A stretch of 64,000 bases of DNA. It comes from a virus. How positions within the stretch are numbered: the stretch's first letter is position 1; each line of letters opens with the position of its first letter. Both the position numbers and the translations under genes were made by a program. Shown here one piece after another: positions 1-64,000 of the stretch. The notes beneath the pieces are model-generated. The model did not search any database. It worked only from the letters and a program-made list of their open reading frames with translations, and was not told the DNA's origin. Location: IMG/VR virus record IMGVR_UViG_3300045988_168112. One strand, 5' to 3'.

Positions 1-3000
1 CAGAATAATTGTTAAAATATTTATACTGGTCGCTTATTGCATTATTACTATAATATAAATCTGATGAAGTGAATGTCCAAGCATCATTAACTGAATAATA
101 TCTTCTTACTTGAGTTGCAGTCCAACATATTACAGCATCAATTACATAATGTATATATGTAATTACGGGAAGTTTAGTGCTATCAAAATTATATACGGGA
201 TGACTTATTGACACACCAAGATATTTTGTCATTGCATTTGTACTTACATAAATTGAACTATTATTATACCATAAATTAGTTTCATCTTTTTTATATAATT
301 TAGCTATATAATATGTTTCAAATGAACTACCCGACAAATAAACAGAACGTCCTAATGTATAGCTTTTTGTACCAGTAGTTACGAAAAATACAATACCAAA
401 AGAATTACTAACAGCATATAACTTACTTTCTTCACTCGCTAAATTCACAATACCCGTATAAGCACCTTTAAATGGTTTATAATAATTATCTATATATGAA
501 TAATATTGTTCCACTCTTCTATTGCTCACCCACACCCCTACCTTTAGAGCCTCTATTGTTATGGACTGGTCTTTGATGAGGGAGATTGCAGTGGTGGAAC
601 GGTTCGGATAATTCCAGTCTCCTGTTCCGTTTCCTCCCCATGTCGTGCTTCCTCCTGCTTCCCACCAGTAGTTGCCCGGCTTTATTGTCAGTACCACCTG
701 TCCGCTCGTATTTGTAGTGCCGCTATATGCAGTGCTGGTATTGTTACTTGACAGCTTCACTATTACACCACTTCCTACACTTGTTCCTGTACTCGCGTCC
801 TTTACGGTTATCGTTATCGTCACCTCACTTGGTACCAGCTTGATTGTAAAATTAGAGGTGTTCGTGTTCGTCGTGTTCAGTGTCACGTATCTTGTCGCAC
901 TTACCACGTATCTCATTGTTGTTCCAGATACATATATAGTTGCTTGTCCAGAACTGTTCGTCGTTACAGTCTGCGTAGCATAATTATTAGAATCTGAACT
1001 ATCTCCATTAATACCATATACCTTTATTGTCGCACCACTTACAGCCGCATTTGTATAGCTATTCTGTACAGTCACTACAATACTCTTTATTGCAGTAGAA
1101 TAAAATGCTGTAGCGTCACTGTTATGTCCTATATTGCTAAAATTATAATTAGGGGTGATGTTGTATGTCGTTTCGGTCGTTGTTGTGCCAGTCACATAAT
1201 AACTTGCCTTGTATGCAGCTATATTTGTCGTTATACCTGCAATGAATGTATATGTTCCATAATAATATACCGTTTTAGCAGAATTTTGAGTGAGTGTGAC
1301 TGTTGTTGCCACTCCTGCTGTTGTAAATATAGGCTTCACTAATGTGTTTACTCTCCACCATCCTAATAAAGGAGTAGAAAGCGGCACCCTTATTCTGAAT
1401 ACAACTGCTACACTCTTCGTTAATCTTACAGCATTCTGTGTAGTTGTTGCTGTAGGCATTGTTATTGTCGTGCTTCCGTTTACCCAATAGCTTGTACCTC
1501 CACCCCATGATAATGTATATGAACCTGCTATCATAGGGCCGAATGACACTTGACCGCTACTATTCGTCGTTCCAGCAAACGTGACAGATGACAAACTCTT
1601 GTTCGTCAATGTAACCGGACATCCGTTCGCATTCCCTTTTACTGCATTCTGATAATAGTCCTTCATCGTTATTGTGATAGAAGAACTTGTCTCGCTCATT
1701 TTCAGATTAAGAGGACTTGCCTGCGTTGCCGATAATGTACCGGATAACGCATTGTAGTTCGTTTTTGAAAATGAATATCCTCTATTGATACCGCTTCTAT
1801 ATACAGTCCAATTACCACTACTATCCGTTGTCCCTGTCTGTCCTAAATAAGAACATGATACTCCGCTTATATTCGTTCCATAATTAGAACTCTTTATGTT
1901 GAATGTCAGACGTGCTGTTACATTCAGTGTCATAGTCCAGGATTGATTTTCAGATACCCATGTCCATTCCTGGCTTGCATTACTGTAATAACTTGCATTG
2001 TTTTTCGGTGTATAGGTGTAGTTTATTCCAGCATATACCGTATTTGTTTTCTTTCCGCTCGCATCCAACGTTATTTCTCCTGCCGGGGCATTCGAGCCTG
2101 TAGGTACACTTCTGACTATCACTGCACTACCTAACGGATGGGTTGCTGTGATGTTTGGAACTTTCTCAACGACTGTCAGTGTAACCGTTCTTGTCGTTCT
2201 GTTCATCGTCACTGTATAAGGTGATGTCTGTGTGGCAGTCACTGTTCCTACGTAGTTGTTGAAATACTGTGCCGTGGCGGTCATTTGTCTATCTAATCCA
2301 CTTCTGTAGAAGCTTCCTCCGGATGGAAGTGTTTGACCGAAATAGGTAATTGTTCCAGAAAGCGCATTACTTGTATTGTAAATATTTGCTACTGTATTAA
2401 TCACTATCTTTTGGTTGCAAATCAATTGTATTGTCCGCACTTGTCCTGCTGCCGTATAAGTCAGTGCAGTATTTGGATTACTGTAATAATTAGGTCTTGT
2501 TACTGGTGTGAATGTTACTGGTGTACCTAAATAACATACAAACGATACATTGCCGTTCGTATCTAACGTTAATGGGCTTGTAGAAGCTGCCGGACTGAAA
2601 TTCATCTTCATGGATGAATAAAGAGCTACAGTCCATCCAAACGTATTAGACGGAAATGCTTTTCTTGTTATTGTAACAGCATCAGTCGATTCATTATTAT
2701 ATACGTTAATATTATTACTTCCATTACTAAATAAGAAATCTTTATTTGCAGAAACCATTTTGTCTACAGTACATATTTGGGTTATTTCTGCATACGATTT
2801 ATTCTGCGAATTACTTCCACTGATATCAAATACTGATGCTGTATCTATCTGCCATGTAACTGGCTTACTTCCTCCATCTAAATTAAAGAAATTGGTTGTA
2901 CTGAAAGAACCAGAAGCACCACATCTTATATAATGAGCATACCAAGTCCATACACCTGTTCCTTTATTATCTGTAAGCCATCTTCTCGTTGCACTCCCAC

Positions 3001-6000
3001 CTGTTCCGGTTGCATTACTCTGAAAAAACAAACTATATCCAGTAGGAATTTTTGCATGGAAAAACACTACAAATTCCTTATTAGCTGCTGTTGGCGTACC
3101 AAAATAAAAACCTCCTAATCCCGGACTTGTTGCTCCGGTAGAAGTCTTTATTTCCAAAACATACTGTGATTTGAATAACACTTCTTCACTCACTCCAAGA
3201 CTTACTGTAGCAGTTGAACGCGTCATTACCGCGTTGAACGGAGACGCGGTATCTGATGTTATACTGCCTCTATAATTACCGTGATATGTTGCTGTAATAT
3301 CTACATTTCTGGTTACAGAACTTCTATATAACGATACGTTGCCACTACTATCCGTCGTTCCTGTCTGATGAAAATATGACACAGTAGCACCGCTCAAATT
3401 TGTTCCGCTTGGCACGTTCGACTTGACATTAATTGTTATTTTTGCCGTTACAGTCAAATCCATAGTCCATGACTGATTGGCGGCCGTATAGGTGTGTTTC
3501 TGTGTCGGATTGCTGTAGAATTCCGGATGTCCTACTACCGTAAACGTCATTTCCGTACCTATATATCCATTGAATGTCACTGCACCGCTTGCATTCGTTG
3601 TAAGTGTTCCGGTCGCACTTCCTGCTGTGTATTTTATCTGTAAGTTCTGATAATAAGTTGTCTGTGCTGGCGTTATTTCTCTTACTACAAGTGTAACCGG
3701 ATTAGCGGCACGTGTCATTACGATATTGAACGGTGAAGTAGAATCGAACCTTATCTGACCTGTATAAGATTCAAGATTTGCAGCACTCACCGATATATTA
3801 CGAGGGTCTGAACCGCTCCAGTAGAACACTGCGTTTCCGCTTGCATCCGTCGTTTTTGTCTGAGTAAAATAATTTACTGTTGCACCTTGAATGTTTTGCC
3901 CTGGTACATTATCTTTCACATTTACAGTTATCTGTTTCGCACAAGTGAGATTCATGTTCCATACTTCACCTGCCGTTGTAAATGTATGTGTTTGAGTTGG
4001 ATTACTATAAAATACCCTTCTATTTTCTGCAATTACTGCAAATGTAATCGGAATACCTAAATACGCCTCAAATGTATTTGTTCCGCTCGTAATCGTTCCA
4101 TTACCTGCTGCCGACGTGTAACTTAATGTAAAATTATACCCACCATCCAAAATTACACTTGCACCACCCGGTATCACTTCATATTGCTGTACTGTCACTA
4201 CATGCTTATTTCTTAGCATCGTAACATTAAGCGGTGAAGCTGTAGTAGGAGCAATGGTTCCGTTTACCGTGCTGTAATCCTCCTTGTCTAAAGAATAATC
4301 CTTTTCCAGTGCTGACCGGAACAATGAAGCGTTTCCGCTTGCATCCGTCGTCACCATCTGTTCGTTGTAAGTTACCGTTACTCCTTGGATATTGTTTTTC
4401 GCATATACATCCTTTACATTAACCGTTATCTTTGAGGTCACGTTCAAATCGAATGGCCATATCACACCATCTTCCGTCCATGTATAGGATTGTGTCGGAT
4501 TGCTGTAAAAGCTTGGGTATGAATCAGTCGTGAACGTGTATTCCAGATTTTTTATCAATAACTGGTTGGTATAACCGTTTTCATCCAAAGTCAGCTTTAT
4601 CGTTCCTGCCTTGGATGTCATTGTAATGGTCTGGTTTGACAGATAAGCTCTTCCTGCCGTACCGTACACCTCCGAAACCTGAATACCTGCATTAATCAAT
4701 TCATATTGCACTTCTACATCCAACACTGTACCACTTTCACTTTGGGGATGTGAGAACGTATCGGATGAAACCTCGCCTGCAAGAACCTCGTAGGTGTATT
4801 CTCCTACCGGAACATTCGGCATGACTATCGTTCCTTCCGTATTCGTCTCTCCCTCGAACACCATGTCCGGCAATACATTGTTTGTTACACGTACCAAAAT
4901 TCCATCCGGTGGTAAAACTCCCTGTGTTGATACATGGAAAGTAACTGGATATTCCTTTGCTTCCAATTCAATATCCATTCTTGTTTCTGTTCCGGTAGGT
5001 TTGAAATTCCCAGTCTTTGTGTTGTAATGCTGCTTGCTTACACTGTAAGACATATTTACTGGAGAAATGTACATTTGCACTATTCCATCCGTATTCGTCG
5101 TTCCTGTCTGATTGACGGACATCCCACTGAATGTTACTGATGCACCGCTTAACTCACCGTATAAATTAGAGGTGATATATACCGGAATTCTCTTCGAGCA
5201 TGTATATACAAGGTCTTTTGTTTTTGTGTCAGAATAATTTAACGTCGCTACGGCTCCGTTACCTTCGTAAAAAGTGACTGGCTGTATCTGGAAACGCTCT
5301 GCAATACCTGCATACACGGTTTTTACAAATCTTCCGTTTGCGTCCGTCGTTACATTATCACCGGATGATTCGCCATTATCATTGTAATAACATGCAAGAA
5401 TCATCCCGGCTTTTACCGGATTTGCTGTTGTCGTGGAAATAGAAGGTATTATTTCCTTTACCGTATAAGTGACTGAAATCGTTCTTCTTACTACCGTGGG
5501 GGAAATCGTATTGTTTACCGGAAGAACAATATCCCATGTTTTGTTATTAAAATTACTGTTTCCTCCTCCGAATGTGATATTATATCTTCCTGGGGGTATG
5601 TTGAACTGTCCGTTTCCTTTGGATGTAAATACACCATTTTCATTAGTTGTTCCGGTAAAACTATATGCTTGTGATGGTGTGCCGCCCCAATTACTCACGG
5701 CTGTTACTGGACAGTTTACTGCTACCGATTCATAAGGCTCCATGCTTTTTAGGTTTACGGTCATTGTTATTTCCGCATACCCCATGATTATGTCTATATA
5801 ATCGGCTGACAATGGAGGTGTAAACGTACCTGTCTTGTCCGTATGGTCTGCTACTGTACATTCATAGCTCATTGCAATAGGTGAGATGTACACGCTTGCC
5901 GAACCGTCACTTCCGGATGTCACTGTTTGAGGCAAAGACATTCCGGACACGGTTATTTCCGCACCTTCAAGCGGTCTTAACGTGTTCTGCTGTTTTACCC

Positions 6001-9000
6001 TTAATTCTACTTTCTTTGAACATGTGATTTCCATAAGCGTAGGTACACTCGCTCCGAAACCCCAATTCTTAATCAGTAAACCGTTGTTCTCATAGAAACC
6101 TTTCTCTTTTATTGTCAACTGATAATCAATACCCGGCATTACTTCCGGAAATATCTTTCCTGCCGCATTCGTCGTATATTCTCGTACATTATCGTTGAAC
6201 ATGTTCTTTACTGAAACAACAATTCCAGCCTTGACCGGATTGAAGTTCAGAGCGGCTTTCTGTTCGGCAGCTATCTTTACAGTTACCTGGCTTACCGGAG
6301 TCGTTATCGTCACATCCACATAGAAAGTTCTCGGCTGTGCATCACGTGTCACATTCGGCTGCACTGTCAACATCGTACCTTCCAAAGAAGCTATTTCGTC
6401 ATTTGACACGTTGAATACCAATTCTGCACCTCCGCTTGCAAAATCATATGGCTCGTCCTCACCGCCAATTTCTGCACGTCGAAAAGTTTTTACATGTTCC
6501 ATCAAATCAAACGTCACTCCTTTGTTAGGAACAACGAAGTTTTCCGGTGTATGAACTATGTAATAATAACTGTCATTAGATAACGTCTCAGTCGTATTTT
6601 CACCACTGAATCTTACTGTAGTAGCATCACCGGACACACCGGGAATATTCTCTATTACATCAACTTCCGGTTCGATTTCCCTTCTTGTCATAGTAAAAGG
6701 AAGGTCTATATCCTTCAATTTTTCAAGCGTTATCGACTGGTTTTCTACCGCATCATAATATCTGTGTGTCGCATTCCAAGTGTATTCCCCTGCTTCCGCT
6801 CCAAGCTGCAATACGCCTATATCATTCGTATAACCGGAATCCACTTTAATTCCGGTCCCCTTGTTTATCAATTCGATATATACACCGGAAATAGGAGTCT
6901 TCGTTATCGCGTCCGTTGCAGTGTATGTTATTACAGTATCTCTCAATTCAAGATAAATAGTTTCTACAACATCTTGGTCTTTAATTACAACTTGTCCAGT
7001 GTATCTTTTATAATTTCTTTGAGTAACTACATAATCATGAGTTCCATTACCAAGAGTTACAGTTGCTACACCATTTATATTTGTAATTTTTGTTTCTTCA
7101 TTGATATTCAATTCAGCACCTTGAATATAATTACCATTCTCGATATCACGAACAATTAGTTTTAATGTATAGAATGCCTTGTTTAATTTGATAATCTTAG
7201 ATATAGGTGCATCATCCACAACAATAAAGTCTGAATACGACATATAACCGCTTCTAAACACTGTATAAGTAAATGTACCGTTCGGTAAGCTTACAATAAC
7301 TACACCATGTTCGTCTGTTAGATATGTAGATTCGTTAATTGAAACTGTTGCATTAGGAATCACCATATCATTTTCTGAATCAAGAACAGTAAATTTAACC
7401 TCATAGGGAATAGCATCAAGCTCAACAAGAATACAATTCGGTTTTTCTCCTACTATATCAATTGTTTCGTTGTACTCTTGATATCCTTCTTTCATTACAC
7501 GCATCTCATATTGACCTACCTGAAGTCCCATTTGAGCTTGTCCTTCATTGTCAGTTCTTTGAGTTGTATTTGTAACTGTAATATCTGCTTGAGGTACATA
7601 AATACTTCTTCTTCTATCAATAACAGCGAAATTGACTGTCAATGATTCAAGAAACATTCTTTCAAAGATTTCTACTGGTTTATTTTCAACAGTCAAAACA
7701 CTTTCAATGGTTTTAAATCCAGCTTTTGATACTGTATAACTATATGTTCCAGGTTCTAAATCTACAGAAGCTATACCTGTATCATCAGTTTCAAGAGTAT
7801 TAATTCCAATCTTGATTTCTGCACCTTCCATAGGAGCTTCACCTTCGTATATCGTGAAAGTCACTTTATAAGGGGTTGCTTCAAAATTATTAATCGTTAT
7901 AAAAATTGGACCATTTAATACTACAAATTCACCAGTCTGTTGAATCCAGTTTGCTTTATTCAATGTATATGTATATTCACCATTTTCAAGTAATACGTTA
8001 GCAGTACCAGATTCATCTGTTGTAATAACTTTGTTCCCAATAGTAATAAACGCACCAGGAACTGCAACATTCTTCAATGTAGTTACAGTAAATGAAACAA
8101 GATATTTCTGAGAAAGAATTGCAGATTGTGAACCTTTATAAATATCACTCTCTCCTGCTGGATAAAAAATATTAGAAAGACTACTACCAGAATCATATAA
8201 AATGTTTCCTTCCAAGTCTCGCATTCTGAATCCTTTGATACGAGGTAACATATTCAAAGGAACTTCTTCGTCAAAGTAAGGAAAGAAATATTCATCCGGC
8301 ACATATTTCACACCTTCCGCAGTTTTAACGACTTGAAGTAAATCATCCCATTGTACAACTTTTCCTGCTTCCCAAAAACGGAAATCAAGATACTTCGTCA
8401 TAGCAATTTGGATATTCTTTCTTGCATCAGCAATATTTATATTAGGAGATAATTCAACACGGAAATCAATACCTTGTTCTCCTCCAACATACATCCATTT
8501 TGCATTTTCAAGAATAATACCTACTGATTCACCTGATAAATTTAATTCAGTTAAACCAAAATAAGGAGTAGCTTTTTCAAGTAATTCTTCAAGCTCATCA
8601 TCTGTAAAGAAAGAACCATTCTGAGTTACAAGATAAATATGAGTCTTTCCATCTTCACCTAATCCTACATTCATAACCTTCAGAATTCTATCATCAAGGT
8701 CTTGGAAAATCTGTGTCCAAGATTCCACTGTTTCTTCTGAAAGTCTGTTATTGTAATTTATAATTCTGTTTCTAAAAGTCTCGTCATCTTCATAATCACG
8801 TCCACCAATAGCTGCATATTCGTTAGTACATTCTATATGCGTCAATGGTCTTGGAGAAACTTGTGTAATACTATTAGCTTCTACATTCGTAGCAGAACCA
8901 GTGATTACACTTCTTACACTTACATATCCATAACCAGAATTATCAACTGTAAACGGTTTATCTACAACGAATCTGATACCATTCTTAGAAATAAAAGTTG

Positions 9001-9319
9001 TACCTACTTCATATAATGTTCCAGGTTCAGCATATACTCTTATATAAGTAGATGAGCCAAGAGCTTGTTTTCGAGGACTTACACCAAACAATGCTGCTGA
9101 TTTATCCAGATATGTACCAGTTGCAGATGTAGGAAATATCTGTGCTTCTACAATAGCAATATCTTTAATTGCTTTTTGAGCAACTTTTGCAGTACCAAAT
9201 GCAACTGCATTCAACACTGAACCATCTGCTATGTTAGAAACCTTATCTGTTTTGTTTAAAAACATTTCAATCCACAAATTCTTCAGATTTGCGATTGTGT
9301 TACTTACCTTTGTTATCAT
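1..9319 (-). CDS. Giant baseplate-J-like / tail-fibre fusion protein, truncated by the window edge (>3,106 codons visible)
   Basis: Hand translation of the minus strand from ATG 9319 (6 nt after the upstream TAA at 9326-9328) stays open down to nt 2 (9319 nt = 3106 codons + 1 nt). It is missing from the ORF track only because its stop lies left of the window. The N-terminal ~390 aa carry baseplate J/gp6-type strings (ATGTYLDKSAALFGVSPRK; ECTNEYAAIGGRDYEDDETFRNRI). The rest is tandem beta-sandwich repeats. Confidence 0.85.
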   Translation of the reverse strand, partial: MITKVSNTIANLKNLWIEMFLNKTDKVSNIADGSVLNAVAFGTAKVAQKAIKDIAIVEAQIFPTSATGTYLDKSAALFGVSPRKQALGSSTYIRVYAEPGTLYEVGTTFISKNGIRFVVDKPFTVDNSGYGYVSVRSVITGSATNVEANSITQVSPRPLTHIECTNEYAAIGGRDYEDDETFRNRIINYNNRLSEETVESWTQIFQDLDDRILKVMNVGLGEDGKTHIYLVTQNGSFFTDDELEELLEKATPYFGLTELNLSGESVGIILENAKWMYVGGEQGIDFRVELSPNINIADARKNIQIAMTKYLDFRFWEAGKVVQWDDLLQVVKTAEGVKYVPDEYFFPYFDEEVPLNMLPRIKGFRMRDLEGNILYDSGSSLSNIFYPAGESDIYKGSQSAILSQKYLVSFTVTTLKNVAVPGAFITIGNKVITTDESGTANVLLENGEYTYTLNKANWIQQTGEFVVLNGPIFITINNFEATPYKVTFTIYEGEAPMEGAEIKIGINTLETDDTGIASVDLEPGTYSYTVSKAGFKTIESVLTVENKPVEIFERMFLESLTVNFAVIDRRRSIYVPQADITVTNTTQRTDNEGQAQMGLQVGQYEMRVMKEGYQEYNETIDIVGEKPNCILVELDAIPYEVKFTVLDSENDMVIPNATVSINESTYLTDEHGVVIVSLPNGTFTYTVFRSGYMSYSDFIVVDDAPISKIIKLNKAFYTLKLIVRDIENGNYIQGAELNINEETKITNINGVATVTLGNGTHDYVVTQRNYKRYTGQVVIKDQDVVETIYLELRDTVITYTATDAITKTPISGVYIELINKGTGIKVDSGYTNDIGVLQLGAEAGEYTWNATHRYYDAVENQSITLEKLKDIDLPFTMTRREIEPEVDVIENIPGVSGDATTVRFSGENTTETLSNDSYYYIVHTPENFVVPNKGVTFDLMEHVKTFRRAEIGGEDEPYDFASGGAELVFNVSNDEIASLEGTMLTVQPNVTRDAQPRTFYVDVTITTPVSQVTVKIAAEQKAALNFNPVKAGIVVSVKNMFNDNVREYTTNAAGKIFPEVMPGIDYQLTIKEKGFYENNGLLIKNWGFGASVPTLMEITCSKKVELRVKQQNTLRPLEGAEITVSGMSLPQTVTSGSDGSASVYISPIAMSYECTVADHTDKTGTFTPPLSADYIDIIMGYAEITMTVNLKSMEPYESVAVNCPVTAVSNWGGTPSQAYSFTGTTNENGVFTSKGNGQFNIPPGRYNITFGGGNSNFNNKTWDIVLPVNNTISPTVVRRTISVTYTVKEIIPSISTTTANPVKAGMILACYYNDNGESSGDNVTTDANGRFVKTVYAGIAERFQIQPVTFYEGNGAVATLNYSDTKTKDLVYTCSKRIPVYITSNLYGELSGASVTFSGMSVNQTGTTNTDGIVQMYISPVNMSYSVSKQHYNTKTGNFKPTGTETRMDIELEAKEYPVTFHVSTQGVLPPDGILVRVTNNVLPDMVFEGETNTEGTIVMPNVPVGEYTYEVLAGEVSSDTFSHPQSESGTVLDVEVQYELINAGIQVSEVYGTAGRAYLSNQTITMTSKAGTIKLTLDENGYTNQLLIKNLEYTFTTDSYPSFYSNPTQSYTWTEDGVIWPFDLNVTSKITVNVKDVYAKNNIQGVTVTYNEQMVTTDASGNASLFRSALEKDYSLDKEDYSTVNGTIAPTTASPLNVTMLRNKHVVTVQQYEVIPGGASVILDGGYNFTLSYTSAAGNGTITSGTNTFEAYLGIPITFAVIAENRRVFYSNPTQTHTFTTAGEVWNMNLTCAKQITVNVKDNVPGQNIQGATVNYFTQTKTTDASGNAVFYWSGSDPRNISVSAANLESYTGQIRFDSTSPFNIVMTRAANPVTLVVREITPAQTTYYQNLQIKYTAGSATGTLTTNASGAVTFNGYIGTEMTFTVVGHPEFYSNPTQKHTYTAANQSWTMDLTVTAKITINVKSNVPSGTNLSGATVSYFHQTGTTDSSGNVSLYRSSVTRNVDITATYHGNYRGSITSDTASPFNAVMTRSTATVSLGVSEEVLFKSQYVLEIKTSTGATSPGLGGFYFGTPTAANKEFVVFFHAKIPTGYSLFFQSNATGTGGSATRRWLTDNKGTGVWTWYAHYIRCGASGSFSTTNFFNLDGGSKPVTWQIDTASVFDISGSNSQNKSYAEITQICTVDKMVSANKDFLFSNGSNNINVYNNESTDAVTITRKAFPSNTFGWTVALYSSMKMNFSPAASTSPLTLDTNGNVSFVCYLGTPVTFTPVTRPNYYSNPNTALTYTAAGQVRTIQLICNQKIVINTVANIYNTSNALSGTITYFGQTLPSGGSFYRSGLDRQMTATAQYFNNYVGTVTATQTSPYTVTMNRTTRTVTLTVVEKVPNITATHPLGSAVIVRSVPTGSNAPAGEITLDASGKKTNTVYAGINYTYTPKNNASYYSNASQEWTWVSENQSWTMTLNVTARLTFNIKSSNYGTNISGVSCSYLGQTGTTDSSGNWTVYRSGINRGYSFSKTNYNALSGTLSATQASPLNLKMSETSSSITITMKDYYQNAVKGNANGCPVTLTNKSLSSVTFAGTTNSSGQVSFGPMIAGSYTLSWGGGTSYWVNGSTTITMPTATTTQNAVRLTKSVAVVFRIRVPLSTPLLGWWRVNTLVKPIFTTAGVATTVTLTQNSAKTVYYYGTYTFIAGITTNIAAYKASYYVTGTTTTETTYNITPNYNFSNIGHNSDATAFYSTAIKSIVVTVQNSYTNAAVSGATIKVYGINGDSSDSNNYATQTVTTNSSGQATIYVSGTTMRYVVSATRYVTLNTTNTNTSNFTIKLVPSEVTITITVKDASTGTSVGSGVIVKLSSNNTSTAYSGTTNTSGQVVLTIKPGNYWWEAGGSTTWGGNGTGDWNYPNRSTTAISLIKDQSITIEALKVGVWVSNRRVEQYYSYIDNYYKPFKGAYTGIVNLASEESKLYAVSNSFGIVFFVTTGTKSYTLGRSVYLSGSSFETYYIAKLYKKDETNLWYNNSSIYVSTNAMTKYLGVSISHPVYNFDSTKLPVITYIHYVIDAVICWTATQVRRYYSVNDAWTFTSSDLYYSNNAISDQYKYFNNYS
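560..8150 (-). repeat. Tandem carboxypeptidase-regulatory-like / Ig-like beta-sandwich domains (>25 units) inside the giant fibre gene
   Basis: Recurrent ~80-90 aa units ending in T-[TD]-[DN]-x-x-G-x-[AV] ... G-x-Y-x-[YF]. Examples: TDESGTANVLLENGEYTYTL, TDDTGIASVDLEPGTYSYTV, TDNEGQAQMGLQVGQYEMRV, TDEHGVVIVSLPNGTFTYTV, TTDASGNASLF, TTNSSGQVSFGPMIAGSYTL. Confidence 0.7.
3337..4354 (-). repeat. ~165-166 codon super-repeat of the fibre (FYSNPTQ..T..W.M.LT..KITVNVK..TTDASGN), three best-conserved copies
   Basis: Exact 23-nt identity gcgtttccgcttgcatccgtcgt at 3831-3853 and 4329-4351 (offset 498 nt). A diverged copy ends at 3358 (offset 495 nt). Further YYSNP/TTDSSGN copies occur near 1810-1830 and 2000-2500. 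Confidence 0.7.
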
Positions 9320-9325
9320 AACATG

Positions 9326-10228
9326 TTATATTGGAACATTAATTAAAAAATCTTCTTTTGTCACTGTAGTAGCTCTTACTTTCATAAAGATACTATCCTC
9401 AACCTTCTTCAAGTCAATCAATTCAGCACTCGCCCAACGATTATCTCTTTGGAACATATTCATCAATGATTTAAATATAATCGGATATTGAATCGCATTT
9501 GTAGTCTGACCAATAAAATCAGAAGGAAGGCCGTAATCAGTAAATTCAGGAATACAACCTTTAACTGCTTCAAGAATAATCTGAAGAGCTTGTTCCATAG
9601 ATTTTTGGAATTTAATAATCTTCAAATCTTCATTCTCAAATACAAATTCAATCGATAAATCCTTACCAAGAATATTCTCATTCACTAAGGTATCAACCAC
9701 ATTATCAACATAATTAATACCTACATTCTTTAAATTCACAGAAAAAGTATTACTACCATGACCAGTAACATAATCTTCTTCAATTATATATTGAGGTACA
9801 ACTATATCTACCCAATCATCTTCAGGATTTTCCAATTCAAGTTGTTCAGATACAGTTTCAAATGTCTCACCAGTTCTTAATTGTTTTTCTAATTGCAAGG
9901 TATTTGTTCTTCCTACAGAAGCACTTCTTAACCATCTATCAGAATTCTTTATAGTTGTCAACTTTGTAACAATTTCAGAAAAATTTTCAAGAAGTTCCCA
10001 CATAGAAATATCGTCCAACTTATTCTCATGTAATTGAAATAATGGTTCAACAATATTAATCTGTGCAATTAATTTGTCTAACTCATAAAAAGAATCTGCA
10101 TTAATCTCCCCACCCTGATAATAATCCACAATATAAGGATAATATTCAGAGCAAAAATCAACGTAGGATTGAAAGAAATCTTTTATATTGTATCCTGTAA
10201 CTGAAAGAAACTTTTCGTACATATCCAT
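9326..10228 (-). CDS. Baseplate wedge protein with C-terminal gp25/GpW-like region (tentative)
   Basis: ORF track. Sits immediately upstream of the J-like gene. The C-terminal ~100 aa (ILEAVKGCIPEFTDYGLPSDFIG...FQRDNRW) resemble the GPW/gp25 pattern. Confidence 0.45.
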   Translation of the reverse strand: MDMYEKFLSVTGYNIKDFFQSYVDFCSEYYPYIVDYYQGGEINADSFYELDKLIAQINIVEPLFQLHENKLDDISMWELLENFSEIVTKLTTIKNSDRWLRSASVGRTNTLQLEKQLRTGETFETVSEQLELENPEDDWVDIVVPQYIIEEDYVTGHGSNTFSVNLKNVGINYVDNVVDTLVNENILGKDLSIEFVFENEDLKIIKFQKSMEQALQIILEAVKGCIPEFTDYGLPSDFIGQTTNAIQYPIIFKSLMNMFQRDNRWASAELIDLKKVEDSIFMKVRATTVTKEDFLINVPI

Positions 10229-10230
10229 AG

Positions 10231-11007
10231 CTACAAAATATTAGCGATTGTCGCAGCGAGGTCATTAACTCCTTTTTGAATTGCACCTGCTGCACAAATT
10301 TTTGTCAAAGCTGTTTTTGCTTTTTTAGCTCCTGCTACAGATTCTAAAGGGGCAATCGCAGTCATTGATAAATTATAATCCCATATCATATTCCTTTGAA
10401 TATTTTGAGAAAAAGATAGTCCTGCTGGTGGTATTACAACTAAATAACTCTCACCTAAAGCCATATTATAGAAGTATAATCTCAATGGTAAACCCAATTG
10501 GTCTACTCCATTACTTTTTGAAATTATAGCTTGCAATATTTTTATACATCCATATCCAGTTTTAATACCAGCATCAAAAGATGCAGATTTTAAGCTATTA
10601 GTACTTTTTCCAGAAATATCTGTCAACGACCATTTACCTGCCGACATACTATAAGCTGCACCCGTCAAACTACTCGCAGCTCCTCCTAACGATAATAAAA
10701 TTTTAAAAGTCCTACCGAAATCTCCTCTAATGTTTATTTGTTGAGGAGTAAAAGTCGGTGAACTCAATACAGTTATTCCACCTGCAGTATTCCTTATCGT
10801 TTCTCTCTTAGGTTCAGTTTTAGTTATACTATTTGGATTAATAGGAAAAGTGAAAAAGTCAATTGTGTTATTCTGAGAATCAGCTAATTCAAGTGTACAA
10901 AGATATACCTCAAAATCATTTGGAAATTGAGATGCTAACACTGCTCGTCCTGCAGTTTCAATAATCCCTGATGCTTTTTGAATTGCTGATTGTGCTAAAC
11001 TTGCCAT
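10231..11007 (-). CDS. Baseplate / tail-tip structural protein, function unassigned
   Basis: ORF track. Lies between the spike-like and wedge-like genes. The FFTFPINPNS...INIRGDFG pattern is reminiscent of tube-initiator/baseplate proteins. Confidence 0.4.
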   Translation of the reverse strand: MASLAQSAIQKASGIIETAGRAVLASQFPNDFEVYLCTLELADSQNNTIDFFTFPINPNSITKTEPKRETIRNTAGGITVLSSPTFTPQQINIRGDFGRTFKILLSLGGAASSLTGAAYSMSAGKWSLTDISGKSTNSLKSASFDAGIKTGYGCIKILQAIISKSNGVDQLGLPLRLYFYNMALGESYLVVIPPAGLSFSQNIQRNMIWDYNLSMTAIAPLESVAGAKKAKTALTKICAAGAIQKGVNDLAATIANIL

Positions 11008-11026
11008 ATAATACTTTTCTTTATCG

Positions 11027-11058
11027 CCTAAAGATACGAATTATTTCATTAATCTGAA
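11027..11058 (-). promoter_or_regulatory. Candidate promoter (-7 TATCTTTAG; weak -33)
   Basis: Coding strand reads AATTCGTATCTTTAGGCG, 20 nt before ATG 11007. The -33 position reads TTTC rather than TTG. Confidence 0.35.
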
Positions 11059-12095
11059 AAAGTTACCGTGCTTTTTATACCATCAAATTGTAATGGATTT
11101 ACTGCTGCTACTGCACCTACACCTGCACCAAATCCGGCTTTACCTCCATCCATCGCTGCCGAACCTGCAAGTGCTGTTTGCCATGCGTTCTTTAGCGTCA
11201 TTATCTGATTTTCCACATTATTCAACATTTGAATAAGTGTATTTGCTAATGTCAATGGTTCTTTAGCACCATTTATTTCTACTTTTTGTCCGGTTATGAG
11301 TTTAATTAAATTTCGAGTTAACTGAACTTGTTCTTCATCATTGTTGAAACCAATTATCAAATTACCATCATCTATCGTTATATGTTCCTGTTTATCATGT
11401 AAATTGATATCTATTTGATTGTCATCTATCAATAAATGTGTTTCTTTTTGATTTGTTCTTCTATACAAATCAAATTTTTCCATATCAAAAACTATCTTTC
11501 GAACTTCTTCACCTGGACTTTCAACTTCTTTTTTGACATTGACTATCTCAGCTTCTATTGATTTGTATCCTGTGACTTTAACTTTTTCAGATGCTTTAAG
11601 TTCAATTTCTCCTGAAGATTGTAATCGAATTTTATGCTCTACATTTCCACCCATAGTGATATTCAAATTAATCGGTTTAGCTTTACCGACTAAATTCAAA
11701 TTCCACTCTCTATTAATTGGGTCCATACAAAACAACATGTCTGTATCTTCAGATGTCTTTCTAAATCTTTGAATTTCTTCTGACCAAGCAAATATTTCAT
11801 CATTACCTTGTAGAGTTCCAATTATTATTGGTTGGTTTCTGAATGCACCTGATGCTATTACAACTTGAGTTCCTTTTTCACCTGGCTCTTCAGGAAATTG
11901 AATATTTTGTATAGCTTCATTTGTAATATAGACATCAGTCTTAAAAAGACCTCCTTCTACAAGAACACAAACTTTGTTCGTTCTGTAACATGTTTCTATA
12001 TAAGAATCTCTATCTATTTGAGTGGGAATCATTATATAACCAGTTGTCACTGGTCCCAAATCATTATATTGAAATTTAGGTTTATTTCCAGCCAT
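11049..12095 (-). CDS. Central spike / baseplate assembly protein V-like (tentative)
   Basis: ORF track. N-terminal OB-fold-like region (VCVLVEGG...PIIIGTLQGNDE), a repetitive beta-strand middle and a Gly/Ala-rich C-terminus. Lies between the hub-like gene and the baseplate genes. Confidence 0.45.
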   Translation of the reverse strand: MAGNKPKFQYNDLGPVTTGYIMIPTQIDRDSYIETCYRTNKVCVLVEGGLFKTDVYITNEAIQNIQFPEEPGEKGTQVVIASGAFRNQPIIIGTLQGNDEIFAWSEEIQRFRKTSEDTDMLFCMDPINREWNLNLVGKAKPINLNITMGGNVEHKIRLQSSGEIELKASEKVKVTGYKSIEAEIVNVKKEVESPGEEVRKIVFDMEKFDLYRRTNQKETHLLIDDNQIDINLHDKQEHITIDDGNLIIGFNNDEEQVQLTRNLIKLITGQKVEINGAKEPLTLANTLIQMLNNVENQIMTLKNAWQTALAGSAAMDGGKAGFGAGVGAVAAVNPLQFDGIKSTVTFSD

Positions 12096-14293
12096 TATTT
12101 TAATCCTCCATACATTTTTCTATTCAAAAAATATTCAAATTGAGATTTGTTTACAATTGGACTCGTTGCTGTCGTCAGATTCCCTTGTTGAGCACTTTTT
12201 GCAGCTTGTTTAAGTTCTTTCAAATCCACAAGTTTGAAATACGATGGTTTAAAAGAACCTCCAGTAGGTGAAATAGCTTCGTTAATAGATGCATCACTTG
12301 CTCCAACTTGAGAATTATCTTGTCTCTTACTTGTACCTAACGTTGAACTTCCTTTAAGAATTGGAACATACATTCCTCTTTCAACTTGAATCGTTGTCCT
12401 TCTATCTATCCCTCCTTCAGTAAACGATACTTCATTTGAAACACTTAATACATAGAAGAATTCATTTGTACTTTCATTCAATACAAATGAACCAACTTTT
12501 ATTCTTCTATCTCCATTTATCACAATTGTTCCAGTCCTTGTGAACGGAAGATAAGCATTACTTTCAACTACATAAATAAGGTCGTTTAACAACGCTGCTT
12601 GCATTGTAACAAATTGTTCTGGTCCTTCATATCCATTTATCACTCGCATCTGAGCGTACATATCATTTATTTCCAATTTTCGATTGCCCCACAATTCTGC
12701 ATATTCATTCAAATAGACAATAGGTACAAAAGCAAGATTCACTTGTTGTTTATCTCCAAGAATGTTATTATTTTGAACATGAATTTGAAACCATGAATAT
12801 ATTCTCGAATCATAGCTTAAATTGTATGACAAAACATTATCTGGAGTTATCGTAATATAACCACCTTTCTCAAATACATCCATTATAGCATGTTCTGTAA
12901 ATGGTGGTTGTCTAACAATCAAGTCAATTGTATTTATATACGTATCAAAAAAGAATTCTACAAATGGATATTGACAACATCTACTCATATAATCCATCAA
13001 TGTTCCATTAGGATTTCCAATACTTGAATCGACAACAATCCTTTGTTGAACTTCAGGGCTCATATAAGTCTTGACAATCTGCCATATACCATTCACCTTT
13101 GCAGCTTCAAGTCCTTCAACTTGATAACTTTGAATTCTCTTATCTTTCCATGATTTGAACAATTCGTTCTTACAAACACCGATATTAGACATTATATTAA
13201 TTACAAACCAGATTATCTCATTGATTCTCTTGTATTTATAACTCCATATATAATTATAACTACCGGTAAGAACATTTCTTTTATACCAAGAATCTTGTGG
13301 ACGACCTAAATAGACCCAATGCTGTTTTGTATTTTCAACATCTATCAATGGAATGAAATAACTACCATCTTCTTCAAATAACTTAGAGATATCTCTACCG
13401 CTCACAGTTGTTGTTTTTACGTTGTCTTCTGATGAGTATTGAGTACTTGACTCATCAATAAAGCCAATCATATCCCATACGTTATATGAACCATCAGTTT
13501 CTGCAAGTTTGTTAGGTGAAACGAAAATTGTGTTTGCGTCTTCACTATCACTTTCACCTTCTAATTTTAGCCTCTCAAATCTTACAAAAACAATATCGTT
13601 AGCTTGCACAACTTTTTCAAGATAAGACTTAACATCATTTCCTTCCTTTGTCACTACATTAAAGACATCTTGATAACTTGCACCAAAAACATTTTCTTTC
13701 TTAGCATCCCTGAATGGAACTAATGTAAAACTAAAATCACCTGTTTTAAACGATTTATTTACATTACAATTCATAATGAATTGACTTACATCAATTACTG
13801 AATCAATCGATTTACAATAAATCCAAACACGTATATTTACAGGTTGAACTTTCGTATTTACATTGAATTCTTCATCGTAAGCAACTATATTGTCAGGAAC
13901 ATAATCTTCGTCAGCAAGTAACTTAGTCATATTATCACTCCAATAAGAAGGGAAATCTTCTTGAACAAGATATTGTTTGTCTTGGAAAATCTGTTCCAAT
14001 AATACATTGGTACCGTCTGAAGGAAATGATAACGACCAACCTGGTTTTATATATGGGAGATTCTTACTCTCATATTCACTTTTATATGTTTCTTTTTCGA
14101 AATCATCATAACTGGACCAAATTATTTCAAGATTAGTTAATCCATTCACTTCATTAGCGATATCCATGAATTCTTCTATGGTTATCTTCTTCTTGTCACT
14201 CTCATTCAATTTCGGTTGCCAAAAATCAATGAATGATTGAGGAGAGATTTTCTCTTTAGAATAGACTATATAATTTAACTGTTTCTTTGCCAT
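12095..14293 (-). CDS. Baseplate hub / distal tail protein (tentative)
   Basis: 732-aa ORF directly downstream of the tape measure gene, with start/stop overlaps to both neighbours. The call rests on position only. Confidence 0.4.
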   Translation of the reverse strand: MAKKQLNYIVYSKEKISPQSFIDFWQPKLNESDKKKITIEEFMDIANEVNGLTNLEIIWSSYDDFEKETYKSEYESKNLPYIKPGWSLSFPSDGTNVLLEQIFQDKQYLVQEDFPSYWSDNMTKLLADEDYVPDNIVAYDEEFNVNTKVQPVNIRVWIYCKSIDSVIDVSQFIMNCNVNKSFKTGDFSFTLVPFRDAKKENVFGASYQDVFNVVTKEGNDVKSYLEKVVQANDIVFVRFERLKLEGESDSEDANTIFVSPNKLAETDGSYNVWDMIGFIDESSTQYSSEDNVKTTTVSGRDISKLFEEDGSYFIPLIDVENTKQHWVYLGRPQDSWYKRNVLTGSYNYIWSYKYKRINEIIWFVINIMSNIGVCKNELFKSWKDKRIQSYQVEGLEAAKVNGIWQIVKTYMSPEVQQRIVVDSSIGNPNGTLMDYMSRCCQYPFVEFFFDTYINTIDLIVRQPPFTEHAIMDVFEKGGYITITPDNVLSYNLSYDSRIYSWFQIHVQNNNILGDKQQVNLAFVPIVYLNEYAELWGNRKLEINDMYAQMRVINGYEGPEQFVTMQAALLNDLIYVVESNAYLPFTRTGTIVINGDRRIKVGSFVLNESTNEFFYVLSVSNEVSFTEGGIDRRTTIQVERGMYVPILKGSSTLGTSKRQDNSQVGASDASINEAISPTGGSFKPSYFKLVDLKELKQAAKSAQQGNLTTATSPIVNKSQFEYFLNRKMYGGLK

Positions 14294-14295
14294 AA

Positions 14296-17010
14296 TTAAT
14301 CTCTTTCTTTAGGTAAAGTTTTCTTTCCTGCTGTAATAACATTAAGAAAACCTTTAGTAATAGCAAGTTGAAGACTTTTCATAAATGCATCCCAATCAGA
14401 TTCTCCAGCTTGTTTAAACGCTTCATTTAAAGTCTTAGTATCTTGAATCACTTGTCCAGGTGTTGTTAAATAAGTAGTTGCTTTATTGATTAAAGCATTA
14501 TTTATAGAATTAGTATCTTGTTTTATTGAGTCTAAAATTTCACATACATCTCCCAAAGATTTTTCACCTTGAGTAATCTGCTTATTAGCATCTGTAGCAG
14601 TGATTCTCTCTGCACGTCCTACTGTCTGACGAGCTTCTGTAGGTTCATATGCACCTCTTGGAGTTTCTTTTAATGCACCAAAAGATTTTTGAATCTCATT
14701 ATATATTCTATCAATTACTTCAGTCGGTTCTCCAGTAGCAAATTGTTTTCTGATATCTTGCCAACTTAAATTAGGAAATACACCTTTCAGTAAATTAATA
14801 AATTGTTCATTATTCTGTGACAATCCTTGCAACTCACTTAAGAAACTTCTCATAAATTCAGGGTCTGCATTTCCACTCTGAACTTTTTCAAGTTGTTCCA
14901 TTGCTTCAGAGTACGTCCTTATATTAGGATTTGTCCTCGTCAATGTTCTTAATAAAAGAGCTTGAGTCGTCTCATCTTGGGAAATACCACTTCCTGAAAA
15001 TGCAGATTGATATCTTTCAAGTTGTCTTCCTTGTGCACCAGTTGCAGTCCTTATACCTGACATTACAGCAGCAACTTTACCTGCATCAAATTCGCCAGCT
15101 TTAGAAAGAATTTCATCAGACCTCTTTGAGAATGTCTCAAGTGATTCTTCCATAGTAGACGCTATTTCACTGAAAGGTAATTTCAACTCTCGCATTGACC
15201 TTTCAAATGCTCTAATTATAGCAGAACCACCATAACTTGTATTTTCGTCACCGAATCTTAATGCTCCTTGTAGACGATTAACTGCACTTGGTGCGATTCC
15301 ATACAATCTTTCTGCAGCCATCAAAGATTGAGATTCTCTTTCTGCAGTTACATCAAATTCAGTACCACCAGGAGCACGACCACCTGCAGCTCTTGTCAAT
15401 TCAGTCCTTCTCTGAAGATAGGAACCAATATCCATACCAAGAGCATCTGCAGCATATCTTCCTTCTCTTTTCGCAGTGCCAAATGCATCTTTTGTTGAAA
15501 CGCCGAATGTTTGAGCATAAGGGATTGTCTTATTTTCGGCTTCTGCAAATTTAGAAAATGTTTGTAATATTCTATCTGCAGCAATATTAGCAGGCATCTC
15601 GATACTTCGAGCTATAATATTACCAAAGATAGGTATCCAACGATACATATCAGCTTCATTAGCTGCTTGAACTCTTTTATAATTGGCTGCAGTTTCTACA
15701 GAACCCTGATATTCAGACCTTAAACCGAATTCTTCGTTTCTGAAATATCTCTCTGTAGCAATATTCTTTATTTGATTGAGGAAAGCAATAGTTCCAATAC
15801 CACCAAGAAGACCAGATAATCCTTTTCCTAATCCACTAATAATATTTAATCCACCTGCACCACCCTCTGATGATGAAGGTAATATAGGAGGAATATTCGT
15901 ACCAGAACCACCTCCACCTACATTATCATTATTTTGATTATTGCGATTAACAACAGATTCTCTTAATTCATCTACATTATCTTCAATTCGAGACAATGAA
16001 GCTGTTAATGCTTCAAGATAACGATTTGTTCCAGAATTATCTTTCTTCTCTTTATTATCACCTTTTATAAGATTTCTAATAGCATCACCTAATTCTCTCG
16101 AAGTTTGATAAATAACACCAGAAACACCATCTATAGCTTTAATAATATTTTCATCGTCAAAATTGAATTGTTGTTGACCTTCGATAATTCTCGTTTCTCT
16201 TCGTTCAACAACTTCATCATCTCTTTCTCTTAATCGAGGACTTTCTGTAGGAGGTATCTGATATTCAGATTTTGTTTCTACTGGGTCTTTTTCTCTTAAT
16301 ACTGAAGTATTCTCTTGAATAGTTTCTGTATTACGTTCAATGTTTTTGACGTTTTCTGTTACATTTTCACTATTATTTTCAGTTCTTCGAGAATTATCAA
16401 CATTTGTGACAGAATTATCAATATTCTCAACATGACGATTTATCTCAGTTAAAATCTCTTTCTGAGTTTCTTTGATTGTTTCTGTAGGTTTCCTTTCAAT
16501 AGGGAGTTCTCGTGTTGGTTGTCTTAAATTCCAAGAAACGGAACCAGTTTCTTCATCTATAACTGGTTCCACGTCTTCTTGATATTCAACCTTCCTTTTC
16601 GGACGTCTTTTTTTTGGTTTTTCTGAAGGTTTAGTTATTTCTTCATCATCAGGTTGAATTTCTGTTTCTTTATTTACTTCCCATGTAATAGAATTCGCAT
16701 TCTCATCATAAACTGGTTTTAACTCTCTTTGAGTTTGTTGTTGTGGAAGTGGAGTTGAAATAGGCTGTTGCACTTCAGGAGCTTGCATTGAAGCAGATTG
16801 TCTTCTCAAATCAATAAGAAGTTTCTCCAACTGATTCCTATCTTCCATTAGAGATAATTGTTCACGAAGTTGCTGCAGATGTTTCTCAGTATTCTGAGAA
16901 TTCGTTGAAGCAGCTTGGTCAATTTCACGATATAATGAAACTGCTTCTTCTCTCAATTGTCTTAATGGAGTAACATCAGCGGTCACTCGTATTCTTTTAT
17001 CTTCAGCCAT
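14296..17010 (-). CDS. Tail tape measure protein
   Basis: 904 aa. Coiled-coil, charged N-terminal half, a Gly-rich hydrophobic segment (GGGGSGT...GGAGGLNIISGLGKGLSGLLGGIGTIAF) and a helical C-terminal half. Located between the chaperone pair and the baseplate genes. Confidence 0.7.
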   Translation of the reverse strand: MAEDKRIRVTADVTPLRQLREEAVSLYREIDQAASTNSQNTEKHLQQLREQLSLMEDRNQLEKLLIDLRRQSASMQAPEVQQPISTPLPQQQTQRELKPVYDENANSITWEVNKETEIQPDDEEITKPSEKPKKRRPKRKVEYQEDVEPVIDEETGSVSWNLRQPTRELPIERKPTETIKETQKEILTEINRHVENIDNSVTNVDNSRRTENNSENVTENVKNIERNTETIQENTSVLREKDPVETKSEYQIPPTESPRLRERDDEVVERRETRIIEGQQQFNFDDENIIKAIDGVSGVIYQTSRELGDAIRNLIKGDNKEKKDNSGTNRYLEALTASLSRIEDNVDELRESVVNRNNQNNDNVGGGGSGTNIPPILPSSSEGGAGGLNIISGLGKGLSGLLGGIGTIAFLNQIKNIATERYFRNEEFGLRSEYQGSVETAANYKRVQAANEADMYRWIPIFGNIIARSIEMPANIAADRILQTFSKFAEAENKTIPYAQTFGVSTKDAFGTAKREGRYAADALGMDIGSYLQRRTELTRAAGGRAPGGTEFDVTAERESQSLMAAERLYGIAPSAVNRLQGALRFGDENTSYGGSAIIRAFERSMRELKLPFSEIASTMEESLETFSKRSDEILSKAGEFDAGKVAAVMSGIRTATGAQGRQLERYQSAFSGSGISQDETTQALLLRTLTRTNPNIRTYSEAMEQLEKVQSGNADPEFMRSFLSELQGLSQNNEQFINLLKGVFPNLSWQDIRKQFATGEPTEVIDRIYNEIQKSFGALKETPRGAYEPTEARQTVGRAERITATDANKQITQGEKSLGDVCEILDSIKQDTNSINNALINKATTYLTTPGQVIQDTKTLNEAFKQAGESDWDAFMKSLQLAITKGFLNVITAGKKTLPKERD

Positions 17011-17011
17011 A

Positions 17012-17344
17012 TTATTCTTTATCTTCCATTTCTGCCATTAGAGCAGCTTCTCTACGAAATGCTTCAATATCATATTCTTCAATCATTCCAGAATCTTCTC
17101 TCTTCAACCATTCTCCTATATTAGGAGTATAAACGTCGTCGTTTTTATCCAATTCTCTCTTACGTATTTCTGAATATATCGAATCTTCTTCGAATTCCAT
17201 CCTTTGAGCTACAAAGGAACATTTTCTATGTTCTTCAGACATAAAAGCTATTCCATGTTTCTTTCTCCACCATCTATCATAAGGAAATCGATTATTCCAT
17301 TGAATCATGAATGTTTTAAGCTCATCAATGGTCATATCATTCAA
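17012..17344 (-). CDS. Tail assembly chaperone (candidate)
   Basis: 110-aa acidic ORF between the tube and tape measure genes. Position-based call. Confidence 0.4.
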   Translation of the reverse strand: MNDMTIDELKTFMIQWNNRFPYDRWWRKKHGIAFMSEEHRKCSFVAQRMEFEEDSIYSEIRKRELDKNDDVYTPNIGEWLKREDSGMIEEYDIEAFRREAALMAEMEDKE

Positions 17345-17347
17345 CTT

Positions 17348-17686
17348 TTACTGATTCAAAATCTGATAAACTTCCTTCAAGAAAGGATAAACTTCAGTAT
17401 CGTAAAACTTACGAATTTCAGCGAAATCTTTCAAACCCAATTGATTAAAAGAATCAACTTTCAAATCTTTAACAAGCTCAGGCATCAATACCGTCAGTGT
17501 TGCTTCGATATCGATAATATCTAAAGCATTCTGAGCTGCCTTAGTAGAGTTGCCAAGTAATGTATTATAAAATCCTCTACCAAGACTTTGTTTCATGGTT
17601 TCAATACGATAGTATTCACCTACATTAGGGAATTTGATTGTATATTCCTTCCCTCTTAAATTAACTGTTTTATCTTCCATAATCAA
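17348..17686 (-). CDS. Tail assembly chaperone (candidate)
   Basis: 112-aa ORF between the tube and tape measure genes. Position-based call. Confidence 0.4.
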   Translation of the reverse strand: MIMEDKTVNLRGKEYTIKFPNVGEYYRIETMKQSLGRGFYNTLLGNSTKAAQNALDIIDIEATLTVLMPELVKDLKVDSFNQLGLKDFAEIRKFYDTEVYPFLKEVYQILNQ

Positions 17687-17761
17687 TTGTTTTAATTCGT
17701 TATAAAGTTCTGACTTTATTTCAAAGAATCAATCAAATCATTGCTCAAAATACCTATTAAT

Positions 17762-17799
17762 AAAAAGAAGAGAGAATAGTTTTTAATTATCCTCTCTTC
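17762..17799 (-). terminator. Intrinsic terminator after the tube gene
   Basis: Minus strand reads GAAGAGAG-17 nt-CTCTCTTC followed by TTTTTATT, 47 nt downstream of the tube stop codon. Confidence 0.5.
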
Positions 17800-17845
17800 A
17801 ATATAAAGATTTATGTCAATTCAAATCATTATAACTAACTGATTA

Positions 17846-18328
17846 TCAGAGTTCCAATGTTGATATCGGGTTGATATAAACTCCTGAAATATTGTATCCG
17901 GACACGCCTCCTTCGGCCAAACTGAACGCTTGATTATTGACAAAACAAGGATTCAACAAGCAAATTGTCTGACCAGTAGGGTCAACTTGTGTTACCATTT
18001 TCGTATTAGAATCCTGAGTTTGAATTGTCTTGCTGTAAATAGCAATAGCAAATCCAAGTTCACCTAATACCAATGTATCTACAATAGCCTTTACTGAACC
18101 AAGACGGTGCATCATACCTTCCATTACCGGTTGCTTGAAATCAATAAAGAACTGGTCTACTGTCCATGTACAATCATAACCTACTGGAGGTATCTCTTGT
18201 TTCAAAAGATTACCAAGACCTTGAACATTCGCACGACTGATATTCTCAGCGAATTGCAGGTTTCTTACAAAACCTGCAACCTTATTATCTATCTTTATAT
18301 ACGCTTTAGGCGCTGTAAAAACTGCCAT
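17846..18328 (-). CDS. Tail tube protein
   Basis: 160-aa ORF immediately downstream of the sheath gene and followed by a terminator. Canonical sheath-tube order. Confidence 0.6.
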   Translation of the reverse strand: MAVFTAPKAYIKIDNKVAGFVRNLQFAENISRANVQGLGNLLKQEIPPVGYDCTWTVDQFFIDFKQPVMEGMMHRLGSVKAIVDTLVLGELGFAIAIYSKTIQTQDSNTKMVTQVDPTGQTICLLNPCFVNNQAFSLAEGGVSGYNISGVYINPISTLEL

Positions 18329-18344
18329 ATTCTTTCGTTTTTAA

Positions 18345-19988
18345 TTATCCACGAATTAGATATCCAGTAAAGAACAACTTCGTGATTTCGTTATTTACCA
18401 CAATCTTATAAGTAGTGAAATAAGCATCATCTTTACGAGTTGTTACTACATCCTGGAATGACAACAATAAATTGTCTTGCTCACTTGTAGCTGTTCTCGA
18501 TTGTAAATAAGCTACTGTCCAATCTTTAACAGCACCTGCTGACAGAGTATTGGCATTCACACCGTTTTCTTGACCAAGAAGGTCGAGTGTTGCATTTACA
18601 ATCAATTCTTTATTAATCTGCGCTACAACACGCATGAACTGAATAGAGTAAGATTGACCTTTTGCATTGAACAGATTGGCGTTATCTTGCAATGTATTTA
18701 CACCCTGCAAAATATTGAACTTTCCAGTATAGTCGTTCAATACAACACAAAGAATACCATACTTCAAAGCTTTTTTCTTTTCAGTCTCAGTCAATATATG
18801 TTTTACTCTATCAACACCAATTGTCTTGAATGTAGGAGGTACATAAGGCGGTTTTCCGCTTACACGGCCCACTACTGCACAAGTCATGTAAATAGCCGGC
18901 CACCAACGAATCTTCTGTGCATCAAATGCAGATACCATACCTACACCACCATGTACCAATTGAATATAACAACTATCGAAAGCTTGAGCTAATGTGATTT
19001 CTTGTGCAAAATTAGCTGAATCATCATAACCTGCTACATACAAGAAGTGTTGGAATTTAGCATCTTGTGTCATATGAGTGATATATGCTTTTGTAGTTGC
19101 TGAATTTGCATTCGCTCCTACTTGGTCAAGTATCACTGCACTATAATCCAAACCTACAATCTGGTCAAGAACAGCATTTAAATCGTTCATATCAAACGAT
19201 TCAGTACCACCAGTAGCAAGGATATAAGGTTTACCGTTCAATGCAGTAGTAATATCATTCTGCTCAATCTTACCAGTACCTTCAACCTGAGAAGTGGAAT
19301 CAAGAACAAATACCAAACCAAAATTAGAATCATTATTGGCCCAATCAATCAATTCTTGAATGTTATCAATTTCAGGAGATTCGAGTACTAATTCAGGGTC
19401 ACAATTTTCTTGCGTAATGTCACCATAAGGCAAACCATCTGTATAAGTACCAGTATAAGTACCTCTCCAGAATTGCAGAATCCATTTAGTAGCATCTTCA
19501 CGTCCTGCGATAAAACTCAGACCGTAGCCTTTTGTCAATAATTCATCGTTCAACAACGAACCATTGGCTACTAAACCTTCATCTAATGTTTTAACTGCGA
19601 ATGTACCTCCTGCTGCTGTTGCAAATGTAATTTTTGCTCCTGTAGTTGTTGCTGCACGAACAAATTCAAGTTCAGAAATACCTACTGCGTCAGGATTCGA
19701 AGAGTCTGGTGCGAATAACGCTTCTGCAGCTCTCCACCACATTCCACCTTTCATAAATCCACGAAAATCTGAAAGATTGTCAAATGTATAAATAGCATTC
19801 TGACCTTGTGTATTTTCACCATTAATACCAGCACCACCACCAAATCCAGCAGAATATGTACCAGTATCAATAACAAGAACCTTACCGTAATCTAAATTAC
19901 GAGCAGGTCCAGTTTCTCCACTTATAATGGTGCTGTAAACACCAGGAAGAGATATTTGACGATTGTTAAAATAAAATGTGCTTGACAT
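18345..19988 (-). CDS. Contractile tail sheath protein
   Basis: 547 aa. The N-terminal ISLPGVYSTIISG string matches the sheath PGVY motif. Size and position upstream of the tube gene fit. Confidence 0.75.
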   Translation of the reverse strand: MSSTFYFNNRQISLPGVYSTIISGETGPARNLDYGKVLVIDTGTYSAGFGGGAGINGENTQGQNAIYTFDNLSDFRGFMKGGMWWRAAEALFAPDSSNPDAVGISELEFVRAATTTGAKITFATAAGGTFAVKTLDEGLVANGSLLNDELLTKGYGLSFIAGREDATKWILQFWRGTYTGTYTDGLPYGDITQENCDPELVLESPEIDNIQELIDWANNDSNFGLVFVLDSTSQVEGTGKIEQNDITTALNGKPYILATGGTESFDMNDLNAVLDQIVGLDYSAVILDQVGANANSATTKAYITHMTQDAKFQHFLYVAGYDDSANFAQEITLAQAFDSCYIQLVHGGVGMVSAFDAQKIRWWPAIYMTCAVVGRVSGKPPYVPPTFKTIGVDRVKHILTETEKKKALKYGILCVVLNDYTGKFNILQGVNTLQDNANLFNAKGQSYSIQFMRVVAQINKELIVNATLDLLGQENGVNANTLSAGAVKDWTVAYLQSRTATSEQDNLLLSFQDVVTTRKDDAYFTTYKIVVNNEITKLFFTGYLIRG

Positions 19989-20080
19989 AAAATTTATTAA
20001 TTTTCATTAATTTTACGAACTGATATATGATTTAATTCCTTCGATTCTTTCTAAATAATTCTCAGGAATATAATTAACAC

Positions 20081-20112
20081 CTAAATATAGATATTCTTTT
20101 TCTTTCTACAAA
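20081..20112 (-). promoter_or_regulatory. Bacteroidota-type promoter upstream of the sheath gene
   Basis: Coding strand reads TTTG-N19(TAGAAAGAAAAAGAATATC)-TATATTTAG. It fits exactly in the gap between the stop at 20120 and the sheath ATG at 19988. Confidence 0.55.
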
Positions 20113-20119
20113 CCAAATA

Positions 20120-20815
20120 TTAAATTATCTCTGATTCTACACCTGGCAATCCATGATTTTGATAATTATCTCCATCAATCGCTGCTATTCCTGCATCTTC
20201 AAATAACAATTTATTTAAAAATTCAGTATTAACCAAAGATGAAATAATTTGTTCAACAGAAACTTCCAATCTTACAGACCTTACAAATATAGGTAGAGGA
20301 ATCAAGTTTGTATCTGCCATAAGCTCTGTCATTGTTATATCGATAGTCGAATAATTAGCAGCTAACCAGTTATACGCTCCAGTCATTAATGCATAAAGTA
20401 CTTCTGATAATAAAATACTTTCTAACATATTATCTGACAGACACATAATTTCAAAACCACATTCTCTACTATCTCGAACTTGCCATGCTCCATCAGGAGT
20501 ATAAATTTCACCATTCAATTTACCTATTGAATTAGCAGGTCCTTTTGTTTTACCTGGTTCTCTTATGACGTAACAAGGTAATCCCGTCTTATCTTTAGGA
20601 AATTCAAGTCTTACTTCTATTTTCCTCGGATTAGCAGATGAACGAGTGAATAACGATTTTGCTTGTCGATAGAAATCAAAATTTCCATCCTTCATTCCAT
20701 ATAACAATCTATATAGAAAGGTATTTTCTTCGTCATTTTTATGATTTTCTAAATCTTTGGGTATATATTCCAATAGATTTAGAATAAGCTGTTTTACACG
20801 GATTATTTCTATCAT
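20120..20815 (-). CDS. Tail completion / sheath-terminator-like virion protein (tentative)
   Basis: ORF track. Last gene before the sheath promoter. Position-based call. Confidence 0.35.
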   Translation of the reverse strand: MIEIIRVKQLILNLLEYIPKDLENHKNDEENTFLYRLLYGMKDGNFDFYRQAKSLFTRSSANPRKIEVRLEFPKDKTGLPCYVIREPGKTKGPANSIGKLNGEIYTPDGAWQVRDSRECGFEIMCLSDNMLESILLSEVLYALMTGAYNWLAANYSTIDITMTELMADTNLIPLPIFVRSVRLEVSVEQIISSLVNTEFLNKLLFEDAGIAAIDGDNYQNHGLPGVESEII

Positions 20816-20816
20816 A

Positions 20817-21596
20817 TCATTTGTTATTTAATATCCTTTCTAATGTTTCATCAATAGCCATATCAGCAACTCTGTCTATCTGAGCAATTTCAAGTGCCCT
20901 ATCCATCAATCTCTTAGCAATAATACCACCATTGAACCAGCTATTAGGGTCTGACTTGTCACTAACTCTTCTAAATGTCATGTATTGACCTCTATTCTCA
21001 TTTTCTGAACTTGAAGCTTCAACTCGTACAAGCCCTTCATATTTAGCTGCTTTATGAATGTATTCTGGAACTTTTAATCCAGGAATGTTAATTTCTTTTC
21101 TTACACCAGGTATTTGTTGACTTTCAGGTAGTTGAGACCTTTTTAATGGCATTGGTGAATTTTTAGCAAGTTGATATACATCCTGAGGCATAATTGAACT
21201 GAATATTCCTGCTTCAGCAATCGCTTGCGGTGTCGCATGGCGGAACGGTACGGTCAAAAATGGTTTACCATCTTTTGTTCGCTTTGCTTTTAAAGAACCT
21301 AATAAAAATGGTTTTTCATTCCAAGGTCCATGTCCTTCCTCTATAGATAAAGGTAACGAAGATTCTCTATTAGATAATCCAAAAATAATTTCAGTAGGAT
21401 TGACTCGTTCAATAAAAATACCTCTTAAATATTCATTTCGAGAACTTTTTAATTCTTTATCTATTAGATTTTTCCATCTATAGGAATATTCTTGTGCTAC
21501 TCTATCTATAATAGTAGTACCTATCATCAATGTTTGATTTTCATCAAGTGAAAACTCTTCAATAAGAGAAGAAATATCTATATTAATTGGAACCAT
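20817..21596 (-). CDS. Neck / head-tail joining protein (tentative)
   Basis: ORF track. Lies in the neck gene block between the capsid and sheath genes. No motif recognised. Confidence 0.35.
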   Translation of the reverse strand: MVPINIDISSLIEEFSLDENQTLMIGTTIIDRVAQEYSYRWKNLIDKELKSSRNEYLRGIFIERVNPTEIIFGLSNRESSLPLSIEEGHGPWNEKPFLLGSLKAKRTKDGKPFLTVPFRHATPQAIAEAGIFSSIMPQDVYQLAKNSPMPLKRSQLPESQQIPGVRKEINIPGLKVPEYIHKAAKYEGLVRVEASSSENENRGQYMTFRRVSDKSDPNSWFNGGIIAKRLMDRALEIAQIDRVADMAIDETLERILNNK

Positions 21597-22374
21597 ATAT
21601 TTCTTTCTTTAAAAATTCAACCAATTCTTCGACATCATCTGGAACTTTTGCTCCTTTAGAATCGTTTTCACTTGCCCATAGAGGCTGTAAGTTTCTGTAA
21701 TTGAAACAAATACGCTGATTCTCCTCTTTTGTTAAATCGAAATAGGAGCAAGGAATAATATGGTCGATATGCCATTCTCCATAATTATCCCATGACATTC
21801 CTGGCTCGAATTGTAGTTCAAGATGTTGCTTCAATTCTTCAATCGTACAACCGAGAAGTTCGAGAGTATGACCTGATTTCCAACCTTTCGTTATCGCTTG
21901 ATGAATTCTTGACCTTAAATTATGTTTTAAAGCAAAAATTTTATCTATTTTCCTTTTTTCTTGAATATATTTATTACACTTTACTCGTCTTTTTTGTTGT
22001 ATCTTTTTTAATACAATTTTACCATTGATAGATTGATAATATTTTTTATTATACTCTAAAATCTTTACATGTCTCCTTTTTCTAATCAAATATCTTACTT
22101 CTTTCCCTCTTTCAGACTGTTCGTAATTTTTATTTCTCTCTCTTATCTCATTTTTATTTTTTAAATACTTATTCTTATTATATTCCTTTATTTCTTCTTT
22201 ATGAGATTCTCTATATCTTTTAGATGCTTCTTTACTATTATATAAAGGTTTACAATCTTTACATTGATATTCATAACCATCAAAAGTTTTTTTATTTTTG
22301 TAAAAAGAATCTAAAGGAAGTTCCTTTCGACATTTCGAACAAATCTTGGTTCCTTTTTCGAAGTTAGCTCTCAT
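21583..22374 (-). mobile_element. Free-standing HNH homing endonuclease gene inserted in the neck module
   Basis: N-terminal zinc ribbon CSKCRKELPLDSFY...DGYEYQCKDCK, a Lys/Arg-rich linker and a C-terminal HNH core (WHIDHIIPCSYF...NYRNLQPLWASENDSKG). Overlaps the downstream structural gene by 14 nt. Confidence 0.8.
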
Positions 22375-22377
22375 AAT

Positions 22378-23148
22378 CTATATATTATCGTTAATTATTA
22401 CACCTGAACCATCGAAATTCGGTTTTTCTATTGCTATCAAATGACTTCTTCTTACTATTGCTTGAACCGGAAGTTGAATCTTCTGCAAAGAACCTTTTAT
22501 CTTATTTGTTTCCCAAGATGCCCTTACTTCATGCGGTAGGTCAAGTACGTGTCCCTCGATTCTATGCTTATAATAAATACTCACTACTCCATTTGTAGGA
22601 GGTTCAAAATCCAATATTAAACAATAAGGATTTTCAGGATTTACATGAGCTTGATTCGTTTTACTTAATTTTTCAGTAGAGGAAATGAAAGTATGAAGAG
22701 ATATCAAGTCAATCACTCGATACGTCGTAAAAACAAAAAACTCCCCGTTCATTTCTCTTATTTCCAAATTCTCACTAAAGTAAGAATATTCTGTCTCAAA
22801 AGTTATACGATTGAAATAACCTAAATTAGGTTTATCTTTATCAATCACTGTCACTGCGAATGTTCCTAATAAAGCCTCAGTCCAATTCTTATATTGATTG
22901 TTCTGATTAATTCCAGTTATAAGAGCTTTTGTTTTTGTAGGATTAACATAGAAATAACCAGTACCGAAACAATTCTGACAATCAGGTAAAGCTGCATCTC
23001 TTCCATGACAAGGACATCTCAATGCTGTTTCAAGTGTTACATCGTAACCTTTAGCAAAGATAGCTTTCTCAAACTCATCCTTATAAAATTCTGGTCTAAA
23101 ATTACTTAAACCTGGATTAGGTGTCTGTAAGATATTCTTCTGTTCCAT
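22378..23148 (-). CDS. Head-tail joining protein with zinc knuckle (tentative)
   Basis: ORF track. Contains the string CPCHGRDAALPDCQNCFGTGY. Lies in the neck block. Confidence 0.35.
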   Translation of the reverse strand: MEQKNILQTPNPGLSNFRPEFYKDEFEKAIFAKGYDVTLETALRCPCHGRDAALPDCQNCFGTGYFYVNPTKTKALITGINQNNQYKNWTEALLGTFAVTVIDKDKPNLGYFNRITFETEYSYFSENLEIREMNGEFFVFTTYRVIDLISLHTFISSTEKLSKTNQAHVNPENPYCLILDFEPPTNGVVSIYYKHRIEGHVLDLPHEVRASWETNKIKGSLQKIQLPVQAIVRRSHLIAIEKPNFDGSGVIINDNI

Positions 23149-23150
23149 AG

Positions 23151-23954
23151 TTAAAATACTCTGAATTTAACTTCATCGTAAACAAGTTTCAATCTGCCTA
23201 CTGCACTATCAATATCCTTTTTGTATTGAATAAGTCTTGCTGAATATGCTGCTGATGTTGCACTTGCTGTTGTACCTATACTTTGACTCAAACCATCTAT
23301 ACTTAACGATTGACTTGATACACCAGCAACACCGAGGACCAAATCTCCTGCGATGTTTAACGGACCAAAAGTAGCCAACATTCCAACTATATTCAATAAA
23401 TCCATTGGCATATCATCTATATCCCATCCTGTGATGTACTGGATTCTCCAATAATCAGGAATATTCTCATATCTTTGAGTTCCAATCTGAGATGTGATTC
23501 CAGTCAAAATAATTTCGGCATTTCCTTGAGTTGTTGATGAACCAGTAGGTACTACACTAATTCTCCTTTTCCCTTGATTCATTGCCGTATCGTATTCACA
23601 GAACAACCATCCTTGTGGATATATAATTTGTTCCATTTTATTCAGCATACCAATCATAGATAAAGGAATTCGTACAGGATAATTTGTCTGAAGTATAGGG
23701 AATTGTTGCCAATAATCTGAACGATAATATGAAAGAGTTTGGTCAACTAACTGTTTCATAAAACGCAGATTAAACCAATTTTCTACATCTCTCTGTGCAG
23801 ATTCTATGTAGAATCTCATGTTTTCATCTGAAAAAGACGTCCCTTCTCCTCCTTCGATTTTTATACCGAAAAGATATAAAGACCAAATTTCAGCAACAGA
23901 AAAAGCTAAACCAGTATTCTTTCTGTATTTTATTTTCAAAGTTAGTTGACCCAT
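23151..23954 (-). CDS. Head-tail adaptor / head completion protein (tentative)
   Basis: ORF track. Second gene downstream of the major capsid gene. Position-based call. Confidence 0.35.
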   Translation of the reverse strand: MGQLTLKIKYRKNTGLAFSVAEIWSLYLFGIKIEGGEGTSFSDENMRFYIESAQRDVENWFNLRFMKQLVDQTLSYYRSDYWQQFPILQTNYPVRIPLSMIGMLNKMEQIIYPQGWLFCEYDTAMNQGKRRISVVPTGSSTTQGNAEIILTGITSQIGTQRYENIPDYWRIQYITGWDIDDMPMDLLNIVGMLATFGPLNIAGDLVLGVAGVSSQSLSIDGLSQSIGTTASATSAAYSARLIQYKKDIDSAVGRLKLVYDEVKFRVF

Positions 23955-23966
23955 TGTAATACGTTA

Positions 23967-24506
23967 TTATGCTTTACTCAAAATCATTTCAATAATTTCA
24001 TCTTTTTTCTTGCCTTTCAAGTCGTCTTCAGAATAATTACCACCTTCTTCTGACATTGCAAGAGTTTTCAAGTCGTCGACTTTTGTTGCTTTCAAATCTG
24101 CTAACAAATTATCGTCTTCAATTTCTTCTTTGGTTGTTTCTTGAATTTCAGTCTTTACTGATTCAGTTTTTCCAGCTTTCAACTCTTCAACCAATTTCTT
24201 CCAAGATTCGATTTCACCATCTTTTTTAGAAAGTTCAATTTCCTGAGATTCAACGATACTCTTCAATCTACGAATCTCGTTTTCGTATTCCTCATTATCT
24301 TTCTTGATTTCTGTACGCAACTTATCTTCCATTTTTGTTCTATATTCCGGTTCTTCACCTTCTTTATAAATGTTAGGAAACTGACCATCGACAATTTCCT
24401 GATACAATTCGTCAGATACAGTTGCTACACCATTACAAAATTTTACTATCCCATTCTTGAAACTTAGAGTGTGTTGGGAATAAACTCTACTTTTAATTGT
24501 TACCAT
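23967..24506 (-). CDS. Acidic coiled-coil protein (possible decoration or assembly factor)
   Basis: 179 aa, Glu/Lys-rich and heptad-like. First gene after the capsid terminator. Confidence 0.4.
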   Translation of the reverse strand: MVTIKSRVYSQHTLSFKNGIVKFCNGVATVSDELYQEIVDGQFPNIYKEGEEPEYRTKMEDKLRTEIKKDNEEYENEIRRLKSIVESQEIELSKKDGEIESWKKLVEELKAGKTESVKTEIQETTKEEIEDDNLLADLKATKVDDLKTLAMSEEGGNYSEDDLKGKKKDEIIEMILSKA

Positions 24507-24520
24507 AATTCATTAATTTA

Positions 24521-24560
24521 AAAATAAAAAGGAGAAGGAGTTCTTTTAATCTCCCTCCCC
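24521..24560 (-). terminator. Intrinsic terminator after the major capsid gene
   Basis: Minus-strand RNA would read GGGGAGGGAG-loop-CUCCUUCUCC (10 bp including 2 G-U pairs), followed by UUUUUAUUUUU. It starts 29 nt after the capsid stop codon. Confidence 0.7.
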
Positions 24561-24588
24561 TTTTTTGAAACAATTTATTGCAATTAGA

Positions 24589-26112
24589 TTACAAACCTTC
24601 GTCACCAATGTTAACGATACGTACAATCTTAGCAGGCTGATATAATACCGGAGTACCATAGTTCAAGATACAGAATCGACGACTCGGAGCAGTAACTGCA
24701 AAGTCCATCTTAACAGTATCAGAGAACTGTAAGTATTCGTTAATCTGACTATCATTGTAATATACCAAGGCAGACTTGGTACCTGCAATGATACGGTTGC
24801 GGTCACGTACACAATTTGCAGCAGCACCATCATAACCAGTTGCCATCTGAGAAACAGGTACTTCAAAAATCGGGAAGTATTCTGTCGTATCATTCAAAAC
24901 AGCATCTTTCTTTGTACGATAAATAACAAATGAAGAAGCTGCATAAGCACCACCTACACCAGCAGTAACACCGAACTCAACTGACTGAGTTGCAGTAACA
25001 GCTTGAGCACCAGCAGATGTAATATTCAAAGGTGCAGATTCACCATAACGATTCTTTGCAGTTACCAAGTAACCATAAGCACCTGCATGACGACCAAAGT
25101 TAGTCTTAGTATCAGCATTATTAACCTTAATTGCTGTTCCAGCAGTCGGAGCAACCGGAGCAACCGGAGCTTTCGGACTTGTAGCGCCTTTACCTACTCT
25201 AATAGGCTTACGAACATCAAAGAAACGGTCATTCTTAATGTTAATTTTACCAAACTGGGTTGTAACATCATTTACAGACTGACCCATAGTAGCACCAGTT
25301 ACAGAAGCTGCAAGACCTACGATAACTCGCTTGCTTTCGTGGAACTGTTGTACGTAATTGTTGAATACAATCGGGTTAGAGATGATTCGGTCAATATAAC
25401 CATTATAAACATTCACCACAACATTAGATGCATCCTGAATCATCTTATCATTCAAAACCTGATTCTGAGCATCAATAACAGCCGGAGAATTGAAATAACC
25501 ATCAAGCAGTTGTTCAGAAGTCTTACCTTCTGCTGTACCACCGTCCATTTCATTTACACCCAACATGTGCTGACGGAATACACCATCAAACTCGATATCA
25601 ACACAAGAAGAGTCTGCACTTGTCAATGCTGTGTCAATCAATGTCTGTAGCAAAATGGTCTTATTCTCAACTTCCTGACGATACATGTTATCAATACCGT
25701 TGTATTCAGCAATCATTGCAGGATGAGTTACTTGACCAGTAACACCCATGTATTTAGTCAAGATTGACTTACGTCTGTATTGAGAATCGGTTTCTTCAGG
25801 GGTTTCACCTTCAGTATTGAAGATACTGATATCTTCACCATACTTATACAACTGATTGTACTGATGAACATTCTGTTTAATCTTCTGTTTCGGCATTTCC
25901 ATATAGTACACCAACTGATTCAATCTATTGGTCAAAATCTTCAAGACTGAATCCAAGGATTCAACTTTCAGACCACCACCATTATTAATCATGTTGTTGT
26001 ATTGCATACCGGTCATAGAACCGGCTTCCATAGCTTTCAAGATATCGTTTGATGACAGTCCATCGAACAAATCGATATCTGTTCCGTTATTAGTGTATTG
26101 ATACAAATCCAT
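24589..26112 (-). CDS. Major capsid protein
   Basis: 507-aa ORF directly after the protease and scaffold genes and followed by a strong terminator. The order is typical of HK97-type head modules. Confidence 0.6.
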   Translation of the reverse strand: MDLYQYTNNGTDIDLFDGLSSNDILKAMEAGSMTGMQYNNMINNGGGLKVESLDSVLKILTNRLNQLVYYMEMPKQKIKQNVHQYNQLYKYGEDISIFNTEGETPEETDSQYRRKSILTKYMGVTGQVTHPAMIAEYNGIDNMYRQEVENKTILLQTLIDTALTSADSSCVDIEFDGVFRQHMLGVNEMDGGTAEGKTSEQLLDGYFNSPAVIDAQNQVLNDKMIQDASNVVVNVYNGYIDRIISNPIVFNNYVQQFHESKRVIVGLAASVTGATMGQSVNDVTTQFGKINIKNDRFFDVRKPIRVGKGATSPKAPVAPVAPTAGTAIKVNNADTKTNFGRHAGAYGYLVTAKNRYGESAPLNITSAGAQAVTATQSVEFGVTAGVGGAYAASSFVIYRTKKDAVLNDTTEYFPIFEVPVSQMATGYDGAAANCVRDRNRIIAGTKSALVYYNDSQINEYLQFSDTVKMDFAVTAPSRRFCILNYGTPVLYQPAKIVRIVNIGDEGL

Positions 26113-26144
26113 AACTTATTTTTATTTATAATTTAAATCCGAAT

Positions 26145-26813
26145 TTACTTTACAAATTTAATACCATTTTTAGTGTACATGTAACGAGCCAATTCTTCAC
26201 CTACTGTTTCAGCATAAGGATTGGTCATATAATTCAATGCATCAGCTTCCAGAGATTTTCTAATTGAATCGTCACTTTCGTTAGTGAGAGCTTTTTCAAT
26301 CATCTTAGCTACCATCGGACGTTGATTGATGATATTAAGTTCAATCTTTCCATTGTCATCCTTTTCAAAGTTCATAGACTTCTGAATAGCTGACATGTTG
26401 TCCAAACCTTCTGAACGAAACTTCGGTGCTTCTTGACCAAACTTATCCATCTTAGCACTCAGGTTATCCAGACTTTCAGCCATACGCTCAATGATAGGAT
26501 TGAAGATTGAACCTACAGACTTCATAATCATTGATTCCATAGATTTCATCATTTCACCTTCTGCATTCTTATCTTCGGCAGTATTCTTTTCATCCTCTTT
26601 CACCTTCTCTTCTTTCTTGACAGCTTCTTTTTCAAGCTTATCAATATCTTCCTCTTCTTTTGTTTCAGACTCATGGTCACCACGAGCTGCTTTATCTTCA
26701 GATTTTTCAATCTTAATATCGCCATTAGCTATTGCTTTTTCGATATATTCCTCGCTAAAGTTTGCATCCAGCAATGACTTCACGATTTTGTTGTCTAAAT
26801 ATTCCTTTTTCAT
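26145..26813 (-). CDS. Scaffolding protein
   Basis: 222 aa, highly charged and helical (KEEEDIDKLEKEAVKKEEKVKEDEK). Lies between the protease and capsid genes. Confidence 0.55.
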   Translation of the reverse strand: MKKEYLDNKIVKSLLDANFSEEYIEKAIANGDIKIEKSEDKAARGDHESETKEEEDIDKLEKEAVKKEEKVKEDEKNTAEDKNAEGEMMKSMESMIMKSVGSIFNPIIERMAESLDNLSAKMDKFGQEAPKFRSEGLDNMSAIQKSMNFEKDDNGKIELNIINQRPMVAKMIEKALTNESDDSIRKSLEADALNYMTNPYAETVGEELARYMYTKNGIKFVK

Positions 26814-26867
26814 TTTAATTAAAATTTATGTTTACGTAAAAATAGAACCAAATTTTTATTTTACAAA

Positions 26868-27647
26868 TTAAATTCGCTGACTTTTTAAGAAATCTTGAAG
26901 AACATTTATAGAAATATGACCCTCTTCATAACTTTTGAATAGATTTTTAAGAATCTCATCATTCTTCGCTTTAAGAGGCTCGATTCTAATTCGAAAATCT
27001 TTATCAATAGAAAGAATATGTCCATCCTTTTCCATTTCAAGTAAAATGTTAGTTGTTCGAAAATCTTTATCAGATTCAAATTCGTAATCTACATAATCCT
27101 TAGTTTGAACTCCCTTTACAATATCTGCAAAAGTATTTGCATTCACTGGAGTCATAGTCATTGCAAGATTCGTAATAAGAGCTTTTTTGATTTTCTTAGG
27201 ATTTGACTTATCTCTTTCAAGAGCTTTACCTTCTATACTAAAACCAGGTTTACGATTGGTACCTGATTCTTTCATCTCAAGTGCCTTATCATAAAATGCT
27301 CTTGCTTCAGGAGATTTTTTCCAAAGTTGACATTTTACATAAAACTTATTATTTTCAACTTTTGCACTAATAGGTGCTCCAATCCAAAAACGAGATTTAT
27401 TAATAGGTGAGCGAGAGGTTAAATGGTCTAAATTTATTAAACCATGTTTCAAAAATCGGTCAATTATAAAACCATTAGGTTCCATAGATTCACCTTCTGC
27501 ATCTTCAGATGTATCGGAAGCCAACCCTTCAAATATCATTCTTTCGTATCTCCTATCATCACCAATTGGATAATCGAGAGGATTAAAAGAAGATTTCTCA
27601 AAGTCAGCTTCTGTAAAAAAGTTAAATCTTGAACCTATTTCAAACAT
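26868..27647 (-). CDS. Prohead maturation protease (HK97/S78-like)
   Basis: The string FEGLASDTSEDAEGESMEPNGF...LINLDHL...WIGAPISAKVENNKFYVKCQL...KPGFSIEGKA follows the S78 pattern G-x-AS..D..GE / DH / iG / GfSieG. Lies upstream of the scaffold gene. Confidence 0.6.
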   Translation of the reverse strand: MFEIGSRFNFFTEADFEKSSFNPLDYPIGDDRRYERMIFEGLASDTSEDAEGESMEPNGFIIDRFLKHGLINLDHLTSRSPINKSRFWIGAPISAKVENNKFYVKCQLWKKSPEARAFYDKALEMKESGTNRKPGFSIEGKALERDKSNPKKIKKALITNLAMTMTPVNANTFADIVKGVQTKDYVDYEFESDKDFRTTNILLEMEKDGHILSIDKDFRIRIEPLKAKNDEILKNLFKSYEEGHISINVLQDFLKSQRI

Positions 27648-28468
27648 TTTCGTTTCTGTTCCATAATCACCGAATTTAGAAATTTATCAATCAAATCATC
27701 GATTTCTTTGTATCTTCTCACTCTTTTCCAATCATTTTCAGAAACTTTCTTCTTCGTTCCCATAATTGCACCGAAAATCGCTGCATTTGTATCAGTATCT
27801 TCGCCATAATTGATAACTGAACAAAGGTCTTCAAAAAGTGTAGAATTCTTATTTTCTTGCGCTAAATAATTATCAATCACGAGATTATATGTGTTTATCA
27901 CATCACCTCTATTATCATAATCATTCACCTCAAGATTTTCCATCGGCAAATCTCCTAACAAATTTTTGAGTATGCAACAAAATTTACTACCGAATTCAAA
28001 ACAATTCTTATTATTGTGTGTATAGCAACAAAACGCTTCAAATAGATTTTTCGTATATTCATCAGATTCATTCAAACAAGCTATTGCAATAGGAAGTGAA
28101 TAAAACAATGCACCGTTGCCCATTCTATCTGTTCTTGAACATCCTTTGCACTGTATTGATTCTACTGTTTGATTTCCAATATCAAACAATCTACTTCCTG
28201 CATTGAATTTCTTGTTTTTATACCATAAATCCAAGTTCTTTTCGAATTTATCAATCTTCTTGATATTTTCTCCAGGTGTACAAAAAGCATCTAATAAACA
28301 CAATAAAACAGATGTATCGTCAGACCACGTTCCCTCTATCTGTCCATGAATTCCTCCTGAAGCGAATCCACAACAGAGAAATGTTCCTTCACTTCTAAAT
28401 TCAAAAGGAACACCAAGTACATCTCCAAGGATATAGGCTCTGATACTATTTCTTATCTTCTCTTTCAT
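27635..28468 (-). CDS. ADP-ribosylglycohydrolase (ARH/DraG family)
   Basis: Family strings AYILGDVLGVPFEF, GTWSDDTS and YGEDTDTNAAIFGAIMG. The ORF track starts at 28516. I prefer ATG 28468 (MKEKIRNSIRAYILGD), which overlaps the end of the 53-aa ORF. Confidence 0.8.
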   Translation of the reverse strand: MKEKIRNSIRAYILGDVLGVPFEFRSEGTFLCCGFASGGIHGQIEGTWSDDTSVLLCLLDAFCTPGENIKKIDKFEKNLDLWYKNKKFNAGSRLFDIGNQTVESIQCKGCSRTDRMGNGALFYSLPIAIACLNESDEYTKNLFEAFCCYTHNNKNCFEFGSKFCCILKNLLGDLPMENLEVNDYDNRGDVINTYNLVIDNYLAQENKNSTLFEDLCSVINYGEDTDTNAAIFGAIMGTKKKVSENDWKRVRRYKEIDDLIDKFLNSVIMEQKRKCLK

Positions 28469-28607
28469 TGTTCTCGAATTTCTTTGCATTCTTAATTGCA
28501 TTGTCAACCATTTCATCAGTTGCTTTTTTCCTCTCTTCTTCAGTAGGAGTATGAATAATACTCATTGTACTGCAGTCATTCCATCTTGATACTTTCTTTG
28601 TTTCCAT
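28446..28607 (-). CDS. Small ORF (53 aa) between promoter and ARH gene
   Basis: Hand translated: METKKVSRWNDCSTMSIIHTPTEEERKKATDEMVDNAIKNAKKFENNEREDKK. The ATG lies 21 nt after the -7 box. Below the ORF-track size cut-off. Confidence 0.4.
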   Translation of the reverse strand: METKKVSRWNDCSTMSIIHTPTEEERKKATDEMVDNAIKNAKKFENNEREDKK

Positions 28608-28627
28608 TAGCTTTTTCTTTTTAGTAT

Positions 28628-28659
28628 CTAAAGATACACCTTTTATTAATGTGGTCCAA
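28628..28659 (-). promoter_or_regulatory. Bacteroidota-type promoter between the ART and ARH genes
   Basis: Coding strand reads TTGG-N19(ACCACATTAATAAAAGGTG)-TATCTTTAG. Confidence 0.65.
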
Positions 28660-28675
28660 CAATTCTAATAAAAAG

Positions 28676-31285
28676 TTACACCATTTCGACAACAATTGAA
28701 TTAAGTCCTTTAGCAAGAACTTTGAATTTACTGAATCTCTGTGTCAAGTATTCATATTCATCAACTGTATTATTGATATTCGCAACTTTATCTCCTTTCT
28801 TAGCCAATAGTGTTATTTGGAAGTCACTTCCAAACAAAGATAGTTGTTTTAATGAAAACGAACTAAAACTCTTATCTTCTATAACAGAACCAACTTCAGC
28901 GTTCAATAATTCATTTAGGCTATTCATATCTCTTGCTTCTAATCTTCTATACAGAACTAAATTTTCTTTGCAAGGATTTTTATCTATTGCTTCAGCAATT
29001 AATTGAGCCATTAAAGCAATTCCTGTTCCACCACCTTTACCGTAATTATAATCTCGAATAGCTTCATAATCAGTACCCATATATCTTTTTAAAGCTTTAT
29101 ATTGAGTCTTAGTAACTTTTAACTTTTTACCTTGTTTTTCATAATAATCTATCATTTCACCTTCATCTTCGAGAGTATGACCTGTAAAATGTTTATACTT
29201 CACACCATTCCATTCTGAATATAAAACACCATTAGCTACTGGAAGATAACCTGAATCAATAAGTACTTTGTTTACTTCAGCTCTTTGTGTTGATTCTAAA
29301 TAAGGATATTTACTAAGGATTTCTTCAAAATCTTCATCTTCAATATAATTTTTAAACCTTTTCTCAATATTTTCATCGATAGTAACTGAATCAAGTACTT
29401 TCCCAAATCTTTCTTTTTGTTCTTTATCTAAAGTATCGTTTTGAGAATTCCTTTTCTTCAAGAATTCTTTGAATTCTTTCTCAGCTTCAAACTTCACATC
29501 GTTCTTTTCTTCTTTAGTATCTAATTTTTTTAGATTATCTTTCAAAGCAAAAACACCTTGATGTTTCGGCCAAGACATAGATTTATTGTTACTCAAATCT
29601 TCCAATAAATACTCTCCTTTATCTTCGTCTCGAGAAAATCTATAATCTACACCATTTTCAGTAAATTCAACTGCCTTACCTTCATCTAACTTCTGTAAAA
29701 TCTTACCATACAGTATCATACCAGCTTGTGACTTTATAGAATCCATTTTAACTACTGGTTTATCAATTTTATCTTTCTTCTCTTCAACTTTCGTTGATTC
29801 TGGTTTCTTAGCTTCTACTGCAAGTTCTGATTTAGATTCTTCTTTTTTAAGAGTCTTTTCAAATTCCTCCTTCACCCGTTTCTTGAATTCATTGAGAGGT
29901 TCATTTGGCTTAGATTCCATATAGAAGGAACCTTTCTTAGCTTTATATTTATCCTCTCCCTTCATATTAAGAACAATTGTCTGACCATCAACCTTAACAT
30001 AGGTTTGAGTGATTTTCTTGAAACCATTCATTTCATTGAGTTTCTTATCGATACTATCAGAAATATCTTGCTTCAATTTATCCAACTTAGAATCAAGTGT
30101 CTTCTCATCTATAGGTTTAGTTTCTTTCGCCTCTTTATTCTTAGCTATCTTTTCTTTGATTTTATTAATTACAGACAAATCTAAATCAAGTTCACCTTTT
30201 TCTTGAGCATCAAGAATACGTTGAAGAGCTGATGTAATACCAAGCTCATTCGCAGATTTATCATCTGACACTTTACCTTTACGATTCTCAATTTCCTTTT
30301 GAGCTGCCTGCTTGACTTCAAGAGAAGCATCTTTATCATTGATTGCAGCTTGTAACTGTTCATCACTTGCTTTAGATGCGTGTTGAGAGTAATCAACTTT
30401 TGCAGTTTTAGCTTCAGATTGTTGTTCATCTTTTTTTGAAGATTTTCCTTTTCCTTTAGGTCTCCAACCGTTAGCAGTTTTCACATATACCTTACCTCCC
30501 CACGTCTTTTCTGTACCAATAGGGGATGATTTCTTAGCTTTCTCTATAATTTCGTCCATAAGTTGTTGTTCAATATTTAGATTTGTTGTATCTTTAGGAA
30601 CAGAAAGAGCGTTGGAGCTTATTAAGGGATTGAGCCTTGCCGAGTCCATATCATTAGAACTATCAGGTCCATCGAGTATAGTCAAGCTCTTTTTAATTTT
30701 ATCTTCAATCTTAATATCTTTATTGTAAGATGTTAATACCCAAAGTTTTTCTCTAAAATTATCATCTTCATCATAAACTACAGACTTTGTAAGTGTCACT
30801 TTCCATTCTCCTTTATAGATATTTACTTTCATCCCGTTTTCATAGAATTTCCCTATTTGCCCATTTTTCAATATATCTGAAATCCTATCTGCTATATCTT
30901 CATAAGATTTAAAATCATTTTGTTCTATAAAATGACGTTTTCTTATATGACGAAGACCTTTTCTTTCATCTCCCCAAATTATATCTATCTTACCAAGTCC
31001 TTCTCTTTCTATAGCTCCAATCACTTGACCGTTTCTTTCTTTCAAAAGAAAATCAATAGCTTCTTTAGGTTTACCTGCATATTTAAAATAATTCCGACCA
31101 AAAACTTTTAATTCGTCTTTAGCATATCGCTCTTTACTTACCTTTTGTCCTTTTACTACTCGCCAACTTCCATCGGCTTGTTTCTGATATTTTACATTCT
31201 TCCATATCCTAATTTCACCAACTACGGCTTTTGCTTTCATTAATTCATTAAAATCTTCTTGATTCTTTATTGTTTGCATCATCAA
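28676..31285 (-). CDS. Polyvalent protein: N-terminal PBECR-like nuclease domain, coiled-coil middle, C-terminal R-S-ExE ADP-ribosyltransferase
   Basis: C-terminus: YKALKRYMGTDYEAIRDYNYGK, LVLYRRL (Arg), KSFSSFS (STS) and VDEYEYL (ExE), the VIP2/C3/Alt-type ART pattern. N-terminus: IIWGDERKGLRHIRKRHF, typical of the Barnase-EndoU-ColicinE5/D-RelE-like phage domains. Confidence 0.8.
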   Translation of the reverse strand: MMMQTIKNQEDFNELMKAKAVVGEIRIWKNVKYQKQADGSWRVVKGQKVSKERYAKDELKVFGRNYFKYAGKPKEAIDFLLKERNGQVIGAIEREGLGKIDIIWGDERKGLRHIRKRHFIEQNDFKSYEDIADRISDILKNGQIGKFYENGMKVNIYKGEWKVTLTKSVVYDEDDNFREKLWVLTSYNKDIKIEDKIKKSLTILDGPDSSNDMDSARLNPLISSNALSVPKDTTNLNIEQQLMDEIIEKAKKSSPIGTEKTWGGKVYVKTANGWRPKGKGKSSKKDEQQSEAKTAKVDYSQHASKASDEQLQAAINDKDASLEVKQAAQKEIENRKGKVSDDKSANELGITSALQRILDAQEKGELDLDLSVINKIKEKIAKNKEAKETKPIDEKTLDSKLDKLKQDISDSIDKKLNEMNGFKKITQTYVKVDGQTIVLNMKGEDKYKAKKGSFYMESKPNEPLNEFKKRVKEEFEKTLKKEESKSELAVEAKKPESTKVEEKKDKIDKPVVKMDSIKSQAGMILYGKILQKLDEGKAVEFTENGVDYRFSRDEDKGEYLLEDLSNNKSMSWPKHQGVFALKDNLKKLDTKEEKNDVKFEAEKEFKEFLKKRNSQNDTLDKEQKERFGKVLDSVTIDENIEKRFKNYIEDEDFEEILSKYPYLESTQRAEVNKVLIDSGYLPVANGVLYSEWNGVKYKHFTGHTLEDEGEMIDYYEKQGKKLKVTKTQYKALKRYMGTDYEAIRDYNYGKGGGTGIALMAQLIAEAIDKNPCKENLVLYRRLEARDMNSLNELLNAEVGSVIEDKSFSSFSLKQLSLFGSDFQITLLAKKGDKVANINNTVDEYEYLTQRFSKFKVLAKGLNSIVVEMV

Positions 31286-31297
31286 TTGTTTTTATTA

Positions 31298-31363
31298 AAT
31301 AGTCTTGAATTATTGTCCTCAGCAAAGTCTACCCCGCAGTCCAATAATATTCAAGACTATTTC
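31298..31363 (-). other. Long imperfect hairpin in the Nudix-ART intergenic gap
   Basis: AAATAGTCTTGAAT (31298-31311) pairs with ATTCAAGACTATTT (31350-31363). An inner TATTG/CAATA extension and a relatively GC-rich loop follow. Confidence 0.5.
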
Positions 31364-31372
31364 AACGAATTC

Positions 31373-33232
31373 TTAATGTAACTGCAAACGATACTTCGTC
31401 TGTTTGAGTGTTGCCATAAAATCTTCAACCCAAGACTTTTCACCTGCATAATTTTGCTTGTCTTCGAGTTTAGAATAGAATTCTTTTGTCCTATCAATAA
31501 TCAGATTGATAAGTCCTATCGGGTCATCAACTTCAATTTCTTCACCGTTGATTTCACCTTCTTTGAATCGTCCGAATTCTGACTGTCCTGCTTCCATTAT
31601 CTTATCTTCATAATCTGAAAGTTCCTCTATCAAATCATCGAGATATTGATGTTTAGCATTATCTTCTTCACTCCAATGGATATTCTTTGATTTCGTCTTC
31701 ACGCCTTCAATGAAATTAGCAAAATCAGCAAACACTCTGTACATCTCATCTTTTGCTTTTAGAATCTCAGAACCATCATCTAAAGAAACGTTACTGTTTA
31801 TCTCTTTACGAATATCATCTATACCCCAAGATTTCTCTATTTCTTCATCAGAAACAAGAATCTTGTTTATATCGAGTTTTCCTTCGTTTTTCATCTCATT
31901 CAGTAAAGATTTGAACATATCAGCTTGGTCGAGGTCATTGAAGTCAATTAACATTCTAAAACCTGTTGGTTCTTCAGTTTCAATCTCAATAGATTTTTCT
32001 ATACCATCACCTTCAGGTTCTTTTGTTTCTTTATCTAAATCTTCTTTACATAAAGCATTAACACTATTACAATCTATAGTCTTTTCAACATTCTCTTTTT
32101 CTTTCCAATCCTCAGGAAGTTCATTCTCAAGACCCAGCTCTTTAGCACGTTTCTTAATCCATGCTTTCACCTTTTCTTTCGGCATATCAGAAGCGCCGGA
32201 CAACTTAATAGCATCTTTCAAATCCTGACTATTCCTTATAGGATATTTCCCGTTCGGCATTGCCTCGCCTTTCTTTGCAAGGTCTTTTCTTTCTGTATGT
32301 GAAAAATAGGTTTTATTATTTGCCTTTTTGATATCTTCTGGACATGATTTACAAACATCGCCGAAGACTTTTTCTGAAATATCACCATTCAAAAATGACT
32401 TCATAATCTTCAAGACTTTATTTTCAGATACTTCAAGTCCTAAAATTCGTTTGATATTATCTTTCATATCAAAAATGAAATCATAATCATCTAACTCTGT
32501 AGATGGATTAATCCAAGCAGAACCAATTTCTTCTTCACTATCAAGCAACAATGAAGCTGGAGCTTCACTATCAATATGACCTATAAAATAATGAATTTCA
32601 AAATCTTTACCTGTCGCGATTCCAACTGGATAAAGCAAATCTTCAGGAACATCTAATCCAGTCTCTTCAAATAATTCTCTATGAGCTGCTTCACGCCATT
32701 CTTCTCCTGCATCTACATGACCTCCAGGAATACACCATTCAGTAGTACTTTCACCCATATCACCAACTCTCTGTAGGATAAGAAGTTTGTCCCCTCTAAA
32801 TAAAAGCACATCTGCATATTTCACTTTACCAATCTTCGCTTTGATAATGTCATTGTAAATAGACTTTGAAATTACACCAGATTTACACAATCCTTTAGCT
32901 TCAAAGAGGTCTTTCATATCTACAAGTGCTTCTGCAATTTCAGTATCATCTTCTAATAATTTTATAGACTTTTCTATAGAAGTCTTTTCTTTTTGGATAC
33001 TTGCAACATGTTTCGTATGTTCCTTCAAAAAAGAATCGTATCTTTTCAAAGCATCTTCTTTCTCTTCTGCATCTAAAGTGGAGATACTTTTAATAATACT
33101 ATTCTGTTGTGCAAACTCATCTGCAAGATTATCTATCTCTTTATTGATATCTTGAGATTTTTGAAGAAGTTTTCTGTACTGATTGATTTTTTCTTCTTTT
33201 GAACGAAAACCAAATAATTTCTTTATATTCAT
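31373..33232 (-). CDS. Multidomain protein: coiled coil, Nudix hydrolase, C-terminal Dps/ferritin-like region (tentative)
   Basis: Perfect Nudix box GHVDAGEEWREAAHRELFEETGL (G-x5-E-x7-REUxEExGU). The C-terminal KNIHWSEEDNAKHQYLDDLIEELSDYEDKIMEAGQSEFG...GEKSWVEDFMATLKQTKYRL resembles Dps helices. Confidence 0.7.
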   Translation of the reverse strand: MNIKKLFGFRSKEEKINQYRKLLQKSQDINKEIDNLADEFAQQNSIIKSISTLDAEEKEDALKRYDSFLKEHTKHVASIQKEKTSIEKSIKLLEDDTEIAEALVDMKDLFEAKGLCKSGVISKSIYNDIIKAKIGKVKYADVLLFRGDKLLILQRVGDMGESTTEWCIPGGHVDAGEEWREAAHRELFEETGLDVPEDLLYPVGIATGKDFEIHYFIGHIDSEAPASLLLDSEEEIGSAWINPSTELDDYDFIFDMKDNIKRILGLEVSENKVLKIMKSFLNGDISEKVFGDVCKSCPEDIKKANNKTYFSHTERKDLAKKGEAMPNGKYPIRNSQDLKDAIKLSGASDMPKEKVKAWIKKRAKELGLENELPEDWKEKENVEKTIDCNSVNALCKEDLDKETKEPEGDGIEKSIEIETEEPTGFRMLIDFNDLDQADMFKSLLNEMKNEGKLDINKILVSDEEIEKSWGIDDIRKEINSNVSLDDGSEILKAKDEMYRVFADFANFIEGVKTKSKNIHWSEEDNAKHQYLDDLIEELSDYEDKIMEAGQSEFGRFKEGEINGEEIEVDDPIGLINLIIDRTKEFYSKLEDKQNYAGEKSWVEDFMATLKQTKYRLQLH

Positions 33233-33250
33233 AGCTTTATAATTTTTGTC

Positions 33251-33259
33251 CTAAATATA
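33251..33259 (-). promoter_or_regulatory. Candidate -7 box (TATATTTAG) before the Nudix gene
   Basis: Coding strand reads GAATTCGTATATTTAGGAC, 19 nt before ATG 33232. It shares AATTCGTAT-TTTAGG with the 11027 site. No TTG at -33. Confidence 0.3.
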
Positions 33260-33269
33260 CGAATTCTAT

Positions 33270-33704
33270 TTATGAAATATCACTCTTGATACGAATATCT
33301 TCAACGTAATAAAAATCACGTTCACCTATATAGACATTATAAAAGAATCTGTTCACAGTTTCAAGTTTCTCAATACGGTCAACTATATAACTATTCTTTC
33401 TACCCTCAAGTATCATTCCTGGTTTTAATTTAGAGGTTTTTGTAAGTGAACAAGTCTTTTTGTTTGAATCTATAACATAAAGTAACTGTTCTCCTGATAT
33501 TCTATCTAAAACTACTTCTTCATCAGCATGACAATATACGTTATAGACAGATTCATTAAAACGCGCAGCTCTTTTATAAAGAGCTTCTAATTTTGCAAAT
33601 CCATTTTTGTTCACAATCAAATCACCAATTTTCAAATCTTTGATAAACTTAGGTCCTTCGAATGTCTTCACTTCGACGAAACTTGAATTAAAACCACCTT
33701 TCAT
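33270..33704 (-). CDS. Hint (hedgehog/intein)-like domain protein, degenerate (tentative)
   Basis: SFVEVKTFEGPKFIKDLKIGDLIV...VYNVYCHADEEVVL...KLKPGMILEG...FFYNVYIGERDFYYVEDIRIK follows the Hint block order. It lacks the TxxH and terminal HN residues. Confidence 0.4.
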   Translation of the reverse strand: MKGGFNSSFVEVKTFEGPKFIKDLKIGDLIVNKNGFAKLEALYKRAARFNESVYNVYCHADEEVVLDRISGEQLLYVIDSNKKTCSLTKTSKLKPGMILEGRKNSYIVDRIEKLETVNRFFYNVYIGERDFYYVEDIRIKSDIS

Positions 33705-33706
33705 AT

Positions 33707-34306
33707 TTATTCATGTATTATTGTTTTTAATACTCCACCAAAATCTTGGATAACATATTCTATAGGTGCTATCAGATTATAAAGAGTTCCTTTGTATGTA
33801 GTTTCTTTAATATCTTTAACAATAAGTTTTCTTACACCAAAATGACTTTTAGATGTATCTTCAAAACTTTTTACATACTCTTCAATCGATAATTTTCGTT
33901 CCTCACTATCTGACCTTAAAGATGAACCTGATATTCTATTCAAACACTCACCTTCAGTCATCTCACTTAAAAGTTTTTCATCTAAAATAGGTAAACAACA
34001 TTTTTGAGAATATTTACCAATAAATAATTTTTGACCTTCACAAATTGAAATCTCTCCAGCTTCACTTTCAAAGATTAAAGTAAATATCTTACCATTATAA
34101 TCTCCTATATTGATTCTTGCTGGCATATATCTAAAACTAAAGGTAGGAATATGAAGCATCTTAACAAAATCAATTCCATTCTTATTAAGGTCACTGATTT
34201 TGATGAATTCATCTTCAAACCTCTCTTCTTTAAGTCTACTATCTTCGTAAGTTTCAACCTTCTTTCTCAAGACTTGTACTAACACATCTCCTTTGTATCC
34301 TATCAT
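33707..34306 (-). CDS. Hint-like domain protein (tentative)
   Basis: EISICEGQKLFIG...GTLYNLIAPIEYVIQDFGGVLKTIIHE resembles Hint blocks B, F and G. The start overlaps the MuF stop codon (ATGA). Confidence 0.35.
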   Translation of the reverse strand: MIGYKGDVLVQVLRKKVETYEDSRLKEERFEDEFIKISDLNKNGIDFVKMLHIPTFSFRYMPARINIGDYNGKIFTLIFESEAGEISICEGQKLFIGKYSQKCCLPILDEKLLSEMTEGECLNRISGSSLRSDSEERKLSIEEYVKSFEDTSKSHFGVRKLIVKDIKETTYKGTLYNLIAPIEYVIQDFGGVLKTIIHE

Positions 34307-35253
34307 ACTATAAACTCTTTATTGCCGACTGTTATTTTAACTTTACTTCTTCTCTCAACTTTTCTATCAAAATGTTTGACTGGTTCAAATGATTGTGTTT
34401 CGTCATTCCAAACATATGATTTCGGGATATAACGCATATTACACCTACAAAATGGGTGAATTGGTCCAAGAGTTGGTTTCCAATCTTTTGACTTTAAACC
34501 TATATTGTCACCATTCGCTATTAGGTCAATCAACTTGAATATTCTTGGCTTCGTACCTACACCTCCAGTTGTATAGAGTTGTTGACAATATTTACACGCA
34601 CCAGGGTACACTTGTTTATATACCAATGCTTCTGCACCATGTTCATTCATTATCTGTTGTGCTACACCTATTTGATAGACGTATTGCATTTCAGTCTCGA
34701 CTATTCTGCCCCAATCTCTATTCCAATCGTCCAACGAATGTCCTATACTACTGATAATAGATTGGATTGATTTCTTTTTCAAAGTTCCTTCAATTATTTC
34801 CTTCTTAATGGTGGTTAATTCAAGTTGTCTTTGAATTTCTGCTATTAACTTAACCTCCTCTTCAGATATAGAATTTGAAAGAATATCCCGCATTCTTTTC
34901 CCCATTGTCTTTATATAGGAGTAAGTTCGGGTCGCTGCAGCATCGTACATTGCTTTTTCTGAAGCTGTCAATGCCTTATACTGCTTCTTGTCTATGTAAG
35001 ACAAAAGGTCAGTATAATCCAATGTCCTTAATTGACTTGGAGTCAATTGTCCTGATAATCTACCAAAAAGGTATGATTGATAATATGGAGGCAATTTCTT
35101 CAATTCATCCTTCCATTTATAACCATACCTTTTTAATAACTCCTTGTCTTCAGAAGATAATTTACTCTCACCAAGAACATCTGCAACAATTCTTGCAAGT
35201 CGATAATCTATAATATCGAATAACCTCTGTATTTCATCAGGAGTGAAAATCAT
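34303..35253 (-). CDS. Head morphogenesis protein, MuF / SPP1 gp7 family
   Basis: Diagnostic C-terminal LGPIHPFCRCNMRYIP (H-P-x-C-R-C). Lies downstream of the portal gene. Confidence 0.8.
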   Translation of the reverse strand: MIFTPDEIQRLFDIIDYRLARIVADVLGESKLSSEDKELLKRYGYKWKDELKKLPPYYQSYLFGRLSGQLTPSQLRTLDYTDLLSYIDKKQYKALTASEKAMYDAAATRTYSYIKTMGKRMRDILSNSISEEEVKLIAEIQRQLELTTIKKEIIEGTLKKKSIQSIISSIGHSLDDWNRDWGRIVETEMQYVYQIGVAQQIMNEHGAEALVYKQVYPGACKYCQQLYTTGGVGTKPRIFKLIDLIANGDNIGLKSKDWKPTLGPIHPFCRCNMRYIPKSYVWNDETQSFEPVKHFDRKVERRSKVKITVGNKEFIV

Positions 35254-35453
35254 TGTTTTGCAATTTTAGTCATTTCCTTGGTCAAATCTATCATCATATT
35301 ATTGACCTGAGTTGAAAACATAACTTGTGCCAATCCTTCATATCCACATTGGACTTTCGGATAACGAATAGGGTCCTTTGTATGATATATAACATTCGAC
35401 TTTTTAGCCATCTGTTTGATATCAACTCCATCAACTTTTTTAATCGGCGGCAT
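35250..35453 (-). CDS. Hypothetical protein (67 aa)
   Basis: ORF track. Its start and stop overlap the portal and MuF genes. Confidence 0.5.
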   Translation of the reverse strand: MPPIKKVDGVDIKQMAKKSNVIYHTKDPIRYPKVQCGYEGLAQVMFSTQVNNMMIDLTKEMTKIAKQ

Positions 35454-37168
35454 TACTTGTATAAATTAGTTTTATAATAATTTATCGCTTCTGCAAGTAT
35501 AGGATTATTGTCAAATGATTTATACTTATCAAACGGGTTTTCACTGAATGATTCTTCATCATTTGGAACTCCTGCTTCTTCTGATTCTCCAGGAACAGAC
35601 GCTCCATACATCTGCTGCTGTTGTTCAGCTTGCTTTGCAGTCTGATAAACTTGATTGATAATGATATCGTTTTCTGGGTCAAGTGGTCTTCCTGAATACT
35701 TCTGGAATATATCTTGCATTGCAACCATACCTTTTTCAAGTTTCTCAGCATCAAGTTTTACTTGAGCTTCTTCATCTTCAACCTCAATACCAGTAAATGA
35801 AAATTCGAAATCTTCATCAAGCTCACTTACGATATATTTCGTAATCACATTCTCCAGGAATATAAGAATAGGTTTCAAACCTTTCTCTCTACTATGTTGC
35901 AATCTGGCTTTTTGACCATCTTGTCCAAAGATTTGAGCTTGGTCTTTGAATTGGAATCCTAATTCCGTAGGGTCTATTCTATAGACAGAACAACTCATTA
36001 TAACCAAGAATTTCAACCAATCATTGAATTCCATATCACGGTTTCCTTTCTGGAGGTCAATCCATTCCAAATCGATACCATTGATAACCGGTACCCTATG
36101 AGAATTCTCAACTCCCCTCATCGTCTGCATCCATGCCTGACGAAATTCATTCAATGTTGATGGTGAAATATTCGCATTCTTTACATTAATAAAACCTTTT
36201 GGTTGAGAACCTTGTTTGAAAAATAATCCATTATAACTCATTCCCCATAATATCCATGTAATAATCTCTACAAGAGTTTCAAGTTCACTTGTACCATATC
36301 CATTCTTACGAATATTAGAAGTTTTGTTTCTAATACCAAATCCAAGCTCCCATGGATAATATAAAATTGGTTCTTTTGTCATAGGATTACGAATAATCAT
36401 ATCATCCCATACCATACAATATCTTGGTAAATAACCTTTGAACCTGTATCCTTCAAAAGCTTCTCTTTGTCTTGGGTCAACAGTATCAAGAAATCGAATA
36501 AGTGATGCATCAATAGCTCTGAATTTTTTCAATTCCCAATCACGACTCCTGACAACTTCAAATGCCAGTTGGTCCAATGTAAGACTATCGAATGTTATCT
36601 TACGAACGAATTCTTGAAAACTATCCAGATTATCCCACTTCTCATTCCATCCTCCGTTCTCAAGGAATTTCACAATATTCTCTATCTTTCTTTTATCTTC
36701 GTTAGAAAGTTCATCTTCTTTCTCTTCTTTGAAGAGACTTTTCTTTCTTCGGATAGTATATCCTTCTTTTTGTTCATCTTCAGAAAAATGCAGAAAATTT
36801 TGAACTTGCTCAATACGTGTATTAACTATTGCACGAATGATATAAATATCTCCCATTCTCCGAAGAGTAGAAAATGATAGAACTCCCTTTGAATCTTTGA
36901 ATCCTTTACCATTCCCCGCTAAATCATTAGGGTCAAAGAAAACAGATTGTATATGAGGATTCGTCTTATTGATTTCGCCTAAATACAAATTAGCTTTCAA
37001 CAACTCTTCCGTATCATTAGAACTCAAAGCTGATTGAAGTTTACTTTGGAATGCCATAGGGGCTGCTTTTTGTATCGAATCAAGTTCTTCTAAAGAAAGT
37101 CCAGCCAGACTCGATAAAAAGTCTGGCTTTGACTTAATTTGAGAATTTCGTTTATTTCTTTTTCCCAT
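35453..37168 (-). CDS. Portal protein
   Basis: 571 aa. YGTSELE...NGLFFKQGSQPKGFINV...FRQAWMQTMRGVENSHRVPVI...SVYRIDPTELGF follows the Phage_portal pattern. Lies upstream of MuF. Confidence 0.8.
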   Translation of the reverse strand: MGKRNKRNSQIKSKPDFLSSLAGLSLEELDSIQKAAPMAFQSKLQSALSSNDTEELLKANLYLGEINKTNPHIQSVFFDPNDLAGNGKGFKDSKGVLSFSTLRRMGDIYIIRAIVNTRIEQVQNFLHFSEDEQKEGYTIRRKKSLFKEEKEDELSNEDKRKIENIVKFLENGGWNEKWDNLDSFQEFVRKITFDSLTLDQLAFEVVRSRDWELKKFRAIDASLIRFLDTVDPRQREAFEGYRFKGYLPRYCMVWDDMIIRNPMTKEPILYYPWELGFGIRNKTSNIRKNGYGTSELETLVEIITWILWGMSYNGLFFKQGSQPKGFINVKNANISPSTLNEFRQAWMQTMRGVENSHRVPVINGIDLEWIDLQKGNRDMEFNDWLKFLVIMSCSVYRIDPTELGFQFKDQAQIFGQDGQKARLQHSREKGLKPILIFLENVITKYIVSELDEDFEFSFTGIEVEDEEAQVKLDAEKLEKGMVAMQDIFQKYSGRPLDPENDIIINQVYQTAKQAEQQQQMYGASVPGESEEAGVPNDEESFSENPFDKYKSFDNNPILAEAINYYKTNLYK

Positions 37169-37180
37169 CGTCAGATAATT

Positions 37181-38683
37181 TTAAGCTCCAGCTAATTGCG
37201 TTAAAGTAACAGTCGCTGTCTTATTTCCTTCTGTTGTAGTAACCACTGCTGTTCCAGTTCTCTGTGCTCCAGTATTTGCTGCTGCCACTACTGAATATTC
37301 CGAAGACCCTTTTGTAAATCCTTCACCCTGGACTGTCGTAGTATAAGTTACCGCAGAAGGAATGCCGCTATTACTTCCATTAACCTTCTTCTGTTTAGTA
37401 GCTGTTACTCCGAATATTTTAGTCTCTCCTGCTGCCGCAAAAGAAAGTGTGGTTGGGTCTACAGTACATGTATATTCATAGGTAACTGTCGCTGCAAGCT
37501 GTGTTAACGTAACATTTACCGTCTTGTTGCTTTCAGTCTGTGTAATAGTAATAGAACCGTTATTATCTGTTTCTGCCTTATTTTCAGCCGCCACTATACT
37601 ATAATTCTCTCCATTAGATGTTTCAGATGAAGTCTGGCTGAATCCAGTTCCGGTAATCTGTGCAGTCGTATCTACCTTCTCGACACCACCGGAAGGCTTG
37701 CCGTTGACTTTTTTCTGTCTTGTTGAAACAATTTGTAAACTCTTCGTTTCTCCAAGCGCTACAAACTGTATGGTCTGTGAATTGGCAGACAACGCATAAT
37801 CATATGTCACTATAGCTGCATTCTGTGTAAGTGTCACTTCCGCAGTCTTTCCACCATCCTGCGAAATAGTCGCTTTTCCTGTTCTCTGTGAGCTTCCGGT
37901 ATTCTCAGAAGCTTTCAAATTGTAGTTATTTCCGCTTTCCTCATAATCGAACCCTACACCTGCCAGTTCTATATCAGTAGGATATGTTTCTGGCTGCTGT
38001 TTTACTCCATTCAGAACTTTTGTTCTTGTAGAGGTAACAGTGACAAGCTTTTCACCTCCTGCACCGTCGAACGTTACCGCTGTCGGGTCTACTGTAAGCG
38101 CATATTCGTAGGTTACAGTAGATGCAGCCTGGTTGCATGTAATCTGCAATGTCTTTCCGCTTTCATTCTGTTTAACCGTCACTACCGCTTTTCTTGTCGT
38201 GTTGTTGGGGTTCTCGTCAACCGTTACTTGTCCTCCACCGTCAACCTTGAATCCTGCCCCAGATATTGAGAATTCCACTGGTACACCTTCCGGATGTCCT
38301 ACTGGTTTCCCGTTCTTAAAAGTCTGCTTAGAAGACGTCACCACGCACATATCATCACCTCCCTTTGCAGGGAAATTAAGTGTAGGTTCTTTAGTCTCCA
38401 ATACGTATTCCACAACTTCCTGCACGTCCGACAATACCGCGCCTTCTTCTCCGAATCCTTCCGGATATGAGATAAGCTTAACAAGCGCCTTAAACGCCCA
38501 TTCCTTGAACTGTCCTATATTATAAGTATGACCAGCTTCAATTACAATACCGATAGACTTATAATATTCAATTGCTCCAACAACGTTTTCAGTTACAAAA
38601 ACATTCAACTGACTGTCTAAACCATCAGTTATGACAGTCAGTTGTTTGGAATTATCTTCTGTTGTAAATAATAATCGTAACAT
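37181..38683 (-). CDS. Virion surface protein with four tandem BACON/Ig-like repeats
   Basis: Four ~100-aa repeats, each with the shape TVTYEYALTVDPT..F.A.GE......T.........ASENTGSSQRTGKATI....KTAEVTLTQ.A. The ~32-aa N-terminus is paralogous to the next gene. Confidence 0.6.
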   Translation of the reverse strand: MLRLLFTTEDNSKQLTVITDGLDSQLNVFVTENVVGAIEYYKSIGIVIEAGHTYNIGQFKEWAFKALVKLISYPEGFGEEGAVLSDVQEVVEYVLETKEPTLNFPAKGGDDMCVVTSSKQTFKNGKPVGHPEGVPVEFSISGAGFKVDGGGQVTVDENPNNTTRKAVVTVKQNESGKTLQITCNQAASTVTYEYALTVDPTAVTFDGAGGEKLVTVTSTRTKVLNGVKQQPETYPTDIELAGVGFDYEESGNNYNLKASENTGSSQRTGKATISQDGGKTAEVTLTQNAAIVTYDYALSANSQTIQFVALGETKSLQIVSTRQKKVNGKPSGGVEKVDTTAQITGTGFSQTSSETSNGENYSIVAAENKAETDNNGSITITQTESNKTVNVTLTQLAATVTYEYTCTVDPTTLSFAAAGETKIFGVTATKQKKVNGSNSGIPSAVTYTTTVQGEGFTKGSSEYSVVAAANTGAQRTGTAVVTTTEGNKTATVTLTQLAGA

Positions 38684-38688
38684 AATCC

Positions 38689-39270
38689 TTATGCGTTTTC
38701 TGCTGTCAATTCCTTACGCCATGTATTATCGTTAGCTATTATAACCACGTTCAAGTCTTCCTTTGCATCTAAACCAAGGTCTTCAAGTGTAAATTCCATC
38801 GGCTTGCCTGACATTATCTTTGCAGTAAGTGTTTTTCTATCACCGCGAATTACACCAAATCTTCCGACACTCTCATTCAGATTTACATCATTAGGGAAGT
38901 AAATATCCACATCCTTAGGAGCAGGAACAGTTGTTTTGATTGTAATTACACACGCATTTTCATCATTCCATTCTGCTGTCACTGCAACGACCTCATTTAA
39001 TCCCTGAGGATTCAATTCGAGAGTAAGTGCTTTATTTTCAGCAAAGGCAACGAGTTCTTCGTGCATTACAGATTCACCTACTTTCCAAGGAAATCCAAGT
39101 TTCAATAGAGCATCACTTCCACTTACTTCATCTTCTGTCACACTTACATCACCAGGAGCAACAATTCCTCTAATTTCTGTGATAAATACTCTTTTTTGGT
39201 CGCAACTACCATCAGTTACAACTACTGTATCAATTTTCTTATCTGTATCGATAAATCTATATAGTCTCAT
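38689..39270 (-). CDS. Virion surface protein sharing the N-terminal module of the BACON-repeat protein
   Basis: MRLYRFIDTDKKIDTVVVTDGSCDQKRVFITE against MLRLLFTTEDNSKQLTVITDGLDSQLNVFVTE: 12 of 32 identical, ungapped, by my count. Confidence 0.45.
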   Translation of the reverse strand: MRLYRFIDTDKKIDTVVVTDGSCDQKRVFITEIRGIVAPGDVSVTEDEVSGSDALLKLGFPWKVGESVMHEELVAFAENKALTLELNPQGLNEVVAVTAEWNDENACVITIKTTVPAPKDVDIYFPNDVNLNESVGRFGVIRGDRKTLTAKIMSGKPMEFTLEDLGLDAKEDLNVVIIANDNTWRKELTAENA

Positions 39271-39295
39271 AATCTTTTCTATTTTTAATTGTTAA

Positions 39296-39826
39296 TTACT
39301 TACATTCAAAAACTATTTCTTGTGTTACAGCACCATTTTTATCAAGTACATAAACCTGATAAATACCAGTCAAATCTGCTTTCTGAACACCCAAATCCTT
39401 CTGGCACTCGAAACCCAGATATTCGTTCTTCTCCTTCATTGTCAGAATCTTCTTATCGACAGATGCGGTACCGATAGTTTCTGGAATGTTGGTGAACTCG
39501 CAGAACTTGTTATTATGCTTAATGCAAATCTGAGTACCTTCCGATACCTTTGCTTTGAAGTTCATCCACAACCAAGGAAGACCATCTGCATATTCAGCCT
39601 GCCACGGATATTCCGTCAGATAAGATTCGGGGAGAATCGTATTATAATCTTCTTCACTATTAATAATGCCACTATTAGGGTCCATTTGAATAGGATTTTT
39701 CAATTGTGCTCCTGCTTCAACTTCATTTAATGCTGCTTCAATGGCATTAAAATTATCATCTAAACCTGAAGCTACTTGTGCACCGGTCTGACCGTCTGTT
39801 ATTTGATAAAAATCTATCTTATTCAT
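39296..39826 (-). CDS. Hypothetical protein (possible fibre/appendage component)
   Basis: ORF track 39296..39853. I prefer ATG 39826 (MNKIDFYQITDG), which forms an ATGA overlap with the upstream stop. Confidence 0.5.
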   Translation of the reverse strand: MNKIDFYQITDGQTGAQVASGLDDNFNAIEAALNEVEAGAQLKNPIQMDPNSGIINSEEDYNTILPESYLTEYPWQAEYADGLPWLWMNFKAKVSEGTQICIKHNNKFCEFTNIPETIGTASVDKKILTMKEKNEYLGFECQKDLGVQKADLTGIYQVYVLDKNGAVTQEIVFECK

Positions 39827-40164
39827 AATTTCCAAATTAAATCTTTTGTCCAAACGAATTCATTATTCCAAATATCGTTATCTGAGAATAAAGTCTTATT
39901 CATTCTCCATATACCGTCACTCAACCAAACATTCGAATTATTCCAAATGCCATTGTTCATAAGCCATACAGGAGGAATATTGAATATACCACCAGAAATC
40001 CAATATCCGCGCATATTCCACTTATCATTCTTCAAAACCCAAGGTTTTACAGTAATAGGTGGCATTGAATTAGAAATTCCGCTTCCACTACCTCCTCGAA
40101 ATGTTCCTGGGTTTTCTTCAGTTCCTATTCGAGTATAAACTCCAGGTAAATAATCACTTGCCAT
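39823..40164 (-). CDS. Trp-rich repeat protein
   Basis: ORF track 39823..40194. I prefer the start MASDYLPGVY. The C-terminal half repeats W every 6-9 residues (KWNMRGYW, PVWLMNNGIWNNSNVWLSDGIWRMN, DIWNNEFVWTKDLIWKL). Confidence 0.5.
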   Translation of the reverse strand: MASDYLPGVYTRIGTEENPGTFRGGSGSGISNSMPPITVKPWVLKNDKWNMRGYWISGGIFNIPPVWLMNNGIWNNSNVWLSDGIWRMNKTLFSDNDIWNNEFVWTKDLIWKL

Positions 40165-40639
40165 CTTTCTTATTTTTAGGAGAACCGTTTTCATCGAAAT
40201 CAGCCAAGTACTTCTTGATTCGACTTGGAACTAAATTTGGATATAATTTAGAAGCATTTTCTACAATTGAAATTGATTCGCGTATAATCAACGCATTACA
40301 TACAACCGATTTAAACCAAGTATATGATTCTATACTTCCTCCTTCAACCGTAAAGTTACCTAATACATGCGAAACAATCAACAGAGCGCTATAAATAATT
40401 AGCTTCATTGCAATCATTCCAAACCCTTTACTTGAAAAATCTTTATTCTTCAAATGAAAGACCCAACTTACTAATGTATCAACTACAACTAATATCATTA
40501 GATATTTTAGGAATTCCCAATCACGGAACATATATTGCTCAATAAATGATGCTGTATTCGAAAATGATATAGGAATACTTAAAAGTACCGGAAAATAGAA
40601 ACTATAGATATAATTCTTGAATTTGTTTATATGTCTCAT
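40154..40639 (-). CDS. Holin (Phage_holin_4_1-like, multi-TM)
   Basis: Several hydrophobic helices and the family-typical LIIRESISIVENASKLYPNLVP string (compare iSIlEN...P). Confidence 0.65.
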   Translation of the reverse strand: MRHINKFKNYIYSFYFPVLLSIPISFSNTASFIEQYMFRDWEFLKYLMILVVVDTLVSWVFHLKNKDFSSKGFGMIAMKLIIYSALLIVSHVLGNFTVEGGSIESYTWFKSVVCNALIIRESISIVENASKLYPNLVPSRIKKYLADFDENGSPKNKKDGK

Positions 40640-40647
40640 TTTATGTA

Positions 40648-41595
40648 TTAGTTTTTGTTACCAAATTTCTTATCTCTGTTTTTGGTCACATGGTCGTACA
40701 TCTTTGAAATGATTTCTTTTACAAGTGCAGATTCATCTACTAACTCATCTTTCTTAAAGAATAATCTTGTTTTTGAACGAGTCTTTTCTACTTTACCATC
40801 TTGAGTTTCAAATATATGTTTACCGTTTTCTTCTCCTTTATAGGTAAGTCTTGAACTTCTCGGATTACTATTTGCATAAACAATATCACCTGGTTTCAAT
40901 TTAGAAACAGTGAGACCTTTTGAACTGTCAAGAATCTTCTTAAGTATCTGTTTTCTATATTGAAGACTGATATCAGCATCTGACAACTCATCATTCATCA
41001 CTTCTGGATTTTCAAGATACTCTTTAATCAATTCTTTTCGAATCTCTTTAGTTCTCTTGGATTCACCGTTTTCATCTTCTTTCTTAGATTCTTTAGTTTC
41101 GGATTCTTTGCCAGTACCTGTTGTTCCTTTCTTTTTAAGTCTCCAACCTTTCTCGGTCTTGACATACATCTTACCACCATACATCTTTTCTGTTCCAAGC
41201 GGAAGAGCTTTTGCTTTCTCAATTGCAACATCATCTGCACAATTGATACCTGCAATCCCTTTTAAAATATTCAAAGGAGTCTCTTTGTAGCAAAAACACA
41301 TTCTATCATCTATAGACTTGAAGATACCATCAGGAATTTCAACCGGTTCTCTCTGCGCTTCTCTGTAGAACATCAAACTCTTCATTAAATCATTGCTACG
41401 TACAAATACAGGCTTCAAAGACATATAATCAGCAGTACAACAAACTATCTCAAATTCATCAATTTCTTTATTCTTTGATTTTTCGATAACATCCTTTGAA
41501 AATGCATCTACTTGCGCCTTAGTAAACACTTCAAGATTGTTTTTCTCAACAAATCTATTGAATTCATCTTGCGTAAATTCTTTAGGATTATTCAT
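40648..41595 (-). CDS. Hypothetical protein sharing the GTEK-WGGK-YVKT-GWR motif with the ART polyvalent protein
   Basis: LGTEKMYGGKMYVKTEKGWRLKKKG against IGTEKTWGGKVYVKTANGWRPKGKG in ORF 28676..31285. Confidence 0.55.
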   Translation of the reverse strand: MNNPKEFTQDEFNRFVEKNNLEVFTKAQVDAFSKDVIEKSKNKEIDEFEIVCCTADYMSLKPVFVRSNDLMKSLMFYREAQREPVEIPDGIFKSIDDRMCFCYKETPLNILKGIAGINCADDVAIEKAKALPLGTEKMYGGKMYVKTEKGWRLKKKGTTGTGKESETKESKKEDENGESKRTKEIRKELIKEYLENPEVMNDELSDADISLQYRKQILKKILDSSKGLTVSKLKPGDIVYANSNPRSSRLTYKGEENGKHIFETQDGKVEKTRSKTRLFFKKDELVDESALVKEIISKMYDHVTKNRDKKFGNKN

Positions 41596-41696
41596 ATTGT
41601 AATTTGTATTAATTTAAACGGAATGTTGTTTTAATGCGTAAAAATAACAATTTTAATTGACCTCTACAACTTATATCCCGTCAAATTAATCAATCA

Positions 41697-42566
41697 TCAA
41701 ATATAAACATATGAATGGTGTAATTCAATCATTCTCGATATCACTTTATCACATTTCTTCTCAAACTTCTCAATCATTTCACGTAACATACTTCTTTTAG
41801 GGATATCTATCGTATAACTCTTTGAACAATAATCAACGCGCGTCAATACTTCTGTTTCTGTAGGTCTTCTCCAAGCTTTGCTGCCAAAAAATACTCTGAA
41901 TTGTCTCAATACTTTTCTCACTTCATCAATTGTAAGTCCAATGTTCTTAGCTATAGTCCTTGACCTTAGGTATAATTGTGCAATAGGATTAATTGAATCG
42001 TAACATAACTTCGTCCTTGATAAAATCTTTTCAATCTTAGTTTCAGCTTCTTCTTTAGTTATTTCATTCTCAATAACTTTTCTTCTTATCTCTCTTATTT
42101 CTCTATAATCTCTTGTAAATGAATTATTTTCAACTCCAGCTTCTAAACAATTTCTAAATCTATTCAAGTAATCAAATACCAATTGGCAATTAGCAGTCCA
42201 AGTATATTTCTTATTATCTTTAATGAAATCTTTCTTCATGTAATTAGGAATAATTGTGCAGTATTGCAGTAAATCCTCTGGGATTATTTCTACATGCACT
42301 TCACCAGTCTCTTTATTGAAGGTGTAAATACCATCTAACTTCAAACTCAATAGATTTCTTGAAACACCAACTATGCCAAGATTGGTTTCGTTCACAATCC
42401 ATTTCTTGAGTTTACCTTCACTTGTAAATAGGATTTTACCAGTATCTCCAGTTCTTTCACTGAGCTGTTTTGCAGCAGATGTTCTACCTTCGGCTTTGAG
42501 TAAAGCGTATATAATATTGTAACGATTGGTTTTTCTGAGTTTAATATATAAGCTATTTTTATTCAT
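41697..42566 (-). CDS. Putative HTH transcription regulator (tentative)
   Basis: The ORF track extends to a GTG at 42722. ATG 42566 (MNKNSLYIKL) lies 20 nt after its own TTTG-N19-TACTTTTAC promoter, and the extension crosses a terminator hairpin. The C-terminal RTIAKNIGLTIDEVRKVLRQF looks like a sigma region-4-type HTH. Confidence 0.5.
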   Translation of the reverse strand: MNKNSLYIKLRKTNRYNIIYALLKAEGRTSAAKQLSERTGDTGKILFTSEGKLKKWIVNETNLGIVGVSRNLLSLKLDGIYTFNKETGEVHVEIIPEDLLQYCTIIPNYMKKDFIKDNKKYTWTANCQLVFDYLNRFRNCLEAGVENNSFTRDYREIREIRRKVIENEITKEEAETKIEKILSRTKLCYDSINPIAQLYLRSRTIAKNIGLTIDEVRKVLRQFRVFFGSKAWRRPTETEVLTRVDYCSKSYTIDIPKRSMLREMIEKFEKKCDKVISRMIELHHSYVYI

Positions 42567-42586
42567 ATTCTTTCGTTTTAAGTGTT

Positions 42587-42618
42587 GTAAAAGTAGAAAG
42601 AATATTTCTAATATCAAA
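42587..42618 (-). promoter_or_regulatory. Bacteroidota-type promoter for the 290-aa regulator gene
   Basis: Coding strand reads TTTG-N19(ATATTAGAAATATTCTTTC)-TACTTTTAC. Confidence 0.55.
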
Positions 42619-42625
42619 TATATAC

Positions 42626-42655
42626 AAAAAAATAAGAGTACCTGAGTACTCTTAT
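42626..42655 (-). terminator. Intrinsic terminator (10-bp stem, T-tract)
   Basis: Minus strand reads ATAAGAGTAC-TCAG-GTACTCTTAT followed by TTTTTTG. Confidence 0.65.
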
Positions 42656-42756
42656 AATTCCTTAAAACAAAAGTGCTAAATGTGATATAGTCTACGCTTA
42701 GACTATTTATAATATGCAACACTCAAACAGACAAACTCTTCACAGAGGCTTCTGTT
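42626..42756 (-). ncRNA. Candidate ~130-nt small RNA or leader (promoter to terminator, no ATG)
   Basis: Bounded by the promoter at 42763-42794 and the terminator at 42626-42655. Contains a further hairpin, ATAGTCTA-AGCG-TAGACTAT (42690-42709), and no ATG codon on the transcribed strand. Confidence 0.35.
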
Positions 42757-42762
42757 AATGCT

Positions 42763-42794
42763 GTAAAGATACCACTACTTATCTCCTCTAACAA
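42763..42794 (-). promoter_or_regulatory. Bacteroidota-type promoter driving the candidate small RNA
   Basis: Coding strand reads TTGT-N19(TAGAGGAGATAAGTAGTGG)-TATCTTTAC. Confidence 0.6.
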
Positions 42795-42865
42795 TGAACA
42801 GGTTCTTCTGAATTATTTCTATACTGATTCTTAGGGGGTTACGACCTTATCCTCTTTATAATCAC

Positions 42866-42937
42866 ATAACCTGCTGGTTATAATTATCTTTCTCTATTTC
42901 TATATATAAAAGAAGATGCTTATAACCTCTGGTTATA
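42866..42937. promoter_or_regulatory. Pair of ATAACC-N3/4-GGTTAT palindromes (candidate operators)
   Basis: ATAACCTGCTGGTTAT at 42866-42881 and TATAACCTCTGGTTATA at 42921-42937, centres ~55 bp apart, in the divergent intergenic region. Confidence 0.45.
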
Positions 42938-43028
42938 TGATTATACGATTTGAATTGTTGTATCTACTTGATTCTCAACACTGGTAAAATATAAGAAATT
43001 CTCAATGCACGACCAAAGAAAAAGTTTG

Positions 43029-43037
43029 TATCTTTAG
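43029..43037 (+). promoter_or_regulatory. Plus-strand copy of the -7 motif (TATCTTTAG)
   Basis: AAAGTTTGTATCTTTAGACAG, 30 nt before ATG 43068. No clean -33 TTG at the 19-nt spacing. Confidence 0.4.
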
Positions 43038-43067
43038 ACAGTTTGTTTAATCTAAATATATTTGTGT

Positions 43068-43523
43068 ATGAAAATTATTTACAATTCAAAATTGGCTCGA
43101 TTGTTATTGCTTAACTTCAAAGCAATCCTTATCATGCTCTGGCTCTTGTGTAAGAAAGGTCCTGAATATTATTCAGAAAAGTTCATCAAGCACGAAGAAA
43201 CTCACTCCTTCCAATGGAAGTGTTGTATGTTCTTAGGAGTGTTCATCTGGCTTGCATTCTCATTGGTATTTGATACACTCTGGTTATTACTACTCATTCC
43301 ATTTACATTCTACATCTGGTACTGTATTGAATATGTGATAAGATTCATCATTGGAGTAGTGAAAACTCCTCCTATTATGAAATTCGGGTTCAAGAAATGG
43401 CTCAAAGGTTTTCAAGAGATTGGTCATGAATCTTATCGTAAGATTGTATTTGAACAAGAAGCTAATGCTGTGGAGGATGGGATAGTAAATTATGAGTTCC
43501 TTTCTTTCTTCAAGTATTATTAA
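43068..43523 (+). CDS. Membrane protein with HExxH zincin motif; only plus-strand gene in the window
   Basis: The ORF track starts at TTG 43062; ATG 43068 preferred. Contains KHEETHSFQ (HExxH), at least three hydrophobic helices and a distal FEQEA string. Confidence 0.6.
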   Translation: MKIIYNSKLARLLLLNFKAILIMLWLLCKKGPEYYSEKFIKHEETHSFQWKCCMFLGVFIWLAFSLVFDTLWLLLLIPFTFYIWYCIEYVIRFIIGVVKTPPIMKFGFKKWLKGFQEIGHESYRKIVFEQEANAVEDGIVNYEFLSFFKYY

Positions 43524-43530
43524 AAAAGAA

Positions 43531-43556
43531 AAGGCGTTTCACAACGCCTTCTTTTC
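43531..43556. terminator. Bidirectional intrinsic terminator
   Basis: AAGGCGTT-TCAC-AACGCCTT, flanked by an A-run on the left and CTTTTC on the right. It ends the plus-strand gene and the converging minus-strand transcript. Confidence 0.65.
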
Positions 43557-43657
43557 ATGAATAATGTAATTAAAACGGATAAATTGTAATGTATACTCAA
43601 TTCGATTGTAAAATTACAAGTTCTTTCTTAAATATAAATCTTAGAGTGTCTTGGTAT

Positions 43658-43840
43658 TCAATTATTCTCACCTAAACAATGTACCATTATAGCAGCAAAG
43701 AAAGGTGTTATAATAAATGACATAAAGAGCCAGAAGATTCTACTCCTCTTAAGTCTACTTGCTGTTTCTCCTACTTCTGTGCAAAGATAGAAATAAATCA
43801 ATGCACATATTAAACCAAAAATAAAAACTAATGCATCCAT
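43658..43840 (-). CDS. Small membrane protein (2 TM)
   Basis: ORF track. Hydrophobic segments FIFGLICALIYFYL and FWLFMSFIITPFFAAIMV. Confidence 0.5.
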   Translation of the reverse strand: MDALVFIFGLICALIYFYLCTEVGETASRLKRSRIFWLFMSFIITPFFAAIMVHCLGENN

Positions 43841-43928
43841 AATCTAAAAGTTTTAAATTGTTAATAATATCATTCTATTCAATGCATGTCAAAACTCGAA
43901 TTAAACAAGAATTAACATACATTTCAAG

Positions 43929-44348
43929 CTATTGCACAGAAGGTTTGAAGTACGGTAGAGATATCTTTATTTCACTCATCGTCTCACAAAGCTCCCACCA
44001 AGGTATAATTACATGAGGAACGCAATAAAGGACATTCTTATTCTCAAAGAAGTAAACAGTACACAATTCATTGGTCTTTCTTTTGTTCTCGAAAGAAATC
44101 TCACCAAGTACATCCATAATCTTTCTTAATCCAAATGGAGTGATATTCTTATTAGCTTGAAGTATGAGAATGTCTTGTGCAGGTATCTGAAGCATGTCTT
44201 CAATAAGAGAAACTGTTTCAGGATTATACATTTCTGTATCAGACAAGAGTATCAATTTATTCGACTCACAAAGCCAATCAATATAAGGACAATTGCCATT
44301 CTTGTAGGTAAAATGAATTTTATTCATCGTAATATTCTTTAAAGTCAC
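43929..44348 (-). CDS. Hypothetical protein
   Basis: ORF track. Packed in a minus-strand operon. No motif recognised. Confidence 0.55.
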   Translation of the reverse strand: MTLKNITMNKIHFTYKNGNCPYIDWLCESNKLILLSDTEMYNPETVSLIEDMLQIPAQDILILQANKNITPFGLRKIMDVLGEISFENKRKTNELCTVYFFENKNVLYCVPHVIIPWWELCETMSEIKISLPYFKPSVQ

Positions 44349-44604
44349 GAATTTCTTTATCTATCATTCTATTGATATTCTCAATTTCTTCATACTTCTC
44401 TTCTTCAATGAGTCTCAATTTATGACTTATCATAGAATTGATATATCTGTTCCAATCCCGTTTACCCATCAACATCAAGTCAATAGCTATAGAATCAATA
44501 GACCTCTGCATTTCATCTTTGTGACGTGTATCATATCGAAACCAGATAAGGAATAGAAGTACGAGTACTGCAAGTAATACGATTATAATATACAATTCTG
44601 TCAT
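44320..44604 (-). CDS. Hypothetical protein with N-terminal TM anchor
   Basis: ORF track. N-terminal hydrophobic segment IIIVLLAVLVLLFLIWF. Confidence 0.55.
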   Translation of the reverse strand: MTELYIIIVLLAVLVLLFLIWFRYDTRHKDEMQRSIDSIAIDLMLMGKRDWNRYINSMISHKLRLIEEEKYEEIENINRMIDKEIRDFKEYYDE

Positions 44605-44607
44605 AAT

Positions 44608-44811
44608 TTATTCAGTAACATAATGGTCAAGTAATTCGTTAGCTATCTTATCGACTCTTTCCTTAGAGAAAGATGAATCAACAAGTCTTTTCTCTGCAAT
44701 GATAGTACCACTATCAAAAGTTTTCATCTTTACTACTATAGATGAAAATGATTCACCTTCTTTGGCATAATCACATTCAACTGTAATATTCTTTCTTTTA
44801 AATGTTTCCAT
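44608..44811 (-). CDS. Hypothetical protein
   Basis: ORF track. 3-nt gap to its neighbour. Confidence 0.5.
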   Translation of the reverse strand: METFKRKNITVECDYAKEGESFSSIVVKMKTFDSGTIIAEKRLVDSSFSKERVDKIANELLDHYVTE

Positions 44812-44828
44812 AATTATAACATTCTTTC

Positions 44829-45353
44829 TTAATCATTGAGAACCGATTTAACTGCAAACAACTTGGTATACGCTTCTTCCTTGGTCTGGAAATAGTTAAG
44901 GTTTTTGTACCGTAAATTGTCCGATTCGTTTTCTTCCTCTGTAGTCTTACATATCACAAAACGGTTCCAGTCAATATAGTAATAGGAATTGCTGATTTTG
45001 GCACGCCAGCGAAGCTTTTTAAAGCATTTTTCTTTCTCGTCATAGTATAGGTTGTTTTCAGAAAGAACTTTGTACATACGTTCTTTTTCTTCTTCTGTAG
45101 AAAATCTGAAAGATGGGATAGAATCATAGTAAGAAAATGACATTCCAGTTTTAAGAAAATGTAATTCATTATTTCGTAAATAAACATGATAAAATGCTTT
45201 AGAAATATCTTCTTTACATTTGCGTTCTCTATATATCATTATCGTACCGTCTTCATGTGTCAGACAGTCACCGTCTTCCAGTTTTGTAAGAGTACAATCT
45301 TCATCATGAATAGACAAGAATTTCCCGTCTTTGTCGCATAAAACCTTTTTCAT
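44829..45353 (-). CDS. Hypothetical protein
   Basis: ORF track. 174 aa. No motif recognised. Confidence 0.6.
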   Translation of the reverse strand: MKKVLCDKDGKFLSIHDEDCTLTKLEDGDCLTHEDGTIMIYRERKCKEDISKAFYHVYLRNNELHFLKTGMSFSYYDSIPSFRFSTEEEKERMYKVLSENNLYYDEKEKCFKKLRWRAKISNSYYYIDWNRFVICKTTEEENESDNLRYKNLNYFQTKEEAYTKLFAVKSVLND

Positions 45354-45371
45354 AATTGTAAAATATTTTTA

Positions 45372-45554
45372 TTAGAAAACATAATTAATCAAATCAGAAA
45401 TCCAGGACAAGAACTGTATCATTCCGAAGAATAGGAAGGTGCAGATTATTGCACCTATTCCATACCAGAAACGTACCCACCATTCACGATACTTTGTCTT
45501 TAATACTTTCTTGCCGAAACGTCCATTAAAGAAATTTATAAGCTGCTTTTTCAT
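45372..45554 (-). CDS. Small membrane protein
   Basis: ORF track 45372..45647. An internal start at MKKQLINFF avoids an 80-nt overlap with the upstream gene. C-terminal TM segment WYGIGAIICTFLFFGMIQFL. Confidence 0.45.
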   Translation of the reverse strand: MKKQLINFFNGRFGKKVLKTKYREWWVRFWYGIGAIICTFLFFGMIQFLSWISDLINYVF

Positions 45555-45567
45555 GATATATAAGTTT

Positions 45568-45813
45568 TTAGAATTCGACAAGGAGAAGAGGTTTACAGTT
45601 TTCCCTCTCTCTGACCCACATATAATCTCTTCCGAAACCGTAATCAAAAAGAGAATTGAACGTAACCGGATAATCCATAGAAATAAACTTCATTGCTTCT
45701 CTCAGTTCTTTTTCGTCATTACATTGAACTATTTTGTTAAGCATATTGACATAAAGAGAAATTGCTACTGGTGAATGATTAACATTTAACGGGTTTTCTA
45801 CGATTGCTTTCAT
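45568..45813 (-). CDS. Hypothetical protein
   Basis: ORF track. Confidence 0.5.
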   Translation of the reverse strand: MKAIVENPLNVNHSPVAISLYVNMLNKIVQCNDEKELREAMKFISMDYPVTFNSLFDYGFGRDYMWVRERENCKPLLLVEF

Positions 45814-45855
45814 AACTGTGTATATTGTGGTAGCCCGAAGGCTACCGGATTAAAT

Positions 45856-46032
45856 TTAGAACATTATTACTATTTCACCGTTTTTATAGCCAAGACAAGA
45901 CCCCTTCTCAATGGCTTCTTCCAGTGTCTTTACTTCAAACAGCACTTTCTTTTTCTCATAATCCAAACCGTAGTAACTTACTGTTTTGTTATTGGCGTTA
46001 ATTCCGTTTTTGTGTATTTCCAAAAGTTTCAT
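45856..46032 (-). CDS. Small ORF (58 aa) below the track cut-off
   Basis: Hand translated: MKLLEIHKNGINANNKTVSYYGLDYEKKKVLFEVKTLEEAIEKGSCLGYKNGEIVIMF. It fills an otherwise empty 230-nt gap. Confidence 0.4.
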   Translation of the reverse strand: MKLLEIHKNGINANNKTVSYYGLDYEKKKVLFEVKTLEEAIEKGSCLGYKNGEIVIMF

Positions 46033-46045
46033 ATTTCTTTAATTT

Positions 46046-46270
46046 TTATTTGTTCAACATTTCGATTTGTCTTTGAAGGAGTTTAGCGCGGTTCTGCTCA
46101 TTCTCTGCAAACTCCATATTCCCGATAGACTTATAGAACTCCACATTTTCAAGTGCCTCGGCAAGTGCTTGTTGTTTCTTGGAAATCATAGAGGAGATTT
46201 CGTTGTTATTACCTCTCTTCATCATCTCTTCCATTTCCGTACCTCTCACCTTGTAAAATTCTGCTTTCAT
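46046..46270 (-). CDS. Hypothetical coiled-coil protein
   Basis: ORF track 46046..46324. The extension covers a promoter copy, so ATG 46270 (MKAEFYKV) is preferred. Confidence 0.5.
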   Translation of the reverse strand: MKAEFYKVRGTEMEEMMKRGNNNEISSMISKKQQALAEALENVEFYKSIGNMEFAENEQNRAKLLQRQIEMLNK

Positions 46271-46300
46271 AACCTTATTTCTTTTAATTTGTTTGATATT

Positions 46301-46332
46301 GTAAAGGTACACATTTATCATCAATTGGACAA
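46301..46332 (-). promoter_or_regulatory. Bacteroidota-type promoter
   Basis: Coding strand reads TTGT-N19(CCAATTGATGATAAATGTG)-TACCTTTAC followed by AATATCAAAC, 30 nt before ATG 46270. Confidence 0.55.
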
Positions 46333-46336
46333 CAAA

Positions 46337-46906
46337 TTACTTATTTTTCTTTGTTGGTTTGATAACTCTTTTGTCCTCGAATTTATCCTTTACATAGAGC
46401 AACCATACACGACGTACATTCGTATAGGTACAATTCATGATTGTACGGATTTTGTAATGTGACCAATTAGGATGTTCCAGTATCATGTTATAGATTTCCA
46501 ACGATTGCTTACCACGAGGCTTTTCTTGACGATAACTTGCTCTTTTGGTAGAAGATTTTCTCTTCTTACTTATAGTGAAAGAAATTGTACGAAGAGTATC
46601 ATCAGCTTTCAATATTGTAAGGCCATAGGATTTGGCTTTATAATTCTTCTTTGCATCATCAAAATGTGCTTCGTCGAAAGTGATTATGATTTGTTCGTTG
46701 TTACATTTAGTAGTACCATTGTAGGTTTTGATGAAGTCGTTGAGCGCTTGCTTTTGTTCAGGAGTCTGGCCTTCAAGTCCTACCTCTTTTTCTGCCTCTT
46801 CGATAAGAGCGATAAGTTCGTCTTTCTTATACTTCTTGATATTCTTGATACCAAGTTCACTTGCTCTTTTTCTCAATTGCTCGACTGTCATAACTGTTGT
46901 TTTCAT
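46337..46906 (-). CDS. DNA/RNA-binding protein with Rho_N/SAP-like N-terminal domain
   Basis: TVEQLRKRASELGIKNIKKYKKDELIALIEEAE matches the Rho-N/SAP helix-extended-helix pattern. The C-terminus is basic. Confidence 0.5.
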   Translation of the reverse strand: MKTTVMTVEQLRKRASELGIKNIKKYKKDELIALIEEAEKEVGLEGQTPEQKQALNDFIKTYNGTTKCNNEQIIITFDEAHFDDAKKNYKAKSYGLTILKADDTLRTISFTISKKRKSSTKRASYRQEKPRGKQSLEIYNMILEHPNWSHYKIRTIMNCTYTNVRRVWLLYVKDKFEDKRVIKPTKKNK

Positions 46907-46944
46907 ATTTTCTCGTTTTTAAATTGTTACTCTTTTTTGAATGC

Positions 46945-46976
46945 CTAAAGATACCAAAAGTTTATGTACCTGACAA
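46945..46976 (-). promoter_or_regulatory. Bacteroidota-type promoter
   Basis: Coding strand reads TTGT-N19(CAGGTACATAAACTTTTGG)-TATCTTTAG followed by GCATTCAAAAAAG, 38 nt before ATG 46906. Confidence 0.65.
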
Positions 46977-47012
46977 CTTTTTCTGGTAATTTGTTCGCCT
47001 TGTTGGTTAAAC

Positions 47013-47204
47013 TTATGCTAATTCAATCGCTCTTGCAGGTACACCAATCATAGTCCAGGTTTTACCATCTTTTAAATAATCTACTGAATAGTCAGCTTCA
47101 AAAGTGCAAACATTCATATCAACACTTGAAATAATACCTTCTACCTTACCATTTTTAGTAGTTACGACTACTGATTGACCTTTCTTAAATTCTGTTGCTT
47201 TCAT
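47013..47204 (-). CDS. Small beta-rich protein (SH3/KOW-like, tentative)
   Basis: ORF track. Contains FKKGQSVVVTTKNGKVEGIISSV. Confidence 0.45.
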   Translation of the reverse strand: MKATEFKKGQSVVVTTKNGKVEGIISSVDMNVCTFEADYSVDYLKDGKTWTMIGVPARAIELA

Positions 47205-47226
47205 ATCTTATATGTTTTAATTGTTA

Positions 47227-47397
47227 TTACTTATTTACTTTTCTACAAACATCTTCAACTTTAACGTGTAATACTTTCCAAGTACCTATTGCCAAATCAA
47301 GTGTTCCATTGGGATTGATTTTCTCGATAACGAATTTTTTTACTGGGTAAAAGTTATAAGTTACCATACGTCCTAATCTTGCGTTAAACTTTTTCAT
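47227..47397 (-). CDS. Small ORF (56 aa) below the track cut-off
   Basis: Hand translated: MKKFNARLGRMVTYNFYPVKKFVIEKINPNGTLDLAIGTWKVLHVKVEDVCRKVNK. It starts 46 nt after a promoter. Confidence 0.4.
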   Translation of the reverse strand: MKKFNARLGRMVTYNFYPVKKFVIEKINPNGTLDLAIGTWKVLHVKVEDVCRKVNK

Positions 47398-47443
47398 TGT
47401 CTTTATCTTTAATCGTTCGACTTATTATCTCCTTTTTGGATAC

Positions 47444-47475
47444 CTAAAGATACACCTTTGTGACACGTGTAGCAA
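47444..47475 (-). promoter_or_regulatory. Bacteroidota-type promoter
   Basis: Coding strand reads TTGC-N19(TACACGTGTCACAAAGGTG)-TATCTTTAG followed by GTATCCAAAAAGG. Confidence 0.65.
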
Positions 47476-47491
47476 CACATTCACCAATAAA

Positions 47492-47528
47492 GTGGTCGAA
47501 ATTAAGATTCTTTAAAGTTCGACCACAG
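47492..47528 (-). terminator. Hairpin GTGGTCGAA-N19-TTCGACCAC (terminator or regulatory)
   Basis: 9-bp perfect stem followed by TTTATT on the minus strand. Lies between the endolysin operon and the next promoter. Confidence 0.4.
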
Positions 47529-47568
47529 GTCTAAACATATTTTAATATATGAGATATAAGAATATAAA

Positions 47569-47613
47569 GAATGCTCGTCAAACTTGTAATTAAACAAGAA
47601 ATAACGAGCATTC
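47569..47613 (-). terminator. Hairpin terminator after the endolysin gene
   Basis: Minus strand reads GAATGCTCG-27 nt-CGAGCATTC followed by TTTATATTCTTAT, 25 nt after the stop at 47638. Confidence 0.45.
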
Positions 47614-47637
47614 TAACTTGGCAAACAAAAGTTCAAT

Positions 47638-48105
47638 TTATACCCTGAAAAGAGTTATCTTCTTACCATTACCCATATCGTAAGTATCAACATGTAACCA
47701 ACTCACTCCATCCTCGAGTCTTATAGGATAAGGAAGGTTATCCTGATTCTTTATAATGAGCTGACGTGCCTTTTCAGCACTCATGCCTTGTACAGTGATA
47801 TCATATGCCTCGCCTGTGCAGTGTCCGGAAATATAGACCTTTTCAAGATTAGTTTTTTCTTTAGGAATTGCACAAATGTTACATCTAAGGCCACGTTGTG
47901 AATAACTACCACCACTCTTCCAATTGTTGATGATAAAAGGCTTCTGGATAATATATTCACGTAGCACCAACAATGTCTCAAGTGCTGCCATAGAGAAGAA
48001 ACTCCACATCTGTTCCTCTCTGTATTTATTGTATACATGCGGACAAACAAGTTCTTCAATTTTGAAGTATTGTTTTAGTTTCTTGATTAATTCATCTCTT
48101 TTCAT
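47638..48105 (-). CDS. Endolysin, peptidase M15 (VanY/L-Ala-D-Glu peptidase-like)
   Basis: Zinc-ligand pattern SGHCTGEAYDI (S-x-H-x-x-G-x-A-x-D) and a distal WLHVD. Confidence 0.7.
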   Translation of the reverse strand: MKRDELIKKLKQYFKIEELVCPHVYNKYREEQMWSFFSMAALETLLVLREYIIQKPFIINNWKSGGSYSQRGLRCNICAIPKEKTNLEKVYISGHCTGEAYDITVQGMSAEKARQLIIKNQDNLPYPIRLEDGVSWLHVDTYDMGNGKKITLFRV

Positions 48106-48353
48106 AATTCTTCATCTTTAGTCCATTCATTACTATTCATAATTTCATTCTCATCCATCAAAGGATAAGGATAAACGACGTCTTCCACAACTTCTTCACT
48201 TTCCGAAATCGTCATAACCGGAGGTACAAGTATGTTATACGTCTCTTCATGCAGCAGTGCTTTTGTGCCGTCATTGTTCGTTCTCCTTGTCTTCCAGTCC
48301 TTATCGAACTGTTTCAGTTCTTCTATAGGTATAGCTAACCACTTCATAATCAA
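48102..48353 (-). CDS. Hypothetical protein
   Basis: ORF track. 4-nt overlaps on both sides. Confidence 0.55.
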   Translation of the reverse strand: MIMKWLAIPIEELKQFDKDWKTRRTNNDGTKALLHEETYNILVPPVMTISESEEVVEDVVYPYPLMDENEIMNSNEWTKDEEL

Positions 48354-49000
48354 TCATATTTTAGTTTATAGTCATTAATTACTTTCTCAATCTGCAAAGG
48401 TGTAAGTTCGTCATAGAAGCCGATAAGCTTGTAGAGAGCCATGTTTGAGAAATATCCGGCCAATCCTATATCACTTCCAAGAACCACCTTTTGCGGCTTT
48501 AAATCTGTACCGTTCACTATCGTGATAATTTGATGTTTCAAATAGACCTCTTTTCCATTCATAGTGGTATTCAACTTTCCGTTTATATAAGTCACCCCAC
48601 CCCAGTTATAAGCATTATATGCTATATGATTTAATGAAATACTTATTCCAAAACTTGTCTGACTTACTCTTTGGTCATATAGGAATCCACTTTTATCGGT
48701 AGTTAAAGATGGTATTACTTCCATAAACAACGTCTTGAATCCTTTCGTAACATTCTGCATTATCGCATAATCATCTATACTATCAAAGACAAAAGCACCG
48801 TCTGACCTGTAGCCGCTACTCTCTGTATACGCTGCATTGAATATCTCTGCATCATGTCCATTACCCGACAAATCGTCTATGATGTTACGGGTAGGAGAAG
48901 AATTGTCCTTAAGTGATAAGTCGTAATAGACGTCCGGTTCCGGTATCGTGACCTTGCCAGACCTCCTGCCAAACAAAAGACTTGTACCAATACCAATCAT
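48350..49000 (-). CDS. LamG / concanavalin-A-like lectin domain protein
   Basis: DDLSGNGHDAEIFNAAYTESSGYRSDGAFVFDSIDDYAIM is the characteristic Laminin_G_3 opening. Confidence 0.55.
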   Translation of the reverse strand: MIGIGTSLLFGRRSGKVTIPEPDVYYDLSLKDNSSPTRNIIDDLSGNGHDAEIFNAAYTESSGYRSDGAFVFDSIDDYAIMQNVTKGFKTLFMEVIPSLTTDKSGFLYDQRVSQTSFGISISLNHIAYNAYNWGGVTYINGKLNTTMNGKEVYLKHQIITIVNGTDLKPQKVVLGSDIGLAGYFSNMALYKLIGFYDELTPLQIEKVINDYKLKYD

Positions 49001-49320
49001 AACCCTATATTAAATTGTGCAGTAGTACCAGTAACAAACACCTTATCAATAAGATAAGGCATAGGAGAACCAATATAAGCAGACACTTCCACCTCACTAA
49101 TAGTATAAGTCTCAATAGAAGGTGCTCCACAGAGGTGTACTTTGATAGTTCCAGCAGTCAATGGAATGACCAAGAAATTCTTATCACTATCGTGCTCCAC
49201 AGAGGTGTACTTTGATAAATCAAAATCCTCAGCAACCTGGCCAACTTCAAATGCTCTACTTATTGCAGTAATGCTTACTTGTCCTTCACCATTACTAATT
49301 CTAATTTTATTAGGATACAT
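48997..49320 (-). CDS. Hypothetical protein carrying a 26-nt direct repeat read in two frames
   Basis: ORF track. The repeat occupies 49122-49147 and 49192-49217. Confidence 0.55.
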   Translation of the reverse strand: MYPNKIRISNGEGQVSITAISRAFEVGQVAEDFDLSKYTSVEHDSDKNFLVIPLTAGTIKVHLCGAPSIETYTISEVEVSAYIGSPMPYLIDKVFVTGTTAQFNIGL

Positions 49321-49342
49321 AACTTTATAAATTGTTTTAAAT

Positions 49343-49389
49343 TAAAAAGGAGGAGGAACTTCATCGTCACCGAATTCATTCCTCCTCCT
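49343..49389 (-). terminator. Strong intrinsic terminator
   Basis: Minus strand reads AGGAGGAGGAA-20 nt-TTCCTCCTCCT followed by TTTTTAATTT. Confidence 0.65.
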
Positions 49390-49466
49390 AACCTTTAAAT
49401 ATGTCAAACTTGAAAGAAAATTTCCAATCGTAAAAGTACAAGATTAATTCATATTAACCAACCTTT

Positions 49467-49697
49467 TCAAAGATTTTCAAATCTTTTTTGATTGTGTATG
49501 ATTTCTTTATTGAGCTCATCTTGTATAAGTTCAATTACTTTTCTGGTCAATTCTTTATCTATATAGATATTCATTGTGTTAGATGCAATACGAATACGTT
49601 CATCTTCTTTCATCTTTTCCAACTCCTGTAGAGTTTGTCTATATCTATCGATATTCTTCTTTAGGAAGATTGCTGTTTGGAATACATCTTCTTTCAT
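49467..49697 (-). CDS. Hypothetical coiled-coil protein
   Basis: ORF track. Confidence 0.55.
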   Translation of the reverse strand: MKEDVFQTAIFLKKNIDRYRQTLQELEKMKEDERIRIASNTMNIYIDKELTRKVIELIQDELNKEIIHNQKRFENL

Positions 49698-49698
49698 A

Positions 49699-50181
49699 TT
49701 ATTCTACAATTTCCGCATCACTTTCCGGCTCGTATTCTTTCTTCTCTTCTTCAATAGGAGCTTTCTTCCACTGGTCGATAAAGTGTTCGATTACGCGTCT
49801 TCCATCCTTCACAACCTTTTCCAGTTTTTCGTCCGGTTCCAACAGTTCATCTGCCATTGCTGCGGCTATATGCTTTGCCTTCATTACCTCTTCTACAAGG
49901 TTGCTTTCTATCAATTCACCCAAACTTTTCTTTGTCAGTAGGTTGAAGGTTAATCCTTCAATGATTTGCTTTCTTTTTGACATTGCATTGAGCATAGCAT
50001 TCATACGTGGAGCGAACTGTTCCGGCTTCATGTTCTCGAAGCTCTTATCGTCGAACCCTTCCAGCTTTTCGCCTGCCATGAATGCCACTTCATATTCTTT
50101 TGGTGTCATTACTACACCTGCCTGTAGGCACTCTGTACAGAATAGAATAAACTTCACGTTGTTTCTTAGGTCTTTTTCCAT
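49699..50181 (-). CDS. Hypothetical protein
   Basis: ORF track. 160 aa. Confidence 0.6.
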   Translation of the reverse strand: MEKDLRNNVKFILFCTECLQAGVVMTPKEYEVAFMAGEKLEGFDDKSFENMKPEQFAPRMNAMLNAMSKRKQIIEGLTFNLLTKKSLGELIESNLVEEVMKAKHIAAAMADELLEPDEKLEKVVKDGRRVIEHFIDQWKKAPIEEEKKEYEPESDAEIVE

Positions 50182-50196
50182 AATCTTTCTTTATAT

Positions 50197-50439
50197 TTAG
50201 TCAATACATTCTTCAATTGGTATATCGTTTATTGTCACCATCTCCCAATCTCCATCCATCATCTCATAGATACAATTGATTGTCTTATGGTCTGCAATGA
50301 TTTCTTCATCAACACCTTTCTTTCTCCAGGTATTACTTTCTACCATTGCAGACCATTTTGTCCCTTCTTGGAACATCAATTTATTAGGGAGTTGTTTATA
50401 TGTTGATTCTATGAGTTGACTTAACGTCTCTTCTGTCAT
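50197..50439 (-). CDS. Hypothetical protein
   Basis: ORF track. Confidence 0.55.
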   Translation of the reverse strand: MTEETLSQLIESTYKQLPNKLMFQEGTKWSAMVESNTWRKKGVDEEIIADHKTINCIYEMMDGDWEMVTINDIPIEECID

Positions 50440-50446
50440 AGGTCAA

Positions 50447-50875
50447 TCAATACTTCTCAAGATAAGTGTTGCCTTTATGGTCCTTCCAGACGAGACATAT
50501 CTCACCTTCTTTATCGATATTCACACTTTCGAATGTGATAGGATAACCATGATTCTCACCATCCTTTGTGACATAATGTGAAATCTTATAAGTGACTTCT
50601 TCATCCTTATCATACTTCTGGTAGAGTGAAGTGAATTCATCATAGGTGAACATCGTTGCTTCATGGTCTTTTTCAGTAGGAAATGATATCATGTAACGTA
50701 CAAGTTTACCATCTTTCACCTCTGTACTGACTATTGAATCAATCTTGAGTTCATCAATGACATCAATCACTTCGGCACAACGAAGCCTCCAGTCGTCAGG
50801 ATACTTCTTCTTGCAACTAAGGAGGTCTAATTCATTACCCTTCAATAGCTCTACAAATTCTTTTTCTCTTTTCAT
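50447..50875 (-). CDS. Hypothetical protein
   Basis: ORF track. Confidence 0.6.
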   Translation of the reverse strand: MKREKEFVELLKGNELDLLSCKKKYPDDWRLRCAEVIDVIDELKIDSIVSTEVKDGKLVRYMISFPTEKDHEATMFTYDEFTSLYQKYDKDEEVTYKISHYVTKDGENHGYPITFESVNIDKEGEICLVWKDHKGNTYLEKY

Positions 50876-50981
50876 GTTTTTAATTGTTTAATTATTGTTT
50901 ATAATTGTAAGATGAGTAATACTATAACAAATGTATAACATGGATTAATAATAGGGTTTAACGTACTTCTCATCTCACTGT

Positions 50982-50990
50982 GTAAAGATA
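50982..50990 (-). promoter_or_regulatory. Candidate -7 box (TATCTTTAC), no clear -33
   Basis: Coding strand reads GAGAAGTAGTATCTTTACACAG, 107 nt before ATG 50875. Confidence 0.3.
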
Positions 50991-51001
50991 CTACTTCTCG
51001 T

Positions 51002-51322
51002 TCATCTTTTGTACCTGTCAAGTACTCTTTCAAGTAATGTTTTGGCACTCTCAATATCCTTTTTGTCTCTTGTAGTCAATTCGTCACTTATAGTAAGTAT
51101 ACTATCAACAATCTTGAGTATTGTAGGGATACTTGATTTGAGCTTCGTCTGACCAGCTCTCGTCGTGTAGCTTATATTAAACTTATCCTTCTCCTTCTTG
51201 AGTGCTGATTGTGCTTCTCCATATGTAGCAAAGTAGCCTACATTATAGGTCTTGCCATGATGATAGAAAGTCACTCTCCATGGCTTCTTCAAGTTCCCTT
51301 TTGTGTAGTATATATTCTTCAT
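51002..51322 (-). CDS. AP2-like DNA-binding domain protein
   Basis: KPWRVTFYHHGKTYNVGYFATYGEAQSALKK follows the AP2/integrase-type pattern W-x-[AV]-x-I...GK...lG-x-F-x-T-x-EEA. Confidence 0.55.
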   Translation of the reverse strand: MKNIYYTKGNLKKPWRVTFYHHGKTYNVGYFATYGEAQSALKKEKDKFNISYTTRAGQTKLKSSIPTILKIVDSILTISDELTTRDKKDIESAKTLLERVLDRYKR

Positions 51323-51326
51323 AGTC

Positions 51327-51575
51327 TCAATATATCTCGTCTACTTCAACATCAATTAGAGATTCTATTCTATACACAAGTCCATTGTCAATTATCTTCT
51401 CAAACTTGATACCTGCTGCCTCAAGCTCCTCAGCTATTGCATTCCTGTACATCCATCTTGGTCTTAGGTAGATGTATTCATCATCTTTTTCAAGTGACAG
51501 GAGTATCTTGGTGGGAGAGTATTCTTGTTCCCGAATAATCTCCCTGATTCTCTTCATTGTGAGCTTCTTTGTCAT
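51327..51575 (-). CDS. Hypothetical protein
   Basis: ORF track. Confidence 0.55.
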   Translation of the reverse strand: MTKKLTMKRIREIIREQEYSPTKILLSLEKDDEYIYLRPRWMYRNAIAEELEAAGIKFEKIIDNGLVYRIESLIDVEVDEIY

Positions 51576-51901
51576 AATGTCTTGATGAACGTCATTACCT
51601 TCTTTAATTGTTCATACGACAGGTCGTCCATATTGTCAATGATACATTCGTAAAGTATCTCTCGTTCACTATCTTCATAGAACCTTGTTCCAATCTCGTC
51701 ACCATCGCCATTCTTTGCGTAGAGCACTTCACATTCGTCCATGTAGAACTCTTTGTTACTCTTGTCTATAAACGAAATGAAACCTAATGTCGCTGTCTCG
51801 TCACATGTACCAGTACATGTTAATGTTACTACTTCGTCCTCGTTGAACAATAAGAACTTTACTTGGTCTCCTACACTCAATGGTCTAAATACTTCGTTCA
51901 T
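51572..51901 (-). CDS. Hypothetical protein
   Basis: ORF track. Confidence 0.55.
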   Translation of the reverse strand: MNEVFRPLSVGDQVKFLLFNEDEVVTLTCTGTCDETATLGFISFIDKSNKEFYMDECEVLYAKNGDGDEIGTRFYEDSEREILYECIIDNMDDLSYEQLKKVMTFIKTL

Positions 51902-51968
51902 AATCTTTTTTGTTTTAAATTGTTACACATGTCTCTTCTTTTGATATTGTAAAGATACACCTTATTCT

Positions 51969-52000
51969 TCGACCACACAACAAGTCGACCATAAAATGTT
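51969..52000 (-). promoter_or_regulatory. Bacteroidota-type promoter
   Basis: Coding strand reads TTGT-N19(GTGGTCGAAGAATAAGGTG)-TATCTTTAC followed by AATATCAAAAGAAG. Confidence 0.65.
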
Positions 52001-52140
52001 GTCCAAATTGTGTACTTTTTCTTCATGTCCTTCCATTCTTATTTATAGAATCCTATGATTAGCAATTAGTCGATACACTGGTTAGATGTCAATCTCGCTG
52101 CACAAAACACCTTATTTTGTTCATCTTATTCCATTTCCAT

Positions 52141-52183
52141 AAAAATAGAAAGGCCTTAGCAATCATCGCGACTCCTAAGGCCT
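52141..52183 (-). terminator. Intrinsic terminator after the 373-aa gene
   Basis: Minus strand reads AGGCCTTAG-15 nt-CTAAGGCCT followed by TTCTATTTTTAT. Confidence 0.6.
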
Positions 52184-52222
52184 ATAATTACGAGAAAATT
52201 TCACTAATTATGAACAACGAAG

Positions 52223-53344
52223 TCAGTGTGCATTATTGTTCTTCATCTGTCTTAGACGCTGTCTTATCAGGTCTTTCTTGCTTGTTCCTTCTTCCTCTTG
52301 AATTATCTCTGCCTCAGTGTATTCGATAGGTTTCATTTCGTTTAGGAATTGTTCATTCTTCTTTTCCAAGTCGTTCCAATCGTATTGTTTTATAAGGTCT
52401 CCAGGTAGCATTATCTTCTCTTGTCCAAGGATATTCTTATTGAATCCGTTGAAGTCTTTGTACCAGGAGCTTGCGAGTTGGTTTATCATTATCTCAGGTC
52501 TTATTCCTGACTTGGCACTTACGAGTCCAATGATTATACTGTTTATAGGTATATCACGCATTACTCTACTTATGTTCTCTCCTCCATGTATTGTTGCATT
52601 TATATCTATTTTTCCGTCAACTGTGAGTTTGAGTTCATTCCCTTTTACTTCCTTTCTTGCTTGTTCCAGGATTGCTCTTATTTCTCGTGATATAATCAAT
52701 GCTTTTGTCTCTTGACCTCTATCGATATGGTCTTCGTATTTGAGTTGTAGGTCCGTGAGTATATCATTAAGGATTTCTAATCGTCCCGCTTCTGTTGCTA
52801 CACGATATTTATCACTCTTTACTACGTATTTATTTTGTCTATTTTCAATTATTGACTTATTTTCATTATAGAATTTTGTCAACTCTCCTTCTTCTAAATC
52901 ATATCCTTCTCTCTTCTTGATTGTCTTCTTGACATCCTTTATTGAATACATAGAACCAAATAGGTCAAGAAGCATCGGTGTCAACTTTGCAAGCGCCTTA
53001 CTTCTATCATTATAAAGGTCAAATGTATGCATATATTTTGACCGTGCTCTATTGTATTGAGCAAGTAGTGGTACAATGACTTTTGCACGAATTTCAAGTG
53101 CATCTTTGATATCTTCTTCTTTTGCACCACGATTTTTCATTACTCCCTTGAGATTCACGTATTTAAGGTCGATTGAATGCAACACACCGTTGTGACCTTC
53201 ATATGTGACAAATCTATCAGGACATTCGTCTAATTTGATACGAATTCTTTCATATTCCACATAAGCATCTTGCATATGTTTAGAGGCTATCTGAACAAAG
53301 TCAGGAGCCTCTTTAATTATATCTTCTCTACTTACCTGTGTCAT
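52223..53344 (-). CDS. Hypothetical protein (373 aa)
   Basis: ORF track. It has its own -7 box and terminator. No motif recognised. Confidence 0.6.
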   Translation of the reverse strand: MTQVSREDIIKEAPDFVQIASKHMQDAYVEYERIRIKLDECPDRFVTYEGHNGVLHSIDLKYVNLKGVMKNRGAKEEDIKDALEIRAKVIVPLLAQYNRARSKYMHTFDLYNDRSKALAKLTPMLLDLFGSMYSIKDVKKTIKKREGYDLEEGELTKFYNENKSIIENRQNKYVVKSDKYRVATEAGRLEILNDILTDLQLKYEDHIDRGQETKALIISREIRAILEQARKEVKGNELKLTVDGKIDINATIHGGENISRVMRDIPINSIIIGLVSAKSGIRPEIMINQLASSWYKDFNGFNKNILGQEKIMLPGDLIKQYDWNDLEKKNEQFLNEMKPIEYTEAEIIQEEEGTSKKDLIRQRLRQMKNNNAH

Positions 53345-53371
53345 TTCTTATGTTACTTATTGTAATTATCG

Positions 53372-53380
53372 GTAAAGATA
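53372..53380 (-). promoter_or_regulatory. Candidate -7 box (TATCTTTAC)
   Basis: Coding strand reads TTTATATATCTTTACCG, 28 nt before ATG 53344. The -33 is unclear. Confidence 0.4.
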
Positions 53381-53540
53381 TATAAAACATCCTTTCTATG
53401 CTATGGGTTTTGTGATTCAATACCAAACATCATTCATTAATTGTGTCTCTTCAACGATTTCTTCATTATCTTCTTGAGACATTACAAATTGTTCGAATGT
53501 GAGGTCTTCATCTTCTTGTTCTAATAAGTAGTACATAGGT

Positions 53541-53888
53541 TTACGAATTTTGTTTGTTATAATACTTTTCAATTTCTTTTTTCATTATATCAATCTCCCA
53601 AGGATTGATTAAAAGTTCCATTTTCAACACTTTTGCTTGATTCAAATAATCTCTCTTATTGTTGTACTTTATGTTTTGTATTGAATGTACATCAAGCTCT
53701 ACATAGTAAAGATTTTCTTTACCAATCACAATTGGTTCGAAATTCACACTATAGCAACTTACGTTATGATAATTCTCATTTTCGTCTTTATAGGTGAGTA
53801 CGAAATTACATATGAAACCATCATTATTATCATTGTATATTTTTGTCACTCTCTTTTGATAGAGGTGTGCGAGTAATTTTTGTACCAT
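53541..53888 (-). CDS. Hypothetical protein
   Basis: ORF track. Confidence 0.55.
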   Translation of the reverse strand: MVQKLLAHLYQKRVTKIYNDNNDGFICNFVLTYKDENENYHNVSCYSVNFEPIVIGKENLYYVELDVHSIQNIKYNNKRDYLNQAKVLKMELLINPWEIDIMKKEIEKYYNKQNS

Positions 53889-53900
53889 TTTTCTTTTTAT

Positions 53901-54299
53901 TTATATAATAAGTTTTAACGCTTCCTTAATTCCGGCCTCCAATGTTTCTTCGTAGGTATCCCACAGACCGCCATCATTAGGACCCCTGGAATCATCATCT
54001 TCCTGCCACGTTCCGTTATCGGCTTTCACTATAGCATAGCCATACCCTACGGCACTTCGGTATATTTCGATATGCAGGTTCTTGTTTTCACGCAGCCACT
54101 TTTGGGCAATGGATTGAGTTGGAGCAGAGATAGAGTAAACGTCTGCATTATAATTCTGGGCATCGTAGCTTTCATCTATCTCATACTCAGGACCACTACC
54201 TCCTTTATACACCAATTCATAAAAGCTACTAACATCTTCTTTAAATCCTGCCGCCTTTAGTAGCTTCGCTGTCTCTAATGTTACAAATTCTTCTGTCAT
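53901..54299 (-). CDS. Hypothetical protein
   Basis: ORF track. Confidence 0.55.
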   Translation of the reverse strand: MTEEFVTLETAKLLKAAGFKEDVSSFYELVYKGGSGPEYEIDESYDAQNYNADVYSISAPTQSIAQKWLRENKNLHIEIYRSAVGYGYAIVKADNGTWQEDDDSRGPNDGGLWDTYEETLEAGIKEALKLII

Positions 54300-54760
54300 A
54301 GCTGTATAAATAGTCTAATTGTTAGAACAATGGTCGTAATGATAAAGATTAATGCGAAATATTTCCATATTTTTACAGTAGCCTCTAAACCGTGCTTCCG
54401 TTTGTCAAACTCACTTAAGGCATAATTCAAAGCCTCGTCTTTCAATCCCTTAAGCTTATCATTCAAAGCCTCGGTTATATCGTCTGCGATAGTATGCTTC
54501 ACCCTTTCTGACACGGATTCCGGATAACCCCTCTCTTCATAATTCAATTCATTCAACAAATCATAATGGAACATATAGGGTATTCCGTTTACTTCATAGG
54601 AGAGCTTGATACCGCTTTCTTTGATGTATTTCAAAAACTTTTCCTCGGCAATCTCGTTTATCCTTTCTTGGTTAAATTCTGACTGCTTCTTTATCTCATT
54701 AAAATATTCCTCGTCAACAATTACACAGTTGTTTTCAAGCTTCATTACATGTGCTTTCAT
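54296..54760 (-). CDS. Hypothetical protein with C-terminal TM anchor
   Basis: ORF track. C-terminal hydrophobic segment YFALIFIITTIVLTIRLFI. Confidence 0.55.
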   Translation of the reverse strand: MKAHVMKLENNCVIVDEEYFNEIKKQSEFNQERINEIAEEKFLKYIKESGIKLSYEVNGIPYMFHYDLLNELNYEERGYPESVSERVKHTIADDITEALNDKLKGLKDEALNYALSEFDKRKHGLEATVKIWKYFALIFIITTIVLTIRLFIQL

Positions 54761-54790
54761 TGTTTATTCCTCCTATTTCTTGTTTTGATT

Positions 54791-54937
54791 TCATAATTCG
54801 TAAGATAAAATTACAACCGTTAATGCAATGAAAATGATTGCTACTATCAAGGCGATAGATAGACATCCCCTTTCGTATTCTTCATCTTCCGATGGTGTGT
54901 TTTCGTTATACCAATCTAATGGATGTTTTAATTTCAT
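54791..54937 (-). CDS. Small TM ORF (48 aa) below the track cut-off
   Basis: Hand translated: MKLKHPLDWYNENTPSEDEEYERGCLSIALIVAIIFIALTVVILSYEL. Confidence 0.35.
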   Translation of the reverse strand: MKLKHPLDWYNENTPSEDEEYERGCLSIALIVAIIFIALTVVILSYEL

Positions 54938-55059
54938 TTCTCACTCCTTTCTTTCTCCTTTTTAGCTTTATCACAAGCCGACTTCTTCATTACATACGGA
55001 CAATCGCAATTCCCGTATCTTTCGTTATACCAACAACAATAGTCACACTGGTGCATCAT

Positions 55060-55281
55060 TTATTCCTCCTTATCTATCTTAATATCCGTTACTTTGCCAC
55101 GATTGATGAATTTATAAATAATCCCTTTCGCATAATTTATATCGCATAATTTATCATAAGTAAACCGATATGTATGACAAGTATAGTATAAAGAGCATCC
55201 TTTGCAGTCATTACTTTCTTGTCTTACAAGCTCATGCAGCACCCCATCAATTATTATTCCGTTCTTTACTTCCATAATCAA
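55060..55281 (-). CDS. Hypothetical protein
   Basis: ORF track. Confidence 0.5.
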   Translation of the reverse strand: MIMEVKNGIIIDGVLHELVRQESNDCKGCSLYYTCHTYRFTYDKLCDINYAKGIIYKFINRGKVTDIKIDKEE

Positions 55282-55532
55282 TATTCTAATACTTCACAAT
55301 CACTTACTTTCACTTTCATAAACTTTTTAGTTTCCTTATCCACTATCAAAAACTTATCTTTCCTAAAAAAGCCTCCATCTATATACCCCACCACCTTTCC
55401 AGTGCCTTTATAGGTAAACTCTTCTACAGTAGGAAGAGGCATACTTGGATAAAACATATCACGCTCTTCGCAACGAATATCGTAATCTGTCGAATTGAAT
55501 ATTTTATAACTAACTTCCATAATCAAATACAA
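55278..55532 (-). CDS. Hypothetical protein
   Basis: ORF track. Confidence 0.5.
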   Translation of the reverse strand: MYLIMEVSYKIFNSTDYDIRCEERDMFYPSMPLPTVEEFTYKGTGKVVGYIDGGFFRKDKFLIVDKETKKFMKVKVSDCEVLEY

Positions 55533-55744
55533 TTAGGGCATTCTGCCGATTTATTACCTTTAGTATCTGTGTATGTATAGATACTTTCTCCTTTTGAGGA
55601 AATCACATCGACCATACAGCCGCACTTCGTACACTTTCTATGCGCATTGTTAGGGTTGTTTATCCATCTATGCCCTTTTCTGTTTTCTGCGCCTAACTTT
55701 GTTCCTCTATTAAATCCCATAATCACACCCTTTCCCGTAAACAT
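55523..55744 (-). CDS. Small zinc-ribbon protein
   Basis: ORF track. Cys pairs CTKCGC ... CPNC. Confidence 0.5.
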   Translation of the reverse strand: MFTGKGVIMGFNRGTKLGAENRKGHRWINNPNNAHRKCTKCGCMVDVISSKGESIYTYTDTKGNKSAECPNCI

Positions 55745-56237
55745 TTACGAACTCGCTGACATCCATATAGTCTATGCCAAAATTCTCGGCTGTTTTCTTG
55801 TCACTGTCTGAAAACTGCCCTTCGAGGCCGCTTGCATCACCAATCATTAAACAATCTTCTACCTCCAAACTGAAATCTTTCCATGTATTGTAATTATCAA
55901 AAAGTTCTTCAAGCATTCCGGTATTTGGCTTTCTCATAGGGTTGCTTCTGTCATTGCTTCCGCAATACTTAAAACGCGTATCAATGTCGCAATAATCCAT
56001 TATACTGTAACTCACGTACTCACATTTTACATAAATAAATGATTCTGGAACCAACCCTTTTTCTATCCCTCCCTGGTTTGTCACGATAAAAATTTCTTCG
56101 GGATTCAAATTCTTTATTGCATCCATGACATCAAACTTAAATTTCATGTCCCATATCCCCTTTGGAAACGTCTCACCACTTGCAGTTTCTATTAACGTGC
56201 CGTCCATATCACAAAATAAAACCTTGTACTTTTTCAT
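55710..56237 (-). CDS. HAD-superfamily phosphatase (subfamily IIIA; GmhB/HisB-N/PNK-3'-phosphatase-like)
   Basis: Motif I FCDMDGTLI, motif II IVTNQGGI and motif IV MIGDASG..SDSD. Confidence 0.7.
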   Translation of the reverse strand: MKKYKVLFCDMDGTLIETASGETFPKGIWDMKFKFDVMDAIKNLNPEEIFIVTNQGGIEKGLVPESFIYVKCEYVSYSIMDYCDIDTRFKYCGSNDRSNPMRKPNTGMLEELFDNYNTWKDFSLEVEDCLMIGDASGLEGQFSDSDKKTAENFGIDYMDVSEFVNVYGKGCDYGI

Positions 56238-56248
56238 TTCTCGTTCCT

Positions 56249-56431
56249 TTATTTGTTTAAATCTTTATCTTCACATCGAACTATTTTATGTTTCTTGCAA
56301 AACCTAATTGAATACCTTACTGCCTTTCGTATATCTTCATACTCCTTTGTACTGTACACGTTGTATGTACGGAGCTTTTTCATAATTTCCTCTTCTATAA
56401 AAGGAAGAACTTCTTTCTCAAACCTGCTCAT
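56249..56431 (-). CDS. Hypothetical protein
   Basis: ORF track. Confidence 0.5.
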   Translation of the reverse strand: MSRFEKEVLPFIEEEIMKKLRTYNVYSTKEYEDIRKAVRYSIRFCKKHKIVRCEDKDLNK

Positions 56432-56619
56432 TTCCTATGTGTTTTACGGTTCTTGTTTCTCTTCCTACGTTTCGCAATCTGCTTGTTTGTGCATCTATCA
56501 TCTTTTGGGCGATATTTTCTCATTTTGGGTGCATCACACGGTTCTAAAGGAGAAATATCAACATATGGATTATAAATATCATAACGAGTATTATCGTTCC
56601 AAGAAATTTCATTCTGCAT
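56428..56619 (-). CDS. Hypothetical basic protein
   Basis: ORF track. C-terminus KQIAKRRKRNKNRKTHRK. Confidence 0.5.
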   Translation of the reverse strand: MQNEISWNDNTRYDIYNPYVDISPLEPCDAPKMRKYRPKDDRCTNKQIAKRRKRNKNRKTHRK

Positions 56620-56622
56620 ATT

Positions 56623-56919
56623 TTACCCCTCTTTCTTTTTAAGACTTATATCAATTGACAACCTATCGGTAATTTCCTCTTTAATTATCTCCTTGCACAA
56701 ATTCCTTATCATAGAGTAATCACCATGTCTTTGTATCTCGTTGGAAACCATACAACGAACCCACCTCTCTATATCAACGTCGTTTCCGTAGGTATTATGA
56801 AAGATACGTTTGACTTCTTCTTTCACGATTGGAATCATAATTTCCTTTATATCCTCTTTAGTCAACTTTAGTTCGTTGTGGATATAATTCTTCACTTCTC
56901 TATATCTATATTTACTCAT
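56623..56919 (-). CDS. Hypothetical protein
   Basis: ORF track. Confidence 0.55.
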   Translation of the reverse strand: MSKYRYREVKNYIHNELKLTKEDIKEIMIPIVKEEVKRIFHNTYGNDVDIERWVRCMVSNEIQRHGDYSMIRNLCKEIIKEEITDRLSIDISLKKKEG

Positions 56920-56924
56920 AATGC

Positions 56925-57116
56925 TTAAACCTCCACTTTTGTATAATTACTAAACTTACAATAAAGATATTCGCTTGAAAACCATCCTAATTGATGTTTA
57001 TCATTAACATATTTACAATAGGTTTCCCATTTGTCCTTGTGTACAATCTCATACATTACGCCTTTGTACATAAACAAATCCCCTTCTTGTAAATTTGAAA
57101 TCTTAATTGTTTTCAT
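56925..57116 (-). CDS. Hypothetical protein
   Basis: ORF track. Confidence 0.5.
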   Translation of the reverse strand: MKTIKISNLQEGDLFMYKGVMYEIVHKDKWETYCKYVNDKHQLGWFSSEYLYCKFSNYTKVEV

Positions 57117-57427
57117 ATTAACCCAATCCTCTTTAATCTTTTTCTAAAATTCTTTTCATTCAAAGCTTGTTCGTAATAGCAATCCGGCTCAATAACTGTT
57201 TTAGTTTTCATTATAGGTTTCCCGTTTAATCCAATTGAAACTTCGTTGGTAATAGAAGCTCTCTTTATCTCTTTCGTTTTCAGATTGAATGAAAATAGAA
57301 TATGACCCGGAATCTTTTTCTTCTTATCCGTCAATTTATATTCATGCTGTTTCTTTTGAACATATTCTACCTGGTTTTTAGATAGACCACCCTTTGTTAA
57401 ATCCGGAACTATTTCCATATCAATCAC
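57113..57427 (-). CDS. Hypothetical protein
   Basis: ORF track. Confidence 0.55.
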   Translation of the reverse strand: MIDMEIVPDLTKGGLSKNQVEYVQKKQHEYKLTDKKKKIPGHILFSFNLKTKEIKRASITNEVSIGLNGKPIMKTKTVIEPDCYYEQALNEKNFRKRLKRIGLI

Positions 57428-57593
57428 CGTTTAAAATATACAACAACTCTCTTGCTTTCCTATAGGTATCAAAACCTTTTACATTCACCCATTCGGATGA
57501 AAGACGTTTGTCTTTTCTTACTTGTACGCAATACACGACTATCGGAATACACCCGCTATACCTTATTTCTTTCACAATCCTATATCTTTCCAT
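57420..57593 (-). CDS. Small ORF (57 aa) below the track cut-off
   Basis: Hand translated: MERYRIVKEIRYSGCIPIVVYCVQVRKDKRLSSEWVNVKGFDTYRKARELLYILNGD. It fills the gap between two track ORFs with an 8-nt overlap. Confidence 0.4.
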   Translation of the reverse strand: MERYRIVKEIRYSGCIPIVVYCVQVRKDKRLSSEWVNVKGFDTYRKARELLYILNGD

Positions 57594-57594
57594 G

Positions 57595-57894
57595 TCAAAT
57601 ACAGTTTCTTATAAACGTTTCCTTGTCAATCATACCGTTCTTTGATTCTTCCACCAAGTCAAAAAATGTATCAGCAGAACAAACATGCTCTTCTATCATT
57701 ATACATATTCCATCACCGGGATAATATTCACACGAAACATCATCACTCCAATCTATATACTTTTGTGCTTCTTTGACTATATCGTAACAATCAAGCATAT
57801 ACCCTTGATATTTAATAGAAGCTTTCCTTATTTTGTCAAATACATTTCCTTTCATATTTTCAATCTCCTTTCTATCACTCAATACATAAAACAA
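57595..57894 (-). CDS. Hypothetical protein
   Basis: ORF track. Confidence 0.55.
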   Translation of the reverse strand: MFYVLSDRKEIENMKGNVFDKIRKASIKYQGYMLDCYDIVKEAQKYIDWSDDVSCEYYPGDGICIMIEEHVCSADTFFDLVEESKNGMIDKETFIRNCI

Positions 57895-58129
57895 GTCCCC
57901 TACGTATCATATCTTCCAACTCTCTTTCGGAAAACTCATCGAACGAATGTTTGTCCATAGTGCAGAAATGATACCTTACAGAATGCTTTTCATAATCAAT
58001 GTTTTTATGATAATCAATCATTACATCACTTATAACCGTTTCGATAATCTTACCGTTTACAATAAAAGAAAAACGTGTTCCGACATCATAACACACCTTC
58101 TTAAACAAAAGAACTTTCCTTTCATCCAT
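57875..58129 (-). CDS. Hypothetical protein
   Basis: ORF track. Confidence 0.55.
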   Translation of the reverse strand: MDERKVLLFKKVCYDVGTRFSFIVNGKIIETVISDVMIDYHKNIDYEKHSVRYHFCTMDKHSFDEFSERELEDMIRRGLVLCIE

Positions 58130-58130
58130 T

Positions 58131-58376
58131 TTATTTCAATTTTTCTTCAAGTTCAGCAATTATACAATCTGCATCACCGCCATGTACCCAGTCCTCCAGT
58201 ACAGAAGACAAAGCTTCAATAACTTTCTCCTTCTGCCATTCGGCACCACTATTAAAACCATTAGCAATCATTTCCTTGATGTCAGAAATTCTATTCGGTA
58301 CCCCACATGTTCCAAATGAGCGAATAACCGATTCGGCATATTCTATTGACGCCTTTTTAATAATCTTTTCTGTCAT
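58131..58376 (-). CDS. Hypothetical protein
   Basis: ORF track. Confidence 0.55.
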   Translation of the reverse strand: MTEKIIKKASIEYAESVIRSFGTCGVPNRISDIKEMIANGFNSGAEWQKEKVIEALSSVLEDWVHGGDADCIIAELEEKLK

Positions 58377-58382
58377 AATACT

Positions 58383-58601
58383 TCACTTTTTAGGATTATT
58401 GTTACACTTTTCAACAAGTTGAAGATTCTGTGGAAGGAATGTCCTTAATTCGCCATCTATCTCAAGATGATAATACTTCGTACTTCCAGTTCCACATATA
58501 CTTGCTATTCTACTCACTTTACCTACCAACATCAAATTTGAACAATGTAGGATTTTCACTCTATCTCCTACTCCAAAGTTCTGATTCTTTGATTTTGCCA
58601 T
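58383..58601 (-). CDS. Small beta-rich protein (SH3/KOW-like, tentative)
   Basis: ORF track. Contains FGVGDRVKILHCSNLMLVGKVSRI. Confidence 0.5.
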   Translation of the reverse strand: MAKSKNQNFGVGDRVKILHCSNLMLVGKVSRIASICGTGSTKYYHLEIDGELRTFLPQNLQLVEKCNNNPKK

Positions 58602-58742
58602 TGTTTATAATTGTTTAAAAGGAAAACTGTTCAAGTTTGCAGTAAATTAACAAATAAGTTGGATTGAACAAAATAAACAACTTGAAACAATTTTCCTTAT
58701 TTGATAAAAATACAATTTTGTTATCAATTAAATGATTTGAAG

Positions 58743-59273
58743 TTACTCGATTCCTTTTAAAAATGAGACATCTTCAAGCTGCTCACTCATCCGCATTATT
58801 CGAAGAATCTTCTCCCATTTTTCAGGTGTCATTTCTGTATCATCTGATTCTACATTCTCACTGAAGATATCGTGTTTATTCAGGAATGCTTCATACAAAT
58901 TATCCATCATTGACTTAACCTCTTTCTTCCATTGTTTGGAATAAAACTCATACATTTCTTTAACTTCAATGTATTCAGCATCAGTAAGTTCGATAGAAAT
59001 GAAAGTTTTATATTTATTGGAGTGATATGTAATAGAGTCTTTGTTCAAAACCTTATGTACACATTGGAATAGAAGTTTCCGAGCATATGTATTAGAATAT
59101 GGTAATTTGAAACATCTCTCTTCTTTCTTTTCATTAAATAGAGTTTCGATATCCAATCCATTAGCCAAACATAACGCATCTAAAGCTCTTTTAGCTGCTA
59201 ATGCTTCACCCATCTCACCTCTTTCTACAAGAGCTTGAAGTTTCTTAGCTTTTTCGAGTATCTTCCTATCCAT
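58743..59273 (-). CDS. Hypothetical protein (N-terminal helical region resembles DUF2786-type proteins)
   Basis: ORF track 58743..59330. The extension covers a promoter, so ATG 59273 (MDRKILEKAKKLQALVERGEMGEALAAKRA) is preferred. Confidence 0.5.
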   Translation of the reverse strand: MDRKILEKAKKLQALVERGEMGEALAAKRALDALCLANGLDIETLFNEKKEERCFKLPYSNTYARKLLFQCVHKVLNKDSITYHSNKYKTFISIELTDAEYIEVKEMYEFYSKQWKKEVKSMMDNLYEAFLNKHDIFSENVESDDTEMTPEKWEKILRIMRMSEQLEDVSFLKGIE

Positions 59274-59298
59274 AATATTTCTTCTTTTTTTTGAATGC

Positions 59299-59330
59299 TT
59301 AAAGATACACCTTTGGACCACGCGGTCCAA
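59299..59330 (-). promoter_or_regulatory. Bacteroidota-type promoter
   Basis: Coding strand reads TTGG-N19(ACCGCGTGGTCCAAAGGTG)-TATCTTTAA followed by GCATTCAAAAAAAAG. The spacer holds the palindrome GGACCGCGTGGTCC. Confidence 0.65.
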
Positions 59331-59340
59331 CGATTTTCAA

Positions 59341-59631
59341 TTAAATTTTAATGACTTGGACATATTTTAATTCACCTGTATATCCTCTGCCACGTAACTC
59401 TTCTATGAGTTGTCTTGGAGTAAATTTTGCCAAATCAGGATTTACAAAAACTTTATGAATACCTGATTGTGATTCTTTTTTAATTTGATTTCGTAATTTA
59501 TCATGTGAATTTTTACACTTTTTGCATACATTAAGATGTCCATCCTTACAATTTACAGAAGTATAAAATTGGTCTAATGGTAATTCTTGACCACACTTCT
59601 TACACACTTTAGTCTTTACTTCGTTTTCCAT
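59341..59631 (-). CDS. Zinc-ribbon protein paralogous to the N-terminus of the HNH endonuclease
   Basis: VCKKCGQELPLDQFY...DGHLNVCKKCK against CSKCRKELPLDSFY...DGYEYQCKDCK in ORF 21583..22374. No HNH core. Confidence 0.55.
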   Translation of the reverse strand: MENEVKTKVCKKCGQELPLDQFYTSVNCKDGHLNVCKKCKNSHDKLRNQIKKESQSGIHKVFVNPDLAKFTPRQLIEELRGRGYTGELKYVQVIKI

Positions 59632-59636
59632 AATTA

Positions 59637-59876
59637 TTACAATGTTAATGTTTTAATGACTTTACCTGAATTCATCAAACGATTTTCAATCACATTTAAA
59701 TTCAATTGAAAACCTGATGTGAGACTATTAACAGTCAATACTATGAGATTAGAATTAGGGATTATCTCATAAACTCCTTTCATGAATTTACCGTATTCCC
59801 ACAATAACGCATCGAGTTCGTCTATTACATCTGTCCTAAGACACTCGATAATAAATGTACTGATTTTTGCCTTCAT
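59637..59876 (-). CDS. Hypothetical protein
   Basis: ORF track. Lies 37 nt after a promoter. Confidence 0.5.
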   Translation of the reverse strand: MKAKISTFIIECLRTDVIDELDALLWEYGKFMKGVYEIIPNSNLIVLTVNSLTSGFQLNLNVIENRLMNSGKVIKTLTL

Positions 59877-59912
59877 ATTTTCTCGTATTTAATCATTGTT
59901 CTTTTTGGATAT

Positions 59913-59944
59913 CTAAAGATACTACTTTTCTATGAGATACCAAA
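59913..59944 (-). promoter_or_regulatory. Bacteroidota-type promoter
   Basis: Coding strand reads TTTG-N19(GTATCTCATAGAAAAGTAG)-TATCTTTAG followed by ATATCCAAAAAG. Confidence 0.65.
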
Positions 59945-60039
59945 AGTTTATGTCTAAATTGTGTATCAAATTAATATATATTAAGAAAGGACCTTGTTTC
60001 ACAACAAAGCCCCTTCAAAACTCTAATATACAAACATGG

Positions 60040-60468
60040 CTAACACGTAATAAACTCTTCAATTTTAGTTTCTTTTATGTCAACAACACGCGTCTCACTG
60101 AGAAAATCCTGATTTAAAATCTTACTCATCATTTCACTTGCTTTTGTAGAACTTTCAGATTGAATGAGGTATTGTATCTTGTTTTCTTTCACTTTACCTC
60201 TCATATCGGTCTCAAACCATAATCCTTTACATAAGAACCATAATCCTTTTCCTGAATGGACGCCAGAAATATTTATTTCTTTAATAGGACTAATATCGAA
60301 CTCAACATCGATATTCTCATTGCCCCACTTAGTAGCAATTGCTTCTGCATCAGTGTAATTAACTGCTGAACAAGCAATTACATTCTGACACTTTTTCATT
60401 CTCCTATTTGTAGAATTTTCATCTTCTGCCCAATAAGAGATAGTTATTTCAAAGTACTTGTGCAACAT
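60040..60468 (-). CDS. Hypothetical protein with in-frame 7-codon tandem duplication
   Basis: ORF track. KGLWFLC-KGLWFET is encoded by a 14-nt exact repeat at 60215-60228 and 60236-60249. Confidence 0.55.
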   Translation of the reverse strand: MLHKYFEITISYWAEDENSTNRRMKKCQNVIACSAVNYTDAEAIATKWGNENIDVEFDISPIKEINISGVHSGKGLWFLCKGLWFETDMRGKVKENKIQYLIQSESSTKASEMMSKILNQDFLSETRVVDIKETKIEEFITC

Positions 60469-61241
60469 CTTCTTAGATAATCGACATTCTTTTTGATTAA
60501 TTCAATATCTTCTTCTTTCACCTCTTTTTCAAAATAATCTGGAGGTGTAGGTATTCTCTTGAATGTACCTTCTTTCTCAATCTCCACACCGTGCAACGCT
60601 GACAAGATAGGATAACAACTGTCAGTTGACCTTATTGCAATATGATTAGTATTATAACACCTGAATTCTATTGGATTTCCTTGTCCTAAAAAATGCAATG
60701 GTTTACGTAGCAAGTCTTGCTCCTCAAGTTTCATGACCAATAAAGTCCTTGCTTCTGCGATATCCGGATTCTTCATAATGTGAGGAATTGCTTTCTTACT
60801 CATACCGATACAAGAAACAAAATCGTTATGCAAGAAATACTTGTAACATTCCATCCAATCTTCATAAGTATCACCTTGTGGACATGCAAGAATGTTAGTC
60901 CTCTTATAGAGGAAACCTTTTCTTCTTGCATCCTTCATCCATTCGAGGAATTGATTGAAGTTATTCAGCGTTTCTTCTTTATTATAAAGAACATCAAGAG
61001 GTATTACTTCATTAGGTTGAATTTCAAGTGTCAATTTGAGTAATTCTTTGTTAGTCAATATTTCACCTTCATCTCCAACGCCTGAATCAAGTATGGTAAA
61101 TCGACCTTGTTTGATAGCATTCTTTGTATATTCGCGATACTTTTCGTTTCTTTTATAAAGTTGTCCAAGTATATAGAAATTATTATCCCCTAATTCACTC
61201 AATTCCAAATGATTCATAGGTGGTGTAACGAATATTTTCAT
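60444..61241 (-). CDS. tRNA-guanine-transglycosylase-fold protein, DpdA-like (candidate DNA 7-deazaguanine transglycosylase)
   Basis: FTILDSGVGDEG (TGT DSGG-like), LHFLGQGNPIEF (compare LMGVGKP) and IRSTDSCYPILSALHG (compare DMFDCV.PTR.ARNG), in the TGT order. 265 aa, so no tRNA-binding extension. Confidence 0.5.
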   Translation of the reverse strand: MKIFVTPPMNHLELSELGDNNFYILGQLYKRNEKYREYTKNAIKQGRFTILDSGVGDEGEILTNKELLKLTLEIQPNEVIPLDVLYNKEETLNNFNQFLEWMKDARRKGFLYKRTNILACPQGDTYEDWMECYKYFLHNDFVSCIGMSKKAIPHIMKNPDIAEARTLLVMKLEEQDLLRKPLHFLGQGNPIEFRCYNTNHIAIRSTDSCYPILSALHGVEIEKEGTFKRIPTPPDYFEKEVKEEDIELIKKNVDYLRRCCTSTLK

Positions 61242-61246
61242 AACTT

Positions 61247-62194
61247 TTAATTATTAAATTTGATTTCTACCTTATTTTCTAATTCTGGTGCTGTCACAAG
61301 ATAGATAATGAAATCTTTAAGACCTATTTCAGCATCACCTTTTTCAATCTCCTCAAAAGAGTATTGTTCATTCTTTATTTCGTTTGATACTTTCTCAAAA
61401 CGTTCTCTTCTTGTCTCTTCTTTCACAGACAATACAGTAACTGTAAAGTCAACTTTAGAAGAATTTTGAACTAATGTCTCTATAATCTTATTGAATAGAC
61501 TTTTTTGTCTACAACCTACAATATATATCTTATTGATAGATTGTAGGTTCCATTCAAATAAAATCTTTGAACATATTCTTTCACAAAGTACCTCACTAAG
61601 GCCTGAGTCGAATGTCCTCATTTCAGAATAGGTCAATTTACGAACTATATCACCAACTTCAATAACACTATCATTCTTTTGCTTCACTTTATTCACATAT
61701 GTGGTTTTACCTGAGAAAGCTTCACCTACTATAAACTCAATCTTAGGGAGTTCTATTATTAGCTTTTTAAATGCTTCATTGAAGTTTTTGGGTTTTTCTT
61801 CAGTAGAATCATCTTTTACTTCCATTTTCTCAACTATAGCGTAATTTTCACCATCTTCACTGACCTCAACTGAGTCAAAATCAAATTGCTTCAAGATATT
61901 TTTTGCAATCATTTCACATGACATAGAACCAAAATCATAACATTCGCAACCTGATTCAAATACTGGGAATTTTCGGTTTATATATTGTTTTACTTTTCTC
62001 CTTAGCAATATAAACTCTTCATCACGATTATCGTGATTAACCCGTTTTTTACAATTGAATTTAAAGATATGTCTGTGAGGTTGTTCCAAGAACTTCACTA
62101 ACTCACCATGATTTTTTGATGCATCAGGATAATTATGAAATCCTTCTACTTCAAAACGAATTCCGATAGATGTCTGTAATTTGTTCATAATCAA
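61247..62194 (-). CDS. Fusion protein: N-terminal T-fold QueD/PTPS-like domain (tentative) and C-terminal P-loop NTPase/kinase
   Basis: N-terminus: FEVEGFHNYPDA...FLEQPHRHIFKF...DRDEEFILL...SCEMIAKNI. C-terminus: Walker A GEAFSGKTT. Confidence 0.45.
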   Translation of the reverse strand: MIMNKLQTSIGIRFEVEGFHNYPDASKNHGELVKFLEQPHRHIFKFNCKKRVNHDNRDEEFILLRRKVKQYINRKFPVFESGCECYDFGSMSCEMIAKNILKQFDFDSVEVSEDGENYAIVEKMEVKDDSTEEKPKNFNEAFKKLIIELPKIEFIVGEAFSGKTTYVNKVKQKNDSVIEVGDIVRKLTYSEMRTFDSGLSEVLCERICSKILFEWNLQSINKIYIVGCRQKSLFNKIIETLVQNSSKVDFTVTVLSVKEETRRERFEKVSNEIKNEQYSFEEIEKGDAEIGLKDFIIYLVTAPELENKVEIKFNN

Positions 62195-62442
62195 TAAGTT
62201 ATTTTAAAACGTCTTTTAATCACTTCTTTATCTGCAATACCGTAGACTAAACAATAATCTTTCTTTTTCTTCTGACAAAATTGAACTGGACCTCTGTAGA
62301 TACACTTACCGTCAAGAAAAAGTCTCATAATCTTTTCACCATTGATATTCTTATTCCTTGAAGCTTGCTTTATCACTTCAGGAGAAACTCTGTCAATCCA
62401 ACCATTTTTATGATGGATAAATGATTTTAACTGTTCATCCAT
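62191..62442 (-). CDS. Hypothetical protein
   Basis: ORF track. Confidence 0.5.
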   Translation of the reverse strand: MDEQLKSFIHHKNGWIDRVSPEVIKQASRNKNINGEKIMRLFLDGKCIYRGPVQFCQKKKKDYCLVYGIADKEVIKRRFKITY

Positions 62443-62465
62443 ATCTCATTCTTTTATATAAAGAT

Positions 62466-62512
62466 AAGGCTAATTTGTACATTGACCAGCGTTTTAGTAC
62501 ACAATTAGCCTT
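62466..62512 (-). terminator. Imperfect 15-bp hairpin after the RNR gene (terminator-like, no clean U-tract)
   Basis: Minus strand reads AAGGCTAATTGTGTAC-loop-GTACAAATTAGCCTT, followed by ATCTTTAT (a weak -7-like box at 62458-62466). Confidence 0.35.
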
Positions 62513-62519
62513 AATAGAT

Positions 62520-64000
62520 TTATCTCAATTCGCATGCACCACCTGCACAAGCAGTCGCTACATTCTCGCCTACATTCTTATATTCTTGTTCCCATTCGAC
62601 ATTCTCCCAATCAATAGGTTTTTGATTCTTAATCTTCTGCCATTGATGGAATATATTCACATGTTTTAAGCAACGTGAGCATTTTTCATCATCACCCTCA
62701 AAATAATTCTTAGAGAACTTCTTGAATCTACGGACCCAATCATTCCTCATTTCAATTTTGTGTTGCAAATAAGAAGAAATTGCATTGACGTCACTGATAC
62801 ACAATCCATCTATAGTCACAAGAAGTTTACCATCTTTAATGTGTTTTTTGATAAATGAAAGTAGATAATCGTCAGTATAGATTAATAAGTCATTAGCCTT
62901 ACCAGTCGCTGCATTACAAGCTGTCCATATATCACCAAAAACTTGTAATCCATCTACAATAAGACCTGAAGAAAGAATTGCACCTTGTCCATATGTATCA
63001 GCAAGCTCTTTTTCATCAAGATAAGAAGTGTAAGGAGCTTGTGGATAATCGAGGTCACCAGTTTCAGGTAGGAAACTCAATCCACAGAATCCATCTTTGT
63101 GTTCCCATATCCAATCTGCAATTTCACTCCACTCATCTTCTTTAACTGATACTGTACAACTTACATTGTGATGATATTTAGGTTTAGCTATTGAAGATGG
63201 ATGCTCTGTATTAGTACCTTCTATAATCCAACCTTTCTCAGTAGTATAAATTCTATAAAGAAAATCAAGAGTACTGAAATCTGTACGAACCATTGTTTCA
63301 TCATCGAGTTCAATAGGGAAAGATAATACAGTTTCGCCTTTCTTGTTCCAAAATGAAGGATTTGCAATATCTGGATTCAATTTAATAACTTCTTTCAATG
63401 CCTGCTCATTGTTATTCGCTTGAATATTACGAATATACTTACGAAAATGATAAGCATGAATACCAGAGCCGCATCCAAGCAATTGTGACGCGTTTCCTGA
63501 AGGTTTGATTACGGTCGTTCTTGCTGCAGCATTTATTCCAATAATCGCAGCAACTTCTTTATTCACTTCTTTTACGATTCTTGCACCTTTTCTTTGTATT
63601 CTTTCATTAAAAAGAATATTAGGATTATCTGCCATGCCAGTGATACCAACACCAAGTAACGCATCACGCTTCATTATCTTACGTGTAGCTTCTGAAAGTA
63701 ACGGTAGATTTTCAGTATAAGCTGCTTGAAATGTACCTAATATAGCTGCTGCACGACATGCTTTATAGAAGTCTTCTTCGGTTTTGACTTTCTTTCCATT
63801 AATTTCACAAAGGTTACAAAAACTAAAACCATATTCTTTACTACCATCAGGATTTGTATAAGTTGGATATAACAATGCTTCTGCACAAGGATTTATGACT
63901 GCTTCAGTGTCAGGCATGAATAATAATCCTGGTTCTCCATATTGTTTGATATATTCAAATATCTTGTCGTACTTTTCTTTAGGAGTGTCTTCGTAGATTG
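62520..64000 (-). CDS. nrdJ: Adenosylcobalamin-dependent ribonucleotide reductase, class II (monomeric RTPR type), 5' end outside the window
   Basis: The frame stays open upstream of M63917 to the window edge (..YGEPGLLFMPDTE, RNR GEPG motif). Also INPCAE, TTVIKPSGNASQLLGCGSGIHAYH, and a C-terminal redox pair CAGGAC (compare CEGGAC of the Lactobacillus enzyme). Confidence 0.85.
   Translation of the reverse strand, partial: IYEDTPKEKYDKIFEYIKQYGEPGLLFMPDTEAVINPCAEALLYPTYTNPDGSKEYGFSFCNLCEINGKKVKTEEDFYKACRAAAILGTFQAAYTENLPLLSEATRKIMKRDALLGVGITGMADNPNILFNERIQRKGARIVKEVNKEVAAIIGINAAARTTVIKPSGNASQLLGCGSGIHAYHFRKYIRNIQANNNEQALKEVIKLNPDIANPSFWNKKGETVLSFPIELDDETMVRTDFSTLDFLYRIYTTEKGWIIEGTNTEHPSSIAKPKYHHNVSCTVSVKEDEWSEIADWIWEHKDGFCGLSFLPETGDLDYPQAPYTSYLDEKELADTYGQGAILSSGLIVDGLQVFGDIWTACNAATGKANDLLIYTDDYLLSFIKKHIKDGKLLVTIDGLCISDVNAISSYLQHKIEMRNDWVRRFKKFSKNYFEGDDEKCSRCLKHVNIFHQWQKIKNQKPIDWENVEWEQEYKNVGENVATACAGGACELR

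Follow-up and report, generated by a model that had tools for sequence, protein, structure and literature searches.

The first 9.3 kb of the stretch of phage DNA analysed here (64,000 nucleotides, hereafter the window) raise two questions: whether a baseplate protein and a very long tail fibre can be parts of a single polypeptide, and how such a fibre ends. The parent genome is that of an uncultured gut phage (circular, ~105 kb), with ORFs tiled across the whole genome for the scans described below. A first, sequence-only reading had proposed a giant minus-strand ORF whose stop lies beyond the left edge of the window, and both points hold. Translation of the minus strand from position 9319 to position 2 gives 3,106 codons with no in-frame stop. 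At this base composition the probability of a stop is 0.073 per codon, which puts the chance of such a run at ~1e-102; the remaining two minus-strand frames contain 246 and 290 stops, and the longest stop-free run in shuffled sequence is 151 codons. Two codons ahead of the ATG at 9319 there is an in-frame TAA, which makes this start unambiguous. Near-identical contigs show the ORF running on for 944 nt beyond window position 1 before its stop. Products called in complete contigs are 3,409-3,417 aa long (e.g., P0156), and the whole gene is estimated at ~3,410-3,420 codons, the first 3,106 of which lie within the window. The ORF is missing from the ORF listing because its frame runs off the left window edge.

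Domain organisation of the giant gene

The N-terminal region had been taken for a baseplate J/gp6-like wedge protein, and sequence and structure comparisons agree on this identity. The module matches Pfam Baseplate_J (PF04865; E 1.3e-16, 61.1 bits against a cut-off of 21.1) and PHROG_6, 'baseplate wedge subunit' (2.4e-28), and has PDB sequence matches to Mu gp47 (1.6e-5), diffocin TRI-2 (3.3e-5), and phiCD508 gp65. When a structure model of moderate confidence (pLDDT 65) was compared with the PDB by Foldseek, every match from rank 1 to rank 46 was a baseplate component, from contractile phage tails, tailocins or contractile injection systems, among them those of A-1(L), phiCD508, Mu, phi812, AFP, T4 gp6 and pyocin R2, with a best E-value of 2e-15 and ~360-410 columns aligned for J proteins of ~350-390 aa. 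The module is collinear with the entire stand-alone 390-aa J of sister phages, and stand-alone homologues cover 97% of the query. Directly upstream of the giant gene lie genes for a baseplate protein and a tail-tube initiator, and the sheath gene lies 9 kb upstream (Table 1); the 300-aa and 348-aa upstream proteins have no PDB sequence match. The sheath, major capsid protein and portal found in its genome identify the phage as a myovirus. Three solved baseplates (9ki1, 8v3w, and 9g8s) contain 12 chains of the J-type subunit per entry. By analogy, the J::fibre protein would be present at ~12 copies per baseplate, probably as single chains or pairs rather than as classical trimers.

The fibre body is made largely of beta-sandwich modules related to the CarboxypepD_reg family (PF13620; 136 bits, E 5e-40). 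Iterated HMMs derived from the protein itself recovered 24 modules plus 2 probable ones, which makes an earlier count of more than 25 CarboxypepD_reg/Ig-like modules about right. The single non-repeat insert of the same account has to be replaced by two. Insert 2 has neither a Pfam nor a PDB sequence match, and its alleles fall into two classes, ~70% and 93-98% identical to the window. The twelve-module region is mosaic from strain to strain (69-98% identity). The last module before the tip ends within an inverted repeat.

Table 1. Features of the giant gene and its surroundings, in window coordinates.
Feature	Position	Strand	Basis or remark
Giant J::fibre gene	2..9319	-	Stop-free translation, statistics, upstream in-frame stop, related contigs
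Tip cassette 'A', first 175 aa (aa 2932-3106), currently fused	2..527	-	Continuation in L016, L017, L018
Right arm of 78-nt inverted repeat	528..605	.	Inside giant gene; encodes NRSTTAISLIKDQSITIEALKVGVWV (aa 2906-2931)
Seven to eight more beta-sandwich modules, aa 2212-~2905	606..2686	-	
Non-repeat insert 2, aa 2042-2211	2687..3196	-	Repeat-HMM gap
Twelve beta-sandwich modules, two alternating subtypes (~80 aa, ~90 aa), aa 1007-2041	3197..6301	-	
Non-repeat insert 1, aa 887-1006	6302..6661	-	Gap in both repeat HMMs, no Pfam match
Six tandem CarboxypepD_reg-like beta-sandwich modules, aa 408-886	6662..8098	-	Pfam, iterated HMM on own protein
12-aa linker from J to first module	8099-8134	-	
Baseplate J / gp6-type wedge module, aa 1-395	8135..9319	-	Pfam, PHROG, PDB sequence, Foldseek
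Upstream baseplate genes: 300-aa baseplate protein and 258-aa tail-tube initiator	9326..11007	-	PHROG_975, PHROG_1011, Pfam Phage_tail_tube_init
Tail sheath	18345-19988		PHROG_279, 3.5e-23

The fusion among related phages

Stand-alone J/gp6 proteins of known systems (Mu gp47, P2 gpJ, diffocin TRI-2, phiCD508 gp65, T4 gp6, and Afp11/Pvc11) resemble residues 1-395 in sequence and fold, and their genes occupy the same position, in the baseplate module beside the tube initiator. Phage versions measure ~300-660 aa, those of contractile injection systems up to ~1,100 aa. Systems with a stand-alone J use separate trimeric fibres, attached through a gpI/gp7-like adaptor, whereas here the fibre is a covalent C-terminal extension of J. 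More than 40 contigs preserve the junction. A query spanning it, run against a representative library, found the same junction in 13 clusters at 50% identity from public metagenomes, with lengths of 1,151-3,417 aa, and the GenBank contig MT835500 carries a complete version of 2,696 aa. J is a stand-alone protein of ~390-400 aa both in sister phages, where it is ~60% identical, and in cultured Bacteroides and Chryseobacterium relatives; the fusion point is the natural C-terminus of these stand-alone proteins. The fusion is lineage-specific. The view that a fused wedge and fibre is very unusual stands in that a full-length J is fused within one gene in a particular lineage, but the architecture is not a one-off, being shared by 13 clusters.

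Megablast of window positions 1-12000 and tblastn of the tip cassette both gave zero matches against GenBank phages, and hence no phage deposited there carries this locus; in the nearest isolates, the major capsid and J proteins are only 32-40% identical. The lineage is common, as the gene neighbouring the giant gene is present in 247 data blocks of a public collection. The Gut Phage Biobank paper reports genes of up to 10 kb in gut phages of >80 kb, which may include relatives. In the literature searched, no description was found of a J::fibre fusion or of a tip switch based on a 78-nt repeat. Just downstream of the giant gene lies a gene for a second fibre (1,822 aa), which is ancestral. Because of this second fibre the giant gene is not the sole candidate receptor binder: it remains a strong candidate for the host-range determinant, with a competitor beside it.

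The segment at the fibre tip

The end of the gene within the window had been described as a Tyr/Asn-rich tip. Tyr is indeed enriched (14.3%), as is Ser (13.1%), but Asn is not (8.0% against 8.1% in the body). Nor is it the plain end of a fibre: what the window holds is the start of one of two invertible cassettes. Cassette A is ~490 aa long as a whole, and its homologues occur only as ORFs of ~481-497 aa on contigs of 103-107 kb. It has no PDB sequence match. Foldseek of an AF2 model of moderate confidence (pTM 0.70, pLDDT 63) returned 6-7-bladed propellers at TM-scores of only 0.3-0.39, the best matches being glycosidase, sialidase and lyase propellers. On the basis of this model the cassette is predicted to be beta-propeller-like. 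The tips may bind, or cleave, glycans on the surface of a Bacteroidota host.

The window contains one exact copy of the 78-nt repeat, where none is expected by chance; the partner (left) arm lies ~3.0 kb downstream of it, off the window. In L016 and L017 the paired arms are 98-99% identical and ~2,960 nt apart. Both arms are present in all 37 loci with enough flank, with exactly two arms per genome, and relatives without the giant gene have no such inverted repeats. The segment between the arms holds two convergent tip cassettes of ~490 aa with a hairpin between them, such that each half consists of one ORF followed by the hairpin. This hairpin, found by eye and by folding (loop >8 nt), is present in 36 of 36 loci at -17 to -36 kcal/mol. 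In every one of the 37 loci both cassettes share the reading frame of the repeat, and the silent cassette (506-524 codons) is intact in all but one. The only start codons open to the antisense cassette ORF lie inside the repeat, and a scan for sigma-70 promoters around the segment stayed at chance level. In L016, the alternative cassette is fused as one continuous ORF.

Both orientations occur among the assembled genomes. The flanks are swapped in L017 relative to L016 and L018, the segment itself being 92-96% identical. In L057 and L045 the segments are 99.84% identical and yet inverted, with downstream flanks that are 99.5% identical. Six contigs whose upstream gene is identical diverge from the window sequence exactly at the repeat arm. 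Across 37 related genomes there are 16 cassette types in 22 pairings, 6 of them found in both orientations; T1, for example, is the fused cassette in 6 loci and the silent one in 8. The variants are whole-domain alleles rather than adenine-site variants, and a diversity-generating retroelement was rejected on this ground and because the Pfam scan of the tiled genome gave no RVT family. A shufflon (Rci) was rejected given exactly two arms per genome and no Phage_integrase family match. Contigs broken at the repeat (L009, L033, L040, L048, and L056) were considered as a sign of mixed orientations and discarded as such, since a repeat longer than k breaks the de Bruijn graph regardless and such ends are expected with or without flipping.

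As a whole, the locus is best explained, with good probability, by a single J-anchored polypeptide fibre with an invertible, exchangeable tip. One polypeptide would comprise a J/gp6 wedge N-terminus of ~395 aa and a beads-on-a-string fibre of ~3,000 aa, the latter made of ~26 transthyretin-like (CarboxypepD_reg) modules, two unique inserts and a beta-propeller-like tip of ~490 aa, and the fibre would be built into the baseplate rather than docked onto it. The ~3.0-kb segment between the 78-nt inverted repeats, one arm of which is intragenic, carries the two convergent cassettes and a bidirectional terminator-like hairpin, and its inversion would bring the other cassette in frame behind a constant body of ~2,930 aa. 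A phage population would then hold two receptor specificities; between strains, at least 16 cassette types are reshuffled. The segment may flip within populations at a useful rate.

Inversion, alternatives and implications

Judged by its anatomy, the tip switch would be like the G segment of Mu. As in that segment (Gin), the C segment of P1/P7 (Cin), the P segment of e14 (Pin) and Min of p15B, inverted repeats, of which one is intragenic, flank a segment of ~3 kb, and a constant N-terminal part is joined by inversion to either of two opposed C-terminal parts; alternative host specificities result from those switches. The present phage differs in having no recognisable serine invertase gene, adjacent or elsewhere in the genome, and no co-inverted chaperone gene (U/U'). 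Its repeats are 78 nt long against 34 bp in Mu and crossover sites of 26-34 bp in the Gin/Cin/Pin/Hin class. Here 2,930 aa of J-fused fibre make up the constant part, the phage appears to be a virulent ~105-kb myovirus of Bacteroidota type, and 37 genomes yield a very large pool of at least 16 cassette types. In the haloarchaeal phages phiCh1 and phiH1 (int1), inversion between repeats in two convergent fibre genes likewise swaps C-termini, but there a phage tyrosine recombinase is encoded between the genes and the repeats are clusters of short ones. In the Anabaena cyanophages A-1(L), Elbi and others, a ~30-kb segment inverts between repeats, with both isomers found among close relatives, and a possible inversion without a dedicated recombinase is discussed (bioRxiv 10.64898/2026.02.14.705889). 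Those repeats are 400-700 nt long and surround a 30-kb block of whole genes, with no splice within a coding sequence and no tie to a receptor tip. In bacteria, inverted repeats that reach into the 3' portion of a specificity gene, with silent alternative 3' cassettes nearby, have been described, and the enriched targets of such programmed inversions include prophage tail fibres (Milman et al., NAR 2023; PMC9881135). Recombinase genes are enriched beside the loci of that study, which are prophage-borne or chromosomal, and a J-fused giant fibre is not described there.

The catalyst of inversion was sought in the phage genome. Among ORFs of >=80-100 aa, tiled over the complete circular genome, Pfam searches detected neither Resolvase nor Phage_integrase families, and in particular no Resolvase match within 10 kb of the segment; six-frame tblastn with Gin, Hin and XerD gave no match. 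The phage does encode RecA (match 1.2e-74). Since the genome contains no recognisable invertase gene, RecA-type recombination is preferred, and our preferred guess is homologous recombination over the 78-nt repeats by phage RecA-based machinery. Homogenisation of the arms and the length of the repeat support homologous recombination indirectly. In 23 of 35 genomes the two arms have the same sequence, and at 7 polymorphic sites (positions 14-71) they match in 91-97% of genomes, where independence predicts 50-75%. By these sequence comparisons the two arms evolve in concert.

The same switch might instead be operated by a site-specific invertase at a short core site inside the repeat, either host-encoded or an unrecognised phage protein. 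This is a possible reading, somewhat short of an even chance. Absence of an invertase gene may only mean that the enzyme is host-encoded or of an unrecognised family, and many phage ORFs carry no family assignment. To our knowledge, the well-studied fibre switches all use a dedicated recombinase (Mu Gin, P1 Cin, e14 Pin, p15B Min, and the phiCh1 integrase), and Bacteroidota carry many serine and tyrosine invertases. The repeat has very sharp borders and is more strongly conserved from strain to strain (91-97% identity) than the adjoining body (75-85%). An invertase of the phage's own is opposed by the empty family and tblastn searches, and a fixed crossover would leave the outer halves of the arms unhomogenised, yet the polymorphisms at 14-71 co-vary between arms. 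Reliance on a host invertase would, moreover, be unusual for a lytic phage.

It is improbable that the fusion exists at the DNA level only, with a polyprotein cleaved or its translation interrupted to yield an ordinary J and a separate fibre. The stand-alone J of sister phages does end exactly at the junction, and the 12-aa linker that follows is of low confidence. No stop, frameshift or protease motif is evident, however, the junction is in frame across 13 divergent clusters, and the fibre body lacks a separate N-terminal domain for attachment. Least probable of all is that there is no programmed switching, only assembly errors or rare old rearrangements and an antisense cassette that is an independent gene or a spare copy that serves only exchange between strains: the orientation calls do all come from short-read assemblies, in which assemblers with k <78 can mis-orient the repeat, contig ends at the repeat do not discriminate, and gene callers list the antisense cassette as a separate ~490-aa ORF, but that cassette is in frame and nearly always intact, it can start only within the repeat, cassette types occupy either slot, with the 6 two-way pairings on contigs of >100 kb from different assemblies, and the arms co-vary.

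Returning to the J-anchored fibre with an invertible tip, one gene would combine a structural anchor (J), a reach on the ~100 nm scale and a swappable tip, each genome offering two tips out of at least 16 in the population. Covalent fusion of a fibre to a wedge subunit predicted at 12 copies calls into question the common view of adaptor-docked trimeric fibres. More tentatively, an abundant virulent lineage of gut myoviruses may switch tips without a dedicated invertase, using the repeats as substrates of the phage's own RecA-based recombination, with both tip variants of a baseplate-integral, probably non-trimeric 3,400-aa fibre present in every burst. As the lineage is common, the prediction is directly testable in existing long-read gut metagenomes. 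If flipping is truly invertase-free, pipelines that seek recombinases beside inverted repeats would systematically miss such switches. The conserved 78-nt repeat would also be a ready landing pad for receptor-binding tip swaps in engineered phages. Phase variation of capsules and surface proteins lets Bacteroidota escape phages, and the host range of the gut virome is largely a black box. The locus suggests a phage strategy that matches this phase variation; if true, a RecA-driven tip switch would be the phage counterpart to the phase-variable capsules of Bacteroidota.

The giant gene and its modules

The minus strand is open from ATG 9319 down to nt 2, as the sequence-only reading had claimed, and its 3,106 codons contain no in-frame stop. 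Local composition predicts one stop per ~14 codons, and the chance of such a run is ~1e-102; the remaining two minus-strand frames hold 246 and 290 stops, and the longest stop-free run in shuffled sequence is 151 codons at most. The start at 9319 is the only one possible because an in-frame TAA, the end of the preceding gene, lies two codons upstream. The ORF listing of the region shows short ORFs alone, because ORFs running off an end are left out. In IMG/VR contigs matching the first 40 nt of the window, the frame continues for 944 nt past position 1, so that the stop does lie beyond the left edge, and on contigs of 102-107 kb the gene is called at 3,409-3,417 aa (the retrieved protein P0156 is the full 3,417-aa sequence).

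Residues 1 to ~395 are a whole baseplate J protein, joined end-to-end to a fibre (see the table). This is concluded from profile and structure matches and from stand-alone homologues that finish where the repeats start. The Pfam Baseplate_J profile matches residues 68-192 (61 bits vs a cut-off of 21) and PHROG_6, "baseplate wedge subunit," residues 16-194; the closest solved proteins by sequence are Mu gp47, diffocin TRI-2 (CD1371) and phiCD508 gp65. An AlphaFold2 model of residues 1-480 was built from 22 homologues and is of moderate confidence (pLDDT 65). Its best 46 PDB matches in Foldseek are all baseplate components of contractile phage tails, tailocins or contractile injection systems, including A-1(L), phiCD508, Mu, phi812, Milano, AFP, T4 gp6 and pyocin R2, with a best E-value of 2e-15 and ~360-410 columns aligned for J proteins of ~350-390 aa. 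The hundreds of stand-alone homologues (~60% identity, 390-400 aa, 97% query coverage) stop at the point where this protein enters its repeats. The J module is a genuine PF04865 member, and the earlier assignment of the N-terminal ~390 aa to the J/gp6 type is borne out.

Features of the giant protein, with window positions where reported
Feature	Residues	Window	Evidence
J module	1-395		Pfam, PHROG, PDB sequence matches, Foldseek
Linker	396-407
Six modules	408-886
Insert 1	887-1006
Twelve modules	1007-2041
Insert 2	2042-2211	2687-3196 (minus)
Seven to eight modules	2212-~2905
Mosaic stretch (distal two thirds of body)	1200-2800	noted at 3197-6301 and 2687-3196 (minus)
Segment encoded by the inverted repeat	2906-2931	528-605 (arm)
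Tip cassette	2932 onward

The fibre body matches Pfam CarboxypepD_reg (E 5e-40). Iterated HMMs derived from the protein itself find 17 modules of one subtype; addition of a second, related subtype gives 24 distinct CarboxypepD_reg-like modules and 2 probable ones, where more than 25 had been proposed. The proposed non-repeat insert, tentatively labelled jelly-roll-like, is present, but as two inserts rather than one, neither of which has a match in Pfam or among PDB sequences. Among contigs with an identical upstream gene, residues 1-600 are ~100% conserved, the mosaic stretch varies at 69-98% identity, and insert 2 occurs in two discrete allele classes. Genomes >99% identical in the tip segment and downstream flank may differ by ~19% over the last 3 kb of the body.

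Spread of the fusion and the second fibre

A search of 1.84 billion representative proteins with a junction-spanning query (aa 200-640) gave thirteen clusters (50% identity; lengths 1,151-3,417 aa) whose alignments cross the junction at the same point; all remaining J matches are ~390-400 aa long, and all remaining module matches are unrelated repeat proteins. The GenBank contig MT835500 encodes a complete 2,696-aa fusion with a different C-terminus. The fusion is not a sequencing artefact. It had been called a very unusual architecture, which fits the sister clade, whose J stands alone, but not the 13 clusters with the same junction. Three more distant fusions (P0160, P0164 and P0168; 1,698-2,781 aa) carry lectin-like or peptidase-like inserts and share a conserved C-terminal domain (...GTEGDVMVY...RLAFRG...) that differs from the tip of this phage, so that several unrelated tip types occur on the fused-J architecture.

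Sister-clade phages carry, after J, genes for a holin, DUF5675, DUF6549, a fibre of 786-808 aa and a head-fibre-like protein. Directly downstream of the invertible segment, off the window, lies a second large fibre gene (1,822 aa; L051:10001-15469 on a related contig); its product has CarboxypepD_reg modules and gives weak matches to DUF285 and Head_fiber_dimeric. Homology of the first ~480 aa to the sister-phage fibre marks it as the ancestral fibre. The sister-phage fibre has no homology to the giant body; this lineage has thus added the J-linked fibre to an ancestral one.

The phage is contractile-tailed, since genes for a tail sheath, major capsid protein and portal lie in the window. No DNA-level match was found among GenBank phages. 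The nearest cultured relatives, Bacteroides thetaiotaomicron DAC16-group myoviruses and a Chryseobacterium phage, reach only 32-40% protein identity, and two unannotated human-faecal contigs are closer. The exact sequence of the upstream 300-aa protein recurs in 247 data blocks, many on 102-107 kb contigs. In the head-gene block, a 619-aa protein (window 31373-33232, minus) has a NUDIX hydrolase domain and, in its C-terminal region, a match to the PHROG "starvation-inducible transcriptional regulator." Window ORFs in 20817-64000 collectively match ADP-ribosylglycohydrolase (4e-24), PNK3P polynucleotide kinase-phosphatase, PBECR1 nuclease, Rho_N and BACON, a Bacteroidetes-associated carbohydrate-binding domain. 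Inteins (Intein_splicing, Hint, LAGLIDADG), whose presence differs from strain to strain, occur in the DnaE polymerase, in the UvrD helicase of some strains and in the large terminase of the sister clade (L124:13171-18632, L153:3467-5815, L010:20019-21173).

The inverted repeat and the tip cassettes

Comparison of contigs extending the window revealed an inverted repeat that had escaped the sequence-only reading, with one arm inside the giant ORF and the arms ~2,960 nt apart. First seen as 84-85 nt and 98-99% complementary, it has nucleotide-sharp borders and an actual length of 78 nt, and codes for the final strands of the last module. Such repeats are absent from relatives without the giant gene and from MT835500. 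In contigs L017 and L051 the order along the gene is body, repeat, cassette A (sense), hairpin, cassette B (antisense), repeat, a conserved 88-nt spacer and the 1,822-aa fibre gene. L016 keeps the absolute orientation of the segment and has the two flanks swapped, with cassette B and the body forming one continuous ORF; cassette A is likewise unfused in L018 and L058. The spacer between the convergent cassettes forms a 10-19-bp hairpin (-17 to -36 kcal/mol) in 36/36 loci, built from three or more unrelated sequences, consistent with a bidirectional terminator.

We fetched 53 IMG/VR loci through the downstream fibre gene, 37 of which contain both arms. All 37 have both cassettes sharing one frame with respect to the repeat, and 36 have an intact silent cassette (506-524 codons); the exception, L061 (IMGVR_UViG_3300045988_116192), has a truncated frame of 95 codons, which may stem from an error in sequencing or from decay of the cassette. 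Grouped at 80% identity, these loci hold 16 cassette types in 22 pairings, six of them seen in both orientations. One type can fill either slot (T1 is the fused cassette in 6 loci and the silent one in 8). The segments of L057 and L045 are 99.84% identical yet inverted, with downstream flanks 99.5% identical, and all six contigs with an identical upstream gene part from the window exactly at the inner repeat end or stop there. Every orientation was read from assemblies, several made by MEGAHIT at k = 119-141, longer than the repeat, while others may lean on paired-end resolution. From these assembled genomes we infer that the segment probably flips within phage populations.

Cassette homologues form 35 clusters without a Pfam domain, confined to 103-107 kb contigs of this lineage and always present as ORFs of ~481-497 aa; these are silent cassettes as seen by gene callers. 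The AlphaFold2 cassette model (32 homologues) is all-beta and of moderate confidence (pLDDT 63, pTM 0.70; residues 180-440 mostly 75-90). Its best PDB matches are 6-7-bladed propellers at TM-scores of only 0.3-0.39, namely GH93 arabinofuranosidase (3e-6), sialidases NanH and Neu2, and PL24/PL25 lyases; a viral structure library returned generic propellers only. As far as the model goes, the tip appears beta-propeller-like, and it possibly binds or cleaves glycans.

The proposed inversion and virion

The circular genome was tiled whole from the window, L051 (10 kb past the second fibre), L124 and L155 to an NAD-dependent ligase, and L151, which opens with the same ligase and rejoins the window at its right end. 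Among its ORFs of at least 80-100 aa there is no serine or tyrosine recombinase, transposase or reverse transcriptase match at E <= 1e-3, and six-frame tblastn with approximate Gin, Hin and XerD queries found nothing. The phage encodes RecA (1.2e-74), a Metallophos nuclease, split DnaE with an intein, a DnaB-like helicase, primase, ligase, UvrD, an SNF2 helicase and RNase H. RecA adjoins the nuclease and a 666-aa ATPase-like protein (L155:12227-16208), a pair that looks SbcCD-like, suggesting that this integrase-free genome has a recombination system of its own.

In 23 of 35 genomes the two arms match exactly; between genomes they vary at about 4-6 positions. At seven polymorphic sites (positions 14-71) the arms of one genome agree in 91-97%, vs 50-75% expected under independent evolution, and leftover mismatches are scattered along the repeat. 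The two arms thus evolve in concert along the entire repeat, which requires repeated recombination or gene conversion between them. Phage recombination systems work on ~50 bp homologies, so a 78-nt perfect repeat is a plausible substrate. This and the arm homogenisation make homology-driven flipping our preferred, if tentative, reading. Flipping by a host invertase or an unrecognised invertase is a close second, only somewhat less likely; a single fixed crossover point fails to account for arms homogenised along their full length. Functionally the locus resembles the Mu G and P1 C segments. That family, however, has an adjacent serine invertase, short crossover sites and a co-inverted assembly gene, none of which is present here, and with two defining features missing we do not count the locus as a member. 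We found no account of the fusion or of this tip switch in the literature.

Solved J proteins contribute 12 chains per baseplate entry. If that count holds here, a virion would carry ~12 fibres, each of ~26 beta-sandwich beads, perhaps roughly 100 nm long, with a propeller at the end. Since 12 copies do not fit six trimers, the fibres are probably monomeric or paired, resembling bacterial repeat adhesins more than classical fibres. Alternatively, J and the fibre may be separated by cleavage. Inversion would swap the propeller and inter-strain recombination the cassettes and body modules, the 1,822-aa fibre remaining constant. In Bacteroidota hosts, phase variation of the capsule also changes sensitivity to phages (Porter et al., 2020, as cited in PMC9881135). 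A two-state tip would be a phage bet-hedge matching capsule phase variation.

Follow-up and report, generated by a model that had tools for sequence, protein, structure and literature searches.

The minus strand of a 64,000-nt stretch of phage DNA (the window) encodes, at 27635-33232, a Nudix protein, a protein ending in an ADP-ribosyltransferase (ART) domain and an ADP-ribosylglycohydrolase (ARH), and the question is whether the three act as one unit, as was proposed in the initial annotation. The phage is of gut origin, has a genome of ~105 kb and belongs to a myovirus lineage. The ORF set of this region was confirmed as 33232..31373 (619 aa), 31285..28676 (869 aa) and 28516..27635 (293 aa), and every Nudix, ART and ARH motif quoted in the initial annotation was present. 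Homology searches bore out the three domains, with matches to PF00293, PF03496 (for the isolated C-terminus) and PF03747 and to PDB entries, and the active sites were intact.

As had been annotated, profile matches flanked these genes with head genes for a portal, a MuF-like protein (a weak match) and a prohead protease. The MuF-like minor head protein (34303..35253, minus strand; phrog_115, E = 1.9e-6) has its own gene and is not fused to the ART, and the prohead protease (26868..27647, minus strand; phrog_1028, E = 1e-35) forms the downstream boundary of a variable slot. The annotated gene order from MuF to protease was retained, but the three large genes were not strictly consecutive: two extra ORFs of 199 and 144 aa separate the MuF-like gene from the Nudix gene, and a 53-aa ORF lies between the ART and ARH genes. 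The view that this position is typical of packaged effectors agrees with the literature, in which head modules are the usual coding place of such proteins and packaging is predicted for ARTs that are polyvalent or head-encoded (PMC5512222, PMC9503650).

The 619-aa protein (31373..33232, minus strand) is a multi-domain Nudix protein (PF00293, E = 4e-16; PF19174, E = 1.4e-8) with long N-terminal helices, then a Nudix domain, a middle part that is helical and disordered, and a DUF5856 four-helix bundle at the C-terminus; the mean pLDDT of its AF2 model was 69.5. The Nudix fold domain (aa 137-265; 32438..32824, minus strand) was identified by a Nudix-box regex, Foldseek and homologue alignment. 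Its Nudix box, GHVDAGEEWREAAHRELFEETGL, was matched by the regex at aa 171-193 (nt 32654-32722), and the box residues showed zero variation over 14 homologues. The Dps-like DUF5856 bundle (aa 488-619; 31376..31771, minus strand; PF19174, phrog_858) comprises modelled helices at 488-517, 522-552, 571-589 and 593-618, and is 38% identical to the crAss001 'putative DpsA protein'.

It was found that the Nudix protein was encoded in all 74 of the related phage loci compared, 56 of which lacked both ART and ARH, and also in the Bacteroides phage DAC19, which shares only 33% identity in the major capsid protein (MCP). Because of these counts, the Nudix gene is placed outside the ART-ARH functional unit, as an ancestral, conserved head-module gene. 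The Nudix and Dps-like DUF5856 gene would thus be an ancestral head part, its active site kept throughout this lineage of ~105 kb gut myoviruses. The initial annotation had instead described one toolkit, with the ART as writer, the ARH as eraser and the Nudix enzyme as the remover of ADP-ribose or NAD-derived signals. The adjacency of the three genes on one strand is consistent with that proposal, as is the fact that the ARH would free ADP-ribose, a substrate of some Nudix enzymes; T4 also combines ARTs and a Nudix enzyme, NudE.1, whose substrates are ADPR, Ap3A, FAD and NAD-capped RNA (PMC9503650; bioRxiv 10.1101/2024.04.04.588121). Weak NadM-type ADPRase matches among the Nudix results speak for the toolkit too. 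Foldseek matched the domain to MutT, ORF135, YmfB, NadM-ADPRase and RppH with a probability of 1.0 each, so that no subfamily was preferred. The best sequence matches were NUDT1/MutT-like and RppH-like, far under any equivalog cut-off, and neither sequence nor fold comparison assigned a substrate. Dunn et al. in 1999 are said to have described a proline 15-16 residues past the Nudix box in ADPRases; none was seen at that place in this domain. Set against the presence of the Nudix gene in loci without ART and ARH, the toolkit is unlikely.

The 869-aa protein (28676..31285, minus strand) was characterized by profile and PDB matches as a polyvalent effector, with a nuclease domain, middle domains and the C-terminal ART. 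The ORF opens with a TTG at 31285 and then ATG ATG; its nearest cluster representative has 867 aa. The annotated C-terminal ART was thus recovered, and a PBECR1 (phage Barnase-EndoU-ColicinE5/D-RelE-like nuclease 1) domain was added to it at aa 91-190 (30716..31015, minus strand; PF18809, E = 1.6e-10, 41.9 bits against a cut-off of 27.6). The effector is modular across relatives, and PBECR1 is missing from variants of roughly 630-735 aa.

The R-S-ExE ART domain (aa ~720-869; 28679..29128, minus strand) received no Pfam call when the full-length protein was searched, but the isolated C-terminus matched PF03496 with 37.6-38.6 bits (cut-off 23.4). PDB matches included Vip2, C2-I, Certhrax, SpvB and Lmo0066; the match to Vip2 reached 4e-7, or 6e-10 when a profile was used, with R, S-x-S and E-x-E aligned. 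The motifs LYRR, FSSFS and EYEYL begin at aa 778, 807 and 843, so that the predicted catalytic residues are R780, S809-F810-S811 and E843-Y-E845. R780, S809, F810, E843 and E845 were identical in nine cassette types at 33-58% identity. Since AF2 gave a pLDDT of 40.7 for the 869-aa protein, the predicted ART fold is a matter of sequence profiles only. Arginine specificity is likewise predicted from the ExE motif. No sequence-level match to the ART domain was found among isolate phages.

The ARH (27635..28468, minus strand; PF03747, E = 4e-24; phrog_6572, E = 7e-34) is of the ARH/DraG/Tri1 type. The longest ORF reaches nt 28516, but homologues span only about 91% of it, so the protein probably starts at Met17 (nt 28468) and would then be 277 aa long. 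In the numbering of the 293-aa ORF, GVPFEF, SDDTS and GEDTDTNAA lie at aa 35, 65 and 238. The metal-ligand motifs and the T-H motif did not vary in 14 homologues. The best PDB matches were Tri1 (6dre, 1.4e-11) and Lmo0067 (8za7_A, 1.8e-11).

The annotated pairing of ART and ARH was upheld by their distribution. Both genes were present in 17/74 loci, ART only in 1/74, ARH only in 0/74 and neither in 56/74, and all 25 of the IMG/VR ARH homologues of at least 46% identity had an ART gene directly upstream. It follows from the 74-locus counts that the ART-ARH pair is a cassette in a variable slot extending from the ancestral Nudix gene to the prohead protease. Elsewhere the slot was empty or held a 343-aa protein or PBECR1 alone. 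An ARH scan found no match anywhere on the contigs that lack an ART, of which several are 105-108 kb long. The gene order was kept in relatives at about 81% MCP identity, whereas the ART-bearing effector, 45-55% identical against 81% for the MCP, has evolved faster than its neighbours; ARH (58-76%) and Nudix (60-65%) were intermediate. No cultured relative exceeded 33% MCP identity. The same order was observed in an unrelated phage group, where a fusion of minor capsid protein 2 (PF06152) to an ART is followed by a 96-aa ORF and then an ARH (locus L217).

This distribution also bears on the idea that the ARH is a counter-defence enzyme directed against ART-based host defences and adjoins the phage ART by coincidence. 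Phage domains that remove ADP-ribose have been considered possible counters to host ADP-ribosylation defences (PMC9503650), and a 50%-identical ARH stands alone in a Parabacteroides integrative element. Nevertheless, ARH without ART was never seen in this phage group. The known host defence ARTs DarT and CmdT act on nucleic acids, and this ARH is instead most closely related to arginine hydrolases of the Tri1 type. Such a role is therefore highly improbable.

Between the ART and ARH genes lies a conserved 53-aa ORF, s53 (28446..28607, minus strand), with dN/dS of 0.16-0.41, indicating purifying selection. It matched nothing in Pfam or PADLOC, and the corresponding small ORFs had no detectable homology to anything searched. 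An ORF of 51-60 aa followed the ART gene in every locus examined, including the ART-bearing relative L084, which has no ARH, with one exception in locus L007. There, the s53 sequence after the first ART forms an in-frame N-terminal extension of the second ART protein, which is odd for an immunity protein. Over nine cassette types, without correction for phylogeny, small-ORF divergence followed that of the ART (rho 0.83) more closely than that of the ARH (rho 0.42). The ARH of L007 shares 99% identity with that of the window, the second ART 42% and the small ORF of this ART only 23%. The 53-aa protein, in a position like that of Bsi (see below), is therefore a candidate ART-specific structural immunity protein, but the co-variation could stem from physical linkage alone.

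The folds and active sites, the order of the genes, the joint inheritance of ART and ARH and the parallel variation of ART and small ORF lead us to favour somewhat the reading that the locus holds two independent things: the ancestral Nudix head gene and a slot-borne toxin-immunity cassette, of which the effector alone would be packaged and delivered. The cassette would consist of the polyvalent effector, armed with an RNase-like PBECR1 domain, middle domains and an arginine-type (ExE) ART, of a 53-aa protein specific to the ART variant, and of a generic ARH. All three would be made late, alongside the head proteins. In the producing cell the small protein would block the ART and the ARH would erase stray ADP-ribosyl-arginine, and both in these presumed immunity roles would keep the cell working; the effector would be packaged, enter the next host with the DNA and modify host proteins there.

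Part of this evidence could be read as a temporal reset, in which an injected ART reprogrammes the host early and a late ARH reverses marks that are no longer useful. At its 3' end the ARH gene shares 13 nt with the protease gene, start codon included, so that late expression with the head genes is probable; the ARH is generic over ART variants, and ART and ARH strictly co-occur. In the one characterized phage case, however, an ARH protects the producer cell (PMC11699363), and L084 has ART and small ORF without ARH; a reset is doubtful, although the sequence data are compatible with it as well as with self-protection. In another reading, which is very unlikely, the ART protein would not be injected; lysis would set it free to act against bacteria or the host, in the manner of Bxa, and the immunity genes would protect the producer only. 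Bxa, from the same genomic context, is indeed released, and its targets are proteins of epithelial cells and of bacteria (PMC11699363). The present ART, however, shares its polypeptide with PBECR1, a typical domain of polyvalent proteins for which delivery with the DNA is predicted (PMC5512222), and no integrase or lysogeny gene was seen within the 64 kb window, outside which ~40 kb of the genome lies.

Several known systems resemble parts of this locus. In T4, an R-S-E ART (Alt) is delivered from the head and a Nudix enzyme (NudE.1) is encoded in the same genome, but alt and nudE.1 are not head-module neighbours. T4 is not known to encode an ARH, or to have a small immunity gene next to alt. 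Head-associated Nudix and ART domains were surveyed by Iyer et al. 2022 (PMC9503650), and the present Nudix gene likewise sits among those for portal, MuF and protease; phrog_15528, a portal-Nudix fusion, matches its Nudix domain. The combination of a Nudix domain, long helices and a Dps-like DUF5856 in a 619-aa protein was not found described.

Tre1-Tri1 of the Serratia T6SS and Lmo0066-Lmo0067 of Listeria (PDB 8za7) likewise pair an ART toxin with an ARH-fold immunity enzyme, but are bacterial secretion-system effectors rather than phage genes. The Tre1/Tri1 logic invoked in the initial annotation fits the finding that Tri1 and Lmo0067 are the best solved-structure relatives of the phage ARH, and Lmo0066 also matches the ART. 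The phage ARH scored 52 bits against the NCBIfam Tri1 equivalog, with a cut-off of 490. The N-terminal region of Tri1 occludes Tre1; it has no equivalent in the 277-aa phage ARH, since the alignment to Tri1 (366 aa) begins at Tri1 residue 70.

Like the polyvalent proteins of Iyer et al. 2017 (PMC5512222), the effector joins unrelated domains (PBECR1, ART) in one polypeptide, has the portal, MuF and protease genes next to its own, and is built of modules that are reshuffled from relative to relative. Polyvalent ARTs were reported there to be mainly H-Y-D (Tox-ART-HYD2), with Alt/VIP2-clade R-S-E ARTs not in genuine ones, whereas this effector has an R-S-ExE ART; glycohydrolase partners do not occur in that paper.

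The closest parallel is Bxa/Bsi/BAH, from a prophage of Bacteroides stercoris, for which experiments established an ART of the head module, a small immunity protein and an ARH next to the ART (PMC11699363; Alexei et al. 2024; also Brown et al. 2021). Bxa modifies arginine; both Bsi, a small binder, and BAH, an enzyme of the ARH type, neutralize it (PMC11699363). Compared by layout and description rather than by sequence, the two loci share the order ART, small ORF, ARH, with a small non-enzymatic ORF and an ARH-type hydrolase adjoining a C-terminal R-S-E-type ART, whose arginine target is shown for Bxa and predicted here by the ExE motif. Bxa resides in a prophage, whereas the present phage is a ~105 kb myovirus with no sign of lysogeny in the window. 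The three-part arrangement, initially taken as undescribed, is therefore already known for its ART-small ORF-ARH part; what sets this ART apart is that, where Bxa is fused to an N-terminal MuF, it is fused to PBECR1 and further domains, with MuF as a separate protein.

Every gene in the head-module part of the window was found on the minus strand. The portal gene (37168..35453, PF04860) is followed by a 67-aa ORF (35453..35250), a MuF-like minor head protein (35253..34303, weak match to phrog_115) and, between the latter and the Nudix gene, two ORFs of 199 aa (34306..33707) and 144 aa (33704..33270), the first of which is missing in several relatives and the second kept at low identity (21–48%). 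Next come a 619-aa Nudix protein (33232..31373, PF00293), an 869-aa protein with a PBECR1 domain and an ADP-ribosyltransferase (ART) domain (31285..28676), a 53-aa ORF designated s53 (28607..28446), an ADP-ribosylglycohydrolase (ARH, 28468 or 28516..27635, PF03747), the prohead protease (27647..26868, phrog_1028), a scaffold-like protein (26813..26145) and the major capsid protein (MCP, 26112..24589, phrog_752). A tail sheath and a tube-initiator-like protein were also found in the window.

Related contigs reached ∼108 kb and most, going by their sample identifiers, came from metagenomes of the human gut. Among isolates, the closest by MCP were the Bacteroides thetaiotaomicron phages DAC16-23 and SJC03 at 33% identity, with SPO1-like phages next. 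The phage, a myovirus of the gut with a genome of ∼105 kb, is uncultured, and its host is probably a member of the Bacteroidales. No lysogeny genes were seen in the 64 kb of the window, and a nucleotide search of a 14 kb region against isolate phages returned only a single 182-bp match. A scan for sigma-70 promoters and terminators, which does not cover Bacteroidota promoters, gave the same counts as shuffled sequence.

At the left end of the window (1–9325, minus strand), a single ORF of >3108 aa runs off the edge; its N-terminal part contains a Baseplate_J and a PEGA domain as well as four carboxypeptidase-regulatory-like domains, and the product resembles a giant protein of the baseplate or of a fibre. 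A 500-aa protein encoded directly upstream of the portal gene (37181–38683, minus strand) has internal repeats of ∼100 aa (self-matches of 34–56% in relatives), which look Ig- or BACON-like and had no PHROG match. A 263-aa ORF in the structural module (21583–22374, minus strand) showed by eye Cys-rich N-terminal motifs and an HNH-like C-terminus (WHIDHIIP...NLQPLW...N), with no Pfam match at E ≤ 0.01. Also on the minus strand are genes for a protein with a polynucleotide kinase 3'-phosphatase domain (55710–56237, PF08645), possibly involved in RNA repair, a ribonucleotide reductase fragment-like protein (62520–63917, phrog_367) and a Rho_N domain protein (46337–46906). No further NAD- or ADP-ribose-related gene was found among the window ORFs scanned. 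In some related loci (designated by L numbers), the portal gene (L002, 1125–2431; L006, 1495–2810) or the MuF gene (L010, L012 and L014, 3801–4135; L018, 2641–3692) is interrupted by an insert of 0.3–1.3 kb that the window lacks; inteins, homing endonucleases or introns are possible explanations.

The Nudix protein carries the box GX5EX7REUXEEXGU at aa 171–193, and its domain matched PF00293 with 59.6 bits (cut-off 21.1, E = 4e-16). In the AF2 model (mean pLDDT 69.5), long N-terminal helices precede the Nudix fold, and a middle part with some disorder leads to a four-helix bundle at the C-terminus. In the Nudix domain the block-mean pLDDT was roughly 65–88, and its Foldseek matches had a probability of 1.0. 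The bundle was identified as DUF5856 (window 31376–31771, minus strand); its identity to the 'putative DpsA protein' of Bacteroides phage crAss001 and relatives of that phage is 38%, and in BFVD it matches crAss-like DpsA models. This Dps-like domain is common to otherwise unrelated gut phage lineages. The family had 1345 matches, and nearly all of the 120 matches listed combined Nudix with DUF5856. All homologues examined kept the Nudix box unchanged, so that the domain very probably has enzymatic activity.

The initial annotation had proposed that the Nudix domain clears ADP-ribose or NAD-derived signals. Searches for its substrate by PDB sequence search, NCBIfam and Foldseek against PDB and BFVD yielded generic Nudix matches only. 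The NCBIfam Nudix equivalogs all scored far under their cut-offs (the best, RppH, with 30 versus 116 bits), and the PDB and Foldseek matches were scattered over MutT, NUDT1, ADPRase, RppH and GDPMH, with no match at the subfamily level. ADP-ribose pyrophosphatases are marked by a Pro 15–16 residues after the Nudix box, and no Pro was found at this distance in the window protein. Since both sequence and fold searches gave generic matches only, they speak neither for nor against specificity for ADP-ribose.

The 869-aa gene lies downstream of portal and MuF and upstream of protease and MCP. Its product is not fused to MuF, which is encoded by a separate gene (34303–35253). The N-terminus is a PBECR1 nuclease domain, and because this is joined to ART, the protein can be regarded as polyvalent (sensu Iyer et al. 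2017, PMC5512222). When the entire protein was scanned against PF03496 at E ≤ 0.01, no match was obtained; the isolated ART domain scored 38.6 bits (cut-off 23.4), and five of the nine cassette variants had a match of their own. In a PDB alignment, R780, S809/S811 and E843/E845 were in register with the YR, STS and ExE motifs of Vip2, and R780, S809, F810, E843 and E845 were invariant across nine ART variants that are 33–58% identical. A profile made from these divergent variants retrieved Vip2 at 6e-10, and also Lmo0066, Certhrax, C2-I and SpvB. By sequence profile and alignment, the domain belongs to the R-S-E clade (Alt/VIP2/C2/C3, PF03496). Its target would be arginine, as its motif reads ExE instead of QxE and as Bxa, the ART of a Bacteroides stercoris prophage, provides a precedent. 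For the 869-aa protein, AF2 modelling from a 14-sequence alignment reached a mean pLDDT of 40.7, too low for a fold search to be based on it. A protein search with the ART domain against isolate phages gave no match, and an ART-pattern scan of 185,579 bacterial genomes found nothing; this ART variant therefore seems to be confined to phage contigs. In L002, L005 and L024, the ART gene is split over three frames by frameshifts or assembly errors.

ARH matched PF03747 with 86.2 bits (cut-off 26.2, E = 4e-24) and phrog_6572 at 7e-34. Its PDB matches were Tri1, Lmo0067, a Thermus ARH and MJ1187; Tri1 (6dre), an enzyme that gives immunity to the T6SS ART Tre1, and Lmo0067 (8za7_A) were its best relatives of solved structure, and Lmo0066, the other chain of the same entry (8za7_B), was a match of the window ART. 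Among 14 homologues 30–73% identical, GD..G.P.E, FDIG, GNG, TH and G.DTDT were invariant or nearly so, and the WSDDTS motif was near-invariant, its first Asp varying. ARH retains all the motifs that supply ligands of the binuclear metal site, and the T-H motif. Against the Tri1 equivalog NF041672 of NCBIfam, it scored 52.5 bits, far under the cut-off of 490. The N-terminal region of Tri1 occludes the toxin; the alignment of the two enzymes begins at Tri1 residue 70, so this region has no counterpart in ARH. The Nudix, ART and ARH motifs quoted in the initial annotation were all present at their places in a feature that is real and conserved, and the family assignments held in the Pfam and PDB searches for all three domains, and in Foldseek for Nudix.

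It had further been proposed that the three enzymes form one module. To score the interval between the Nudix and protease genes, 80 IMG/VR loci anchored on MCP (67–99% identity) were collected together with MT835500 and phage DAC19, and the interval was covered in 74 loci. ART and ARH occurred together in 17 of these and ART without ARH in one (L084); ARH without ART was found in none. Both were absent from the remaining 56, in which the interval was empty (135–260 bp) or held an unrelated 343-aa protein or a PBECR1-only protein. A separate ARH-anchored scan showed the ART gene directly upstream of ARH in 25/25 IMG/VR ARHs of at least 46% identity. An ARH elsewhere in relatives lacking ART was also looked for; none of their contigs, several of which are 105–108 kb, was among the best 80 of 207 IMG/VR ARH matches, the listed ones going down to 25% identity.

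ART and ARH are therefore co-inherited, and this part of the proposed module stood. The Nudix gene is independent of both: it flanked the interval in 74/74 loci, and in phage DAC19 a 226-aa Nudix gene lies two genes upstream of the protease without ART or ARH. It is an ancestral head-module gene, and ART and ARH are an accessory cassette inserted beside it. An integrated unit of Nudix, ART and ARH would account for the three neighbours, but with Nudix present in every locus, including the 56 without the other two, we consider such a unit quite improbable. The Nudix gene stands beside ART and ARH because the variable slot lies there.

Between the ART and ARH genes, s53 was 57–72% identical in relatives whose ARH is 65–88% identical, and positional counterparts were found in remoter cassettes. 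Its dN/dS of 0.16–0.41 indicated that it is under selection. Wherever it was examined, the ART gene was followed by an ORF of 51–60 aa, also in L084, which lacks ARH; the first ART of L007 was the exception. In pairwise comparison of nine cassette types, small-ORF identity tracked ART (Spearman 0.83) more than ARH (0.42), values that carry no phylogeny correction and come from physically linked ART and small-ORF genes. This co-variation supports a pairing of the small ORF with ART. L007 has tandem ART genes of 414 and 773 aa (6176–9808). Its ARH is 99% identical to that of the window; its second ART is only 42% identical and is followed by an unrelated 60-aa ORF (23% identity). In an oddity of this locus, the second ART protein carries the s53 sequence as an in-frame N-terminal fusion. 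Neither the small ORFs nor the 343-aa slot protein had a match in Pfam or PADLOC.

By analogy with Bxa, with Bsi and BAH (the small binder and ARH-type enzyme of the same prophage), and with polyvalent proteins, the cassette would be expressed late together with the head genes. The small protein would block ART, ARH would erase stray marks, and the effector would be packaged and delivered. We give this model as a whole a slightly better than even chance. Its main alternatives are that ARH serves as a temporal reset instead of self-protection, and that the effector is released at lysis instead of being injected.

Near the N-terminus or after PBECR1 of slot proteins, a motif G[TE]E[KR]xWxGxxYxKxxxGxW was noticed, which lies at aa 23–41 and 257–274 of the window 869-aa protein (28676–31285, minus strand) and also in slot genes of L084 (6306–8108), L087 (7421–8335) and L090 (5672–7468). 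It was present in 25 of 10,309 ORFs scanned, always on the gene strand, and every case inspected was a slot gene. It may form a small beta-hairpin domain or act as a signal for capsid targeting. The 343-aa protein of L036 (3797–4828) has, by eye, only a looser motif-like sequence.

When ARH was used to scan the same 185,579 bacterial genomes, there was one close relative only (Parabacteroides faecalis, 49%), and the others were generic ARHs of ∼30% identity. This relative (L100, NZ_JAKZMM010000016.1, match at 7001–7813) and a gene at 9001–9810 in the ENA contigs L015–L017 are 49–50% identical to the phage ARH and have intact catalytic motifs. In L015–L017 the gene stands without ART in a small integrative element with an integrase, HTH_17, a Phage_CRI replication protein and T5orf172, and it was indexed in 96 collection blocks. 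Such an orphan ARH may be an antidote against injected phage ARTs.

A joint reading would make the Nudix-protease interval a dedicated, fast-turning cargo slot in a widespread lineage of ∼105 kb myoviruses of gut Bacteroidales. Cassettes of injected effectors would be exchanged in this slot, each ART variant with its own immunity protein of ∼55 aa, together with a universal ARH and a capsid-targeting motif; on the host side, a small Parabacteroides integrative element would have acquired the phage-type ARH as an orphan antidote to the injected ART. We put this reading forward tentatively and think it rather unlikely to hold as a whole. If it is true, phage and host would be engaged in a T6SS-like arms race of effector and immunity. 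The most useful leads are this orphan ARH and the ART and small-ORF variants, which with one common ARH form a natural panel for cross-immunity. The head-module Nudix-Dps-like protein, found in every lineage member, is now set apart from the accessory cassette.

The arrangement had initially been taken as undescribed; a head-module ART with dual immunity is, however, an already known class. Bxa is neutralised by the small binding protein Bsi and the adjacent ARH1-like hydrolase BAH (Alexei et al., PMC11699363), and in the window a small ORF and an ARH gene, candidates for these two roles, adjoin the ART gene. The same order of ART, small ORF and ARH was found in L217, an unrelated IMG/VR phage with a more distant ARH, as portal, PF06152-ART fusion, 96-aa ORF, ARH, scaffold and MCP; its minor capsid protein 2 (PF06152) was taken as MuF-like. 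Phages have already been proposed to package the ARTs and Nudix proteins that they encode among their head genes, and ART-ARG pairs were reported in Aeromonas phages, ARG domains being rare in phages (Iyer et al. 2022, PMC9503650). The R-S-E clade of the window ART is counted as a difference from the polyvalent-protein ARTs of Iyer et al. 2017. Current understanding is not overturned; the two-immunity logic of small binder and ARH eraser, shown for one Bacteroides prophage, would be extended to a large, abundant lineage of uncultured gut myoviruses and to polyvalent, PBECR1-fused effectors. The window cassette, beside an unrelated conserved Nudix gene, is a probable further case of a head-module ART effector with dual immunity, with a different delivery architecture: in MuF polymorphic toxins of the Bxa/Apk2 type the toxin is carried on an N-terminal MuF, whereas the window ART, carried by a large myovirus, lies within a polyvalent protein with a PBECR1 N-terminus and is encoded apart from MuF.

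Follow-up and report, generated by a model that had tools for sequence, protein, structure and literature searches.

The locus at positions 60040-62194 of the window, i.e., the whole 64,000-nt stretch of IMG/VR virus record IMGVR_UViG_3300045988_168112 that we analysed, most probably (roughly four chances in five) represents, in an uncultured human-gut phage, the half of a phiST-type DNA hypermodification system (product dDG) that inserts 7-deazaguanine. The orthology of its three parts, found in the same order, to CGPG_00065, CGPG_00067 and CGPG_00066 of Cellulophaga phage phiST argues for this reading. The first-pass annotation of this DNA had proposed a candidate hypermodification module and described three ORFs, all of which are present on the minus strand; the module holds, while the annotation overlooked that this kind of system had been published in 2023 (PMC10516641). 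What is new here is the set of partners of the DpdA3 transglycosylase.

In phiST DNA, dDG replaces dG at 302,000 per 10^6 nt, and dDG was measured in three Cellulophaga phages (PMC10516641). The phiST set consists of FolE, QueD, QueE, the MazG-like CGPG_00068, DpdL (CGPG_00067), CGPG_00066 and DpdA3 (CGPG_00065). In the same study DpdL was proposed to be a 7-carboxy-7-deazaguanine (CDG) decarboxylase, an attempt to obtain dDG in E. coli from dpdL and dpdA of phiST or ACP17 failed, and the kinase-like CGPG_00066 was set aside as not conserved (PMC10516641). The text of that paper mentions neither a kinase nor a PRTase. Apart from that study, our literature search retrieved nothing on DpdA3 or DpdL, nor any report of this 7-deazaguanine system in gut phages.

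Sequence and model comparisons support the product of dpdA3 (60444..61241, minus strand, 265 aa) as a DpdA-type transglycosylase of the DpdA3 subfamily, a 7-deazaguanine transglycosylase predicted to consist of a minimal TGT (beta/alpha)8 barrel. It shares 38.5% identity with CGPG_00065, the founding DpdA3, over 97% of the query (pairwise E 1e-56), retrieves this protein from a phage database at E 2e-47 and belongs to the same PHROG (phrog_20335, 1.4e-54). The motifs LDSG (aa 51-54, nt 61080-61091), LGQGNP (aa 185-190, nt 60672-60689) and DSCYP (aa 207-211, nt 60609-60623) occur in this order, as noted when the gene was first likened to the catalytic barrel of tRNA-guanine transglycosylases, and shuffling the protein 200,000 times never produced all three in order. 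The AlphaFold2 model reached a pLDDT of 93.9 and a pTM of 0.91, and the best 50 Foldseek matches to it in the PDB are all TGT, ArcTGT, QTRT1 or DpdA proteins (probability 1.00, TMq 0.43-0.64), with a best E value of 1.5e-6 and the DpdA structure 7ui4 at 2.5e-5. Because sequence searches of Pfam (E <= 1), NCBIfam and the PDB (phmmer and profile search) returned no match, the TGT kinship is deduced from the protein's relationship to phiST DpdA3 together with the fold matches.

Residues D52, P121-Q122, G146/S148/K149, H183/L185/G186 and R204/D207/S208/C209, as well as D83, are invariant across 50 aligned homologues and lie, in the AlphaFold model, at or just past the C-terminal ends of barrel strands. 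Taking as reference the catalytic and base-binding residues of Z. mobilis TGT (D102, D156, Q203, G230/L231 and D280), the invariant D52 (LDSG), D83, Q122 (PQG), L185-G186 (HFLGxG) and D207 (TDSC) are candidate equivalents, an assignment made from motifs and not from superposition; hhalign with the single E. coli Tgt sequence was weak (E 0.24) and paired only PQG/QGS and HFLGMGdP/RYLMGVGKP. The protein is not a canonical TGT (PF01702), having neither a Pfam TGT match nor a CxCxxC motif, and its C-terminus lies ~50 residues past the last barrel strand. As the first-pass annotation had claimed, the tRNA-recognition parts are lacking. This bears on whether the enzyme, whose fold is after all that of TGT, might act on host or phage tRNA (queuosine manipulation) instead of DNA or DNA precursors; with the Zn subdomain and tRNA-binding parts missing, orthologues in phages with fully modified DNA and the gene sitting among replication and nucleotide-metabolism genes, we consider such a role highly improbable. 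The net charge and pI of DpdA3 are uninformative on DNA binding, E. coli Tgt being equally acidic.

The adjoining gene (61247..62194, minus strand) encodes 315 aa when read from a TTG, and probably starts at the ATG at 62188 (313 aa), the start used by gene callers in relatives. Its product comprises a DpdL domain and a kinase-like domain separated by a disordered linker (aa 126-145), a fusion retained in 81 homologue clusters with identity down to 31%. The QueD-like::P-loop fusion recognized in the first-pass annotation is confirmed by the likely orthology of both halves to phiST proteins and by Foldseek searches of both domains, whose predicted folds are those of QueD and of adenylate/UMP-CMP kinases. 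It is also, as remarked then, unlike described clusters, the halves being encoded by the separate adjacent genes CGPG_00067 and CGPG_00066 in phiST. The DpdL domain (61826..62173, minus strand, aa 8-123), a QueD/PTPS T-fold paralogue and proposed CDG decarboxylase, is 43% identical to CGPG_00067 (E 5e-27) and matches phrog_17812 at 7e-30; Foldseek hits to its model include E. coli QueD (4ntk, TMt 0.67) and 3qn9, with TMt ranging from 0.62 to 0.71. The string LEQPHRHIF (nt 62063-62089, minus strand, aa 36-44) fits LxxxHRHxF, the DpdL signature that replaces CxxxHGH of QueD (PMC10516641). With Leu36 at the position of the catalytic Cys, the domain does not qualify as QueD proper; the Zn-ligand histidines H20, H40 and H42 are retained, and L36, H40, R41, H42 and F44, together with H20, E17 and E116, are invariant in 24 homologues.

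Neither FolE, QueD, QueE nor QueC was found in the 64-kb window by tblastn with phage homologues or by Pfam searches of 61 ORFs, in line, for FolE, QueE and QueC, with the first-pass annotation, which had suggested that the pathway might continue beyond the neighbouring ribonucleotide reductase gene. It does so in same-species genomes, where QueD, QueE, FolE2, MazG and an AAA_28 P-loop protein are encoded ~25-27 kb to the right of the window end. The link is made by IMG/VR contig 153617 (96.4% nucleotide identity to the window), on which we identified QueD (PF01242, 2e-20), QueE (radical SAM; phrog_2076, 5e-50) and FolE2 (PF02649, 3.5e-62) along with MazG and AAA_28; the Que genes are thus located on same-species contigs and not on the window's own contig, and a metagenome scan for the Que cluster returned other contigs. 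The type of GTP cyclohydrolase is strain-dependent, FolE taking the place of FolE2 in other strains, and the QueD/PTPS-family gene of this distant cluster reads CRENLHGH, with four residues between Cys and His. The same Que cluster is present on 14 human-gut contigs, 11 of which span 96-108 kb. QueC, QueF, PRTase, DpdN and amidotransferase were detected neither in the window nor in the ~37 kb walked beyond it, which together cover ~101 kb of a phage genome of about 102-106 kb. The window and the same-species loci display the co-occurrence pattern of DpdL, i.e., DpdA, FolE, QueD and QueE without QueC. A megablast search with 6 kb of the window as query matched none of 50,697 phage records, and a virion-region protein retrieved distant relatives only, all from uncultured human faecal phages; on these comparisons the phage has no cultured relative. 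Its exact DpdA3 protein was found in 217 blocks of the assembly collection, with genomes of up to about 102-108 kb.

With QueC missing and DpdL as the QueD-like domain, 7-deazaguanine and not preQ0 is the base to be expected, which agrees with the first-pass suggestion of a different base. It is unlikely, in our view, that DpdL has another role and that the inserted base is CDG itself, preQ0 taken from the host or, as in Campylobacter phages, the amide ADG. That DpdL acts as a decarboxylase is itself a proposal (PMC10516641), and other phages use relatives of DpdA3 for dADG, fdPreQ1 and probably preQ0-derived bases, but the three Cellulophaga phages with measured dDG share both the DpdL signature and the lack of QueC, and the window and walked loci contain no amidotransferase, QueF or DpdN.

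The second half of the fusion (61256..61753, minus strand, aa 148-313) is predicted to have the fold and motifs of NMP kinases, yet it has no curated-family assignment and scores below the Pfam kinase cut-offs (AAA_17, 14.1 bits against 27; AAA_18, 13.6 against 29.4). It contains a Walker A GEAFSGKT (nt 61703-61726, aa 157-164) as well as GDIVR (61640-61654), GCRQ (61505-61516) and RRERF (61397-61411), all on the minus strand, and retains in this way the P-loop, G-D-x-x-R, G-x-R and R-x-x-R of adenylate and UMP-CMP kinases. Identity to CGPG_00066 is 28.6% (E 2e-10; phrog_19196). A profile search against PDB sequences aligned the whole domain, including all four motifs, to the AMP-bound AdkA-like protein of Sulfolobus (3lw7, E 1.2e-5), and Foldseek returned 3lw7 at 3e-7 along with UMP/CMP kinase 1uke, AK1 and a Clostridium thermocellum polynucleotide kinase. 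Residues S161, G162, K163, R229 and R265 are invariant in the aligned homologues, and R185 and R262 are present in at least 90% of them. A BFVD fold search retrieved generic kinases and one fused homologue, and nothing else.

Most likely, this domain phosphorylates a guanine or 7-deazaguanine nucleoside monophosphate. Foldseek places the polynucleotide kinase (4gp6) just behind the NMP kinases, and the phage also encodes a separate, stand-alone PNK3P 3'-phosphatase (55710..56237, identified by Pfam) and a NAD-type ligase, with which a polynucleotide 5'-kinase could heal nicks left by base exchange. Such a function is unlikely, since the best profile match is the AMP-bound adenylate-kinase relative over the whole domain and the Asp of D-x-x-R, the essential general base of T4 Pnk (D35), is not conserved, N, E, K, A or S being found at position 182.

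Other genes surround this pair. A DUF4494 gene (60040..60468, minus strand, 142 aa, PF14902 at 1.9e-17), which shares its first 25 nt with the 3' end of dpdA3, follows DpdA3 in all gut relatives (L002-L029), and Flavobacterium phage immuto_2-6A likewise has a short DUF4494 gene in its DpdA3 cluster (weak similarity, E 3e-4); the DUF4494 protein is a possible accessory. On the other side, the stop of an 83-aa ORF (62191..62442, minus strand) overlaps the start of the fusion gene. This ORF is retained at the same position with 49-61% identity in divergent relatives (L019-L029) and matched no family in Pfam, PHROG and further family searches. The upstream neighbour (62520..64000, minus strand) is the C-terminal two thirds of a 774-aa class II (B12-type) ribonucleotide reductase (RNR) with RNR_Alpha and RNR-II_ins_dom domains, whose gene runs past the window end. 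An interruption of this gene near 63917 was considered and rejected, the frame being open to the window end and matching the 774-aa gene of relatives. Stop-codon recoding in the first 9.3 kb of the window was likewise dismissed, as a single open frame of >3,108 aa runs off the left end. A promoter and terminator scan gave nothing above chance.

Like phiST, the gut phage encodes MazG, QueD, QueE and a GTP cyclohydrolase without QueC, as seen on same-species contigs. The two differ in that DpdL and the CGPG_00066-like kinase form one polypeptide in the gut phage, in that its system is split into two clusters ~27 kb apart, and in that its GTP cyclohydrolase varies between strains (FolE2 or FolE) and an additional AAA_28 protein and DUF4494 are present. 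Moreover, it originates from the human gut and not from a marine environment.

Judging by sequence and gene neighbourhood, the kinase-like domain turns out to be a conserved, overlooked third partner of DpdA3. It accompanies DpdA3 in at least 10 lineages, encoded on its own in some and joined to DpdL, DpdA3 or an HD hydrolase in others, and an NTP pyrophosphatase and an AAA_28 protein are the usual further companions. The gene order DpdL - kinase - DpdA3 is common to phiST, MA9V-3, the gut relatives and loci L154-L156. MazG and the kinase occur with DpdA3 in phiST, a DCD/dUTPase-type pyrophosphatase and the kinase in MA9V-3, L154 and L155 (with a PRTase also in L155), and a dUTPase/DCD protein, QueC, AAA_28 and a DpdA3::kinase fusion in L162; the kinase is fused to DpdA3 in P0170. 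Campylobacter phage CPt10, which is a Firehammervirus as is the dADG phage CP220, encodes an HD::AAA_33 kinase, DpdA3 and then AAA_28, immuto_2-6A encodes a PRTase, DUF4494, an NTP pyrophosphatase, DpdA3 and AAA_28, and a P-loop 'thymidylate kinase' adjoins the DpdA3-like gene of Bacillus phage BSTP10. The DpdA3 relatives of CPt10 and immuto_2-6A (hhalign probabilities of 99.1% and 99.4%, respectively) are flanked by an NTP phosphohydrolase and by an AAA_28 protein homologous, at 29-34% identity, to the AAA_28 protein of the gut phage. The AAA_33-type kinase of CPt10 aligns to the gut-phage kinase domain, its fusion partner being the HD domain, whereas no kinase was found adjoining DpdA3 in immuto_2-6A. 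Both phages make other 7-substituents (100% fdPreQ1 in immuto_2-6A; PMC10516641) and have no DpdL beside DpdA3, and tblastn with the DpdL domain matched neither. We rejected a tie between the kinase and decarboxylation by DpdL, since clusters with QueC and clusters lacking DpdL also pair this domain with DpdA3. Three unrelated folds (MazG, DCD/dUTPase and HD) occupy the position of the pyrophosphatase, which speaks for a need for the activity as such. The accepted model of exchange on DNA leaves this conserved enzyme unexplained.

In the pathway that we propose, phage FolE2 or FolE, QueD and QueE would convert GTP into CDG through the chemistry of the established queuosine pathway, and the DpdL domain would remove the carboxyl group to yield 7-deazaguanine, as suggested for DpdL (PMC10516641). 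DpdA3 would then exchange guanine for 7-deazaguanine using a TGT-type aspartate nucleophile, for which fold and motifs designate D207 and D52 as candidates. By analogy with phiST, dDG would take the place of most or all dG, conferring protection from G-reading restriction enzymes. Bacterial Dpd (7ui4) and phage DpdA1 and DpdA2 carry out a TGT-fold exchange of G for a 7-deazaguanine as proposed here, although bDpdA has 413 aa against the 265 aa of the bare DpdA3 barrel; DpdB is an ATPase needed by DpdA. The genes reported to be implicated in the bacterial modification are dpdA, dpdB and dpdC (PMC10164549). Homology with DpdA1, DpdA2 and bDpdA makes it an even prospect that the exchange takes place on replicated DNA, in which case the kinases, with the PRTase in some lineages, would recycle the released guanine to GTP for FolE.

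The same genes could also lead to the same final DNA if the replacement were made before replication, at the level of the nucleotide pool, a possibility that we take seriously while leaning against it. The NTP pyrophosphatase (MazG here) would turn dGTP into dGMP and clear the canonical competitor; DpdA3 would swap the base on a (deoxy)guanine mononucleotide, or a PRTase would attach the base to PRPP, the product then being reduced by the phage RNR; the AdkA-like kinase and AAA_28 would raise the modified dNMP to the dNTP, which the phage DnaE-type polymerase would incorporate. Such a route would fit the presence of the same accessory set beside DpdA3 whatever base is made, the supply of pyrophosphatase activity by three unrelated folds and the reduction of DpdA3 to a bare barrel. 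7-deaza-dGTP is a good polymerase substrate, and complete replacement is typical of pool-level systems, e.g., T4 hmC and S-2L dZ. The former relies on dCTPase, dCMP hydroxymethylase and the dNMP kinase gp1, and the dZ system of S-2L and phiVC8 on PurZ, MazZ and DatZ. The combination of a dNTP pyrophosphatase, a modified-dNMP maker and a dNMP kinase is the same as here by functional analogy only, the key enzymes sharing no homology and the central enzyme of the gut phage being of TGT fold. Complete replacement is reached only by DpdA3 phages, with <0.1% of G modified by bDpdA and DpdA2 and 0.1-30% by DpdA1, and the reconstitution of DpdA3 failed in the absence of partner genes (PMC10516641). 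Yet all characterised TGT and DpdA enzymes act on polynucleotides, base exchange on a mononucleotide is not known for any enzyme of the TGT fold, the kinases and PRTase are equally readable as a guanine-to-GTP salvage loop feeding FolE, and nucleotide-metabolism genes cluster in large phages anyway.

Under the phiST-type reading of the locus, wherever the exchange occurs, we predict that 7-deazaguanine takes the place of G in the DNA of a phage present in hundreds of human-gut metagenomes. This would have consequences for restriction, and possibly for CRISPR evasion, in gut communities rich in Bacteroidota, as well as for nanopore and PacBio base-calling and the cloning of gut virome DNA. The gene fusions act as Rosetta stones that point to the kinase-like protein, the NTP pyrophosphatase and AAA_28 as the conserved partner set of DpdA3. 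This set provides a concrete possible reason for the failed reconstitution of DpdA3 and DpdL in E. coli and names the genes to add. It also makes testable whether complete replacement is achieved on DNA or via the dNTP pool. Should the pool reading be true, enzymes of the TGT fold would gain a new class of substrate. The answer to the question of DNA or dNTP pool would apply widely given the large DpdA3-like family (4,243 clusters at 50% identity, E <= 1e-3).

ORF B (60444..61241, minus strand) carries, in order, the three strings LDSG (aa 51-54), LGQGNP (aa 185-190) and DSCYP (aa 207-211), a combination never seen in 200,000 shuffled versions of its sequence. ORF B had no match in Pfam, NCBIfam, PDB sequences or a PDB profile search. 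A tblastn search of phage genomes retrieved full-length relatives from the Cellulophaga phages phiST, phi13:1 and phi19:2 (38.5% identity, 97% coverage, E 2e-47), from Chryseobacterium phage MA9V-3 (35.5% identity) and from a group of Bacillus phages (24% identity). The phiST counterpart, CGPG_00065, was named DpdA3, described as distantly homologous to TGT/DpdA (HHpred 98.8% to PF01702) and proposed as the inserter of a 7-deazaguanine base; in phiST, phi13:1 and phi19:2, 2'-deoxy-7-deazaguanosine (dDG) replaces dG, reaching 302,000 dDG per 10^6 nt in phiST (Nucleic Acids Res 2023, PMC10516641).

The AlphaFold2 model of ORF B (pLDDT 93.9, pTM 0.91) was compared with 350,542 PDB chains using Foldseek. 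The best 50 matches were all TGT, archaeosine TGT, QTRT1 or DpdA, the DNA preQ0 insertase, with a best E of 1.5e-6 and E 2.5e-5 for DpdA 7ui4. The fold search and the relationship with phiST DpdA3 thus bear out the first-pass annotation, which had proposed a TGT/DpdA-like transglycosylase lacking the tRNA-recognition parts; the protein indeed stops soon after the barrel, without a Zn subdomain. From 67 clusters of homologues, 50 were aligned. The invariant residues D52, D83, Q122, S148/K149, H183/L185/G186 and D207/S208/C209 lie at or just past the C-terminal ends of the barrel strands, where the active site of a TIM barrel is expected, and by motif they may correspond to TGT residues around D102, D156, Q203, G230/L231 and D280. 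The DpdA3-like family is large: a profile search of 1.84 billion representatives gave 4,243 clusters with E <= 1e-3, of which 2,544 had E <= 1e-10. Some relatives elsewhere are fused to LAGLIDADG endonucleases, and the barrel of one is interrupted by an intein (proteins P0153, P0157, P0179 and P0254).

From 56 to 64 kb every gene is closely packed on the minus strand. Following transcription, the gene of a class II ribonucleotide reductase (774 aa in relatives), which runs off the right end of the window, comes first; after it lie a conserved 83-aa ORF (62191..62442), ORF C (61247..62194), ORF B, which begins 5 nt past the end of ORF C, and ORF A (60040..60468), whose first 25 nt coincide with the end of ORF B. 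A scan of the coding strand found no terminator-like site between any of these genes. ORF A encodes a DUF4494 protein, found immediately after DpdA3 in all gut relatives, and a short DUF4494 gene (L159:4549-4746) also lies within the DpdA3 cluster of Flavobacterium phage immuto_2-6A; DUF4494 may be an additional component of the DpdA3 system. Compared with three related strains (L002, L003 and L005), the module is 95-99% identical, while the small-ORF region downstream of it (57000-59300) is hypervariable, with 89-92% identity and both gene gain and loss. A stand-alone HAD phosphatase of the PNK 3'-phosphatase family (PF08645, 1.3e-21), without a kinase domain, is encoded 4 kb downstream of the module (55710-56237, minus strand).

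ORF C had been read as a fusion of a QueD-like domain to a Walker-A kinase-like domain, and both halves are matched by sequence as well as by fold. Residues 10-123 align with phiST CGPG_00067 (43% identity, E 5e-27) and residues 151-304 with the product of the next phiST gene, CGPG_00066 (28.6% identity, E 2e-10). CGPG_00067 is DpdL, a QueD paralogue proposed to decarboxylate 7-carboxy-7-deazaguanine (CDG), in which LxxxHRHxF replaces the CxxxHGH of QueD (PMC10516641). ORF C has the DpdL signature as LEQPHRHIF, its positions being invariant across 24 homologues. In the ORF C model (pLDDT 86.5) a disordered linker (aa 126-145) separates an N-terminal half resembling E. coli QueD (TMt 0.62-0.71) from a C-terminal half whose fold matches are NMP kinases, namely the AMP-bound Sulfolobus AdkA-like protein 3lw7 (E 3e-7), UMP/CMP kinase and adenylate kinase 1, with C. 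thermocellum polynucleotide kinase close behind. The Asp of the D-x-x-R motif is not conserved, which speaks against phosphorylation of a hydroxyl group, as by Pnk, and in favour of a phosphate as the acceptor. The sequence profile also aligns with 3lw7 across the entire domain (E 1.2e-5), including the P-loop, GDIVR, GCRQ and RRERF. Since the domain stays under all Pfam thresholds, we call it kinase-like, with an NMP-kinase fold outside the curated families. The fusion is well kept: nearly all of 81 homologue clusters measure 293-320 aa with both halves covered, down to 31% identity, and the homologue spans both halves in all gut relatives fetched. In MA9V-3, DpdL takes up the last 113 aa of an annotated 293-aa protein (XQU63047, L008:10647-11528). 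The N-terminal half of this protein is rich in Cys and resembles an HNH-type homing endonuclease; the two parts are either truly fused or joined by a run-on annotation.

As the first-pass annotation had stated, FolE, QueE and QueC are not in the window; QueD is missing as well. One of the alternatives offered by that annotation, a pathway that continues past the ribonucleotide reductase gene, proved correct. The exact ORF B protein is present in 217 blocks of the assembly collection, the longest contigs read being 100-106 kb. Walking rightwards past nt 64000 in IMG/VR contig 3300045988_153617, from the same phage species (96.4% nucleotide identity to the window), we found a second cluster about 25-27 kb beyond the window end. 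It encodes QueD (PF01242, 2e-20), the radical SAM protein QueE (phrog_2076, 5e-50), FolE2 (PF02649, 3.5e-62), a MazG pyrophosphatase and a P-loop protein of the AAA_28 family (phrog_2107, which bears the label 'thymidylate kinase'). The second cluster occurs with 99-100% QueE identity on 14 contigs from the human gut, of which 11 measure 96-108 kb, and divergent versions occur on relatives from the group with 48% DpdA3 identity. Many strains have FolE instead of FolE2, the Zn-independent type IB cyclohydrolase: the same slot between QueE and MazG holds FolE2 (L110:2582-3514) or type I FolE (L112:3206-3835) in strains of one species, an in-situ non-orthologous displacement. Two QueD alleles of this species are only 54% identical. 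Pfam and tblastn searches of the window and walked loci (about 101 kb of genome) found no QueC, QueF, PRTase or formyltransferase. Because this gene content equals that of phiST, dDG is the predicted product in the DNA of the gut phage.

Other phages with 7-deazaguanine pathways were said to lack CGPG_00066 homologues, and the words 'kinase' and 'phosphoribosyl' are absent from the main text of that paper (PMC10516641). The gene contexts found here contradict the former statement. The order DpdL - kinase - DpdA3 is seen with separate genes in phiST, MA9V-3 and two further loci (L154 and L156), and with DpdL and kinase fused in the gut group and L155. In protein P0170 the same kinase domain lies at the C-terminus of DpdA3 (hhalign 100% for the DpdA3 part; 98.7%, E 3e-16, for the kinase part), within a cluster ordered dUTPase/DCD - QueC - AAA_28 - DpdA3::kinase - FolE - QueE - QueD, in which QueC is present and DpdL is not. 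Campylobacter phage CPt10 belongs to Firehammervirus, as does the dADG phage CP220. It encodes a DpdA3 relative (gp055, hhalign 99.1%) preceded by a fusion of an HD phosphohydrolase with an AAA_33 kinase, the latter aligning to the kinase domain described here (89% probability, E 2e-6), and followed by an AAA_28 protein with 29% identity (E 1e-18) to that of the gut phage. The cluster of immuto_2-6A (100% fdPreQ1) comprises PRTase, DUF4494, NTP pyrophosphatase, DpdA3 (99.4%) and AAA_28, and the AAA_28 proteins of this phage and its sister immuto_3-5A are the joint best cultured-phage matches of the gut phage protein. In one Bacillus phage group a P-loop 'thymidylate kinase' immediately precedes the DpdA3-like gene. 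The kinase accompanies DpdA3, not the decarboxylation step. The pyrophosphatase slot is occupied by MazG, a trimeric DCD/dUTPase-type protein or an HD domain, a non-orthologous displacement that speaks for a requirement for the activity as such. Members of the AAA_28 'thymidylate kinase' family are also found in the large Bacteroides phages DAC19 (L161, 62250-62804), DAC22 and SJC03 and in 89 records of Streptomyces phages, among them Samisti12 (L160), whose gp171 has a MazG and a DnaE polymerase nearby.

What the analysis shows directly is the orthology, the folds and motifs, the gene content and the synteny. By the established queuosine pathway, FolE, QueD and QueE would yield CDG, DpdL would decarboxylate it as proposed, and DpdA3 would exchange the base, as its fold, its motifs and phiST chemistry suggest. 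We give a probability of about 0.5 to an exchange on replicated DNA, the mode of action of all characterised DpdA enzymes; in that case the kinases, together with the PRTase of two lineages, would recycle the guanine set free into GTP for use by FolE; the pyrophosphatase is left without explanation. We rate as somewhat less likely a pool route, in which dGTP would be hydrolysed to dGMP, the base exchanged on the mononucleotide, and the product phosphorylated twice and incorporated by the DnaE-type polymerase of the phage. Such a route would employ every conserved partner and account both for complete replacement and for the absence of dDG when dpdL and dpdA of phiST or ACP17 were introduced into E. 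coli (PMC10516641), although it demands an unprecedented substrate for a TGT-fold enzyme.

Elsewhere in the genome, one ORF of more than 3,108 codons (2-9325, minus strand) extends past the left edge of the window and encodes a giant protein beside virion genes; this region appears empty as the ORF is missing from the ORF listing. Selfish elements occur often: the split DnaE polymerase has an intein bearing an HNH domain (L110:5399-9902), and the UvrD-like helicase of one strain contains an intein (L004:3467-5815). A TnpB-like gene (OrfB_IS605 and Cas12f-like TNB domain) lies near terminase and primase/helicase genes in a same-species contig (L120, 1-9600, approximately window-equivalent 92-101 kb). 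Pfam scanning of 61 ORFs within 9326-59876 identified one ORF each for ADP-ribosylglycohydrolase (4e-24), NUDIX (4e-16), PBECR1 nuclease (1.6e-10) and a BACON domain; the ADP-ribosylglycohydrolase, NUDIX and PBECR1 genes may serve in counter-defence or host takeover. As for the host, both the BACON domain and the occurrence of module relatives in Bacteroidota phages point tentatively to Bacteroidota.

The initial observation of the module is therefore confirmed and its interpretation as DNA hypermodification supported. This kind of system was already published in 2023 (PMC10516641), and the gut locus differs from the phiST type by the DpdL::kinase fusion, the split cluster, FolE2 replacing FolE in some strains and the presence of DUF4494. 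The phage that carries it is abundant in the human gut and uncultured. New here are the conserved partners of DpdA3, a set made up of kinase, pyrophosphatase and AAA_28 protein, and the testable question that this set raises.
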